A stretch of DNA of 64,000 bases from Isurus oxyrinchus. Lineage: Eukaryota. The translations under genes and the position numbers were made by a program. The stretch covers positions 186,001 through 250,000 of the forward strand of contig JANJGN010000152.1 in assembly GCA_026770705.1 (NCBI GenBank), given 5' to 3'. The notes below the pieces were generated by a model. The model saw only the letters and a list, made by a program, of their open reading frames with translations. It was not told the origin of the DNA and ran no database searches. This document shows positions 1 through 64,000 of this stretch, in pieces (the first letter of the stretch is position 1; every line of letters starts with the position of its first letter).

Positions 1-122
1 CCTCTTGAATTGACTCCTGTGCCGCAGTGCCGTGGTCAGCTGGCTCATCCTCCCTACAACCCTGTTCCTCATCCACATAGGGAGCAATTACCTCGTACCT
101 GTTGGGAAAGGTCAAGAGCTAA
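1..122 (-). mobile_element. CR1 LINE ORF1-region fragment
   Basis: Minus-strand translation (..RYEVIAPYVDEEQGCREDEPADHGTAAQESIQ) resembles shark CR1 ORF1 as I recall it. Confidence 0.5.
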
Positions 123-335
123 AGCACATAACAGAATGGTTATCAACAAATCATTACAGTATTGAACAATCTACAATTAAAATACATGAACTATTTGTGT
201 TTTAACACATTCAGTGAAGGCGGGATGGGCTGAACGTTATCATTGAGAGAAATGAAGTATAATTGTTAAAAAAATACTTTCCCTAAAGAGAGTAATTAGA
301 AAATAAGAGATTTAAAATAAAAAAGGGAATGTCTC

Positions 336-375
336 AGAGAGAGAGAGAGAGAAAGGGCAAGATGGATAGAGCATT

Positions 376-411
<36 letters not shown>
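336..411. repeat. (GA)n microsatellite
   Basis: Direct GA runs. Confidence 0.9.
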
Positions 412-867
412 ACAAAGTGGTTCAGTGAATTATCCACTTTCTCAGACAGAAAGAAGAGGGAGATTAAACGATTTTTCTGACAGACATGACCGCCCAGCAA
501 TGGAATGGCCATTATGACACGAATTTCTAAACAAGAATGCATAACAGAAAATGATATCAATAACACATTTCGATATTAAAAGATCTGCATTTGAAGTTTC
601 AAGAAGAGAAAATAAAACGCCGAAACATTCTGGTGAAGATAAATCTTATATCTCTGTGGAATGACAGTGGAAGCATGAAAAATGATTTGTTTTTATACAA
701 ACACACAGATCAGGCGATATCTGAAATGTAATTCCATTGATGCACTTAAACTGAATATCAGGCGCTGCGCAGAACGGACGGCCACTTCGGTACCGCCCGT
801 TTTAGGCCAAAACCACAGGCAAATTACGACCACAACATCTTTACTTATAATATTATCTTTCCATCTC

Positions 868-1050
868 ACAGGGGCATAGTCTAATACAGTAATAACAGAG
901 ACTAGGTGTGGTATAATATAAGCAGAGATATGGGCTAGTGCAGTTATAACAGAAACAGGGACTAGTGTTATATTAACAGATACAGGGCGCATTGCAACTT
1001 TAACTGATTTAGGAAACTGTGTGATATAAACAGAGACATAAACTAATATG
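868..1050. repeat. Degenerate ~27-bp tandem repeat
   Basis: Recurring taacaga(g/a/t)ac.ggg.ctagtg units. Confidence 0.55.
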
Positions 1051-1245
1051 AGAGAAAGATCTATCTATCTAAAGATAGAGGCATTGAATTATAAAGAAAG
1101 CTAGTTAAAGCGAGAAAGAGACAGAATGATTGATTATGTGAGACAGAGCAAGGGAGCGAGAAAGACAGGTAGACACAGCCAGGGGTGGAAGGTGATTGGT
1201 CAGTGTCAGCTGTACATTACCCTGAACCAACAGTGATTGGTGCAG

Positions 1246-1440
1246 AACTGACTTCATATCAGAGAGACCAGCCAATCGTAGGGCTGAGAAACGCCCATCA
1301 GTTCCCCAAGAAGAGAAAACTGCCTTTGGCATAAGACTCCAAGCGTCAACATATTTTAAACAGCGTGCTGTTTACTATCGAATCAGGAACCACGTGTTCC
1401 TTGTGTGCTTTACTAATAATAATAGTCGTGCTGCCCGGAG
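1246..1440 (+). pseudogene. Orphan TCR V promoter and dead leader exon
   Basis: gagagaccagccaatc..gaaacgcc and acgtgttccttgtgtgctttactaataataatagtcgtgctgcccg match the promoter/leader at 11770-11990; ATG>ACG and donor lost. Confidence 0.6.
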
Positions 1441-1633
1441 ATTCTGAGCTAAAATCCTCAGTGTGTGTTTCATGGGTTATGTTTACTCACAGATTTTGAC
1501 ACATTCTGTACGCAGTCACCTGTTAACTCTTTCAGGGATGAGCCAATCGGCTGCGAGGTCCAGCTGATACTCAGCAACAAAAACAATTCTGGTGAAATTC
1601 ATTGTGTTCAAATCTACCATCAGCTCCGCGAAC

Positions 1634-2076
1634 ATGCTGGGTGTTACATTTAAATCACTCCTCGCAGCTGCAGCTCTCTTAACTGGTAAGATTGACAAGT
1701 TACTCAATTTTCATCTTGATGGTGACACTGAGATAGTAATCTTCCCTTTAACTGCCTTTTATCTGTATTTGCATATATCCCTTTAACTCAGTAACAATTG
1801 GTTAAAATAAAAGTCGCATAAAAAGTTTAAGTTCTGTATTTCTAAATTTCTGCAGGTGTTCATGCTGCGGACTCTGTCTCGCAGGAGCCGGAGAGAGTGA
1901 AACAGTTTGATGGAGACTCGGTGAACATTAATTTCAGTTATGCGACCACTGCCGGTTTCTATTTCATACAACTGTACCGTCAGCACCGGGACCAGGCTCC
2001 CCCACTCTTTATCTGCACCCCTTCTGCTGGGGATGTTTTCAGGGCAGAGGGCGTGTACCTGAAATGGTTTTCGTGA
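1634..2076 (+). pseudogene. TCR alpha/delta V pseudogene, 3'-truncated
   Basis: Leader 1634-1685 (MLGVTFKSLLAAAALLT) then GTAAG; exon from 1856 (ADSVSQEPERVKQFDGDSVNINFSY..LYRQHRDQAP); Cys23>F, Trp41>L, stop 2074-2076; no FR3 or RSS. Confidence 0.85.
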
Positions 2077-2109
2077 AGAGTTCGGTTAATATTGCGCAAC
2101 ATCCGGCGT

Positions 2110-2230
2110 CTCTGCCTATTGGTTCATTCCTCACAGAATCAGCACGTGGCTTCCAATCAGGTTCTTTATTCTGTTTTTCGTCCAATCAGCTGAGAGTTCC
2201 TTTACTCTCCAATTCGTGACATCAGATCGG
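2110..2230 (+). promoter_or_regulatory. V-promoter-like motif cluster (CCAAT x3, CACGTG, TGACATCA)
   Basis: Same motif types as other V promoters in the window; no clear V exon follows. Confidence 0.4.
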
Positions 2231-3374
2231 GCAACACTGAATGGAACAGAGAGTAGGACAGCAATTAAACACAATGTTATCCCTTAAGCTGTTTGAGGCT
2301 GCGAGGTGTGTGTAATGAATGGAAAGAGATCATATTGTGCTGTTATCAGTGTAGGAAGCTCACGTTAAAAGAACTGTTGTCTGATGATTAGGGCAATCCA
2401 CAGCGGTTATAGAGGACCAGGCTGCTCTGAAAGCTTTGAATAAAGCAACACGGTCAAATGGACCAATTCCACCTATTACGTGAATGAAATGTGGATTGAC
2501 TGACAGGGTTGAACAGAATGGGAGAGGTAAGCAGCAGATGAGATTAGCCAAAATCTACTCAATGAACTATATTTACAACATCTTTACATTCTTAATATCT
2601 TAAACGTTCATCATAATTTTTAAAATGAAATAGACTTTTCATTTGAAATGATAATCTCTATTCCCGAATATTTTTCATTACTTCTTTTTTAAAATGAATT
2701 AATTGAATCATGTTACAAACATGTTATTGAAGAATTGTCTTGGGTTTGGGGAAAGAGAGGAGATGTGGGATTAATTGTATTGGTCATGCGAAGAGCTGGC
2801 ACGAGCACAATGGGCCGAATGGACTCCTCCTCTGCTGTATGGTGTATTGCTCTGCGCCTGACTGAACTAAACACTGTTTCCGCCACAGACCTGCCCAACA
2901 GTCAAGAGCTGAAGGTTAGTAATATGAGAAAATGATAGCAGCAAAACGGTAACAGGCTTCAGCCGACCCTGTTAAACCTTTCCCTGCTGAACGTAGGGTG
3001 TCTGTGGACCTGTAGTTCACAAATGAGTCAACCGTATTGAGGAGAACAGCGTTGGGTGTGGAGGTTGTCATTCCTCGCTAAAGATCAAAAGGATGAAGCT
3101 GCAATTCCGTTCATTGTGTTTCCTGGTTTCTGCACTCAGTGGATCAGGAATATTATTGGAGATTTGATTTAATTGGGAATTATTGGGATTTACAATCAAG
3201 GATATTAAATTCGTGGTAAATATCTTTCATATCATCACGGAGGGCAAGGGTTCAATCCAACGCTGATGCGCTGCTCTCGCTGATATGCCCTCTGAAGCCA
3301 GGTTTTTCATTCATCCTTTTCAATAAAAGCCACAAATATATCCTTTAGCTCAGGAAGTACTGGTGGGCCAGCCC

Positions 3375-3520
3375 AGAATTCGGAAGGAGAGTAATATTGA
3401 ATCCAAAACGTTCAATCTGCTTCTCTCTTCACAGGTATTGCCAGACCTGCTGTACCTTTTGCAGCATTTTCTGCTTTCATTTCAAATCTCCAGCACCCGT
3501 ATTTTTTTGCTTTCATACAA
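3375..3520 (+). mobile_element. Degenerate Penelope-like terminal fragment
   Basis: aaaacgtt..ctctcttcacaggtattgccagacctgctg..atctccagcacccgtatttttttgc is homologous to the elements at 7345, 41218 and 62580. Confidence 0.6.
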
Positions 3521-3939
3521 GGTACACATCTTTTGTGTCTGATGCAGACTGAGTGCATCAGTTGATTTAATGCTGCAATTTCTCCAGCATTTAATTAGAG
3601 CTCAAAAATGATGAATGACTGCATTTGGTTTTGGAAACGAATACCTTTAATGTACGCACACTTGAGGCCTGTTGCTGTGCCCAGGCCCGGATACACATGA
3701 ATTGTATTACCTCCCGTGGCTGCACATTATTGACTAACCTCGCCTTCTACAACAGGAAGCGGCATCTAACGCTGATGAATCTCCAGGGAATAGAATGTAC
3801 AAGGAACACTTGGATATTTTCAATGAATTGAGAACTGAAGGTGGACTAGATCACCACGATTCATCTAAATACTTGTTTTTTTAAAAAAAAAACCTGTCTA
3901 TGAGGGAGATTCTGGGGGGAGAATCATTTCGACTGGCAG

Positions 3940-4600
3940 ACAGAAAAAAAAAACAGGCAGTGACAAAGGTAGAAACACTGATTGAGAAATATAGAGAAAG
4001 TCTGAGTGACAGGCAGTGAGCAAAACAGAGATGGAGATACAGGGCAATAAGCAGGAGGGAAGGCAATGCCAGAAAATGAAGGAGAAACATAGAGATAAAC
4101 AGAGAGAGAAGCAACGAGAGAAATGAGAGAGGGGTAAAGGGTAGAAATGAGAGAGAAAGAGAGGGAGAGATAGAGGGAGAGAGACACAGAGAGAGATAGA
4201 GAGATAGGGTAGGATTTAGATGCAAGTACAGAAGGAGAAACAAATGTAGCAGTACGGGCACATTAAACCACGAAACGAAGAGAAACAAATGAAAAGAGAG
4301 TAAATGAATCAGAGAGAGAGACTGTGATAAGTATCGAGGCAGAGACAGAGAGAGGGAGAGAAACAGATGGAGATACAGGGAGATAACTAGAAGGGATGGG
4401 AATGATAGAAATGAAGGAGACACTGGGAGCTAAACAGTGGGAGAGAGTGAGAGAATGAGGGAGAGACGGAGATAGGAAGGGAAATGGATGAAGATACAGG
4501 GAAGGAAAAAGTTGTAGCAATAAGGGGATATTATAGACGAAGAGAGACAAACGAACAGACAGCAAGGTAAACAGAGGTATACGTAGTGAGAGAAACCGTA
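3940..4600. repeat. GA-rich low-complexity tract with internal duplications
   Basis: Purine-rich; aaacagatggagatacaggg..aaatgaaggaga repeated; source of spurious SLSL ORFs. Confidence 0.8.
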
Positions 4601-4796
4601 ATATTGTGAGGAAAGATGTGCCCTAATTAGAAGCAGGAATTCCAGGAGGGAAAGAAAAATAACATTATGCAACACATGATATGGAAAGGCTGACTTCCGA
4701 GAACTATATGGCCTCCTGGATTTCTAGATCAAGATCATAACCACCATGTTATTGTGCCCGTACCTCCAGCAGTAAACAAACAAACACAACATAGGA

Positions 4797-4810
4797 GCTC
4801 CATCTGGTGG
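4797..4810 (-). promoter_or_regulatory. CTCF-like motif
   Basis: Reverse complement CCACCAGATGGAGC matches the CTCF core. Confidence 0.55.
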
Positions 4811-5021
4811 CGACCTGGGTTAAATGGACACTACCTGGAAAAATCACCAGATTCTCAAATTATTGAAGGATGTTGTAGCATGATTGTGTTGTATTATTCC
4901 TGTTCATATTATTACTATTGTAATATATTGTAATGCAGGCGAATAGATACATGGGAGCTAATTCCAACTTCATTTTAAATCCAGCGATTCCCTGTGTTTA
5001 TTTACATGCACCACATGCATT

Positions 5022-5129
5022 GAAGCGGTTCAAGAAGGCAGCTCGCCACCACCTTCTCAACGGCAATTAGCGATGGGCAATAAATGCTGGCCTGGCAGGT
5101 GAAGCCCACATCCCATAAATGAATAAAAC
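5022..5129 (+). mobile_element. Shark LINE/SINE 3' tail
   Basis: ttcaagaaggcagctcgccaccaccttctc..gatgggcaataaatgctggcc..cccacatccc tail shared with other repeats in the window. Confidence 0.75.
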
Positions 5130-5190
5130 GTTGCACTGGTAATGATGTTGCTGATGATGAGATGGTGACTATTCCCAACATTTATGTCAG

Positions 5191-5498
5191 AATTGAGCCA
5201 TCAACACACAGTAGAATAGTTGGCTGCTGAAATGGCGACAGATGAGGGAAGTAATATCACCCTGAACATCACCTTCAAACCAAGCTCTTTTAAGCCCTAT
5301 GTGTGCTGTGGAGTAGTCAACACTCCTGGCACCCTCCGTTGTCCACCCTCTCCATGGATGTATAGAAAACTGGAAATTCTACTTTGCGGCTCGATTTTTG
5401 CCTAGGTTTGGTAAAACTACTAAGATCACAGAGTTAATGATTAGTACAGCCCTGATCTCTGACCCGGGTGTGTTGCTGTGCCAAGACTCCCTACACTG
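5191..5498 (+). pseudogene. TCR V relic (family of V at 17278)
   Basis: Collinear homology with 17480-17790 (agtaatatcac, taaaactactaagatcacagag, ctgatctctgac); frameshifted; heptamer remnant tacactg 5492-5498. Confidence 0.75.
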
Positions 5499-5502
5499 CT
5501 GT

Positions 5503-6045
5503 AAGGAGATTTACCAGGATGCTGCCTGGGATGGAGGGTCTGATCTATGAGGAAGGATTTAATAGGCTGGGGTTGTTTTCCTTGGAGTAGCGAAGGTTGA
5601 GTGGGGACCTGGTAGAGATGCATAAGGTTATGAGAGGCATAGATTTAGTGGGTAATAAGGCACTTTTCCCGTTAGTAGAGGGATCAATAACCGGGGGTGG
5701 GGGGTTGGGATGGGTGGCGCGAGGCGGGGTGGTGGGGTTGGGGGGGGGGGGCTAAGGGCATAGATTTAAGGTAGATAGTAGAAGGCTAAGAAAGGTGTTG
5801 AGGAGGTTTTTCTTTCAATCAGAGGGTAGTGAGAGTCTGAAACTTGCTGCCTGACTGAGTAGTGAGTCAGAAACTCTTGTAACATTTCGGAAGTATTTAG
5901 ATATTCACGTCCGTTGGCATAGCATCCAAGGCTTTGGGACAAGCACTGGAAAATATGATTAGTGTGGTCAGATCTTTGTTGACCGGCGCGAACAAGGTGG
6001 GCCCAGTGGCCTCCTTCTGTGCTGTAAACGCCTGTAAGTCTATGC
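5503..6045 (+). mobile_element. 5'-truncated CR1 LINE beginning in an RSS spacer
   Basis: aggagatttaccaggatgctgcctggg..ttttccttggagtagcgaagg..ggcctccttctgtgctgtaaa is a CR1 ORF2 C-terminus plus 3'UTR. Confidence 0.85.
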
Positions 6046-6139
6046 GAGTAAGGAGGAGTTTGCAGGGCCGACAGGGTTAAGTTTGCGGTTGTTGTTTCTG
6101 ATGTCTTGGTCGATTCTGTGTGCTCCGCCCATTCCTCTT

Positions 6140-6390
6140 TGAGATTTCATAGCATTTTGATGCAACCAAGTGGCCTTATAGGCCATGTCAGAGAGACCAG
6201 ACCAGGTAAGGGCAGCAGGTTTACTTCCTTAATGGACATTAATGAACCAGATGGATTTTTACAACAATCGATGGTAAGACTTTTAATTGCAGATTTTTAT
6301 TTAATTCAAATTCCACCATCTGCCGTGGCAAGCCATGGTCCCCAGGGCACTTCTCTGGGTCGCTGTGTTACTACTCCACCGACAATACCA
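6140..6390 (-). mobile_element. Shark tRNA-derived SINE
   Basis: Reverse complement matches the SINE at 6990-7340 (ccaggtaagggcagc..gaaccagatgg..aattcaaattccacca). Confidence 0.7.
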
Positions 6391-6896
6391 GTGGGCCATT
6401 GCCTAAGTCTGTTCATTTGTTTGTGCAGTAACAACAGAAATCGTTGCTCTAATATGATAAGTCCATAAATCAGTCCGACAAGATATAAAATCATAGTCAG
6501 ATTACTCGTTAAATGGGTTACGAGGGAAATCTCATTGTTGCTCGTGTCCTGACAGTGAGGCGAAAATAATTATAGAGAACAAATTCACCCGGAATAAACC
6601 AAACCCATGATCAATCCTGTGTTTGACAGATTCAATATCCAGACATGGATTTAATTACCACCATCTTTTGTGCAAAACTGAAACATTTGCCCGATGAAGA
6701 CACTGACTGAATCCCAACTCATGGTGTTTCTGATCACTGGCAGCCAGCTCAACATCTACCCTTGTCACAGCAGCACCGGTGAGACAAGGAAGTGAGGTGA
6801 GGACATTCTAAGACACGACAGCAGGTTATCAAGGATGGGTCTTAGAATGGGTATCTTCGAATATCCAACTCCCGTTTTACAGAGCAGACAGTGACA

Positions 6897-7821
6897 TTGA
6901 GGCTACTCAGCATCAGGATTGTGCGGACGGCATTTCCGACAAGTAATTGTTGACCACACAGATCTTTTCTCAGTTTTAAATCATGAGGGGACGCCATGTA
7001 ATCCAGAAACTCAGGTTAATGCTCTAGGGTTCCAGGTTCGGCTCCCGCCATGGCAAATTGTGAACTTTGATTTAATTAGGAACCTGGGATTATAATTGCA
7101 ATGAATCGATTGTTATAAAAACCCATCACGTTCACTGATGTCCTTTGGGGAAGAAAATCTGCCGCCCTTACCTGGTCTTCTCTCCGCGTGACTCCAGGCC
7201 CACAGCAACGTTGCTGCCTCTTTCAAAAAATGTCCTCTGAAATGACCCGGCAAGCCTTCAGTTGTCACCATGAAGGGCAACTGGGATGGGCAATAAATGC
7301 TGGCCCAGTATACATCCTGTATCTCCTGAATATTTAACAAAAACGTAAATTTTGAACAGTTCTGATGAAGAGTTATTCGAACTTGAAATGTCAACTGTAT
7401 CCCTCTCCACAGATGCTGTCAGACCTGCTGTGTTCTTCCCGGTATTTTTGTTTTTGTTCTAACTTTGAACAGCCGTTGGTCTGATCTTTTTCTGTTTGAA
7501 CATGTTTTTTTCAAATGCAGGTCATGGAGACTCCAGCACTCATCCACTGTCCTCACATGTTAAGACAGAAGGGGAAGCGGTGACTTTAAGCTGTACCCAT
7601 GAAACTACAGATAGAAGCTGTCATTTATACTGGCACTGGCAACACCCAGGTACACAGCCTGCCTTTATATTATGGAAACATTGGATTAGTAGTGAAGTTA
7701 AAGCAGGTTTTGCTAAAAGCCGTTTCTCAGTCGAGCTCCAGACCTCGAATGAATTCACCAATTTAACCTTCACGGGTCTGCGGTTGACTGACGCTACCGT
7801 GTATTACTGCGCTCTAAGACT
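6897..7821 (+). CDS. TCR Vdelta-like segment, open V exon, leader start TTG (ORF/pseudogene)
   Basis: 46-nt leader 6897-6942 starts TTG (ATG in paralog 13158); V exon 7521-7821 open: C23, W41, ..GFAKSRFSVELQTS..DATVYYCALR; atypical WHWQ and CDR1 Cys. Confidence 0.85.
6990..7340 (+). mobile_element. Shark tRNA-derived SINE in V intron
   Basis: B-box-like ggttcggctccc, central gaaaatctgccgcccttacctgg, tail gggatgggcaataaatgctggcc. Confidence 0.75.
7345..7465 (+). mobile_element. Penelope-like terminal fragment
   Basis: ctctccacagatgctgtcagacctgctg..tttttgtttttg, homologous to 62580-62730 reverse complement. Confidence 0.7.
7357..7397 (+). ncRNA. Minimal type-I hammerhead ribozyme motif
   Basis: CAGTT-CTGATGA-A-GAGTT-attcg-AACTT-GAAA-TG-TC-AACTG: stem I 5 bp, intact core boxes, stem II 5 bp, GUC site. 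Confidence 0.7.
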
Positions 7822-7860
7822 CACAATGATGGGAAACGGTCTGGCCCCTGTACAAAAACG
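7822..7860 (+). other. 23-RSS
   Basis: cacaatg + 23 bp + acaaaaacg. Confidence 0.9.
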
Positions 7861-8394
7861 GCCTTTGGACTGTGGATAGGAGCTCCTGTGTGATTGAGTT
7901 TGTATCGAATCTCGGGAAGATGCAGCACCAATCTACAGAGGCACTATCAGCCCCTCAAACACACATCGAGAAGAAAACACATTCACCTGGGATCAAACTG
8001 TCACCAAATATTTCCAGGAGCGGCTAAGAAAACAAACTGCAGGATCCGATCCAACCAAAAGGCCATCACAGAGTCAAATTTGAAGGTATCAGTTCTAATC
8101 CCCACGCTCAATAATTTGCTGTCATGCCTAGGAATGTTCTCACCTGACATCCTTGTGTCTCTGGTTCTATGGGATCCGTCGGTGATGAGCTGTCTGACAT
8201 TGAATGGAAGCACCCCGAACTGTACTACAGTCAATGGCCTGATGGAGGAATGGCTGCACTTTTAGAGAAGGGAGTGGAGGAGTGAAACCCTGGTCTGTTA
8301 ATTATCACCAGTAAACTCGGGATTAATAATAGTGACAGAAAACATCCCAGCATTAAGGAAACATTCTCAAACTCGATGGGGACTCTGTACCTGA

Positions 8395-8432
8395 GGTTTG
8401 TGTTAAATATCTGGTGAACTCCGCTCATTGTG
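8395..8432 (-). other. Orphan RSS-like element (22-bp spacer)
   Basis: Reverse complement cacaatg + 22 bp + acacaaacc; only a trace of FR3-like sequence upstream. Confidence 0.45.
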
Positions 8433-8778
8433 TACAAACTGTCTCTGGCCCAGCAACACACTCTGTTCAAATAAATCCTGTGAACAGGCCGCGGCCAAAG
8501 GCTCCAGGAATATGAAAGGGGAAATGGGGAAAGGGGAACTCACTATTACAGACAGGCACTGAAACTGCATTAAAAGGCAAAAAGTAAATTAAGGTGATCA
8601 AATAGCTTTATGACGGTCGGTTATCATACGAATTCGACTTGAAATTAACTAATACAACTTCACAAGTTTTTCTCACCTCTTAATGTTGAGTTTTCTTATT
8701 TGTTATGATTTTTTTGGAAGGCTCCTGTGACTTTCGCTATGGAGGCGGGATTTGTTGTTTCTGTTAAACGGTGTGAGA

Positions 8779-8792
8779 GCACCCTCTGTTGG
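8779..8792 (-). promoter_or_regulatory. CTCF-like motif downstream of RSS
   Basis: Reverse complement CCAACAGAGGGTGC. Confidence 0.55.
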
Positions 8793-8815
8793 GAAGTAAC
8801 AGGAGCGCCCACTTG

Positions 8816-8855
8816 GGTTTTTGTCTGGCATCCGCTGTCTCTCTGCAGCAGTGTG
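8816..8855 (-). other. RSS with 24-bp spacer
   Basis: Reverse complement cacactg + 24 bp + acaaaaacc. Confidence 0.9.
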
Positions 8856-9257
8856 GGCTTCATGGCACAGAAATACACGGTGATGTTTGAGAGAAGATCC
8901 CAGGTGATATTTGAATGGAGAGTTTTGTTTCCTCAGCAGAGGATCTACCTGGTAAACCTGAAGACTTTTCTTCATTTCCCAAGCTATACACCTTCAATAA
9001 ATTACTCGGAACTTCCCCAGGATACTGGAAGAGAGTTGGTGGCAGGGCAGGGTGCCGAGTAATGTTCTGCCTTTCCCGAACCGCTAATTCAGACGGACCC
9101 TGAGACACTGAAACCTCGTCATTTATTACTGCAACACAAATACATACATTTTCAAAAGTCAGGAACTTAATACAACTCCTGGAGGCACAGTGACTATTTG
9201 AACATAGACTCATCAGGCAGCAAGACCATTATTATCAATTAGGAACATGGGGAACAT
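8856..9257 (-). pseudogene. TCR Valpha-like pseudogene (family of V at 11939)
   Basis: Frameshifted leader with donor GT>AT; exon from 9128 (VSVSQGPSELAVRERQNI..) has lost C23 and W41 and is frameshifted before VYFCAMK. Confidence 0.9.
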
Positions 9258-10073
9258 ATAGTGTTCGGTTGAGAATTTGACAGAAAGTAACATAATGCTC
9301 TAAATATATTGATACTATTAGTCTGATATTAAAATGTAACCCAGATCAGAGTCAGATTTCACTTATTGAGACACCAGGGAGCGTTTCCCAGGGACAAGGT
9401 TGGCTGTCAGAACTGATTACAGTTGCGCTCCAGTCACTGAGAGCTGCAAACCAGAGTCTTCTCTGATTGGTTCTTTATCTCTCTCCGATGTTCTCAGAGT
9501 CTTGGTTTGTTTGCCGCGACCTCTGTCTCCCTGGTGAGGCAATCTGTCCTCGAAGTGAATTTCCTCGCTTCTGTAAAAATGCATAGAGGTGGGAACAAAT
9601 AATTTAGGGAATGAATGCAGCGTCTGACAAACTCGGCAAACACGCAGTTACACTAAAACACCACCAGGAGGCATGAACGTTAATGTGGATATCAGATATA
9701 ATTGCGATATCAGACTTAAAATCAATCAAACAATGTCGTTTCTGTTTGTCTCTTTCAATAAAACCGTAGTGACCAGAGACCATAGGGGTGGCATGGTAAA
9801 TATAAAATAGAGGAGTAAGGAAAGGAAACATGAAGCAAATATGCATTTCAAGATAAAGGAGCAAAACGACTTAGGAGTCCCGAGACAGTGAATAAGGAAC
9901 AAGCAAGCAAAGCTGTTAAGTTCTATGATTCTAAGCAGCAATGACCATTGGAGTTCGAAATACGACACAGCAAACCTTCCTGAAGCATTTAATAGAGAGA
10001 GAGAGAGAGAGTGAGAGAGAGAGAGAGAGAGTGGGGTGGGGGAGAGAGATAGGTACGTAGCTACCTGGCTAGC

Positions 10074-10201
10074 NNNNNNNNNNNNNNNNNNNNNNNNNNN
10101 NNNNNNNNNNNNNNNNNNNNNNNNNNNNNNNNNNNNNNNNNNNNNNNNNNNNNNNNNNNNNNNNNNNNNNNNNNNNNNNNNNNNNNNNNNNNNNNNNNNN
10201 N
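10074..10201. other. Assembly gap
   Basis: Run of N. Confidence 1.
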
Positions 10202-11439
10202 ATGGGGTGGGGCTCTGTAGCCAAAATCACAGTGTGCACTCCAATCTGATCTATTATGGGTGTGGCCTGAGTAGCAGCGTGTGTACTAATATACAGGGGC
10301 CTTGGTGGTCTGAGGATGGAGAATTCGCTGCACACTGACACACAACATATCTAATCGTTTCATCGAATTAAACAACCAATTTATCCATTGCAGAGAGAAC
10401 ATTTCACCTCACGTTCTGAGATTGCTCCAGAGCTGGGAGCAAAACGTCCATGTCTGTCGCGCTGCCAGAATGAGTCCCCGAGAAGCGAGTGGAGACATCC
10501 ATCCCGACTGACTGGGGCTGTAGTTAATCCTGGATCCCGAGAGTTGCAATGTCGTTGCCTGATCTGATGCCCAAATCCGTTCCTGAGGAGAGATCGATCA
10601 ACATCTCCTCTGTCTGGGCCTTCAGTTAACTCCAATCCCAGAAATTAGTGGAGAATATACCACGATTCTCACCAATCATGGCATTACAACGAGTCACGCT
10701 TGAGGAGTCCAGTCCAATAAGCAAAGGTGGGAGGAGTCTGAGTTTCCTTTAACATAGGCGAGTGGAGTTATTAGATCAACTGTTGCCTGGGAACTATAAA
10801 AAGCGGCCAATCCTCCCAGCTGCTTGCGGCTGTTGAAAGTTGGATGAAGGGTTGTCTGAAAACCTATCACTTCTATCTTGCTCTGCTCCTAAAATCAACT
10901 CTCAAAAATAATAACACATGATGTTGTGAGTCCACGTCGACATTCACTGATACTGGATCAGTTTACAATTCCTTCAGTCCAAAACATAGAAATTGGGAGA
11001 GAGTAGAAAGTGAGCGGCACTTTTAGCAATTGTATGAACAGGGCTGGATTGAGCGGAGAAAATGCAGCGATTAAGGATAAAGAACGGGGATGGGTCGGTA
11101 GAGATCTGAAATGGTGGGAAAAAGAATGGGATTTGGAACGTAACGAGTGGGAATCAAAAATTCGTCAGTGATGATATGGGCTGAGAAATGGAAATAGGAC
11201 ATTAGAGAGAAAGAATGGGGGATTAGACAGCAGTGTTGGGAGAATAGGGAATGGGCATCAGAGAATAAAATGTGCGGACCGGGGGTTGAAGAGCGAGGGA
11301 TGTTTGAGTACATATCGGGAATGTGTATGTAGATTACTGGGGGAGGAAGACTGAAGGACGTCAGTCATTCTAAATAAATATCCACCAGAAGAGATTGATC
11401 AATACGAATGTGCATGTATATCTCTCAGGGATGCTATCT

Positions 11440-11655
11440 GAGAGACACCGCAGAATGCCCAGCAATGTGGTAAATTGCCCAGGTATGTCCTGTACACAAG
11501 AAACAGGACAAATCCAACCACCCGATCAGACTACTCTCGATAATCAGTAAAGTGATGGAAGGGGTCAACAACAGTGCTACCAAGCAGCACTTGCTTAGCA
11601 ATAAGCCGCTCACTGAGGTCCAGCTTGGGTTCCGCCAGGACCATTCAGCCCCTGA
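11440..11655 (+). mobile_element. Non-LTR retrotransposon RT fragment
   Basis: Encodes ..AMW*IAQVCPVHKKQDKSN..PIRLLSIISKVMEGV.., an RT N-terminal motif. Confidence 0.75.
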
Positions 11656-11938
11656 CTAATTAAGTCAACAACAGTGCGAGAAACACGGATCCTCAGATGA
11701 AGAGATACCGAGAAAGACAGGGAGAAAGATAAAGTCAGGGGAATAATCGGTCCAGAACTAATGGGTTTCGAACTCACATCAGTTCTGAGAGACCAGCCAA
11801 TCATATCGCTAGGAAACGCCTCTCAATTTCTCAATAAGTGAAGCCTGTCCCTGATCCGAATTTCCTCTTTATATCAGAACAGACTGTCAACTTATTTCAA
11901 ATATTACCTTATTTCTTCCGACCTCTAATCTTGACACC

Positions 11939-12370
11939 ATGTGCTGTCTTTGTTCCTTCATGATAATAATACTCTTGCTGCCTGGTGAGTCAATGTGTAA
12001 ATGGTCAATATCTGTTTCACCTGCTTTCTTCAATTCCAGATATTTGCTACATTATGTGTTTTGTTATAGGAACAAATGGCCAAGATTCAGTGTCCCAGAA
12101 TCCCCCTGAATTAACGGTTCTGGAAGGACAGAGCATAGAATTGGACTGTAATTACTCGACAGCTGCTCCAGCTGTGTTCTGGTACACCCAATATTCCGGG
12201 GAAGCTCCGATATATTTAATGAAGATATATAGCTCAGGGAATGCAGACAGGTCTCCAGATTTCCCAGACAAGTTCACTGGTGTTTTGCACAAAGAAAACA
12301 AAACGGTTCATTTGAATGTCGCCGAGTCTGTTCTCTCCGACAGCGCCGTGTATTTCTGTGCCATGAACAC
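11939..12370 (+). CDS. TRAV: TCR alpha/delta V segment, apparently functional
   Basis: Leader 11939-11984 (MCCLCSFMIIILLLP) GT..AG, exon 12070-12370 QDSVSQNPPEL..LDC..FWYTQ..DSAVYFCAMN; C23, W41, C104 intact; CCAAT promoter near 11797. Confidence 0.93.
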
Positions 12371-12410
12371 CACACTGCTGCAGAGATATCGCGGATCCCG
12401 TACAAAAACC
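12371..12410 (+). other. RSS with 24-bp spacer
   Basis: cacactg (12371-77) + 24 bp + acaaaaacc (12402-10). Confidence 0.92.
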
Positions 12411-12420
12411 CCACTGGGAG

Positions 12421-12450
12421 TTCCAGTCAGCGCTCAGCAGAGGGCGGTCT
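12421..12450 (+). promoter_or_regulatory. CTCF-like motif downstream of RSS
   Basis: ttccagt..ctCAGCAGAGGGCGgt. Confidence 0.55.
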
Positions 12451-13157
12451 CACACCGATAAAAAGAAACAATTCAGCCTGTGGGTGTCACAGAGTCATTA
12501 ATAAAATATCAAACCCAAACATAACACTGAACAAGAACAGGTGAGTAGCAACTGAGCAATTCCATACTAAAAATGAATTTCACAAATTAATTTGTGGTGC
12601 GTTGAGTCACATTTTGCATTTTGATGATTTTTCCTTGCCTGTCTGAATTATTTTTCAGCCCTTTCTTCATCCCCATCGTCCTTTTCGAGGTCTCTTTGGT
12701 CTAAGCCTCACATGTTGTCTATTTGATCAGAGTACTTTTCTGGTTCAGGGAAGGTATATGGAAAATGAATACATTTCACAAGGTAATGATTGCGCTCTAT
12801 TAAACAAGCCCCAAGCACAGAGTTCCCTCAATTTTCATTGTCTTTTCGAGTATCTGTTTAATGTTTTCTGACATAATTCACAATCTAGTGATTCTGTTTT
12901 TCAATAACCAGACAAGGGGAACCATCCCCACTCCTGTCCCTAACAATGTAACCATCTCCGTTATATGGACTATAGCCCCGCTCAAACTGTTTCCAGTCGC
13001 TGACAGCCACTCCACCACTTACAGTTCTTAAAGCGTCAACTGAGGCAAAAGAAAGTGAGATGAGAGGATCATGAGAATGACAACCGATTATTGATGGTGC
13101 AGATTAGAGTGAGTTTCTTCCAATCTCAATTTCCCTTTTACAGAGCGGGGAGCGACA

Positions 13158-13630
13158 ATGCCGTCAGGCAGCAATTGGGTTGTATGGGTATTTCTGACAG
13201 GGAACTGTGAAATAGACACATTTCATCTCACTTTCGAAACATGGTTTCAATCTGAATTTTAAACACTCTCCGTTACGAATATTGCCTGTTTGACCATGTG
13301 TTTCAGATCTGCATCATGAAGGCCCTGTCACTCAGGTACTGTCCTCAACTGTTAAGACAGAAGGAGAGGTAGCTGCTTTAAATTTCACCTATGATATTAC
13401 ATGGAGTGACTGTATTTTATTCTGGTACCGGCTGATTCCAATCCGAATGTATTCACAGAGGCAGTCTTACTCATGCCTACAAGCAATCGTTGAGATAGAA
13501 AACAGCAAATGCACCGTTCAGGGAATCAAACTTCTCTCTCTGAGTGGAGAAAGTGACTCTGAAGAGTTAATTAGAAGCAGAACTCTCAGCCGGAGTTAAT
13601 GATGGGAAGCAGTCTCACTCCCCGTACTTT
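13158..13630 (+). pseudogene. TCR Vdelta-like pseudogene (paralog of 6897)
   Basis: Leader 13158-13200 with GG donor; exon from 13307 (GPVTQVLSSTVKTEGE..F..DCILFWYR), C23>F, 3' half replaced by unrelated sequence; RSS spacer remnant aatgatgggaa near 13598; downstream flank matches 7870-8100. Confidence 0.8.
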
Positions 13631-13960
13631 GAGCTATGTTTGGGAGCTCCTGCCTGTTGAGTTTGTATCGAATCTCGGGCAGGTGCAGCCACAATGTTCG
13701 CCGGCCCTGTCTGCCGCTCAGACACAAACAGAGAGGAAACCACATTCACCTCGGATCAAACTGTCACCCATCTGTTTCCAGCGGCGGCCGAGGGAGAAAA
13801 ACTGCAGAATCTGATTCTACAGAACACACCCATCGTCAAATCAATCTACAGGTTAAACCGTTCTTCCTGTTTCTGATCAGCTGTTAATTCCCTTAAACCC
13901 CGGGCTCGATATTCAGATCAACTCCGGGAATGATGTTTCTGATCCTCCAACCTGACTGGC

Positions 13961-14023
13961 TGACGTCACACAGACTGTAGGGTGGCGTCACAAATATTAC
14001 ATATTACAAATGCCCTGACGTAT
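13961..14023 (+). promoter_or_regulatory. CRE cluster upstream of V leader
   Basis: TGACGTCA 13961-68, TGGCGTCA and TGACGTA, 190-255 bp upstream of ATG 14216. Confidence 0.55.
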
Positions 14024-14215
14024 GCGCATTCCACCCCCCCCCCCCCCCCCCCCCCAAACCACGACATCCCATCAAGTGCTAGAGACCCGGGTCTGGCGGA
14101 CACAGTGTAACTGGTGTTGGGCTCAGTTTGATTTGCCACAGGGCTGCCTCCTCCGACAGCCTTCCTTGGCCTGAATCTGTTTAGATTTACTCTACACAAG
14201 TCGATAGGATCCGAC

Positions 14216-14733
14216 ATGAAGCTAAGCTTCCAATCTGTCTGGATGTCTTACTCTTCCCCCCGTATGAGTACGATTGCTATTTCAGACAGGAATAATTTAC
14301 ACATAGTTTTACACATTTGTTATGCTGTGTTACTTTGTACTTTGCTTTATTGCATATCATGTAGTATGTTATGTTGTGCTCTATTGTGCTCTGCTATATT
14401 TTATTGTACTAGATAATATTGCTTTCATGAAATTACTCTATATCTACATATTATTTTCAGATGCAACTGGCAGTGAAGAAGTATCACAGTCTCCTGAGTC
14501 ACTGGGTGTTACCGAGGAAGACACTGCATCGTTGAGCTGTTCCACCACAGCAGCAGGATGAATCCTACAGTGGTACAGACAATAGCCGGACCGCACCGTG
14601 CAGCACCTGGCGACTGGTACCAGCGATCGGGACAGGATCACGGCTCGGTTCATTTCAGCAGAGAGGAGCAGTGCTCTGAATGTTAGTGATGCTCGAGTGA
14701 TAGACACCGCCACCTATTTCTGCGCTGTTGAGG
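14216..14733 (+). pseudogene. TCR Valpha-like pseudogene with very short CDR2
   Basis: Leader 14216-14261; exon from 14461 EEVSQSPESL..LSCSTTAAG*ILQWYRQ*..DTATYFCAVE; two in-frame stops. Confidence 0.92.
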
Positions 14734-14772
14734 CACAGTGCAGCAAAGATCAGGAGGGACCATACAAAAACC
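14734..14772 (+). other. Consensus 23-RSS
   Basis: cacagtg + 23 bp + acaaaaacc. Confidence 0.95.
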
Positions 14773-14963
14773 TGCCAGGGTGACCGTCACGGTTTGTCGT
14801 CGGTGCAGGAATCAGAAAGCTGGGAGGTTCATAAGGAAACGTCCATCAGTCGCCCAATAAAAAAAGATTTCCCTGATCGGAGTTTCCTCTTTAATTTTAG
14901 ACAAGCATTTTCAACATCCGTTTAAAATTCTGTTATTTTCTGTCGAAGCCTGAACCAGACACC

Positions 14964-15330
14964 ATGTTTTCCCGATTGTCCTGTCTGATAATGGCCGTGC
15001 TGTGCGGTGAGCCGATGTTTAAAGGGTCATTGTCTATTTCATGTGTTAAATTCAATCCCAGACTTTGACACATTCTGTGTTTGTTACAGCAACGAGTGGT
15101 GCAGTGGCGCAGACTCACTGCCCCTGGATCCCTCTGAGTTTACTGTCTGGAAGAACAGACCGTAATGATCAGCCATAGTTACTCCATTTCTGTGAGCTTT
15201 CTCTACCTCTGTTGGTACATCAAAATTCCCGGTAAGCTCCGAGATATTTACTGAGACACTGTTACTCGGGGCATGGGGATAAGCCTCAACATTTCCCAGA
15301 CCAGATCTCTGATGATTTGGCCATAGGTGT
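14964..15330 (+). pseudogene. TCR V pseudogene, frameshifted and truncated in FR3
   Basis: Leader 14964-15006 (MFSRLSCLIMAVLC) GTGAG; exon from 15090 with frameshifts (..EEQTVMISHSYS..WYIK..APRYLLR..FPDQIS); no RSS. Confidence 0.82.
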
Positions 15331-15445
15331 TTACAGCAATTCTAATGTTTCACACGTAAAGCTGTCAGTTTTTGTTCTCTACGAACCCAGAAACAAACTA
15401 ACTTCTCAGTTGGAGCCACCAAGAACACTTAGCCTAACTCGCTGA

Positions 15446-15484
15446 GGTTTTTGTACGGGCTCCTGGCTTTTATGTGAGGCTGTG
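15446..15484 (-). other. 23-RSS
   Basis: Reverse complement cacagcc + 23 bp + acaaaaacc. Confidence 0.92.
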
Positions 15485-16014
15485 CCTCACTGCACAGTAA
15501 TAGACCGCCCCATCCTTCACACTCAGTCTGCTTATATTGAGATAACCGTACTGTTTAGACTTGTCAGCAGCCGCCAGATATCGTCCTGAGATTTCATCTT
15601 TTCTCAGCCCTACTACTTTGGTAATTATCCAGCTTGGAGGCTGTGCCGAATAATGCCGATACCATTGCATACTGTATATAGCCTTGTCTGTATATTCGCA
15701 ATCTAACTGCACCGAACCCCCTTCTGACACGCTTAAAATCACTGGGGTCTGAGTTACTGGATCGGCACACAGGCCGCCTGTGAAAGTAGAAAAACAGAAG
15801 AGTATACGGTTAAAGAGGATCCATCTAAACATCTGTCTATCTAAATGACTGTGCGCAAATTCCAATGAACAAAGCTGTTCACAATATGTATACATCTGAT
15901 CGTTAATCATATTAATTGCTAGTGCAAGCCCTTTGCCTCAATGTGCTAACCTGTTTTTATGAACATAATCCAGTACTTACTGCCCAAGATAGCCGCCAGT
16001 ATAATGAGAAACAT
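15485..16014 (-). CDS. TRAV: TCR alpha/delta V segment, apparently functional, inverted
   Basis: Leader 16014-15981 (MFLIILAAILG) GTAAGT; exon 15777-15485 DPVTQTP..LDCEY..MQWYRH..DGAVYYCAVR. Confidence 0.93.
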
Positions 16015-16149
16015 GTCTGACTGAATCTCTCTCAGTGAATATGAATGGAATGAGCCAGAGATTGAAAAGGAGAGAGGGAATCGGGCTTTGTTCAGCTCAT
16101 TGTTCCACCCACGATCGGCAGGGGGCTAGGCCCGTTGTGATCTCACTCA

Positions 16150-16228
16150 GGCAACCAATCAATTGGCTTTGACGTTGGCCACACGTGACTTTCTAATTAG
16201 CATACCTCGACTTGGCGCCCTCTGCTGG
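16150..16228 (-). promoter_or_regulatory. V promoter with CTCF motif, E-box and CCAAT
   Basis: Reverse complement CCAGCAGAGGGCGCC (16214-28) and GTCACGTG, both conserved in the paralogous promoter at 19917-19965. Confidence 0.65.
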
Positions 16229-16439
16229 TGGAATCTGTTTTCATCCGGTTAAGGGGGCCATTGATTAGATTTTGTGTTTATCGGTTTACATATCAAAACA
16301 CGAATGTTATTTTTTCCCCCAGAAGTCTAAATTGGAGCTGATCAGAATCAATCTTTTTTTTCCGTTGATGTTTATGTAGTATTTAAATAATATTGAAAGT
16401 TTATAACTCGCTGTTTAGGGATCAGGGAACCACCATTTA

Positions 16440-16940
16440 CATAGAATGTCAAGATATTGGAGATAATAGACCAGAATAGTACCTGGGATGACGGCCTCCA
16501 ATGTGAATGGACGAAGGAAATTGGTAATACTTTTCTTATGTAAAAGAATTAAAGGAGGTAGTTAATTGAAGTGCTCAAAATTATAAGAGGTTTGATGAAC
16601 TAGATCGTGTACTGTTGTTTCCACTGGCAGAAAATTTGATAATCCAAGTAGCCAAGTTTAAGAGAAAAGAGACAGGGAAAGGTTATATTCACTTATTACA
16701 CAGCCATGTGTTCAAATATGGATTGTACTGTCTAAAAGGATGACAGAATATTCATTAGAAACTTTCAGAAGAAAATTGTATGTAACTTAGAAGAAAATTA
16801 TACGCAACTTAAAAGAAGAAAAAACTGCCGGCCTTCATAGAAAATATGGGGTTGAAAGATGAATTGATAACTCTTCCAATGAGGCATAGACATGATAGGC
16901 CAAATAGCCTCAATTCTTTGCTCTAATATTCGATTATTCT
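16440..16940 (+). mobile_element. Old CR1 3' fragment
   Basis: Degenerate match to CR1 C-terminus and 3'UTR (ttgtttccactggcag; gataggccaaatagcctc). Confidence 0.6.
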
Positions 16941-17277
16941 TGTTCCTTCATGTCCCTCCCACTCTATTTGTTGTCAGACACTTGAACAGTCAGCAGGTGC
17001 GGGCTAGTCATTCACATTGAATGTTCAACCGTCACTATTTCCCCTCCATCATTTCCGAGTGCAGCTGAGAGTCACCGCACACTTCACTCAACATTGAGTC
17101 TACAGTATACTCGCCCACAGCTTCCATTTGCTGCTCTCGCTCTGACTCGATTGTGTGTTTGGAGAGATTGCTGCCGCTGTTCCATTCCTGTCATTGGTTG
17201 GATCAGCAGTGCAGTGGGACGGGGATCTGTATTTCTGCTCTTTCTCGCACTGCAGGGTTAAAGACGTAGGAAGTGTC

Positions 17278-17783
17278 ATGGGGAACTGTTTTGCTTTTTT
17301 CCTCATCATTATGTCACTTCCAAGTAAATATTTCATTCCCAGTGAATAATCCATTTTCCTCTAATTACTATGACACAGATATTGTTGTTAACAAAGCAAT
17401 AGTGATGGCGATGATGATGATTCTGTTGATCAATGTGAGGCTGATACTGATTGTTGTTATTGCTATTGTTTTATGTTAGAATGGAGCCACCAAGACAAAG
17501 TGGAACAGTTGGTTGCTGCAATAATGTTTGACGAGAAAAGTAATATCACAGTGGATTGCATATTGAAAACACGTACTGATAACCCTTACGTGTACTGGCA
17601 CAGTCAGTGCCACGAGCAGCCTCCACAGTACATGCTTCATATTCTGGGAGGGAAGCCATTCAGACATAAGGATATCAGTGATTAGTTTTCAACATTGTTC
17701 AATAAAACTACCAAGATTACCGAACTCACGATCGGTAACATCCTGATCTCTGACAGCGCGCAATATTTCTGTGCCTTGGACCC
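17278..17783 (+). pseudogene. TCR V pseudogene with a single nonsense codon
   Basis: Leader 17278-17323 (MGNCFAFFLIIMSLP); exon from 17480 QDKVEQ..VDC..YWHSQ..DISD*FSTLF..DSAQYFCALD; TAG at 17683-85. Confidence 0.9.
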
Positions 17784-17823
17784 CACGCTGCTGCAGAGAT
17801 ATAGCGGATCCCACACAAAAACC
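17784..17823 (+). other. RSS with 24-bp spacer
   Basis: cacgctg + 24 bp + acaaaaacc; CTCF-like ttcaacagagggtact at 17847-62. Confidence 0.88.
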
Positions 17824-18439
17824 CTCACTGAGAGTTCCCGTTAGTGTTCAACAGAGGGTACTCTCAAACCGATAAACAGAAGCAATAATCCCGCCTCTGC
17901 AGTGAGAAAAATTGCAAACATCTACAGCCTTCTGCAATAATAGAAACTGACAATTTCTGCAGTAATATTCATTTGCGATTTCAACTTACATATCTGATAA
18001 CATTAACATTACGGGCCAATTTGTGGTGCCTTACGTCACTTCTTTCTCTTTCGATGCCTTTCCTGCCGACATGGTCATTCTCACGCCATCTCTCCACGCG
18101 TTACCCATATTTTCAGACATCTCCTTCTTTGGTCTTTGGTTTAAAGATTTCAAACCTTTGATACTTCTTTGAACATTAACTCAAAACTATGCTAACTCAG
18201 CCGGCCATAGGGTTTGCCTCAGTTTTAACCGATTTAGCCAATGAAAACTTAATTTATTATTTACTTATTTACCAATCCTGACACGCCTGTGTTCACCCTG
18301 TTCTCCCCCAATTTGGAATAAATATGAAATTACAGCAGCTGTTATCGAGAGGCAGAGTTATATTATTTTAGAAGGGGACATAAATATTGAATTAATCTCC
18401 TTACAAATGGATTCGACGTGTGACAACACTTCCTGCTCC

Positions 18440-18700
18440 AGCCCCGCCCACAGCTTCCTTTGCTGCCTTCTCTCTGATCCGCCTTGCCTGCCCTGTGTGA
18501 TTGGACAGATTGGTGCCGCTGTTCTCTGTTTGGCATTGTTTAGATCAGCGGTTCAGCCGAGCGGGGCTCGGTATTTCTGCTCTGACAGAGAATTTCCAGG
18601 GCTGCAGAGCTACAGAAAGAAGAATCATCATGTGGAACCATACTGTACAGCTCCTTCCTATTATATCAGATCTCACTAAGTATTTCCTTCCGAGTAAAAC
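18440..18700 (+). pseudogene. Orphan V promoter and leader (paralog of 17110-17345)
   Basis: gcccacagcttcc..gattggtgccgctgttc..tatttctgctct..atgtggaac; V exon missing. Confidence 0.65.
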
Positions 18701-18714
18701 TTTATTCCCCTTCG

Positions 18715-18960
18715 AGTACAAGCGTACGAACGAGGAGCAGCAGTAGGCCATTCAGTCCCTCGAGCCTGCTTCGCTATTTAGCAACTTGAAATGTTCACCC
18801 CACCTACCCCCGCTGTCCTATCACCACCTCTCTTACCAAGAATCTATCCACATCTTTCTTAAAATATTCAAGGACTCTGCTTCCATCGCCTTTTCAGGAA
18901 AAGAGTTCCAAAGGCTCTCGATCCCCTGAGTGAAAAAAATCGCCTCATCTCTGTTTCAAT
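18715..18960 (-). mobile_element. CR1 3' end fragment
   Basis: gtaggccattcagtccctcgagcctgct..gagttccaa..cgcctcatctctgtt is the reverse complement of the CR1 3' end. Confidence 0.8.
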
Positions 18961-19090
18961 TCAGGTCCCTGGTTCACTGTACAGCTGAGCTACCCAATGG
19001 CAAGAACAGACCAACGGAAGAAATACCTCCAAGAACAAAACCGGGCCAGAGCAGAGGAACAAACGGAAGCTGTGGCCGGCGATGCTGCAG
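18961..19090 (-). promoter_or_regulatory. Inverted orphan V promoter (family of 17110)
   Basis: cactgtacagctga..ccaatggcaagaa..ggaagctgtggcc matches reverse complement of 17110-17230. Confidence 0.55.
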
Positions 19091-19916
19091 CTTGAAAACT
19101 GATAAAAGTGCACGGCGGTGACCAGCTGCAGCCGGAACTGATGGAGCAGAAATAGCGACGGTTGAAACTCCAGACGTCTCCGAGCATCCTGCACCTGTTC
19201 ACACATCAAATGGCTGAGAAAAACTAGTAAGGGAGGGCAGGAAGGGACCAGAATTATAAAAAGATACGGAACGGAATGAGGACTCCGCTTACCGTATCTG
19301 TGTCTATTTAAAAGGCCCATCACAATCGCCTTTCACACCGCACATTTTCCACGCTGTTTTCCTTTCTCAAGTTATAACAATTCCATATTGAAATTTATGA
19401 CTGGATCCTCTTCCCCCGTTATTTTAGGCACCTATTCCAGATGTTAACACGTACAATGTAATAAACAAAACAGATCTTTGTCCCTCTGTTGTTTTCATGA
19501 AATCGAAATGATTTGGTTATTGAATTTTCTGATAATGGAAGCAACTGCGACCTAATCTGTCAAATGGGCATAATTTTTTAGCACATCTCTTTTACCTTCT
19601 TTGTTACGAGGGCAAGAATCCAAGTTTCTCTAGACTATTCCAGCAAACGTTCCTCATCTCTGGTGCCATTCTGGTGTACAGCGTCCGCACTTTCTCCAAA
19701 AAATTTGCATTACTTCTACTTTGTCGCACCCAGGATTTGGACAGAGAATCCAGGGATGATTTCTAAAGATTTATAAATACTCTCTGACATAAACATCAGC
19801 AGCAACGAAGACTGTGTCTAAACAGCTCCACTTTAGGCTTTGGGGGCACCTTTGTGTCTTGATAAGCATTTCAAAAACTGAATGGCAGCATCCGAAGAGG
19901 GATTGAATCGGATTCC

Positions 19917-19965
19917 CCAGCGGAGGGCGCCAAGTTCAAGCATGGGCGTCACTAAGTCACGTGTT
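19917..19965 (+). promoter_or_regulatory. V promoter with CTCF motif and E-box
   Basis: CCAGCGGAGGGCGCC 19917-31 and GTCACGTG, ~190 bp upstream of ATG. Confidence 0.62.
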
Positions 19966-20122
19966 GGAAACGCCAAAAGGGATGATTCCCTGAGTGAGGT
20001 CACAATGGGCCTCACTGCAGTGTGTGGGTGGAACAATAAGCTGAACAGAGCCCGGGTTCCCTCTCTCCTTCTCAATCTCTGGCTCATTCCATTCATATTC
20101 ACTGACAGAGATTCAGTCAGTC

Positions 20123-20651
20123 ATGTTTCTGATAATACTGGCGGCGCTGCTGGATAGTAAGTACTGGATTAAGTACATCACGGCAGATCAGTAGATTAAT
20201 GTAGAGACATTGCGTTGGTAATTAATACAATTAACGATCTGAAATATCCAGACGATCGAGAGCTGGGTAAATAGGAGGTTCTACAAACTTACATAGCTAC
20301 AAACAAATATTGATCAACACGGTTTAACTGCTTGATATTTCATTCCTCTACCTCACAGGCGGAATATGCGGAGATCCAGTCACTCAGGCTCCAGCTGCAA
20401 TAACGGTTTCAGAGGGCGATTTGGTGCAGTTAGACTGTGAATATGCAGAAAAGAATATCTATTCCATGCAATGGTACCGGCAGCAAACGGCACAGCCACC
20501 AAAATGGATTATCACCAATATCTTAGCACTGAAGGAAGATGTAATTTCAGGACGATATCTGGCGGCTGCTGACATGTCTCAAAAGAACGGTTACCTCAAT
20601 ATAAGCGAACTGAGTGTGGAGGACGGGGCGCTGTATTACTGTGCAGTGAGG
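20123..20651 (+). CDS. TRAV: TCR alpha/delta V segment, apparently functional (paralog of 16014)
   Basis: Leader 20123-20156 (MFLIILAALLD) GTAAGT; exon 20359-20651 DPVTQAP..LDCEY..MQWYRQ..DGALYYCAVR. Confidence 0.93.
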
Positions 20652-20690
20652 CACAGCGTCAGATCGCAGCGAGAATCCCGTACAAAAACC
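20652..20690 (+). other. 23-RSS
   Basis: cacagcg + 23 bp + acaaaaacc. Confidence 0.93.
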
Positions 20691-21069
20691 TCATCGGTTT
20701 TTGCTCCGTGGTTCCAGAGATGTAAAACAGGCAGGTCTATGTACCGCAGTTTTATTGCTCTATTTGTCCTTGTCCAAATCCACAAAAGAGCAGTTTTGGG
20801 AAATATGCAAAATTATCTCCATGCCGCCATTTATAGGGTAAATATCTACGAGCCGAACCGGGACATCGATTTGCCAACAGAGGAAAAGAAATCTCTCAGA
20901 AGTGGAGTCCCTGTAGCTGATAATTATGGGCTGTTCTTACAAAATCGTTAACTCAAGTGGACCCAGGGTGAATTGGTGGAGGGGTGGATTGATCAGTTTA
21001 TTGTACCTATTTCCACAAACACTTGATTTAATTTTCCTTTTATATATCATTCTGTTAATTTCATTCTTG

Positions 21070-21370
21070 TTCTGGAAGCTACTCCTTGTCACTGGGGAAA
21101 GAATCAGGTATTAGTTTATCGGGAACGCAAGGAGAATCATTTCGCTTCACCATAACTCCATTTTTGCTGCAAATGAACTTATATTCTTGAGCCGGCATTT
21201 CTGAAATCGAGCTCCTGAGCATCCCGTCCCATATTCAGTGATGAAAGAGTTGAGGGATGATTTAGAGTATCTGTGCACTGTGAGCAAGTCTCTACCACTC
21301 TCATCGTTCACTTGGTTCAGTTCCCAGATGCAGTAGTGCAGTACGGTGAAACACGGGGAGGCAAGGACGT
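21070..21370 (+). pseudogene. Highly decayed V relic (paralog of 31700)
   Basis: ..ELIF..RAPEH..ERVEG*FRVSVHCEQVSTTLIVHLVQFPDA; heptamer remnant tacggtg. Confidence 0.55.
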
Positions 21371-21569
21371 CAGGAGGCTGTAGTAGAACTCATTCGACAT
21401 GGGGACTGGGGAGGCAATCTGGACATGGGCTTTAGAAGCGAGATTGCTACCAGTCAATTCTACAAAAAAAAGCAGTTCATCATCCGAATAATTTAACGGA
21501 ATGAAAATATCTTTATTATTTATAATAACATAATAATATGCAGATTAATCATCTGTGCAAAAATCAATC

Positions 21570-21902
21570 AAACATGGAAAGGATCCTTCCTCTTGTAGGC
21601 GAATCTAGAACTAGGGGACATTGTACAAAAATAAGCGGTCTCCTATTTAAAACAGAGATGATAAGAATGTTTTGTCTCGGAAAGTCGGGGGTCTTTGGAA
21701 ATCCCTTCCTCAAAGGGCAGGGCAAGCAGGGTCCTTGAATGTTTTCAAGGCAGAGAGAGATCAATTTTTGATAAGCAAGTAAGTGGAAGATAACCGGGGG
21801 TAGGTGGGAGGTTGCAGTCAGATCAGACATGACCTTATTGAATGGAGGAGCAAGCTCGAAGGGCCGACAGGCCTACTAAAGCTCCTATTTCCTATGTTTG
21901 TA
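21570..21902 (+). mobile_element. CR1 3' fragment
   Basis: MERILPLVGESRTRGH..; 3'UTR gctcgaagggccgacaggcctac. Confidence 0.85.
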
Positions 21903-22273
21903 TATATTTGATTTGAATGACATAGTCCTTTGATGATTAGGGTGCTCACAAGCCTTACATTCTTCCGAAATGAACAATCACAACCTCATCAGTTGCGTAT
22001 TAATGAATTTATGAACAAGAGTCTCATCTATTTATGGAAATGAACAGGTACTGCCATAATGACGTGGGCACCTCAGAAAGCTGAGGCAAATAATCTAGGA
22101 ATGAATATTAAATAGTAAAGGTATCATAAGCAAAACAATGAACAGATAAAAGTTACAGTAATAGTAAAACTAAAGCTATGAGAACCACAACAATGTGGCA
22201 GAATAATCATGCGGCAATATCTTGCAGCAATATTCGAGAATAAATTGAGCGTCGTTGTTTTACAGACAATATT

Positions 22274-22287
22274 CCACTGGATGGCGC
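22274..22287 (+). promoter_or_regulatory. CTCF-like motif
   Basis: CCACTGGATGGCGC; paralogous copy at 32907. Confidence 0.5.
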
Positions 22288-22783
22288 TCCAGGACCTTGC
22301 CTTTGGAGAAAACTTAAACCGTCAGTTCACCGCTCTGACAGGTGACAGCTGGGGATTACAGGAAATATTTTGGCGCTGTGACACGTTACTGCCAACAATA
22401 CTGTATATAGGGCAAGGATTAATAGGTGAATTACACAAGAGACTTAAAGACGGAGGCATATAAATCATTTTATTTCATGGTCCAATGTCACTGCGTTGTA
22501 GATTTTCATTGTTAATTCAAGTGTCAGGTATAGGCAATGTAGATATACTTCATGATTCTTGTCTTTTCAATACGCTCTGAGATTTTAATATAACTGCTGC
22601 CATTTAAACTTTGTTATGACTAGATTTGGCCGATTGTAAACGCAATTTAAATTATAATCTAATATAATTTCATGAGTGGGCCTCACTTCTTGTTATTGGG
22701 TGCTCTGCTTCGTTGCAATATTAAGAAAATCCATGTGAATCCCAGTGGAGGCTGTATTACTGTTTCCATATATTGGTGTGAGA

Positions 22784-22796
22784 GCGCCCTCTGGTG
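22784..22796 (-). promoter_or_regulatory. CTCF motif downstream of RSS
   Basis: Reverse complement CACCAGAGGGCGC, near consensus. Confidence 0.65.
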
Positions 22797-22821
22797 AGCG
22801 CCAACTGGCCCTCTCAGCGTG

Positions 22822-23350
22822 GGTCTCTATCCAGGATACGTGATATCGCTCCATCAATTTGGGCACCATGGCATGGAAATCCAGGAGAGTGTGAGAGATC
22901 AGAGTGTGGCTGATCTTTAACTCAGTATATTGGTAATTTCGTTAACATAGAACGGAATAGATCAGTGAATGACGCGCAGGTTCATGTTTACATTCCCCCA
23001 TAAGATAAGATGAATTATGTATTGTGGAGACTGGCCTTGTTCCTGGCTGTACCAGTTCACGAAAGGGCGAGAATCGTTTCTCTTCAAGATACTACTAGGT
23101 GTGAAATGACTTCCCCCTTCAGACGTAATTTTTGGGAAAGGCATCTTGGTTAAAACAGGCGCACGGGGAATGGATTTTTACTGGGGGAAAATAATTATAT
23201 TATTTCGTTGGACGGGGTCGTGAAAATCTTCATCCACATTCAACACGTGCAGTTTTTGAGACGATGGTCAATTAGATATCAAACAATCTCTCAGATCAAT
23301 AAGAGATCAAACTGTCTATATTTACTTGCCTGCCTCTCTGATCAGCAGAA
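22822..23350 (-). pseudogene. TCR V pseudogene (family of 17278) with degenerate 24-spacer RSS
   Basis: Exon from 23180 (..SEGGSHF..RPFVNWYSQEQGQSPQYIIH..); RSS caaattg + 24 bp + atagagacc at 22861-22822. Confidence 0.75.
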
Positions 23351-23397
23351 TGCGTCGTCAATGTCTCAGTTCTCTGAAAACAACAGATTTGTGGTTA

Positions 23398-23480
23398 CGG
23401 AAGTGACATCAGACCAATCAGGTCCAGTGATCTCAGCTCTTCCTATGGCATGTTCTGCAGGGTGCGACATCAGACCAGCA
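23398..23480. promoter_or_regulatory. V-promoter decamer/CCAAT region between divergent V relics
   Basis: GGAAGTGACATCAgaCCAATCA at ~23399-23420; AGTGACATCA is the conserved TCR V-promoter CRE decamer. Confidence 0.55.
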
Positions 23481-23562
23481 GTAGCCAGTGCTCTCAACTT
23501 TTTCTAGTTTGATATTCTGCGGGTTTATGACACACAAAGAGTCCCATGAACCCCGGAACAAC

Positions 23563-24628
23563 TGAAACGCGAATTTCCGTTCTCGCTGTGATCTGGGTGA
23601 CATCCGCTGTCGGCAAGAAATTTTAAATATTTTTTAATAAGGCTTCAGTTTCTGGAGGGATTAATTTGAAGAAAAAGAACAGGAATTCATGTTAATCAAG
23701 TGCCGGGCCTGCGTTAGAAAGCACATGAGTTATTGTGGGCAGATTTGGTATCTTTCTTGTAAGAATAATAAAGAGACAAAACGCAACGTAAAAATTAATC
23801 ATAATGACGATGTCAGAATTGAGAGATAACATTGCACAGACTGGGGCACATTCCTCTACTAAAGGGAAGACTGATTGGTAACCGGATAGAGCTCTTTAAC
23901 ATGACTAAATGGTTCATTGGGGAGATAAGTGGAACATGTATTCACTTGAGGAGGATTCCAAAATTATGGGTCATAAATAAGAGTCACAAAAAAGATCCAA
24001 ATGGGACTCCAGGAGAAACTTCTTTCTTCTTTAGAATATGGAACTCACTGCCACAAGGAGCAGATGAGCAAAATACACAAATACATTAAGGGGAAGCTGG
24101 ATAAACAGATGGTGGAAGAAATGACGGAGAGAATTGCTGATGTAATGAGATGAAGAGGGAGGGAGGGTGCTCATGGTGATTGTAAACAACGACATAGGGC
24201 AGTTGGGCAGAATGAGCTTTTGAACTATAAATTGTAAATAATTTTATGTCACACTTACTGTGAATTTTCACAGTCAGTTCTGTTCAGTTGAACTTTTAAC
24301 TGATGGTTTCCGCTTTCTTTAACCGTGTCTTCCAGATATAAGCGATGGAGATTCTGTTACTCAGGGGGAATCCTCGGTCACTCAGGCAGAGGGCAAAGAT
24401 GTCACTTTCACCCTCACCTATACTGACGATGCTGATTAGTTATTCCGGTACCAGCAGGACCCAGCAGTCCGGAGGCACAAGGGCGGTAGTTCTGAATTGA
24501 AAGCGGATTTCATTCAGAGCCGGTTTTTTGATACAGTCCACCAGTCAGACAAATTGTACCGATTAGCCATATCGGAGCTGCAGCTGCCTGACACCGCAGT
24601 CTATTACTGTGCGCAGAGTTGCACAGTG
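23563..24628 (+). pseudogene. TCR Vdelta-like pseudogene
   Basis: Degenerate leader near 23563-23612; exon from 24336 DGDSVTQGESSVTQAEG..D*LFRYQQ..ADFIQSRF..DTAVYYCAQS; heptamer cacagtg 24622-28, nonamer lost. Confidence 0.85.
23830..24235 (+). mobile_element. Old CR1 3' fragment in V intron
   Basis: ..RIWNSLPQ.. and 3'UTR-like gggcagaatgagc. Confidence 0.6.
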
Positions 24629-25049
24629 ATGGAACTGAGCGAAGTCCTCGGACTGCTGCAGCTTTCTGGGTCACAGCTGCTGTTTGCTGAGGGCTGCTTA
24701 TAACAGCGGGTCAGACATTGACACGTGAATCCATTCCGGTGCACGCAGACCCCGAGCACAATCTACATAAACACCATTTAAAATCACTCATATTGAATAC
24801 TGATTCCGTCTAGTTAGTGTGTTAATTTTGTGAAGTCAGAATTGGCTGTTGTTTGTTTGGGGATTCCTGGAAGCTCGCCACCTGGAACCAGATATGCCCC
24901 TGTACCGCTGTTATGGAAGAACCGAAGGCAAAGGAATAAATAATGTTTGATTTGAAATATTAGTCTATAGCGTAAACAAAGACCACTAGGAGAGAACTTT
25001 AACTTAAAAGCAATTTACGAATCTTAAAAGTAAGAACCCATAAAATAAA

Positions 25050-25885
25050 TAGGTTCTTATGTTAATCCATCTAGTATTACTACTACCTCCTCCTTCTCTA
25101 TCACTTTAAGAGCATCTTCGTATTTGGCAAAGGACGATACAAACTATTCGCTCAGTCCCTCAGCCCTCTGCCTCCATGCATAAATCCTTCTATTTTTATC
25201 CGAATTGACCATCTATTTTTACTATCCATTTCCAATGCCTAAAGATAACCTTTCGATTCCATTTTTTGTGAGCTGCCAGTCTATTCTCAGACTTAATGCT
25301 TGCTGTTCCTGTTTCTTGTTGTCATTTCCCCCTGAAATTTATGTATCCAGACTGGTTGTCCCTTCTATCATTAATGTGGCATTTTTCATGAGCACCTCTT
25401 TTCTGATTCATCTGACTTTTTGTTTTCTTCGTCATCCAACGGGATCTGGATATGTTAGTCTTACCATTACCCTTCAGGGGAATGCACCGTGATAGAACCT
25501 AAAGTACCTTCTTTTTAAAGACAGCCAATTGTTTCATTACAGTTTCCCCTTCCAAAGTTTGATTCTAATTTACTGGCACCAGATTCTTCACATTCCATTG
25601 ATATTGCCTTCCCGAAATTAATGGTGTTTACACTAGATTTCTCATTGCCCTTTTCCAGAACTAACATAATTTGAACGATTATATTATCATTGTCCCCGAA
25701 ATACTACACCCCCCCCCCCAACACTGACTTAATCCAGTTGACCCACCTTATTTCCAAGAAGCAGGTTCAGCAACGCCATCTTCCTCATGGAAGCGGAGAT
25801 AGACCGACTCGAAAATTGCCCTGAACACATTCTAGAAACTCTTTCCTCCTCTCTACCTTTTATATATTGCCAACCCCCGGGTGGC
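25050..25885 (-). mobile_element. CR1 ORF2 endonuclease-region fragment truncating a V
   Basis: Reverse complement resembles the CR1 APE/linker region (..EEFLECVQGNF..LGDNDNINR..). Confidence 0.6.
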
Positions 25886-25894
25886 TGTGCCATC

Positions 25895-26255
25895 TATATA
25901 GATGTTTTCTTTACTCAGACCAAGGACAGTGTGTAGCGTCCTATAGCCTCGGTCCCCTGATATATGTAGCTGATGAATGTCGGAGCCCCTGTGAGTGTCT
26001 GCCTGTACCAGGTTAAGCTGCTTCCAATATCAATGGAGAGCCGGCAGTCCAGTTCAACACATTATCCTTCTAGAGTCACCACGTGTTCTGAACTCCACTC
26101 CTCACACTAAAGGCTGCGAGCAAAGTAACATTGCTCCAGTGAAAGAGGATATAGGATTGACAAGTGGGGCATCTGATTAGAAAAGTAAACTCACAAAATG
26201 TTATTAGCATCAGGGCTGCAATTAGAAAAAGGTCTTTGTGGGCGGTTGTATTCAT
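25895..26255 (-). pseudogene. TCR V pseudogene, inverted, 3'-truncated
   Basis: Leader 26255-26195 (MNTTAHKDLFLIAALMLITF) GTGAGT; exon from 26113 ..VTLEG*CVELDCRLS..LTWYRQTLTGAPTFI..GRYTLSLV*. Confidence 0.85.
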
Positions 26256-26877
26256 GATGATGAAGGTGGGCAAAAGACGGATCGATAAGTGTCTGAATTC
26301 CAGACTGGGACTTGTTGCCGAGCCCAAGACTCTCAATGATGGGAGGAGACGACATCCTTATCGTATAGTGAATGAATGATGGGCGACATTCTAACCGATT
26401 GGCTTCTTGCGGGATGTGGTCATCAGATGTCATAGACTTGCCCTTGAGGATTGACTTTCTCAAAACAAAGAAAACTTGTTCTGTCGCAAGGATGGAATTT
26501 TCCTTTCTCTCTGAGTAGTGACGAATCTAATGGTTTGGGAGGACCTCTGTTTTATTTCAAACTCAAATTCTCACCACCGTCTTCGAATCACAGAATTCAA
26601 CAGCATAATTTGCTCTTCCCCACTCTCTGGCGCTAAGCATCAAAACCCTTTGTCCCTTAACTTTTAAAGGCATATTTGCTTCAAATTTCCCTCCCTTGTC
26701 CCTCCAGTTGATATTTACCATGGCGGCCATGTGGCCTCTAGTCACCGTGGTTTTATTGAATGAGATAAATGGAAATGACATTTATTGATTTTCCTTTCAC
26801 TTCAAAATCAAGGCAAATACTCCAGCCGGACGGTCTCGCTGGTGGCTTAGTGGAGCTGCATGTTTCTCCATTTTGGT

Positions 26878-27108
26878 GCCAATCAAGCGGGCTGCTTTGT
26901 ACTGGATGGTGTCAAGCTTCACGAGTGCTGTGGGAGCTGCACTCATCCAGGCAAATGGAGAGTGTTCCATCACACTCCTGACTTGTGCCCTGTAGATGAT
27001 GGACAGGCTTTGGGGAGTCAGGAGGTGAGTTATTCGTCGCAGGATTCCTAGCCTCTGACCTGCTCTTGTAGCCATGGTATTTATATGGCTGGTCCAGTTC
27101 ACTTTCTG
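26878..27108 (-). mobile_element. Non-LTR retrotransposon RT C-terminal fragment
   Basis: NWTSHINTMATRAGQRLGILRRITHLLTPQSLSIIYRAQVRSVME. Confidence 0.85.
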
Positions 27109-27239
27109 GGGCTTTCCTCTTTGTCAAGATTGGCTGGTCTCTCAGAGCTGCCTAAAGATATATACCAACCAGTGCTAGTTGTGGGTTAATTATTGATGTC
27201 TCCAGCCCAACCTTTTCCTTGCCTAGCTGTGTGAGTAAG

Positions 27240-27392
27240 ATTCTCTGTCTGTCTGTTTGTCTCTCACTCTCTCCGTCTCTATTGATGCTTCGGTGTCAAT
27301 CCATCTCTTCAACTCTTCCTCTTTCTCACTCTTTGACTCTATATTTGCAGCTCTCTCTCCCTCTCCTGTTCCCCCCGCCCCTCCCTCCCCCA

Positions 27393-27428
<36 letters not shown>

Positions 27429-27650
27429 CCTCTCTCTCTCTCTCTATCTCTCTTCTCTCACTCCCCATCTTTCTATTTGTCGTGCTGTCACCCATTTTAC
27501 TTATGCAGCTGTGTTTCCCTTGAAACTCTCTCTCAGCATTTTTCTTTCAATGCTTCTCCCTTTATATCTGTCTTACTCTCTGTTTAACTCGTAGTTTTTC
27601 TTTCCCCCTCACTCTCCCTTTCTCTCCACCCCATTCCCCGCCCTCTCTCT
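27240..27650. repeat. CT-rich microsatellite/low complexity
   Basis: (CT)n runs. Confidence 0.85.
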
Positions 27651-27682
27651 TCAGTGACATTTGAAGCATAAAATAACGGAAG

Positions 27683-28154
27683 TCGTTTTGGGTCCCTGTC
27701 AGCACTGCCACAGTCAATGAGCTCCATTACCAGTCAGAGCGGGAGGAGGTGAGGGGCACGGTTAAGTGAACATGATTGTGCACCAGTGAGATGTCTTTGA
27801 AAATGTAACTTGAAGCCTTAACAGAACACCCAAAAATTGGTTCCTGCAGAAACTGATTCTGTTATTCATTCAAAAATCTACAGGTCTCTACTAATACTAT
27901 GGGTTGAAGTATCCGAATTTGACCGTAACTTAAAGTGATTGAGAAACTACACTTCTCATTATCCTGAAGTTGGTGATTTAATCAGAGGACTGCTTTCAGA
28001 TCAGGATGGATTTCTCCTTTATTTTCTATGTAAATTCCCCGGTACTCTTCTGTTGGGTAATTATGCAATAATGGGGGAATATTGTGGGGGAGCCGCAATA
28101 TTGCAGACCAGTGATCAGAGCAATAACCAAAAATTGGTAGAACTCCACCTCCAT
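27683..28154 (-). pseudogene. Possible highly decayed V relic
   Basis: Leader-like MEVEFYQFLVIALITGLQYC at 28154, acceptor ttctgcag near 27845, RSS-like ctcattg + 23 bp + ccaaaacga; CTCF-like motif at 28312-25 upstream. Confidence 0.4.
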
Positions 28155-29679
28155 GGTGCCAGCCTGAGCTCCAGAATCAGAATCTTTAATCACCGAGGGA
28201 AAAAGGAAACTTAAACATCGCCAGGATCTCAACTGTTAAGCGGGAATTTACATCTCGTCGAGCAACCACTCCATTTAGCTGGGATCTTGAACATCATCAA
28301 GGGATCAGAGAGCGCCTTCCACTGGAGAGCACCTGCCTCACCGAGAATTTTGGAATTCCGCACAGATTCATATAGATAAACACATATTTACACACACGCG
28401 TGCACAGAGAGATAGCCACAGTAGGTCACCAAACAAGAGGTTGCTGTTGTTTTAATTAGTTAAAGTGCAGAAACCGTGGAATAGCAATTTACCTCACATC
28501 ATCACTGGAGGCTTATTCGTGATTTTGGTGTTATCACTGCCGCAGACCAATTTCAAAGTCAAGAGGTACTGGCAGACGAGGGAGCCGTTTGTCCCATCTT
28601 AATTTGTCCTTCCAGACATCCTGACATCCCTACAATTCTGGTTAGTTATTACTAAGGATATTCCATGTGTTCGGACTGTGTCTCTTTGTGCGAAGACCTG
28701 TTCAACCAGCGTTCACTCTCTGTCCGATCAACAACCATTTGGTAATAGTCCGGAAATGCTGTTTTCGTTTTTCCTCTCAACCCAAACACTTCAAACTGAA
28801 GAATCAGCCTCCTGTGTCACCCCTGAACTCCTGCCAAGCTTCAATCACCTTATTCGTGCTTGGCAGCGAGAACTAGAGACAATGCTCATGGAGTATGGTT
28901 CGGCTACAATTTTCTATGTTTCATTTAGGACATCTTCTGACTTGTGTCCTTGTTGGCTCGATGTTAAACATCCCATTGGTGTTGTTCACTTCTCTACTGA
29001 ATTCACTACCCACATGGGAGATGATTTCAGTGGGATGCACCAAACAAGGCGGGCGACATTTTTGAGGTGTCACGTAGGGAGGTCCAGACATTGGAGGGTT
29101 CGCTTACAGATGAACAATAAGAACCAGAATTACCATCGACGCCCGAATGTCGAGGATGTATGTTTTCATTGTTAATTAAACATCATTTTTATCATTTGCT
29201 CGCACTTCAAATGAAATCGATAAAAATGCAATATTTACAAAATTTGCAACCATGTTCAGCTAAGTGCCTCATGTAGCAGCTGCCCCCTTCATTGTAAAGT
29301 AAATTTTTAAAATAGAACATTTCAGGAACTGATATCGATAAACATATTTACCAGTTTACAACCAAAGGTGGCGCGTCTGCCCAACTCGGTATATTCATAC
29401 AGATAGAGGAGAGAAAGGGCAATCAGTGACCGTCAGGAGAACAAATGTGGTAATGGTCCAAAGTACAACCAAAAATTTCTGTCTCTCTCATACAAAAAAA
29501 AACACAAAATGTGAAGTAGATGAAATGAGAAAGGAAATAAGAATGAAATATTAATTTAAAGATTTAAAGTATTCATCTAAAGTAAAGGACGAGAAATAAT
29601 TCAGGATTCAGGTGCTGGAAGTGGGGAACAAGCTGCTGATTGCCTTAAAGAGCTAAATAATCTGAAGCTGTAAACAGGG

Positions 29680-30270
29680 ATGCAGAATGTAAAACACAAG
29701 AAGACAAGGGTAAAGCTGCACATATTATTGGTGAGAACACAATTCAAATACTTGGATCAGCTTTAGAAATCTTCTTTTGCTTGCTGTTAACCTCAAAGTC
29801 AGAGTGTGGAACAGACAGAGAAAGATGAAGCAGAGGAGAGCAGAAGGTGATAATCCAAATACCTGAGCAACTTTTCACTATGACAGGTAATATTAAGAAG
29901 TGGTCCGACATAACTGTATCCAATCAAGGAAGGTTTCAAAAGGTTAAAAAGAAATAGAGTTCATCCAACTGTTCACTCAATAGTCGGTCGATGGCGTAAT
30001 TTATCGCCATTATAACGGAAAATGTTTTTCTATTTTGAGCAGTGGACTGATAGAGGATATGATGGTTCATGAGAAATGGCGACTGAGGCAGAATTTATAA
30101 GTAATATATAAAGACAAATGAATAAATATTTGACCAGTAAAAGGAAATTTACAAAGACAAATATGCAGACCCCAGGCAGATAATTAAGAATAAATGGATA
30201 AGTCTTTCAGAGAGCCAGCACATAGTGGGCCAAAGTGCCTCTCTTTGTGCTTTATAACTCTATGATTCTA
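29680..30270 (+). mobile_element. Old CR1 3' fragment
   Basis: Degenerate ORF2 C-terminus and tail gggccaaagtgcctctctttgtgctttataactctatgattcta. Confidence 0.6.
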
Positions 30271-30605
30271 ATATGGTGAAAGGCTCTTTTCAGTTTGAAA
30301 GACAAGAGAGAACAAATCTAATGAAATGATTTAACCCGTTGATACACCGGAAGCAGAGAACTTCATGAGCGGTGACAGTTCAAGAAACCACAAATCGTTC
30401 AGTGGCACCGTAGGAAACGTCAGATAATGACATCTCATAACAGCCCAATTGGTGAGAATGTAGCCCATCAGTTTCCCACTCTACAAGGAGAATGTGAAGC
30501 TCTCCCCTCTCTTCCTCCACACCATTGAGAATCCTGGACTCGGCAGCAAACCTCAGTCTGGAAATCAGACTCTGATTGATCCTCCTTTGGTCCATCTTCA
30601 TCGTC

Positions 30606-31040
30606 ATGAACAGAAAACCCCACAAATACCTGTTTCCAGTTGGAGCCCTGTTGCTGTTGCTATTGTGTGAGTTTATTTATCTCATCAGAGGTATTATTTT
30701 AACAATCTCTTATTACCGTGTGGTAGTTGAGTGACCTCGTTTTGTTCACTGCCGTTCAGTGTGAAGATCAGAGCTCCCACCCTGAGCAGGTGCTGTCTCG
30801 GGAAGGGGAACGGATTGAATAGGATTATCAGCTCTCGGTTGAATTTGGTTATTCCATAGCCTGGTACAGACAAACACCGACAGGGGCTGCGAAACGTATC
30901 GCCTCCATTCACCAGGGGAATATGGCTTAAGGACGTTACATATTTTCCTTTGACCGAGCGAAGACGCTCATTATCTTGTCTATAGGTAACACTGAGGTCC
31001 AGGGCGTCAGAGTTTATCATTGTGCAACAGGGACACAGTG
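30606..31040 (+). pseudogene. TCR V pseudogene (inverted paralog of 26255)
   Basis: Leader 30606-30666 (MNRKPHKYLFPVGALLLLLL) GTGAGT; ..REGERIE*DY..IAWYRQTPTGA..*GRYIFSFD..VYHCATG; heptamer cacagtg 31034-40, nonamer lost. Confidence 0.85.
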
Positions 31041-31455
31041 AGGCAAAGGCGGATTCTGCTGTCCAATCTCTCTTGTTAACCGCTGTGTGTCAGCTGCACC
31101 GTTAACCTTTCCCCAAGCCAGGGCCTTTAGAAAGGCTGGTGATATTCAGAAATGTTACGTCCCCATATACAAACTTAAAGTTACAACATCCTTTAGCTGG
31201 CGTTACAGATGCAGATATCGAGACATATTAAGTAAAATTTTCTGAGTGGTTGTTCAACAAACAAGATGTAGAGTTGGACAGAAAAACAACTCTCGTTCTC
31301 AGATACTTAGATAGAGGTGCGAGAGAAAGATCGATAAACAAGGGAATAAGAATATAGACAGACAGACAGCTGGATGGGTAGATAGATAGATAGACAGAAA
31401 GAGATTCAGAGGGTCAAGCCGAAAGGCAGACGAATAGATTGATAGATAGGTGGAT

Positions 31456-31619
31456 NNNNNNNNNNNNNNNNNNNNNNNNNNNNNNNNNNNNNNNNNNNNN
31501 NNNNNNNNNNNNNNNNNNNNNNNNNNNNNNNNNNNNNNNNNNNNNNNNNNNNNNNNNNNNNNNNNNNNNNNNNNNNNNNNNNNNNNNNNNNNNNNNNNNN
31601 NNNNNNNNNNNNNNNNNNN
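31456..31619. other. Assembly gap
   Basis: Run of N. Confidence 1.
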
Positions 31620-31699
31620 CCGAAGTCCACAGGCACTTTATTTAATTCTGCTTTCATATATCATGAAATTAATTTGATTCTTGGTTTGGAAGCTGCTCT

Positions 31700-31973
31700 T
31701 TGTCCCTCGGAGACATTTTAGATATCGATGTATCGGAGAACTTTCGGGCTAGAACTCGTATTCTGATACTGGCAATTCTCCAATTAAGCTCCCGAGTATC
31801 TTATCTTCACATACAGAGATGGAAGAGTTGGGAGAAGGTTTAAAGTATCTGTGATCCGTGAGATCGTCTCCACCGCTGTCACTGTTAACACGGTTCAGCT
31901 GTCAGGCCCTACCACATGTTAGAGAGCAGTGAGTCATCGTGAAACGCAGAGCCAAGGAGCATATATGAAAACT
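31700..31973 (+). pseudogene. Terminal V relic
   Basis: ELVF*YWQFSN*APEYLIF..RRFKVSV..VNTVQLS; RSS catcgtg + 23 bp + atgaaaact (31935-31973). Confidence 0.65.
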
Positions 31974-34164
31974 TACTGGGCATGGAGACTGAGGAGACAA
32001 CAAGTTACGGGCTTCAGAAGTGAGAGAGACAGAAATAAAAGTCTTTAGAAATGTAATTTAGATATGCAAATACATCATCTGTGTAAGTTGATAAAACAAA
32101 ATATTATTTCGAATTATTTAGAAGTTGCAAGTTCATTTATTTCACAATTTCGCGCATAATCGACGTTCTTCGAACCAGACTCTCTCTGCCTTTCATTTGT
32201 GCTGGAGTTGCACTAGGAGTATGGTACAGTCTAGAGGGAGATTCGCCCTGTAGTTGATCCCTGTTCTATCTGCCCTGTAATTGTTTGTGGGACAGTGCAG
32301 AGTACTGACTCGGAATAACAGTGGTTGAGCAGTGTAGAAGGAGATTTTTGTATCATAACTGTTTAATACCTGTCCTGACAATGATTCATAGAGTTGTGTA
32401 GAGGGAGAATTTATCGGTTGAGTAACCAATGATGATCCTGAGTGATATGCTAGGTTGGTGAGCAGCACTGACACAGGAACATAGATACACACACATACAC
32501 AAACACAGAAATAGCAAAATACCTATCACACGTGATTGATGGATCTATTCAATTTTGATTTGTGACCGCCTTTGATCCTTAAGGAATTGGGAAGCGCTTT
32601 TTTTACGAAATTGCAAATAATATAATCGTGGAAATATATAATATAAATATAATGGTGGAATTATTAATGTGAATGCAAATGAGCATATATTGTGTTAATT
32701 GATTTAGCACACGAGAGAACTGAGACAATTAATTTCACTATTTGTGCAAAAGAGCAATAGCAGCGAATGGAAAAGATTAAGGAGGGAAGCTATACTAATA
32801 CTAAAATCAAAATAATAGCATTCATTGCAACCTCACGTAATAATGATTCAGCAAAATCATGCTGCAATATTTGGGTCGAAATTCAGTCATTGCTTTCCGC
32901 AAGTTTCCACTGGAAGGCACTCCAACACTTCAGCTTTGGCCAAAACTTACAAACCGTCAGTTTACTGGTGCCATGGACATAACAGGAAATACTTCTGTTC
33001 CGTAACACTTCACTTCATACAAAGGTACATTCAGGGCAAGAACTTATACGTAATTTGCAGGTGTTGTGGCAAAGGAGGTTTAGACAGTGAGCTCTGGGAA
33101 TCATTGCATTTCATGGTCCAATGGCACCGGGTAGTCTGAAGAAAAGGACTCACAAACCCTTCATTCAGATTGGTTTCTCAATGATTCATAAACAGATTTA
33201 AGACATTCTGATCATTTTGTACCTTAATTAAATTTTTATTATTGGGTACGAATCGAAGTTTTCCAGGAACTACCACCATTCCTTTATTCCCGATAATCTC
33301 AGATTGACAAAACCTCCTGACAAATAATTGTACATTCCCGCCTTCCTCTGTGTAAATAACATTCCCTGCATTACAATATCGACTATACTTGAAAACAAAT
33401 TCAGCCTTGTCGCTTTCTGAAATCCTGAGGACGTAATATATGGTGGAGAAGTTGGGGTGAGTCTTTTAACAATCTCTGAGAGGGAAGTGGGATTGGTCCC
33501 TCGTTGTGAGCACTGTTTAGGGACAAAACGTGTTGTATGAAAGTATAATCATTCGTGCTTGTATTGTGCTCTACCAATTCCCTGTGTGTACGTGTGTGTG
33601 TGTGTATGTGTTTATGTGCGTGTGTGAAAATAAACCATGTACGTATGTGTTGCATTATGCATGTTGCATATTTCGTATGTAGAGTACATGTGTGTATAAA
33701 GCACAAAGCACATCATTGTGAATGATGCTGGTAATATCGCATTAGACCCTGACCCTGCCTTATTTCATACCATGCAAGACAATGCCTTTGTTAACGTCAC
33801 ACAAGATCCGTTTTCAATTATTATTGTACTTGAGTGTGTCTCTGTTTACGTAATGCAAGTCCCTGTCTCAGTTCTCTATGAAATAGAAAATGTCCCCTTT
33901 TATATGATATTAGTTTCCGTATCTGTTATTGGCTTATTAGGTCTTGCCTCTATTACATTACATCACCACGTTTTGTGAGATTAGATCTTATTCTGTGATT
34001 AGGTGAGGACACATTTTGGCTCCGTTCATGTTACACTAGACTGCTGTTTAGTTCCTGTCACTCTAGGCTGTACCATGTCACTCTTTATAGTAGACCTGAC
34101 TATCTCGTTGACATTCTGTGTTTCAAACCTCACACACCCGTCCACACTCTCTCGCCAAACATAT

Positions 34165-34545
34165 AACAATGCGACTATAGGACTTCGAAACAGGAGTAGG
34201 CCATTCAACTCTTAGAGCCTAATCTACCATTCTGTACATTCATGGATTATCTGCTTGTCGTCTCAACTCCACGTTTCCGTCTGCTACTTAACTTCATTGT
34301 CCATCAAAAATCCGTCTAACTCTTGGTATTGGCACAATATAATTCATCCTTGTGTACATTTATTGCTCACCCTCCACTGCTTTCTGGGAAAGAGAATTTC
34401 ACATACCAACGACTCACTGAGAGAAAAACAAATCACCTCATCTCCGTGTTAAAGGCAAGCCTCTTATTCTTACAATGTGCTCCTCCTTCTGGTCACTCCC
34501 ATAAGTTGAAACATCCTCCCGGTATCCACCCTGTCAAGACCCACC
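34165..34545 (-). mobile_element. CR1 3' fragment
   Basis: ggagtaggccattc..tcacctcatctccgtgttaaa is the reverse complement of the CR1 3' end. Confidence 0.75.
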
Positions 34546-35809
34546 GCCACCCCCCTCCCACCCTCCCATCCCCATCCCCCACTCCCCCGCCCCACCACCA
34601 CCACCAACCCCCCCACCCCCCGCCCGGCCACCCTCCGCCTCAGGTTCCTATACATTGCAATAACTTCATCTCTCATTCTTGTTATATCCACTGGCTACTG
34701 ATCCAAACTATCAAAGATTTCTTCATTAGATAAGCCCCTCATCCCAAACAACGATGGACTGATGGATAGTTTTGAGTGATAAGAATGAGATTAAGGACCT
34801 GCCGCTGCACAAATTTGCTTTAACGTTTCTCAGAAAGAGAAAGACTGTTCGGGTGGCCTGAGATCGCTGTTTACATCTGTAAGGTAAAGGAGCAGATCAG
34901 TTGGTCTCTGCGTGTATGCCGGGTTTCTGAAAGAACAACCCAGCTACTTATTGTTACTTGCTCTTAACAAAATTCCCCCTAGTATTTATTAAATTAATTT
35001 TTGAAACCTACAATTCAACGTGCGTCCAGCTCGCATTCAGGCTGCAGAATCCAAGTCACAATTCACTGCTTAAAAAAACACTTCCCATCCCATCACATAC
35101 TCTGTTTTAAGTGTAAAGGGTAATATGAGTGGAAATTGTCTCCGTGAAGTGCGAGAAAGAAAGAAAGATGAAATAATGAAAAAAGTGAAAGAAAGAATGA
35201 ATGAAAGTAAAACAGAATAAAAGGGTGGACGAAAGGCAGGAAGAAAGATGGAAAGAAGCGACCTCAGGATTTCCCAAACTACTTTGCCGCCAATTAAGCC
35301 TTCCCCCAGTGTAATGTGGGAAACACGTCAGCAAATGTGCACAGAGCAAGCTTCCACAAACGTAATTGGAAAAATCATCAGATCGCCAGTTAAAGTCATG
35401 TTAAATGAGGGACAATTATTGTAACAACCCGGGTAAGCTTTTCCTGCTCATTTTTGAAATTGCGACCGTGGGGTATTGACGTTCCACCTGTGAGGGCAGA
35501 TACTCAGCGTGGCTTAGTACCACATCCAGAAAAGTAGAAAATGCGATAGTTCAACCTTCATTTAGTGCCACAGGCGTACTTTCAGCACTGGAGTATGGAC
35601 CTGACATCTCTCAAGTAAGGGAGCTACAGCTCAGGATATTCATGTTTTGGAGAAAGAGGGCGACAGAGAGAGGGAGGGGGTGGTGAGCGAGGGGGAGAGA
35701 TAGAGAGAGAGAGGGGGAGAGAGAGACAGAGGGAGAGAGAGGAAGAGAAAAGGTGTGTGGGTGGGATATGGAGCGCTGCTACAAACTGAACCACTGTGAT
35801 GCAAGTGAA

Positions 35810-38327
35810 TTAACGTGGGGGCGTTTTGCCGTGATTTAACTGCTTAAAACAACCAGTGACCGTGGTGAAGGGACTCATCAGCACCTTCTTCATCTCTTCT
35901 CGGAACTTGCTCTGGGCCACCGCATAGATAAAGACGTTGTTGCACGAACTGACTAACTGGTGCATGTTGACTGTCTCCTGGAGGATGTAATCTGATTCAT
36001 TGAAGTCCAGGCTGGTGAGATAGCCCTCGCCTGTGATCCGCACGTAGAGGAAATGTCCGAGATAGATGGTCCACAGGAGGAGGAAGCTGAGCGAGATGGC
36101 GAAAAGCAGGACAATGGACTCTTGCGATTGACCATCTCCTGGTCTCCCTGAATCTCGGCGTCCCGGAGGCTCCTGCGGGCTCTGCTGGCCGCGAAGATGT
36201 ACCTTACGGTCAGGGCGTTGAGCAGTGGAATGAGGAAGAAAGGGAGAAAGGGGGTTAAGAAGTGGTCCAGCCACTCGAAGGCCTGCCAGAGGAGCGAGGT
36301 GTAATAGATGGGCTTCATGCTGCAGAACCATGGCGCCCCATCTCGAATATACAAAGGCTCGTAGTTGAGGTAAAAAGGGACGTTCCTGGCGCAGCTCAGG
36401 GCACAGACCAGTCCTATAACCAGCAATGCAGTTTTCTCGGTGCAGTATCTGGTCTTCTGGCTCTGACAGCAGATGGCCACGAAACGGTCGATGGTGAAGG
36501 CAACCGTCAGCCAGACTGACACATGCCGCGTGGCACAGACCAGCACATTGCTGAGTGCGCATGCGGGAGTGGTGGACAGGACACTGCCCTGAAAGTAGAT
36601 GCAGCCGATCCGGTTGAGGATAACGGCGGTGATGATGACCAGGGAATCGCTTATTTCTACCAGCCCACCAGATAGCAGGTGATACACTGGGAGAGTCCGC
36701 ACCATCCTCAGGATAAGATTATGATCTCCAGCAGGTTGGCTGTGAGAAATCAGGAGAAAGAGATGTTACTGAGTGGACTCAAATCACTACCTCCTGGCTC
36801 ATGCAAACAGTTACTGAATGCTCCCTCTTCTGCAACTCCGCCATCTCCAGATTCCAGCTGTTCCAAAGCCTTTGGTCAGTGTTCGGTATCCAATGCTGCA
36901 CCAAACAGTTGTCAATGCAGACGGCATTTCAATCGGTTCTCGCCACAAACTCTGCTCTCTGGCCAGTGAGTCAATCCCAAGGCCTCGCTATAAAACTTAA
37001 GATCATCCGAAACATGTACTGCCGATGGCCATAGTCAAAGCAATACCCGTGCTCCCATTAAGCCTATGCTCACTGACATAGATTAGGTCTCTGACGGCAA
37101 CATCGTGCTTTTATTAATCGTTCCCTTCCTGTTTTGAAATCCTTCTGCTTCCTCGCCTCTTTTAATCCCGCCAGCTACAACTATCTGAGACATCAGCGTA
37201 CGTCTGCTCTCTTTTGTATCTCTGAAATTAACTGCTCCATGAGCAGCAGTTATGCCTGGAGATTCTGAGGCTCTCATCTCTTTAATTCCCATCTGCAGCG
37301 GCTCCGCATCTCATTCATTCTTTAGGAAGTTTCTTATAACCAAAATCTTTGATCAAAATTTGGGTTAAGTATCTCTTCCTGGTGTTCAGTAGTAAATGTA
37401 TTAGTTCAGGCTCCTGTGAAGCATCCCCACTATACGCACTGCAGTGACTGAAGAAACAAATGCAACTCCACCTTTCAAATGGGAAATAAAGATGAGCGAT
37501 AAACTTTGACCTTGCCAGTTACACCCACACACCGTGGATGATTAAAAAATATTATTATTCAAAATGTGCAAAACCAGCCAGCACAAAACAAAATACATAA
37601 TAGATTTGCAATTTCGGATCTCCACAAACGTCTTTCAAGCTTTTCTATAATTAATTGCTGAGACTACATTAAGAATCGGGACTGTCCAGTGGGAACTTGC
37701 TGTACAATAGCTATTACATCCTTTCACAGGTCAAAAAGTGCATTTGTGTAATTACTGAATGTACCTTTATATTGCAATTCATCTAATATAATGGTTTCGC
37801 TGTAGTAATTAGTTTCCTGGTGCTGTAATACAATCTGTGCACGAAAATGCATGCTACAACACTACGATATACTATTATTCCGCACATTACTTAAAACTCT
37901 GGATTGTATCTGACTATACTAAAAGAAAATCCAGTGTTCAACAATATAACAATATGCAGAGCCATACATTATAGTTCATATTACAGGAATCCAGTAAACG
38001 GCACTCCTATAAATGTGCAGTATAATCAATTAAATAATACATTGTAATGCTGCACACTTCACCATAACACAGTGTAATCGCATATAAGGCAGATATATAT
38101 GCACATACAAACACATATATGTAGGAACCCTGTTGAAGCCCTTTACACGCCGATAACACTGAAAGTAGAAAAAATCATCCCGATCATGGAATGGGACAGA
38201 CAAACTTTCTGGAGATTTACAAAAAACGTAAATAACTTATCTGGGCCCATCACTTACCAGGGGCGCCAATAAGAGGGAGAATGGGATAGCAAATGGCAAA
38301 GAAGAGGCCTTTTGCTGGTCCATACAT
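35810..38327 (-). pseudogene. GPR139/GPR142-like class A GPCR pseudogene (two exons)
   Basis: Exon 1 38327-38258 (MYGPAKGLFFAICYPILPLIGAP) GTAAGT; exon 2 from 36739 ANLLEIIILS*G.CGLSQCITCYLV..SVWLTVAFTIDRFVAICCQ..YCTEKTA..NVFIY; stop at 36708-10, frameshifts near 36660 and 36122. Confidence 0.9.
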
Positions 38328-38839
38328 CGTCTCTCAGAAAAGCAGGGGATTCTCGATGCTATGTACTTTAGTTCTGTGATGCATTCAAAGAGTCCCTCAT
38401 TTATTTCGAATAAGAGTCTCCAGAGGGACAATTAAGTTCTAACATGCATCTTAGTTACAGTTCAGTAAACAAACAGACTAACTCATAATTTCATGCCTCC
38501 CATTTGCAACATTGGCAACGTGGATCGTTCCATTATACACTTGGGTCAACTGCTGGCTGCAAATTCTGCTGTTGCCCCCTCTCCAGAAACCATGCACCTA
38601 CCATAAGTTGAGCTGCTGATCAAAGATACAGACCTGGGTTTCTATCTCTAACTCAAAAATGTTTCTTCCCATGTCTGCCACATTCGCAATTATTTTGTGC
38701 TTTTAGGTGGCAGATTATTTGGCAACGTTCTAATTGAGATCGGGGAGTCAATTCGACTAAGGAGTTGCAGACATTTAAGAGCAGGGGAAGTCTTGCTGCA
38801 TTTGTTCATGGACTGCTTTAGTACCTGAGGGGTCGCAAA

Positions 38840-39010
38840 TGCTGCTTGAGGCAATGGAAACTGAAAGAGCAATGGGCCCTGATAATATTCTGGCAATAGT
38901 ACAGAGGATTTGTGCTCCAGAAATTGCTGCGCTCTTAGCTAAGCTGTTCCAGTGCCGCGACAACACTGACATCTACAGGGCGATATGGAAAATTGCCCTG
39001 TATGCAAAAA
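38840..39010 (+). mobile_element. Non-LTR RT fragment
   Basis: RAMGPDNILAIVQRICAPEIAALLAKLFQ..IWKIA. Confidence 0.75.
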
Positions 39011-39149
39011 ACATTCGGCCGTATGCCTGGGCCCTCACTTCCCTCAGTATCGTCCTCAATTACTTGCTTACATTTTCAGGTCCCAACATTTCCAGTTGAG
39101 GCTATATTGCTACTGTTTGTGTAACACGTCATAATGGAAAGAGAGTAGG

Positions 39150-39840
39150 GTTTACTTTGGAATGAAATCAGGGATGTGGGGAGAGCGGGGAACAAGGGAA
39201 TACGTTCAGGATGGATGTAGATCTATGAATAGAGAACGGGGCGGTGGCAACAGTTTTCAATTAATGCAAAATAATATGGGATCATTTTGCTGATTGTGTG
39301 GGATTAACATCGGGTTATGGGGAGTAAATGGCGAGTAGTATTAGTTTGGGATTTAGACAAGTCTGTGCAGAAAATGGGGGGAAATTTAGTAACTTTGCAT
39401 TAATCAAAGGTTATCGGGAGTTATGCATTAATGCAATTTGTTTTAGATGATTATAGGTCTACAGGGAGAGAGAGTTGGCATGGCATCATTTTGACAACAG
39501 AATATGCAAAACGGTGACTATTGAGATTAATTTGGGATTGAAACAGGTCCATGAGGAGAAAGCAGATCGGTGGGATTAATTAGGATTAATGCCGGCCTCT
39601 ATGGAGAGAGCGGGGCAGTGTGGTTAACTTGAGATTGATACAGAGCCATGGGCGCAGCAAGAATGGGTGGGATTAGTTTAGAATTAACAGAGGACGGTGG
39701 GGAGAGAGCGGGGCAGTGGGGTTAGATTGGCATTGATACAGGATCATGGGGAAAGCAACGCAGTCAGATCAGTCTGCGATTGATATCATGGTACAAGATT
39801 TAGCAGGGTGTGAGATTACTTGGGGTTGACATAAGGAAAA
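39150..39840. repeat. Degenerate ~57-60-bp tandem repeat
   Basis: Recurring ggggagagagcggggcagtgggattagtttgggattgatacagg units. Confidence 0.65.
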
Positions 39841-40219
39841 GAACTATAAGGTCACACATCTGGGCAATGCGGAAACAGGTTTATATGACCTAAGCGAATG
39901 GCTTCGGTATGTGCCATTTACCTACCATTTATTATTGGGTGAGATCACAATTTCTTTATGTAGACAATTGCATATGCTCAAGGAGGGGCACAATGTCAAC
40001 ACAGATGTCAATTCTCGTTGTTTCTTGCTTTTGCTGGCCTATTGGAGTTTGCTACGAAATCCTGTTTGCGTCGATGAATTATGCAGTTGTAATGTCAGCA
40101 GCTAATAAGATCTGTGTGTTTATGTTAAACAAGACGATCCTTTTCAGTTTTATACGTGTTTTTTTTAAAAGACCATGCTCTCACAAACAAATAACAACCT
40201 ATTCCTCATCTCAGAATAA

Positions 40220-41205
40220 CAGCAACTTGCATTTAGCTAACGTATCTCACGCAATAATATCTCCAAAGGCGCTTCTCAGGAGCGAAGATAAAGCACAATT
40301 TGACACCAAACCATATCAGGAGATATCAAGAAAGATGACCAAAAATTTAATTAGTGAATTGTAAACAATGTCGAAAAGGAAGAGAAGAGAGGTCGGGAGA
40401 TGGAGAGGTTTAGAAAGGGATTATCAGTGTTTAGAGCCTAGGCAGCTGATAACCCCACCGCGCAACCTATAGTGATTAATGAAGGGATGTGTCAGAGGCT
40501 GCAATTGGTCAAGTGCAGTTATCAGCAACCTGTGATCTGAGGAGTTATCATAGGTAAATATTGGCGAGGCCTCGTAAGGAATGGGAAACAATGACAGGAA
40601 TTATAAATTTGAGTTCTTAATTTAGAATAGCAAAAACAGAGGTGGTGGATCAACAAGATTGAATTGCGTTTTTGCATATGACTAGCAGAGTTTTGGATAA
40701 AGTCAAACCAAGAGTGCAACCAAGAAATAATTTTAATAATCACGTCTAGCAGCAACAAAAGCCTCGATGAGGCTTTCATCAACTGGTCAGCTCAGGCAGC
40801 AGCAGAGTTGAGAAATATACAGAATATGAACGTCTACCTTCTTGGGTTTGGCGTGGATATGTGATTGGGAGCTGATATCAAGGCTTATCTGACGCCAAGG
40901 TTCTGAACGGCCTGGTTCAGCCTCAGAAGGTAGGCAAGGGGAGGATGGTGTTGGTGCTTAATAAATGGAGTTTGTGCTGAGGACCGACGACAATGGGTTG
41001 GGTTTTCCCAATATCAAGCTGGGGATACTCCGGCCTTTCCAATACTGGGGGTCACAAAATGATATCCGGCAGTTTAGAGACAGTGGAGAGGCCGCGAGAG
41101 ATAGTGGTGAGTCAAAAAACAAAAATACCAGCATGAACCTGATGTTGCTTTCCCAGGTGATGTCGCTGAGGGGCATAATGTACATGAGAAATAGCAGATA
41201 GCCAG
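40220..41205 (-). mobile_element. L2-type LINE fragment
   Basis: Reverse complement YLLFLMYIMPLSDI.. and L2-like 3' region. Confidence 0.65.
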
Positions 41206-41217
41206 GCTTACAAATAC

Positions 41218-41390
41218 ATAACAAAAACAGAATTACCTGGAAAAACTCAGCAGATCTGGCAGCATCAGCGGAGAAGAAAAGAGTTGACGATTCGAGTCCT
41301 CATGACCCTTCGACAGAACTTGAGTTCGAGTCCAAGAAAGAGTTGAAATATAAGTTGGTTTAAGGTTTGTGTGTCGGGGGAGGGGGCGGG

Positions 41391-41440
<50 letters not shown>
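41218..41440 (-). mobile_element. Penelope-like terminal fragment with variant hammerhead
   Basis: Reverse complement AGTT-CTGTCGA-A-GGGTC-atgag-GACTC-GAAT-CG-TC-AACT at 41282-41320; homologous to 62580-62760. Confidence 0.7.
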
Positions 41441-42699
41441 AGTACAAATCCATGTTTAGTATTGTCAAAACTGCAAAAAAAAAAGAAACCAAAGGTTTAG
41501 CGCAATAATCTGACTTTATTCACTCAGCATCCTAAACGTGGACCTTTCCTGTCCCTATCGATCAATCATCCAAGAAACAAGTATAAAAGCAGGCAGGGCG
41601 AGGAGATGCCCCATTTGAAACGATAGAATATTTCCTCAATGACCAAACTCGCAGAAAGTCACTCGTTATTCTATCTCAGGTAATAGCTTATTTTAACCCC
41701 TGAGCACACAGGCCCAGTATTTGTAACGCCCATGATATGACTTTTCTAAGCATGCCCCTAACATAAAGTAGCATTGCAATTGTTAACTTAATCATGACTG
41801 AATGATAAAGGAAGGGAGAAATGACAAGGTAGCCATGAGAAGATGTCCACAAGCCATGAACAGAGCCCCCAAATAGACTAAACCCAGCTAATTACGTGCT
41901 AATAATAACATGAGAAAATTGTGTGAGACAAGATCCAAATGAATAAATTTAAATTGGAGACTATTATTTTATATGCTCCTGGTGTATTTCTCCCCTGGCT
42001 CGACAATCCCGTTCTACATGGAGACTACAATCGACTCACTGCGTGAAACTCCAGCTGACCTGTATTGGCAAGAGAATAAATTAATAACGATATTGCTTGC
42101 ATCAGGCACTCAAAGGCAATTCGTGTCCCACAGTACCAGAATCCCATTGAGATAGACTTACAAATCCTATTTGATGTTTTATTTAGGATGGCACAATCTC
42201 AGTATGTTACTAGGATTGTAAACCACCTGGCAGGCTGGATTTATAGACCTCACCTTGCTTTCGACTTCGTTCCATTTGTCCTTTCTCACCCAACATTATG
42301 GTACATCAGCGGCATACGTTAGCTTATGTAATACGGTACAATCACTGACAATTATATTTGCTATTAATTGACACCAATAATTTTGGCTTTGAATAATTTT
42401 TCCTACTAATCAACATTTAAAGAGTAGGGCTACAAGAGTAATTAATGAACAAATTGAATAAAATAGGATAGCGATGGCAGGGCTGTAGAGAGGGCTTTAA
42501 ACTAAATAAAGTTGGAAGAGAGGGTGCGGAGTGTTCTAGAGAGGAGATAAATGGGCTGACAAAGCAAAATGGTATGGCAGCATTGCAGGGCAGCTACTTA
42601 GGAAATGATACCCAGAGTGTGATTGGTAGGTACAGAGTGTACAAACATTTTTTTAAAAAGCAGCAAATAGGGTCTAAGAGGGAAAAATGGTTTAAAAAA

Positions 42700-45549
42700 G
42701 TCACAATCAATGGTTCTTACTTAAACACACCTAGTATTTTGAACAAAATAAATGAATTAACGGCGCATATAGATGTTAATGGGCATTATCTTATCGTCAT
42801 TACTGAGACATGGTTTCAAGGAGATCAGCACTGGGAACGAAACGTTTAGGGGAATGTGGCTTTTCGAATGGATGGGCAGGTAAAAAGGGTGGTGGGCAGT
42901 TTTGTTAGTACAAGATGGAATAAGTACGATAGCAAGGAATGATCTTGATCGGAAGATGTGGAATCCATATGGGTGGAGGTAAGAAATAACAAGACACTGG
43001 TAGGAGTAGTCCATAGGCCCCCTAATAGTAACTATGCTGTTGGACAGAGAATGAGTCAGGGAATAATGAGGGCATGTAAACAAGGCAGTGTATTAGTCAT
43101 GAGTGACTTGAATCTCCATGTCGATTGGGAAAATCAAATTAGCAGAGGTAGCCACGAGGAATAATTCATAAAGTGTATTCGGGACAGTTTCCTGGAATAA
43201 TATTTTTAGGATCCAACCAGGGATCAGACTACGTTGCATCGGGTAATGTGTCATGAGGCAGGTTTAATAAATGATCTCAGAGTAAAAGATCCCCGAGGAA
43301 ACAGTGAACATAACATGGTGGAATTTAGCATTCAGTTTGAGAATGAGAAACTTAGTTCGGAAACACCTGTGCTAATCATAAATAAGGGTAATTACAAAGA
43401 AATTGGGGCAGAGTTGGCTGTAGTAGGCTGGGAAAGGAGTTTAGCAGAAAAGATGGTTGATGAACAATGGCAGACGTTTAAAGATATAATACATGACTCA
43501 CAACAACGATATATCACAGCGAGGAACAAGGATTGTAGCAAGGGGATAAACCAACCATGGTTAACCAAGAAAGTTAAAGACTATACCAAAGTGAAAGAAA
43601 AACATGCAATGAGGTCAACATTATGGTAAGCCAGAGGATTGGCAAAGTTGTAAAAGCCAACATAAAATTACTAAAAAAAATAGAGAGGGAGAAAATAAAA
43701 TTTGAGGGCAAACTAGCAAGTAGTATAAAAACGGACAGTAAGAACATCTTTAAATATATAAAAAGGCCAAAGTCAATATAGGCCCCTTAAAGAATGAGGC
43801 TCGGAAAATATTAATGGGGAACCAAGAAATGGCAGAGGAGTTGAATAAATGCTTTGCGTCAGCTTCTCGTTTGGAATCACTAATAGCATACCAGAAATAT
43901 TAAATAATCATGAGGAAATATGGGGAGGAAATAAATACACTAACTGTCACTGGAGAGAAAGTGCTGGGGAAAATAATCGGGCTAAAGCCTGATGGACTGA
44001 ATCACAGGATATTAAAGGAAACAACCGCAGAGGTAATGGATGCGCTGGTATTAATCTCCCAAGAGCCCTTAGATTCTGGAAAAATCCAAGAGGATTGGAA
44101 AATTGAAAATGTAACACCCTTCAGAAAGGGAGCGAGACAAAAAACAGGTAACTATCGGCCAGTTAGCTTAACATCTGTCATTGCGAAAATGTTGGAGTCT
44201 CTTATAAAGAATGTAATAGCAGAGCATTTAGAAATGCATAATCTAATCAAGCAGAATAAGCATGGCTTCATGAAGGGGAAATGATGTCTGACATGTTTAG
44301 TAGAATTCTTTGAGGTGGTAACAAGCAAGATAGATAAAGGGAAACCTGTAGATGTAATATGTTTTGATTTCCAAAAGGCGTTCGATAAGGTAGCACACAT
44401 AAGGCTGCTTAATAAGATAAGAGCCCATGGTGTTTTTGGTAGCGTATTAGCATGGATAGAGGACAGGCTAACTAATTGAAGACAGAGAGTTGGGATACAG
44501 GAGCCATTTTCAGGATGGCAAACTTTAACTAGTGGAGTGCCACAGGGATCAGTCCTGGTGCCACAATTATTTACAATATATATTAATGACTTGGATGAGG
44601 GAAGTGGATATACTATTGCCAAGTTTGCACATGGCACAAAAATAGTTCGGAAGGCAAGAGGTGAGGATGACACAAAGAGTCTACAGAGGGATATAAGCAG
44701 ATTAAGTGAATGGGCAAAAACGTGGCAGATGGAATATAATGTGGGAAAATGTGAGGCTATGCACTTTGGCAGGGAGAATAGCGGAACTGATTATTATTTA
44801 AATGGGGAAAGACTGAAGAAAGCTCCAGTGCAGAGGGATTCGGGTGTCCTCCTGCATGAGTTCCAAAAAGCGAGCAGTGTTCAGCAGGTAACAGGGAAGG
44901 CAAATGGAATGTCGGCCTTTATTTCAAAGGGAATGGAATATAAAAATGGTGAAGTCTTGCTAAAACTGTACATGGCATTCCTTAGTTCACACTTAGAAAG
45001 CAGTGAACAATTTTGGTCTCCTTTTCTAAGGAAAGATATACTGACATTTGAGGCAGTCCAGAGAAGGTTCACTGGGTTGAGCCAGAGGATGGAGAGATTT
45101 TCTTATGAGGAGGGGTTGAGTAGTTTGGATCTGAACTCACTGGCGTTTAGAAGAATGAGAGGCGACCTTATTGAAACATGTAACATCCTTTGTAGGGGCT
45201 TGACAGGGTAGTTGCTGAGAGGGTATTCCCCTTGTGGGAGAGACTAGGGCCAGAGGGCATCATCTCAGAGTAAGGGGACGCCTACTTAAAACAGAGATGA
45301 GAAACATCTTCTCTCAGAGGGCAGTGAATCTGTAGGATTCTTTGCCACAGTGGGCTGTAGAGGCTGGGCCGTTAAGTAAATTCAAGGCTGAGATAGACAG
45401 ATTTTTAATCAGTAAGGGAATCAAGGGTTATGGGAAAAGGCAGGAAAGTGGAGTTCAGGGTTATCAGATCATCCACGATATCATTGAGTGGCGGAACAGA
45501 CGCGATGGGCCGAATGGCCTACTTCTGTTCCTATGTTTTATGGTGTTAT
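42700..45549 (+). mobile_element. CR1 LINE, near full-length degraded ORF2 (APE endonuclease + RT) and 3'UTR
   Basis: IVITETW, ESIWVEV, NYRPVSLTSV, DFQKAFDKV, VPQGSVL, YINDLD, KFA(H/D); multiple stops and frameshifts. Confidence 0.95.
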
Positions 45550-46287
45550 TAATCTTGCATTTGTTATTTCAAAGCAGTAATTGAACCACATGAAGCTTTG
45601 TATACTCAACAACATTTACAACGCTGGAAAGTTGTTGTGAGGCTGATGAGCTTATGGCAGTTACAAGTTCTTTAAAGCCCTGGATTTTAGTTTTGCCAGA
45701 TTCTCCTCGGCTGCTGTTATCGTAAGAAAGCAGGGTGACGTCACATAAATTCCACAATTATTATTCTCCCAATAATGAGCCTGGAACACCAAATGCTGGG
45801 TGGCTATTTTGCTCTGTGCTCTCTGTGGGTGCAGATAGTTAGCTAGCTAGATGGAGATATTCAGGGGATGATTTAAATATTAGTAGGTAACGAAATAAAT
45901 CGATGCATCAACAGATACAAAGAAAGGTAGCAAGTAACTGGTAGTGGGTGGAGTTACATAGAGAGTTAATAAAAACGCTAGTGGGTCTGCAGGGAGACAG
46001 AGAGAACAATATACAAACAGGTCGATAACTAAAACGAGAATAACAATATGAGCATTTAGGAATGATAGATACATGTCAAAATACTACTAACAGAAAATAT
46101 TTGTCAATGACTGCACAACGCACAAGAAGAAGATGCTTTAATTTGTACGGCATCCCCTCAGTTGAAAATTTTGGTCCAAATTAAAGTTAGTCAGGATGTA
46201 ACAACTGTTGAATAATGTGGGAAAAATATAAAGATATATTATCCAATGTCAGTTCAGACTTACTGTGAGATTCAGTTCTCTTACACG

Positions 46288-47245
46288 ATTGGGAAATTTG
46301 CAGATGACACAAAGATTGGCCGAGTAGTGGATAATATAGAGGAAAGCCAAAATCTCCAAAGACAATATAGATGGGTTGGTGGAGTGGGCGGTAAAGTGGC
46401 AGATGGATCTTTACATAAAGAAGTGTGATGTCATACATTTATGGATGTCAAACAGTTACAAGGATTACACAATAAATGGGAATATAGTAAGAGTGGTAGA
46501 TGAAGTGAGAGACCTTGGCATACAAGTGCACAGGTCCCTGAAGGCAGCAGTTCAAGTAGACAAGGCTGTAAAGAAAGCATATGGAATGCTCTCCTTCATT
46601 GGCAGAGGTATAGAATATAAAAGTATGGATATAATGTTGGAATTGTATAAAACACTGGTGAGGCCTCAACTGGAGTATTGTGTGCAGTTCTGGTCACCAC
46701 ATTACAGGAAGGATGTAATCGCTCTGGAGAGAGTGCAGAGGAGGCTTACAAGAATGATGCCAGGGTTAGAAAAGAGTAGCTACGAGGAGAGATTGGATAG
46801 GTTGGGGTTATTTTCCTTAGAAGAAAGAAGGCTGAGAGCTGACTTGATTGAGGTGTACAAAATGATGAGGGGAATAGATGGAGTGGAAAGGATAAAATTG
46901 CTTCCCTTGGTGGAGAATTCTAGAACCAGGGGACATAGATTCAAGATAAGTGGCAGAAAGATAAGTGGCAGAAGGTGTAGGGGGGACATGAGGAAGAACG
47001 TTCTTATGCAGAGGGTAGTGGATGTCTGGAATTCGCTGACCAAGTTGGTGGTAGAGGCAGAAACTCTAAACTCTTTTAAAAAGTACCTGGATCTGCACCT
47101 TAAGTGCTGTAAGCTGCAAGGCTATAGGCCGGGTGCAAGAAGGTGGGATTAGAAAGGGCACCTGGGTGTCCTCGGGCTGGCATGGACAAGATGGGCAGTA
47201 TGGTCTCCTTTTGACCCATAACTTTTCTATGGTTCTATGGTTCTA
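46288..47245 (+). mobile_element. 5'-truncated CR1 LINE
   Basis: KFADDTKIG..LYKTLVRPQLEYCVQFWSPHY..; tail (ttctatgg)n. Confidence 0.95.
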
Positions 47246-47479
47246 CACGCTGATCCCTTTTCATGTGGTGAGGTTTGGTGAAATGCGGTTTTTAAGCTGC
47301 AGATACATAATAGATTTCCCTGGTGCCAGAATTGGGATTTGCTGAAATTAGCGAGGAAGCGGAATACCACAAAAAGGCGGATGTGATCAGAGTTTTTGTA
47401 GCAGTACTCAAAATTCTGTTAACCTATTTCTTTGCGAGGGAGATACCTGTCTAAATTGTTTCTGCTAAGTCATCTCCCA

Positions 47480-47845
47480 AACAGAGATGTCTGTGCATTG
47501 ACTGGTGTCTCTCAGTTCCCACTCCCCCAAGGAGATACTGTACACTGATTGGTGTCTCTCAGTTCCAGTTCCCCTGGGTGATATCTGTACAATGACTGGT
47601 GTCTCTCAGTCCCGTCTCCCTCAGGGAGATATCTGTACACTGGCTGGTGTCTCTCAATTCCCAGTCCCCCAGGGAGATACTGTACACTGACTGGTGTATC
47701 TCAGTTCCAGTTCCTCAGGGTAATACCTGCACAATGACTGGTGTCTCTCATGCCCCTCTTTGTCAGCGAGATATCTTTAAACTGACTGGTGTCTGTCCGT
47801 ATATCTCACTCAGTGAGATATATGAACACTAAGTGGCATCTCTCA
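47480..47845. repeat. 47-48-bp minisatellite, ~8 copies
   Basis: ggtgt(c/a) at 47504, 47551, 47598, 47646, 47693, 47740, 47788. Confidence 0.9.
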
Positions 47846-48149
47846 TGGTGAAATTCCGTTAAAACTCAACCTAGCATTTCTAGACAGATTAGGGTTCACC
47901 AAAACATTAATAGAACCTCATTCATCCCCGGAGCCCATGCTCCGTTTTAACTTTATGCTTTCCTAATCCCCCCCGTTCCTGCACTCTGTTTACCCTTACA
48001 CAGTTTCTGTTCGCCAGTTCCTATTGTCTGCTCAACATCTCCTGTCTCTATGCATCCATCTTCGATTTCGACTTACCCATCCCTACTCTCTATCACTGTT
48101 CGTGAAGTTTGCCCCAGTCAACCTGTCCATGCTCCTTCAAAAGCTGGAA

Positions 48150-48785
48150 ATTACCCAACTTTTTTCCATCCACCCCCACTTGGCAGTATTTTCATTGCGA
48201 TTTGGAGTGATTCTACCATTACCCATGAACGATGCTGACATCTGGGAATGTCGACATGGACTTACAGATGAACCTGTTTCATCAGCAGCAATTGTGTTAA
48301 CTTGCAGCAAATCCAATACTTCTATCACCCCTGTGTTCTCTGACCTACATTGGTTCAAGGTCAAACAACTGCTTGATTTTAAAATTCTCAGCGTTACTTT
48401 TAAATCCCTCCAAGTCCTTGTCACTTCCTATCTCTGCAATCACTTCCAAATCCGCAAGCCTTCGGGTTATCAGCTTTCCACTAATTTTGACCTCTTGTGC
48501 ATCTACAAGTATAAATTGCTCCACTGTATGTCACCATGATATTATTTCCCTAGGCTCAGTGCCCTTGAATATCCTTCCTGCACTTCTCCATCTCCCTACC
48601 CCACTTTCCTCCTTTAAGGCCGTCCTTAAAACCGACCTCTTTGACCAAGCGTTTGGCCATCTGATCCTGTATTTCCGTAACATGTCTTGATGTCATATTT
48701 AGTTCTATCATGCTCCCGTGAAGCACCTTGGACCTTTTCATGACGTTAATTGCGCTATATAAACATATGTTGTTCAGGCTATTGT
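48150..48785 (+). mobile_element. L2-type LINE 3' fragment
   Basis: SITPVFSDLHWFKVKQLLDFKIL, an L2 ORF2 C-terminal motif. Confidence 0.8.
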
Positions 48786-49159
48786 TTTTGCTGTTGTTGT
48801 GCATAGTCGTGTGCAAGTACAAGAGGAAAAGGAGAGTTTTCATGGACCTCCCATCTTCAAAGAGAAGCTGTTGGGATCAATGACGTTTTGTAGTGCCCCA
48901 GATGCGATTGGTGCATGTCTTCTATATGTCATGGACTCCTCGAGTTCCTGGCAACTCCCACAATGAATAGCATTCCTGGTGTGAATTGTAAAGAAGATAC
49001 AATAATTCTCACAGCGTTATTGGAATTTATTCTAAAATAGAGTAATTGTGGGATGTGTCTGTGTGTCTATATGTAGTCGTTGTGTGTGATAGGGACACTT
49101 AATTCAATTGTAAGAAGAGATGTTAGCTTTGAAATGTTAATTAGGTAAACATGGCGATA

Positions 49160-49651
49160 CCCAACTGATTCCTGGGATGGCGGGACTGACATAAGAGGAG
49201 AGATTGAGTCCATTAGGATTATACTCGCTGGAGTTTCGAAGAATGAGGAGTGGGGGTGGGTGGTCTCATAGAAACCCATAAATTTCTAACAGGACTAGAA
49301 AGGGTAGATGCAGGAAGGATGTTCCCGGTGCTGGGGGAGTCCTGAACCAGGGGTCACAGTCTGAGGATATAGGGTAGACCATTTAGGACTGAGATGAGGA
49401 GAAATTTCTGAACCCACAGAGTAGTGAGCTTGTGGACTTCATTACCACGGAAAGTAGTTGAGACCAAAACATTGTATGCTTTCATGAAGGAGTTAGATAT
49501 AGCTCTTGGGGCGAAAGGGATCACAAAGGGTAGGGGGAGAAAGTGGGAGCAGGCTATTGAGTTGGATGATCAGCCATGATCATAGTGAATGGCGGAGCAG
49601 GCTCGAAGGGCCGAATGTCCTACTCCTGCTCCTAGTTTCTATGATTCTATG
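49160..49651 (+). mobile_element. CR1 3' fragment
   Basis: RMFPVLGES*TRGHSL..; 3'UTR gcaggctcgaagggccgaatg..tttctatg. Confidence 0.9.
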
Positions 49652-50359
49652 TTTAGAATCATTGGTATCAAGGGAATATTTGCATTTTAAAATAAACCAG
49701 ACTAGATTGTTTTCAAAAGAGGGCGTGAAATGTGTCACCTCGCTAGGTGTAGTTTAGAAAGAGTGTATTTGCATATTCCCAAAGATTACTGGTAAAACTT
49801 AGAGCTATGAGAGATTTTTTTTATTTTCAGAAAAATAAAGTCCAAAAACCTAGTGAAACAATGGAAGTTTTCATTCAAAGGGGAAAATATGCATAAAGGA
49901 GCAAAGACTGTGTGTAGGTTAGGCATTTTGAGGTCTAACAAGGGTGAGAAGCCTTCAGCATCTATGCCTCAAACTACTGTCTTCAGTGGACTGAAGCTAA
50001 AAGAACTCATTTTGAATTCGACTTGTTCAGGGTATCATGTTTCTTTGCCTGGGTCTTTTAAAATCTATGCATCTTATTATTGCCTTAACGAAAGTGTGAC
50101 TGGGAGTTAGATTAATTAGCGACGTTAGAAGTTAGCATAGTAGCAATTTGCAGATCTATGTATGTATTTAAGATTATTCCTCCTTTTAATAAGTTTTTAA
50201 TCTAGTTTTGTAAAAAAAGCTATAAGAATTGGTGGCCTTATTATTCCTGAATTCAAGGCATTCATCTCGAAATTTATGCAAACTGCAAACCAAGTTGTGT
50301 TTCAACGTCCCCTTTGGGATTTGAACAACTCTTCATTTAGCATCGGTAGTGTCATAACA
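49652..50359 (+). mobile_element. Possible solo LTR fragment
   Basis: Ends ..gtcataaca with an aataag signal upstream; no second LTR or TSD seen. Confidence 0.35.
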
Positions 50360-50924
50360 GCATCCAAATAAAATTTCATTGTTGACTTGTGTATAATCCA
50401 GCCCAGACACAGGGCTGTTCAAGTTTCACTGATAGGCATTGGTTTGAGCCATAGGTCAGATGTTGACATTTGACCATCGAGGGCCAGGGGTCAAATGCAT
50501 CACAAACAGGTGGGATAAATGTTTCCACCCTCTTCTGGTGCAGCAGGCCTGTCCTGGGTTGTATCAGTTGTCAGTGCAGGCTGAAATTTCCATACTCTGA
50601 TACATTTCCATAGTATAAACACAAACTGCAAACAAATGTTGACCGTCCATGGCAACCAACCCGCGATATACAAAGCAATCATTCACTGCTAAGCATTTTG
50701 TTCTTATCTTTGATGTTTGTGATCTGCAAAGTAATATCAAACTCTCTGCATCTTTCCAGCTATCTGTCGATTTAGCCATCTCGCCTGTGATCGACAGGTA
50801 TTGATCAATCTTTGCTCATTATTTATCTTTGCATCAACGTTTTCCTCCATATTTTGTTTCTATTTACTTTTGTGTCAGCTATCTATCTCAAAGCTAAATA
50901 ATTTACTGTCGCTCTATCTATCTT

Positions 50925-50926
50925 AT

Positions 50927-50968
<42 letters not shown>

Positions 50969-51245
50969 TTCGTATCTCCCTATTTAATTAACTATTTTCA
51001 TGTTATCTATTTTATATCAATCAATTTATCTATTAATATTTACCTATGCATCACGCTTCAAGCTGCCTATCTATGTACAAGCTGTGGTGGAAGTGCTGAT
51101 GGAGAGTGATACATTGTTAGACAGAGAGAAGGAGAGGGAGAGGGAAGGAAAGGGAGAGAGAGGGAGAGAAAGGGGGAGAGAGTGAGTGAGGGAGAGAGAG
51201 AAAGAGAGAGAGAGAGAGACAGAGGGACAGAGCGACAGAGAGAGA
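50925..51245. repeat. (TA)n and (GA)n microsatellites
   Basis: Direct. Confidence 0.9.
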
Positions 51246-51359
51246 GTTGGTTTATAGGAGGACAAGAAATGGAAATTTCAGTGAAGAGCCTGTCAGGTCT
51301 TTAGAGTCCATAATAATACGACTAGTGTCAGGGAGGAGGTAGGGCAAGAGGGTTGCACA

Positions 51360-51720
51360 TCACGTTGTACTGATACTGATCTACTGCAGGATCAGAGCAA
51401 AAGACTGCAATAATGTAATGAGTGAGACGGCAGCGAGTGGAAGAGGGCAAGAGGATTGAATCTAAGGTTGCACTGATTCCTTGTTTACTGCAGGACCAGG
51501 CCAAGAGTCCCTAATAATGTAATGAGTGAGACGGGGGAGGGGGACGGGGTTGGGGGGGGGATTGGGCAGAAGGCACGAGGATTGAATCTCAGGTTGTACT
51601 GACGCCTTGTCAACTGCTGGTTGGAACTGGGGTCCTGCATTTGTATTAACGCAGGAGGGATCTTTGTCAATGGACATCTCATTGAGTATTGGCAATTGAT
51701 CTACTGCAGAATGAATTAAT
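51360..51720. repeat. Imperfect tandem duplication (~105-120 bp)
   Basis: taatgtaatgagtgagacgg..gaggattgaatct..ggttg(c/t)actga repeated. Confidence 0.7.
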
Positions 51721-52129
51721 CTCGATCTCTCTCTTTCCCTGTAGTACAGTAAATGTGTTATTTGCAAGTAAAAGTTCTGTTTTGAAAGTTACTCTCCAAT
51801 TTGCTTCCAACTCTCCCAGATAGTGCTTCCTACAGTAAAACAAGTCGATGCCTCAGAATTGCCTCTTCGTCTGAAATATTTTGCTTTTTTGCTCAAGTTC
51901 ATATTCAGCATCCTTTGGTTGTTGATCCTCCACCGCTGTTAAAAATAAAATGTTTATAATTGGTCTATCAATCCCCTGTGTAATTTTAAATACCCCTATA
52001 ACCTATCGACGTGGCAAGCTTGACTCAGTGGTAAATCTCGGACCTCTGATGACTGAGAGTGGGCTATTCATGCCACGTGCAATGGATTTGAGCGTGTGAT
52101 CTAAGGTACTGCTGGACTCTGAGATGCTT

Positions 52130-53980
52130 CATTGAACGTTTGGGGGAGTTGATGTCCCAGAGGAGTCAAGGACAGAATATATTTGGCTAAAGCTAATAAA
52201 CGATAAATTTACCATTAAGTTGCTTGTTGAATGCTATAGGCCGCCCAGTATTTGGAAAGATAAAGATAAACAAATTTGCAAGTAAATTGAAGAGAACGGG
52301 GAGATTAATAAAGGATGAGGTATCGAACTCTGGGAGAGAGACTGCGAGGTTCTTAAGCAACTTGATATAGGGAGTGGCAAGGTATTGGAGGTGTTGGCAG
52401 ACTTAAATGTGGACAAATCTCCAGGTCCGGATGATTTGTGTCTCAGACTGTGGAGGGAGGCAAGGAAGGCGATCGCAGGGACTCTGACCCAAATTTTTAA
52501 TTCCTCTCTGGACACGGGGGAGGTACCAGAGGACAGGAGAACAGCTAATGTGGTTCCACTATTTAAGAAGGGCTGTAGAATTAAGCTAGGGAACGACAGG
52601 CCAGTGAGCCTCACGTCAGTGGTAAGGAAACTATTGGATAAAATTTTGGAGGAGGGAATCTATCTCCACTTGGAATGGCAAGGGTTGATCAGGGACAGTC
52701 AGCTTGGCTTTGTCGGAGGGAGGTCATGCCTAACAAATTTGATTGGATTTTTTGAGGCGGTGACCTGGTGTGTCGATCAGGGTCGTGCAGTTGATGTAGT
52801 TTATATGGATTTCAGCAAAGCCTTTGACAAGTTCCTACATAAGAGGCTTATAAAGAAGGCAAATGCACATGGGATACAGGGTAATTTGATAAGGTGGATT
52901 CAAAATTTATTTAGCTGTAGGAGACAGTGGGTGATGACGGAAGGATGCTTTCCTGACTGGAAGCTAATGTCCAGTGGCATACCACGGGGCTCTGTGCTGG
53001 GTCCCCTATTATTTGTCATTTATATAAACGACATAGATGACTAAATGGGAGGTAGGATTAGTAAGTTTGCGGATGACACAAAGATTGGCTGGATGGTTAA
53101 CAGTGAGGTTGAGTGTCTTGGGTTATAGTATCATATAGGCGGGATGATCAAATGGGCAGATAAGTGGCAGATGGAATTTAACCCTGAAAAGTGTGAGGTG
53201 AAACACTTTGGAAGGAGCAATTTGACAAGGTAGCATTAAATGAACGGCATGACACTAGAAAGTTCTGAGGAACAAAGGGACCTTGCCGTGTGTGTCGATA
53301 GGTCTCTGAAGGCAGAGGGGGATGTTAGTGGGGTAGTGAAAAAGGCATATGGGACTCTTGCCTTTAACAATCCAGGCATAAATTACAAAAGTAGGGAGGT
53401 CATGTTGGAGTTGTACAGAACCTTGTTGAGGCCACAGCTGGAGCACTATGTGCAGTTCTGGTCGCCACATTATAGGAAAGATGCGATTGCACTGGAGGGG
53501 GTGCAGAGGTGATTCACCAGGATGTTGCCTGGGGTGAAATATTTAAGTTATGAAGAGAATTGGATAGACTTGTTTTCGTTGGAGCAGAGAAGACTGAGGG
53601 GCGACCTGATCGAGGTGTACAAGAGTATAAGGGTCATGGAGAGGGCGGATAGGGAGCAGCTGTTCCCGTTAGTTGAAAAGTCAGTCACGAGTGTACATAA
53701 GCTCAAGGTGACAGGCAAGAGGTTTAGCGGGGATGTGAGGAAAAGCCTTTTTACCCAGAGGGTGGTGACGGTCTGGAATGCATTGCCTGGGAGGGTGGTG
53801 GAGGCGGGTTGTCTGACATCCTTTAAAAAGTGCCTGGATGAGCACTTGGCACGTCATTACATTCAAGGTTATTGGCCAACTGCTGGTAAATGGGATTAGA
53901 TCGGTAGGTCAGGTGTTTTTCACGTGTCGGTGCGGACTCGATGGGCTGAAGGGCATCTTCTGCACTGTGTGATTCTGTGA
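52130..53980 (+). mobile_element. CR1 LINE ORF2 (RT) with internal deletion
   Basis: KSPGPD, RPVSLTSV, DFSKAFDK, GSVLGPLLFVIYIND, KFADDTK. Confidence 0.95.
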
Positions 53981-53994
53981 GTTTACAATTGCCG

Positions 53995-54720
53995 AATATA
54001 GCCTGTTTCTGCCTCCACTTCACCAACAGTATTTATCACCATCAGGGATTTTTCCAACAAAATACCCGCACCATCAGTAAGACTGCCATCTTCCACAACC
54101 ATAGCAATATCCGTCTCATCCACAGTCTCAGCTCATCTGCTGATGGAAAGCCATCTATGCCTTTGCTACTTATAGTTTTGACTACTGCAACGTGTCCCTG
54201 GCCGGTTTCCCACGTTCTGCCATCCATAGACTTAGCCTCATCTAGTACTCTGCCTGCTGCCCAAGCCGTAACTCGCACCAAGTCTCATTCATTCATCATC
54301 TCTTGTGCCTGCTAATCTACATTGGCTCTCGGTTGAGCAGCACTTCATTCTGAGAATTCTCATCCTTATTTTTAAATTTCTATATGACGTCCCCTCCCTC
54401 TGCCTGTAACTCTCTCCAGTTATAATGCGCTTGCATATATCTGCACTCTTGCAAGCCTAACAATTTGTACATTCCCCATTTTAATGACTCCACCATCGGC
54501 GACTGTGACTTCAGCTGCCAAGGCAATGAACTACACAATTCCCTTCCCCTCTACCTCTCTTTATCTCCTTCAGAGGCTTCTTGAAACCTATCCCTTTGAC
54601 TAATGGCTTTACCTTCTGCAATGATATTTTCTTATTTACCTCGCTATTAAATTTAGTGAGAACACTCACATGAAATGTGTTTGATATATTGATACTCTGA
54701 AGGCGCTGTATAAATGCTCA
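53995..54720 (+). mobile_element. L2-type LINE 3' fragment
   Basis: ..TISKTAIFH..; ctacattggctctcggttgagcag motif. Confidence 0.7.
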
Positions 54721-55319
54721 GTTTTGAGAGACAATAAATTAGTTCTAGTTGGTGTTGGTTCATACATTTTAACTTCTCTTTGGCAAAAACAAAAAGACAG
54801 GAATAATCGGTTTCACATTAACATACAGGTTTTATTGGCTATGGATCCTATAATTACAACTACAACATTCATCAATCAAAGAACACTTCACAGTAAACTC
54901 CAACAGCCCATGAAACAAACAGACAATGAAAATTAACATCTATGTTGACAAACCAGTCGTGTTTCCCCTGAAGAAGCTACTAATTACTGAATCGTTCAAG
55001 TTGAACACATGCAAGTGTCTATGTAGAGAAACCGAGACATCAACCAACAGCGAATAGAAAATAAGCGGTGCAAATTCCAATCTAATCCTTATGCCCTATA
55101 TTTATTTCCCATATGCCTGCATTAATTGCAAACAAATCTCGCTGGTCACTCTATTCTCATTGGCGATTATTAATTCCACTCTTACTCTACGACACATTCT
55201 GCCCCTCCAGCACTGCATTAATTAGAACGAAGCACATCGAATATTTCATCCTCATGGCCATGTATTAATAACAAAGCAATCTCGCAGATCACGCTCTGCC
55301 ACAGCCCCGTAGTTCTCTC

Positions 55320-55930
55320 ACTATGAATCACAGGTGGGATAACCACCACCTGGAGGTTCCCCACCAAGCCACTCACCATCCTGACTTGGAAATATTTGGC
55401 CATTCCTTCACTGTCGTTGGGCCAAAATCCAGCATTTATTTCCCATCCCTAATTGCACTTCAGAAGGAGGTGGTGAGCTGCTTTCTTGACCAGCTGCAGC
55501 CCTTGTGGTGTAGGTACATTCACATTGCTATTGGGGAGGGAGTTCCACGAATTTAATCCAGCAACAGCAAAGGAACGGCGATAAGTTTCCAACTCAGGAT
55601 GGTGAATGACTTGGAGGGGATGTTCTACGTGGTCATGCTCCCATATATCTGCTGCCTTTGTCTTTCTAGATGGTAGTGGTCGTGGGCTGGAAGTTGTTGT
55701 CTAAGGAGCCTTAGAGAATTCCCGGAGTGCATCTTGTAGATGCTCCACACTGCTGCTACTATGGTGGTGGAGGGAGTCAATGTTTGTGGTTGTGGTGTCA
55801 TTCAAGTGGGCTGCTTTGTCCTGGACGGTGTCAAGCTTCTTGAGTGTTTTGGAAGCTGCACTTATCCAGGCAGGTGGGGAGTATTACATCATACTCCTGA
55901 CTTGTGTAGATGGTGGACAGGCTCTGAGGA
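55320..55930. mobile_element. Non-LTR retrotransposon 3' fragments in both orientations
   Basis: Same family as 26878 and 61440. Confidence 0.7.
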
Positions 55931-56689
55931 GCTTTTCAAAAACAAATTTGGATTTTGAAAATTAACGTTTTGTCCCGCTCTCTCGACATAGCCCAGCATC
56001 AATTTTGAAGTAGACCCACACTATACCAACTCCCTGTAGCCCGATGTTAACCCAAAACAACTCTCAGGGCTCCCTCCCTACCCTATCAGCAATGGTCAAT
56101 CCCAAAATTAGTAAAAATAAACCTAATAATTTGTTTCCCTCTTTTTGTTTCTCTGGCCAGTTGCTGCATGCCCAATCTGGCAGCTATGTCATTCTGGACT
56201 CGGCAAGCTCAGTCAGTAGCGCTGCTGCCATCAGTCTTGTTCAGGGACATTGAAGACCATCACCCGACTATTTCCAATGTCGTTGTGTCCCTCAGCGCTT
56301 CTTCCACGTGGTGCTGAATACAGGGGGACATCGATTCACCAGTCGATAAAAGGACGTTTCATGATAATCAATAAACGGCTTCCTTAACCTCCCGGCTATA
56401 TATCAGTGTGCCGCAACCTCTGGGCAGTTTAGCTTGTTAGTGGGATAACACATACCCAGAAATGATGATGGAGGAGTCTGTAAGTACGCTAATGAGTAGT
56501 CTGTTGCTTGACTTTTTGGTAGGGCAGCTGTCCTAATTTTGTCACGAGCCCCCAGACGGTATAGAGAAAGACATAGCACGGTCGAATGGGCAGATTTTGC
56601 TTTTGTCTTTTCTGGTGTCTAGGTCGATATCCGGCTTTATTCCTTTTGAACTTTCTGCAGTGGTTTGGTACCACTGAGTGGCCTGTTGA

Positions 56690-56990
56690 CGAATTTCCAA
56701 GGGCAGCTGAAAGTCACCCACATTGCTCTGGGGTTGGAATCACATGTAGCTCAGACAAAGTAAGGACGGCAAATTCCCTTCCCTAAGAAATATTAGTGAA
56801 CTAGAAGATTTTGTTTGAATGACAATCCGACAGGTTTCATGGCCACCATTAATGAGGTTTGCTTTTGAGCCCAGGTTTAATAATTATTTGAATTTAAATG
56901 TCTCCAGTCGCTGTGGATGGATTTGAACTCAAGTCCCAAGAGCATTAATCTGGGTGAGTGGATTAGTAATCCAATAATATTGACTCAGGT
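56690..56990 (-). mobile_element. Shark tRNA-derived SINE
   Basis: gtaaggacggcaaattcccttccc..ggatttgaactc, reverse complement of the SINE at 6990. Confidence 0.65.
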
Positions 56991-57022
56991 CAATATGGGC
57001 TCTGCCGTCCCTGCACCACGTG

Positions 57023-58014
57023 TTACTGGCGTGCTCTACAGCAACCCGCCTTCCATTGAAAAGTTTGGGACCTGAAAATGTAGAGCAGTGGATTAAGGAT
57101 GGTGTTCAGGAAACTGATGGCCCAGGTATACGGACGAACATTACAAATGTACCAACTCACGGTTTCTTTTGTGGGATCCAGCAGGCTCTTCAGAATAAAA
57201 GACATTTCAGTGACGTGATATAGGGCAACACAGATAAGCAGAAGAGCCAACATTGCCCAAATGGTTCTCAGCACTTTCTTCTTCATCATTTCCATAGATT
57301 CCTTCCCAGTTCCCACTTCACTCAGTTTATTTGCACTCAGGGCATAGCAGGTCAAAAGGATTAGGATTGGGATGAAAAACACCACAATTTCTGGGCACAG
57401 CATAAGCACCAGTTTCTGCTCCCAGGCTGAAACCTGAGTACTGCATGTAAATGAGTTGCCCAACGGGCTTCTTGCAAGGAAAAAGACCACCAAGCTCAGG
57501 GTGAGCATCGTCAGCCAAGCTGCTATTGACAGAACAACGTAATATCTGGGCTTTCTCCAGGCATGAAACTTGATGGGGTTGACAACAGCGATGTACTGGT
57601 CAATAGCAATGCAGGTCATGAAGAATGGTCTGCCATAAAGGCTGATTATGTTCGTCCAATGACGAAATAGTCAAGTAGTTGTACTGAAATAAATGAATGT
57701 ATAATTTTCAGAATGGTAATTGCAGAAGCCAGGATTATAAAGATGTTCATGCTGATTAAGTCCAGAAGGAGGACATCAGTGGGCGATGAGATTTTCTTTC
57801 CTTTGATATGCCATAGTGCAACTGAGTTCGCAGTGATACCCAGTAGGAAGCATGGGCCGAGAAAAATGGGAATGACAAGCAAGTGCATCATGAAAGTGAC
57901 CTCTTCAGCGTTGCCCATCGAGGCTCCAAGGCTAGCACTTCCAGTCTGAATGGTTGAGTTGATTTCCAACCAGGTTCGGGTGACTGTTACATTCCAGGTC
58001 ACAAAAAAAGCCAT
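57023..58014 (-). pseudogene. P2Y/LPAR6-like class A GPCR, single coding exon, one frameshift
   Basis: TM1-2 in ORF 58014-57646 (LLGITANSVALW..DVLLLDL); TM3-7 in shifted frame (SLYGRPFFMTCIAIDQYIAVVNP..FFIP..LNTILNPLLYIF); frameshift near 57660; DRY>DQY. Confidence 0.85.
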
Positions 58015-58411
58015 TGGTGTTCTGACAAAAATGTAGAACAGCCAATCAAAAAACGTGGAGTAACTTCCAGCAGATATTGCCCAATCACGGTTGAGATTGC
58101 AGTCTCAGCTTATTGGTTTTTGAAGGAATAAACTGGATCTCAATGTCATTAAGCCTCTCTCAGTGGTTCAGTTCGCATGAAGATCCCATCAGAAAACAGT
58201 GGAAACCAATTCTGCCAAGCGATTCCTCTGGCAACTGGTTACAGGATTCCAAAGATTGTGAAGGACTCAGAAGCCTGAAAATGGACATATATGCAGAAAG
58301 CTGTTGAATTGTGAAATTTCCTGTATTGCGAATATGAGAAAGTTGGATAAATCTCTCAATGTCTTTCAGTGAACCTCTCTCGGGGATATATCTGCCTATT
58401 ATCTATCCATT

Positions 58412-58848
58412 AGGGTTTAGAAGAATGAGTGGTGAACTCATTGAAATATATAACATTTTAAGGGGACTTGACAGGGTTGATGCCTAGAGGGTGTTTCCTC
58501 TTGTGGGAGAGACTAAAACGAGGGGACATGGTTTAAAAAACTAAGCGATTTACCTTTTAAGACAGAGATGAGGACATTACCTTTCTCCCAGAGGTTCGTT
58601 CGTCTGTGGAATTCTCTTCTTGAGAAAGTAGTCGATGCTGCATCTTTAAATTTATTCAAGGCTGAGTTAGATAGATTTCTGATGCACAAGGTAGTCAAGA
58701 GATATGGGCGGAAGACAGGAAGTTGGAGCTGACAGCAAGGTGGTGCTGACAGCATAACCAGATCTGCCAGGATCATATTGATTAGCGGAGCAGGCTCAAA
58801 GGGCCATATCGCCAGCTCCTGCTCCTAAGTCATCTGTTCCTATGTTCC
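58412..58848 (+). mobile_element. CR1 3' fragment
   Basis: tttagaagaatgag..gcggagcaggctcaaagggcc. Confidence 0.85.
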
Positions 58849-59499
58849 CATTAACTGCACTATCGATGGCCACACCCTCAAACAGATGTTGTGTAGTGAA
58901 AGGTGCATCTCAGGGAGATATCTGTGCGTTGAAATGGGTCTTTCGTTGCTGCAACACTGACCTTTACACATATATATATATATACATTGCCTATAAATTA
59001 TCTGCCTTTTTATTCCCTTAGTATTCCTTCTTTTCTTCACACTCATCTCGTTACTGTCACTCTTCTTGTCTCCTCGGAATCATAGTAGCTGAGAATCTAA
59101 ATGTTTAACAACTGCTCATGGAGATGGGCATCGCTGTGGAAAAATCACAAATTTAATCCAAAAGCTCAATCTAGTGTAGAATCTGTCACTGTCTTGTGTA
59201 TGTCTATATCTAACATGTATTTTCCTTGCTCCATCTTTCCCTTTCTTCCCCTATCTTTCTTCCCTCACTCGCCGTATGTTGAGCTCTCTATCTCACTTTC
59301 TCAGTTTCCCTGTCTCTAAAATTGCTCTGCTCACCTCAATGCTATTCTATCTTCTTTTTCATTCAATTTTTCGCTTTATCTCTTTCTTGGACTTTGCGTC
59401 TGCCTCTCTTCTCCCCTCTCTGCACTTCATTCTCTGCGTCTTGCTCACTAAAAATTGTTTGTTAATTTATCTCTTCTTATCCCTACTTACTCTCTAAAT

Positions 59500-59606
59500 T
59501 TCTGTGTCTTTCTCTCTGTTTCTGTCCCTCTCTCCTTCTCCCTGTCTCTCACAGTCTCTCAGTCTCTCTCTCTCTGTCTTTCTCTCTATGCCTCTCTCTC
59601 TCTCTC

Positions 59607-59645
<39 letters not shown>
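59500..59645. repeat. (CT)n/(TA)n microsatellite
   Basis: Direct. Confidence 0.9.
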
Positions 59646-59647
<2 letters not shown>

Positions 59648-61074
59648 AAACGCATATTTATTTTTTTTCTCACTGCACTCTGTTCACTTTTTTCAGACAC
59701 TCTTTTTGTCATGAATTTATTTCCCGCTCACTATCTGTGTGTGATGTTTGCACCTCCCTCTGATTAACGGCCAAGTGGTGATGCTTCATTTTCAGTCTGT
59801 TTACCTTTCTTTGTCAACAGGAGTTTCCATTTTACACCATTAACCATTCTGCCCGACATGATGTCAAATTCTTCAATTTTGCTAAATATTAACCGAGAGA
59901 TCAGAACGCACCAAGGCACAACTGGTAACATCAACAATCCTGTGCACTTTCAGCTTCCTTTCCCACAATCTATCCACCTATCGGTCCTCTCAAATCACAC
60001 ATTTCCATTCGCTGCACCACATTCTGGATTCCCAGCCATTTTAGCCAAGCCATGCTCCCTGCTTATCAATGTCTGCTCTCCGCTCACCCATGTCTGAATT
60101 CCTCGCACCCATCCCAGCTTTAGTCCACAGGCCTGCATCCTGCTTATCCGCTCCTGCTTATTCATCTCCACTTTCCGTTTGCCCACACAAGCGCTCTGCT
60201 CAGGAATCCCTCACTCATCCTGCTCTTGAACCACCCATCCCCTCTCTCTATCATTGGCAGTGACCATCCCAGCATAGACCTACCTTTTAACCTGCTGAAA
60301 GTGCCACTCACCTCCCGCTTCTTCTTAATCGCTGAGTATTGGAAAGAAGTGTTTCGCCCCCCTTGCACATCGACTGTGCTGGAGTCGGGGAATGTCCAAA
60401 TGGTATACAAATTAACCTGTTATTGCAGTGGACAATCGGTTTGAATGCAAGTGGGAAGCGAGAGGCTTCAGGCCATCCTTCAGGCAACTTGCAAAAGGTG
60501 CAAGCAGTTGTTGGGATTCGTTATCTTTTACAGCTCCTGATCTGCAGTTGGTGCAATTACTCTACTCGTCCATGACATGAGAAACTCAGGCTCCTCCCAC
60601 TCCTACATTGAAATGATTGCTGATCTCCATCTCAATGTAAATCAATTATTGTGGAGCTGGTGGCTTATTGTCAACTCACCCCTGGGATTAGAGTTTTAAC
60701 CCGGCTGTAGACAGAGAGGATGGAGTTCTCCTCTCTCTCCTGCGTGACTGCTTTGGATAGAGAAACAGGCAATGACTTTACACCCTCTTTGCCCTGGGAT
60801 CAGCTGAGATTCCCGTCACCTTGCCTCCTTTCATTTTCTCTATTGCAGGCCCTGTAGCACATATGCTGTCATTATGCAATAAAATTCCCAATACTGGCAG
60901 GCCACCTAATCCTATTATATTGTTCGAGACCCTGACGTCCAGTTTCACCGTTCAACATATCAGGTGTTACTCCACACTGGGGTTTCCAAACCCTTAGGGC
61001 GACACTCAGACTTTTGCATGTTCTCCACAATGACTGCAAACAGAACTGTTTGACCATGGAGCGGGTGCATTGGC

Positions 61075-61360
61075 ACAGTTGTATATGACTTGGCTAGTAT
61101 TTCAGAAACCCAGAATGGCGCGCTGGGGACTCAGGTTCGTATCCCACCACAATCAATAATAGAATGAAACGTCTGATAATGACCACGTGCTATGCCAGTT
61201 GCCTGTTTCATTAATGTCCGCTCCACAGGGCAATCTGCTGCCCTTACTAGGGCTGGCTTGCATATGATTTCAAATTCATAGCAATGTGGTTAGTTCTTAA
61301 ATGCCCTTGGGCAATTCATGATGGGTAATAAATTGTGGTTCCGGCATCCCATGAGTAAAA
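61075..61360 (+). mobile_element. Shark tRNA-derived SINE
   Basis: ggttcgtatccc B-box, aatctgctgcccttac, tail gggcaattcatgatgggtaataaa. Confidence 0.65.
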
Positions 61361-61429
61361 AAGCTCAAAGTGACTGGGTGCCCTTGGTTACTTTTCTAAT
61401 TAGCATACCATTTTTAAAAATTTGTTCAC

Positions 61430-62015
61430 GGAATCTGGATGCCACTGACAAGGCCAGCATTCATTGCCCATCCCAAATTGCCCTTGAAAAGTTATTGTTG
61501 AGTTGCCTTCTTTAACCGCTTCGGTCCCTGTGATGTAGGCACTCCCATATTACTGTTGGGATGGGGGTTTTGATCCAGTGACAGTGAAGTGGCGGTACAT
61601 CTTCAAGCCAGGACGGTGTGCGGCTTGAAGTGAAACTTGTACGTGCTTCCATTGTCCACCTGGATGGCAGGTTTGGAAGGTGCTGTAGGCAGAGTCTTGT
61701 GATCTGTTGCAATTCATCTTATAGATGGTGCACACAGTTGCCACTGTGCTTTGATGGTGGAGAATGTGATTCTTTAAAAATGTGGTAGATGGCTGCCAAT
61801 CAAGAAGACTGCCTTATCAAGGTGTGAAATTCTTGAGTGTTGTTGGAGCTGCAATCATCCAGGCAAGTGGGGAGAACTCCATCACACTCAAGACTTGTGC
61901 TTTGTAGATGATGGCCAGGCTTTGTGGAGTCAGGAGGTGAGTTAGTCACTGCTGAAATCCCAGCCTCTGACCTACTCTTGTAGCTACGGTATTGATGAGG
62001 CTGGTGCACTCCAGC
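61430..62015 (-). mobile_element. Non-LTR retrotransposon 3' fragment
   Basis: Homologous to 26878-27108 plus shared tail. Confidence 0.75.
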
Positions 62016-62579
62016 TCCTGATAAATTTGTCCTTAGCCTGCTTATCTCTTCCCCCTGCTTACTAAACAAATTTTTTTAGATAGAATTACGAACTTCAAAA
62101 TAGACAGAGCGTATAGCTACCCGAAGGCCCTCCATATCTATAGCTCAGTGCACTCGGGGCATTAACTGGTAGAATTCTACACTAATTATACGCTTTTCAG
62201 TTTTAACGCTGCAAAAGGAAAGCTGCTTGGTAGAATTATTAGGAGTTTGACCTAGGATTGCTTGGATATAAATCTTTTTTTTACTGGATGCAGGCGTCCA
62301 TTATTAGCCACCCTAATTGTCCTTGTCAGCCTCAGCCATGTGCTGTGAGATTAGAGACGCAAGTAGTCCAAGTTTCTTCTAAATATTTAATAATGGGCAT
62401 TAGATTTGTAATCTGATTTCAAATTCCATCACCGGATGCGAACAGCGGTTCCTGGCATACTAACCCAGTGACAGCACCACTGCACCCTCGCCTTCCTCTC
62501 CCTGTTAGTGAAAATGTTAGACAGACTGAGCTTCTTCAGAGTTTCGAAGAATGGGGGGTGATTTAATTCAATATAAGTA

Positions 62580-63120
62580 TGAAGTATAAAAGCAAAAAAC
62601 TGCGGATGTTGGAAATCCAAAACAAAAACAAAAATACCCGGGAAAACTCAACAGGTCTGACAGCATCTGCGGAGAGGAACACAGTTAACGTTTCGAGTCC
62701 GAATGACTCTTCATCAGAACTAAGTAAAAATGGAAAAGAGGTGAAATATAAGTTGGTTTAAGGAGGTTGCGACAGGTAGAGCTGGAATGGGGGGCAGTGA
62801 TAGGTGGAGATTGCCCAAAGATTTCATAGACAAAAGGACAAAGAGGTGTAGACGGTGGTGATATTAGCTAAAGAATGTGATAATTGTGACATTAAGGGTA
62901 GAAAGCAGGATGAGCAAGGTATAGATAGCCCTAGTGAGGGTGGGGTGGGGGGAAGGGATCGAAATAGGCTAAAAGGAAGAGATAAAACAATGGATGGAAA
63001 TACATTTAAACATAATGGAAATAGGTGGGAAAAGAAAAATATAAATAAGGTATTGGAAAAAAGGGGGTTGGGAAAGGGGGTGGAGATGGGGAACAGAGAT
63101 CATGATCTAAAGTTGGTGAA
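62580..63120 (-). mobile_element. Penelope-like element terminal region
   Basis: gcaaaaaactgcggatgttggaaatcc end, homology to 41218 and 7345, hammerhead motif. Confidence 0.75.
62683..62721 (-). ncRNA. Minimal type-I hammerhead ribozyme motif
   Basis: Reverse complement AGTT-CTGATGA-A-GAGTC-attcg-GACTC-GAAA-CG-TT-AACT; perfect stems I and II; palindromic AACGTT at stem III. Confidence 0.8.
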
Positions 63121-63508
63121 GTATATAAGATTCTGAATGGTACTGACGAGGTGGATGTGGAAAGTATGTTCCCTCTGGTGGGTGAGTCCAGAACTAGGGG
63201 GCACTGGTTGAAAATTAGGGGTTGCCCTTTTAGGGCAGAGATGAGGAGTTTTTTTTCTCTCAGAGACTTATGTGACTTGGGAATTCTCTGCCTCCGACGG
63301 CAGTGGAGGTGGAGTTATTGATTTTTTTAAGGCAAGTGTACTTTGATTCTTGTTAGGCAAGGGAATCAAAGGTTATTGGGGATAAATGGGAATGTGGAAT
63401 TCTAAACACAAACAGATCAGCCATGGTCTTATTGAATGGTGGAGCAGGCTCGAGGGGCACAATGGCCTACTTCTGCTCCTAATTTGCATGTTCGTTTGTA
63501 TGTTCGTA
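63112..63508 (+). mobile_element. CR1 3' fragment
   Basis: VDVESMFPLVGESRTRGHWLKI..; 3'UTR gcaggctcgagggg..ggcctac. Confidence 0.9.
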
Positions 63509-64000
63509 CATTAGGGACTTATGGTTATAAAGTGTGGCTTTATAAGAAAGATTATGTCTGAGGCATCGATATATATACCCCAAGTTTTTTTTTAAAACAG
63601 GTCCAAAGACGCCGTATAAGGAATGAATCATAGACATTACCTGCTCAGACTTCCAAAGAACACCTGATGAAATATCACAAGAGATTTCTATTAAAGCCTT
63701 TGATGTTAGGGGGTGACATACTCAGTTTGATTAGGTCGGCTGACAGGATATAGGTAAAATAAGTTTGGGATAGATTTGGATCTGTTTATCAAGCCCAGCC
63801 CCAGATAAAAAGCACTAATTCTTCTCTTTCTGATGGGGTACGTTCAGACCATGCAACTACAGAGGATCTAGATTTCCATATTTAAAGGTGACACTGAGCA
63901 GTTTCCACGTTGTCAACATGAACTGCAAATAGAGATCGATGCCTATTCAAAGTTACTCTTGTTATGCTGATTTCACATTCATTTGCACTTCCGTCAATCT

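What the first reader, a model, noticed from the sequence alone, without database searches (positions are those of the whole stretch)
8760..22861. Shared 24-bp-spacer RSS + CTCF-site cassette on two divergent V families
Seen: four V segments (RSS 8816-8855-, 12371-12410+, 17784-17823+, 22822-22861-) all have a 24-bp spacer (consensus ctgcagagatatcgcggatccc..), while the other intact V-associated RSSs here have 23. Each is followed ~20-25 bp after the nonamer by a CTCF-core motif (CCAACAGAGGGTGC, CAGCAGAGGGCG, CAACAGAGGGTAC, CACCAGAGGGCGC). The 12070 and 17480 V exons are very different proteins, yet their ~100-bp RSS+flank align at roughly 83% by hand. Known: 23+/-1 spacers recombine at reduced efficiency, and RSS-adjacent CTCF elements promote use of mouse D-proximal VH genes during RAG scanning. 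Inference: a portable 3' module, moved between families by recombination in FR3, in which a CTCF anchor may offset a suboptimal RSS. This would suggest loop-extrusion-type V selection in cartilaginous fish.
Basis: partly seen in the sequence, partly recalled or inferred. Interest (0 to 1): 0.8.

Follow-up and report, generated by a model that had tools for sequence, protein, structure and literature searches.

The report
Shark V-gene signal with CTCF-like site
Four T-cell-receptor V gene segments of two unrelated families in this shark window share one copied block, a recombination signal followed by a CTCF-like site, a layout known from mouse antibody genes but not tested for function here.

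Summary
Four V segments (8855-, 12371+, 17784+, 22861-) have a 24-bp-spacer RSS followed 23-24 bp later by a CTCF-like core. The other four V segments have 23-bp spacers and no such flank.

The carriers fall into two V families with about 33% amino-acid identity. Their RSS plus flank is 78-84% identical. Site patterns that separate the families stop just before the heptamer: 41:5:8 in the V exon against 1:4:0 in RSS plus flank. The block therefore has its own, younger history, most likely exchange between families at the V 3' end rather than inside FR3.

Contigs of three other coded organisms carry the block behind both kinds of V, so the arrangement is old.

The idea that the CTCF site compensates for a weak RSS is not supported:
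- Spacer and motif are linked by descent, so they count as one lineage.
- Three of the four carriers are pseudogenes.
- Two cores have lost a key C.
- A 23-spacer family has its own CTCF-like site, but at the promoter.

CTCF binding and use of these V segments in rearrangement could not be tested. This scan had already noted the same block on other pieces of this genome.

The parts
8856..9417 (-). A1: family-A V gene unit, a pseudogene with a frameshift, a 16-nt deletion that removes the first Cys, and stops
8816..8855 (-). A1 RSS: CACACTG, 24-bp spacer, ACAAAAACC
8740..8815 (-). A1 shared flank: 23-bp linker, CTCF-like core at 8778-8792 (CCAACAGAGGGTGCT, 2 mismatches), conserved post-core block
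10074..10201 (.). Assembly gap in non-coding DNA between the A1 and A2 units, outside every feature of the finding
11939..12370 (+). A2: the only intact carrier. Leader exon 11939-11984, phase-1 intron, V exon 12070-12370. It matches Pfam V-set and its best solved relatives are TCR alpha V domains.
12371..12410 (+). A2 RSS: CACACTG, 24-bp spacer, ACAAAAACC
12411..12490 (+). A2 shared flank: linker containing GAGTTCC (12419-12425), CTCF-like core at 12434-12448 (TCAGCAGAGGGCGGT, 1 mismatch), post-core block
17278..17783 (+). B1: family-B V gene unit. Leader 17278-17323, V exon 17480-17783 with a single in-frame TAG at 17683-17685.
17784..17823 (+). B1 RSS: CACGCTG, 24-bp spacer, ACAAAAACC
17824..17897 (+). 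B1 shared flank: linker containing GAGTTCC, weakened CTCF-like core at 17848-17862 (TCAACAGAGGGTACT, 3 mismatches), post-core block
22862..23160 (-). B2: family-B V exon remnant with many stops
22822..22861 (-). B2 decayed RSS: CAAATTG, 24 bp, ATAGAGACC
22746..22821 (-). B2 shared flank with a well-kept CTCF-like core at 22783-22797 (TCACCAGAGGGCGCT, 1 mismatch)
16214..16228 (-). Context: perfect CTCF-like 15-mer about 200 bp upstream of the leader ATG of the 23-spacer V segment C1, on the same strand as that V
19917..19931 (+). Context: homologous CTCF-like 15-mer (1 mismatch) about 190 bp upstream of the leader ATG of the 23-spacer V segment C2

Best explanation
The four V segments carry copies of one inherited block of about 110-150 bp. 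It comprises the last few coding bases, a 24-bp-spacer RSS, a 23-24-bp linker, a CTCF-like core on the V sense strand, and about 23 further conserved bases.

Shown: the block's history is separate from and younger than that of the V exons it follows. It has therefore been exchanged between two old V families, by gene conversion or unequal crossing-over, with a boundary at the V 3' end or heptamer. The 24-bp spacer and the CTCF-like site go together only because they are physically linked in this block.

Inferred: where the core is intact (A2, B2), it binds CTCF with its N-terminal side facing away from the V. There it would act like the CTCF-binding elements just 3' of mouse D-proximal VH RSSs. 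It would stall cohesin-driven loop extrusion so that the adjacent RSS stays longer at the RAG-loaded recombination centre.

Inferred: the 24-bp spacer is a neutral or nearly neutral marker of the lineage, not a defect that the site repairs.
For: Block and boundaries:
- blastn finds A2-B1 82% identical over -37..+101 relative to the heptamer, and A1-B1 81% over -20..+113, with nothing upstream. A1-A2 align from -593 to +100.
- The window holds only four copies and no solo copy.
- Identity falls after about +100-115.

Separate history:
- Site patterns are 41:5:8 in the exon against 1:4:0 in RSS plus flank.
- The probability of at most 1 family-specific site in 119 bp is 3e-8 at the exon rate and 0.012 at one third of that rate.
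- Block identity between families is not lower than within family A.
- Variable sites are mostly singletons, so the flat identity is not saturation.

Age:
- In contigs of four coded organisms, records match A2 from about 12334-12345 onward. The letters before that point read by eye like family B.
- Records of organisms B, C and E span the RSS and the core.

Likeness to a CTCF site:
- 6 matches with at most 1 mismatch against 0.34 expected.
- A2 and B1 have GAGTTCC, 6 of 7 bases of the upstream CAGTTCC, one base further from the core than the layout read from PMC10484683 and PMC12885311.
- The two-part CTCF motif is conserved as far as lamprey (PMC5504073).
- A CTCF orientation code and loop extrusion are reported for a skate (PMC10115646).
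- Mouse precedent: passages of PMC7930373 and of bioRxiv 10.1101/2020.01.01.891473.
Against: - No binding, chromatin or repertoire data exist here. The four RNA-labelled runs of organism A held none of the sampled words, and all laid runs are contigs.
- The core is no better conserved than its neighbours: core 10/15 invariant, post-core 14/23, spacer 12/24. This fits simple co-inheritance.
- A1 and B1 carry T at core position 12, and B1 has 3 mismatches.
- Three of the four carriers are pseudogenes, whereas the mouse review says pseudogenes there lack adjacent CBEs.
- V segments lie on both strands of this window, so not all the sites can face one recombination centre.
- The exchange inference rests on four copies and 5 informative sites in the block.
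- The upstream-like motif is off by one base and absent from A1 and B2.
Confidence: 0.55

Rival explanations
1. Hitch-hiker. The CTCF-like sequence is just part of a duplicated or converted flank. It does not bind CTCF in lymphocytes and has no role in V choice.
For: - Conservation is uniform over the spacer, core and post-core, not peaked on the core.
- Two of the four cores have lost the C at position 12.
- Three of the four carriers are dead genes.
- CpG content shows no sign of a protected site.
Against: - CTCF-like 15-mers are about 18-fold enriched in the window, and 5 of the 6 lie in the V cluster.
- An unrelated V family carries one, co-oriented, at its promoter.
- The upstream-like GAGTTCC lies near the right distance from the core.
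- B2 keeps the core (2/15 differences from the majority) while its RSS decayed (13/39). That difference is not significant.
- Most paralogous contigs in four organisms read C at 12447, so the commonest core reading differs from A2's at this position; both letters fit the consensus.
Confidence: 0.3
2. Ancestral element without exchange. The common ancestor of families A and B already had this RSS plus flank. Purifying selection alone kept it while the V exons diverged.
For: - The block follows both families in four organisms, so it is old.
- RSSs, and possibly a CTCF site, are under constraint.
Against: - Only 1 family-specific site in 119 bp, although each copy has since acquired about 10% private changes.
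- Between-family distance is no greater than within-family distance.
- The presumably free linker and spacer are as alike as the motifs.
- The neutral intron and 5' flank of A and B are unalignable.
Confidence: 0.12
3. The 24-bp spacer weakens the RSS, and the adjacent CTCF anchor was selected to offset that.
For: In this window 4 of 4 24-spacer RSSs have the motif, and 0 of 4 23-spacer RSSs have one next to the RSS.
Against: - All four carriers are copies of one block, so the association has one degree of freedom.
- 23+/-1 bp is a natural spacer length.
- Read one base earlier, at a 23-bp spacing, the nonamer still has As at positions 5-7. This follows directly from the sequence and is my inference.
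- The 23-spacer family C also has a CTCF-like site, at its promoter.
- 1 of 4 carriers is intact against 3 of 4 non-carriers.
Confidence: 0.05
4. The flank is a fragment of a transposable element that brought a CTCF motif, as SINEs did in mammals.
For: CTCF sites spread by retrotransposition in mammals (statement in PMC5504073). LINE reverse-transcriptase fragments occur in the window.
Against: The window has no copy of the flank without a V and RSS in front of it. In the laid contigs the flank is not deeper than the RSS. Homology always starts at the V 3' end.
Confidence: 0.03

Closest known systems
CTCF-binding elements just 3' of the RSS of D-proximal VH segments in the mouse Igh locus (for example the VH81X-CBE)
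   Same: A CTCF-type motif lies directly downstream of a V 23-type RSS. It is on the strand that points the CTCF N-terminal side away from the V, towards what lies downstream.
   Different: - Here the locus is of TCR alpha/delta type, in a cartilaginous fish.
- The motif is part of a copied block shared by two V families.
- Dead genes carry it too, whereas the review says mouse pseudogenes lack adjacent CBEs.
- Binding and any effect on usage are untested.
Promoter-side CTCF sites of V segments (recalled for mammalian Tcra V segments; not checked in a paper here)
   Same: Family C in this window has a conserved, co-oriented CTCF-like 15-mer about 200 bp upstream of the leader.
   Different: The finding's block places the motif on the RSS side, not the promoter side.
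Concerted evolution and gene conversion among tandem V segments
   Same: A short tract is homogenised between paralogues while the neighbouring sequence keeps the family tree.
   Different: The tract is non-coding and regulatory (RSS plus flank), and it crosses family boundaries. The V exon itself is not converted.

Membership tests
23-type recombination signal sequence | Heptamer starting with CAC, directly abutting the V coding end | tested here: met
   A1 and A2 have CACACTG and B1 has CACGCTG. B2 has CAAATTG and does not meet the feature.
23-type recombination signal sequence | A-rich nonamer ACAAAAACC at 23+/-1 bp | tested here: met
   A1, A2 and B1 have a perfect nonamer at 24 bp. B2 has 3 of 9 bases changed. 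The natural range of 23+/-1 comes from passages of PMC212687.
23-type recombination signal sequence | Used by RAG in lymphocytes, that is, the segment is found rearranged | not testable with these tools
   No RNA run held the stretch, and all the runs are contigs.
CTCF-binding element | Match to the core motif bound by zinc fingers 3-7 | tested here: inconclusive
   Against a recalled 15-mer consensus, A2 and B2 have 1 mismatch, A1 has 2 and B1 has 3. Such matches are enriched in the window. No weight matrix such as JASPAR MA0139 was available.
CTCF-binding element | Optional upstream motif (CTGCAGTTCC-like) about 8 bp 5' of the core | tested here: inconclusive
   GAGTTCC is present in A2 and B1 only, 9 bp from the core rather than 8. 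That a one-base spacing variant exists is recalled, not checked.
CTCF-binding element | Occupancy by CTCF and cohesin in vivo | not testable with these tools
   No ChIP, CUT&Tag or ATAC data could be reached.
RSS-associated CBE that promotes V use (mouse proximal VH type) | Lies directly 3' of the RSS, oriented towards the recombination centre | tested here: inconclusive
   The position is met (23-24 bp after the nonamer, sense strand). The direction of the J-C region from this window is unknown, and carriers lie on both strands.
RSS-associated CBE that promotes V use (mouse proximal VH type) | Loss of the element lowers use of that V, and pseudogenes lack it | tested here: not met
   The mutational half of this feature cannot be tested here. 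The second half fails: three pseudogenes carry the element, and B2 has a near-perfect core (against the review passage).

The most novel reading that the evidence does not exclude
The RSS plus CTCF-site block is an old regulatory cassette under selection. Sharks move it between V families by exchange at the coding-end/heptamer border. From recall, RAG is active in shark germ cells, so that could conceivably be the route. The cassette would tether V segments to the recombination centre during cohesin-driven RAG scanning. If so, CBE-assisted V selection would date back to the ancestor of jawed vertebrates and would operate at a T-cell-receptor locus, not only at mammalian Igh.
Probability: 0.12. 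Interest if true: 0.85.

Novelty: new variant of a known kind. Interest (0 to 1): 0.5.

Why it matters
RSS-adjacent CTCF elements are so far an experimentally shown feature of mouse Igh proximal VH segments. My three searches found no paper on the same geometry in a cartilaginous-fish TCR locus. The 2025 shark Ig/TCR linkage paper has no occurrence of 'CTCF' or 'spacer' in its main text; its supplements were closed.

If CTCF binds these sites, loop-extrusion control of V choice would be an ancestral trait of jawed vertebrates. The shark's many natural copies, with intact and decayed cores, would then form a ready-made mutational series.

The new result in this report is that the RSS plus flank has a history apart from its V exon. 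This also warns against counting such copies as independent evidence for any link between spacer length and the motif.

Tried and rejected
1. Cross-species copies through proteins. The word search with the A2 V exon gave 1 hit of 1 candidate, on a 923-bp JGI contig.

2. Metagenome scan with an RSS-only pattern, chosen so as not to condition on the CTCF core. It returned 12 loci. None resembles the A2 region by blastn, so they are chance matches.

3. RNA evidence for rearranged A2. The four RNA-labelled runs of organism A held 0.00 of the sampled words, and everything is kept as contigs. Nothing can be said about usage.

4. CpG observed/expected as a sign of a protected, unmethylated site. The blocks score 0.51-0.74 against 0.5 for the window, similar to the other V regions, so there is no signal.

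5. Core better kept than the RSS in the dead copy B2. It shows 2/15 against 13/39 differences, which is suggestive only. An earlier hand count that I put through Fisher's test (1/15 against 26/87, p=0.11) is superseded.

6. Solo copies or a transposable-element origin. None were found in the window.

7. FR3 as part of the block. Rejected by the control with the other families.

8. The list of best-supported differences as a conservation profile. Rejected, because 308 rows were not shown.

Full report
WHAT IS THERE. The window holds a cluster of eight TCR-type V segments between 7.5 and 23 kb. A scan for heptamer, spacer and nonamer and a six-frame scan for V-domain landmarks find them. I label them below by the first heptamer base and strand.
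- D: 7822+, 23-bp spacer, open frame.
- A1: 8855-, 24-bp spacer.
- A2: 12371+, 24-bp spacer.
- E: 14734+, 23-bp spacer, two stops.
- C1: 15484-, 23-bp spacer, open frame.
- B1: 17784+, 24-bp spacer.
- C2: 20652+, 23-bp spacer, open frame.
- B2: 22861-, 24-bp spacer.

The V exons of A2, C1, C2 and D match Pfam V-set (54.9, 59.6, 60.8 and 40.2 bits). The best solved relatives of A2 are TCR alpha V domains. The sequencing runs that hold this DNA are coded, so I cannot name the species.

THE GAP. The N stretch at 10074-10201 follows a GA microsatellite. It lies in non-coding DNA, about 650 bp beyond the 5' end of A1-A2 homology on one side and about 1,580 bp before it on the other. Its 600-bp flanks share only 8-11-base chance words, so there is no overlap. 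No V exon, RSS or motif touches it. Continuity across it is unknown. Only A1's distance and orientation relative to the others depend on scaffolding. C1 and B2 are inverted within unbroken sequence.

A1, A2 and B1 have CAC-type heptamers, 24-bp spacers and perfect nonamers. B2 has the same 24-bp spacing with a decayed heptamer and nonamer. A 15-mer resembling the CTCF core begins 23, 23, 24 and 24 bp after the nonamer, on the V sense strand. Mismatches to a recalled consensus are 2, 1, 3 and 1. In the whole window, matches with at most 1 mismatch number 6 against 0.34 expected, and 0 of 100 shuffles reach 6. The four 23-spacer V segments have no such flank. From the heptamer onward, A2 and B1 are 83.5% identical over 103 bp.

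WHO CARRIES IT. A1 and A2 are one family: 68% DNA identity over 701 bp, from the 5' flank through leader, intron and exon to +100. B1 and B2 are another family (68% over 193 bp plus 75% over 61 bp). A2 and B1 share 32 of 98 residues. That is barely more than A2 shares with C1 (31/94) or E (29/89). No A-to-B DNA similarity is detectable upstream of about -40.

Only A2 is intact. A1 has a frameshift and a deletion that removes the first Cys. B1 has one in-frame TAG. B2 is riddled with stops.

THE BLOCK HAS ITS OWN HISTORY. In a four-way alignment I counted the sites that support each of the three possible pairings.

| Region | By family (A1A2/B1B2) | A1B1/A2B2 | A1B2/A2B1 |
|---|---|---|---|
| V exon | 41 | 5 | 8 |
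| Last 40 coding bases | 4 | 0 | 1 |
| 119 bp from the heptamer on | 1 | 4 | 0 |

The contrast gives Fisher p=0.02. At the exon's density of family-specific sites about 19 would be expected in the block. The probability of at most 1 is 3e-8, or 0.012 even at a third of that rate.

Block identity between families (80% and 83.5%) is not lower than within family A (78%). Variable sites are mostly private to one copy, so the flat identity is not saturation. The neutral intron and 5' flank align within families but not between them. A long A-to-B separation should therefore have left fixed differences in the block, and it did not. I conclude that RSS plus flank was exchanged between the families after they diverged.

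The boundary is not in FR3. The last 12 codons are 23/36 alike between A2 and B1, against 18-21/36 between A2 and families C, D and E. Family-specific sites continue to -5. The exchange border therefore lies between about -5 and +19, at or near the heptamer. The 3' border is near +100 to +115.

As a contrast, the much younger pair C1/C2 (68 of 98 residues identical) loses homology 5 bp after its nonamer.

OTHER ORGANISMS. I laid contigs of four coded organisms on 11700-12700 at 80% likeness.
- 151, 120, 42 and 56 records were laid.
- Summed depth peaks over the end of FR3 and the RSS in three of the four runs.
- In every run some records match A2 only from 12334-12345 onward. By eye, the unlike letters before that point resemble family-B FR3. 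One 30-letter consensus matches B2's sequence at 24 of 30 positions by my hand count.
- Records of organisms B, C and E span the RSS and the core, for example 12370-12488, 12331-12523 and 12206-12462.
- At 12447 most paralogous contigs read C, giving GCGC where A2 has GCGG. Both letters fit the S at that position of the recalled consensus, so this shows only that A2's G is a private variant.

The block behind both kinds of V is therefore older than the split of these organisms. The best pieces from organisms B and E are about 94-96% identical to the window. Contigs cannot give copy numbers, and the organisms are unnamed.

IS IT A CTCF SITE? In favour:
- The enrichment of CTCF-like 15-mers, with 5 of the 6 good matches lying in the V cluster.
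- A second, unrelated case. Family C has a conserved, co-oriented match about 200 bp upstream of the leader ATG in both members.
- A2 and B1 have GAGTTCC, which is 6 of 7 bases of CAGTTCC, part of the 'CTGCAGTTCC-like' upstream motif quoted in PMC12885311 (passages).
- The contacts described in PMC10484683 (passages) put that motif at -18..-9, with T at -12 and C at -10. Here it sits one base further out. By my own arithmetic, a 6-of-7 match within one base of the right place has a chance of about 0.004.
- Lamprey CTCF binds the same two-part motif (abstract and passages of PMC5504073).
- A skate shows a CTCF orientation code at domain borders (passages of PMC10115646). Using the mammalian consensus on a shark is therefore reasonable.

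Against:
- The core (10/15 invariant) is no better kept than the post-core block (14/23) or the spacer (12/24).
- A1 and B1 carry T at core position 12, where the consensus has C.
- There is no CpG signal.
- There are no binding data.

THE COMPENSATION IDEA. The four carriers are one lineage, so '4 of 4 against 0 of 4' is a single observation. Spacers of 23+/-1 bp are natural (passages of PMC212687). The five-A run means that a 23-bp reading still has A at nonamer positions 5-7; this is my inference. A 23-spacer family has its own CTCF-like site. One of four carriers is intact against three of four non-carriers. I see no support for compensation.

COMPARISON WITH WHAT IS KNOWN. Proximal mouse VH segments have a CBE just 3' of the RSS that raises their use, and pseudogenes there lack one (review PMC7930373, passages). 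'Several dozen' such VH segments are mentioned in passages of bioRxiv 10.1101/2020.01.01.891473. By PMC12885311, the N-terminal side of CTCF faces downstream of the motif as written. In this block it would therefore face away from the V, as a scanning anchor should for a V in deletional orientation. The direction of J-C from this window is unknown, and carriers lie on both strands.

Three searches found no paper on RSS-adjacent CTCF sites in cartilaginous fish (listings and abstracts only). The 2025 paper on shark Ig/TCR linkage has no 'CTCF' or 'spacer' in its main text. Its supplements, which may hold locus annotation, were closed.

EARLIER NOTES OF THIS SCAN. The same block was noted on at least eight other pieces of this genome. 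Three follow-ups concluded that spacer and motif were copied together. My tests agree. They add the site-pattern evidence that the block's history differs from that of the V exons, the placing of the border at the heptamer, and the promoter-side sites of family C.

VERDICT. This is a real, old, shared RSS-plus-flank block. It was exchanged between two V families and carries a plausible but unproven CTCF site. The proposed functional link to the 24-bp spacer is unsupported.

Noticed in passing
window 16214-16228(-) and 19917-19931(+): The two members of the 23-spacer family C each have a CTCF-like 15-mer (0 and 1 mismatch). It lies about 200 bp upstream of the leader ATG, on the V strand, at the very edge of their homology block and next to E-box and CCAAT-like elements.
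   Followed up: partly
window 14834-15319(+): A third family-A V remnant, aligning with A2 from -560 to -84 at 67% identity. It lacks the end of FR3, the RSS and the block, and it abuts the 3' flank of the inverted C1.
   Followed up: partly
window 15440-15484(-) and 20652-20696(+): Homology between C1 and C2 (75% over 808 bp) stops 5 bp after the nonamer, an abrupt border right at the end of the RSS.
   Followed up: no
window 7863-8050(+) and 13627-13815(+): The 190 bp just downstream of the RSS of V segment D recurs at 77% identity about 1 kb upstream of V segment E, with no recognisable V in front of it.
   Followed up: partly
window 57023-58014(-): An intronless class-A GPCR reading frame, split into two ORFs. 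It matches Pfam 7tm_1 (81.8 bits), and its nearest solved relatives are opioid, somatostatin and P2Y receptors. Earlier notes of the scan mention GPCR clusters beside TCR V arrays in this genome.
   Followed up: partly
window 44537-45211(+) and 52385-53044(+): Reverse-transcriptase (RVT_1) fragments of LINE-like elements lie in the V-free half of the window.
   Followed up: no
window 4796-4810(-) and 22274-22288(+): Two further CTCF-like 15-mers (1 mismatch each) that are not adjacent to an RSS or a leader. The second lies about 500 bp beyond B2's block and points towards it.
   Followed up: no
window 47484-47830: A tandem array with a 47-bp (or 142-bp) period, about 6.6 copies at 78-85% match.
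   Followed up: no
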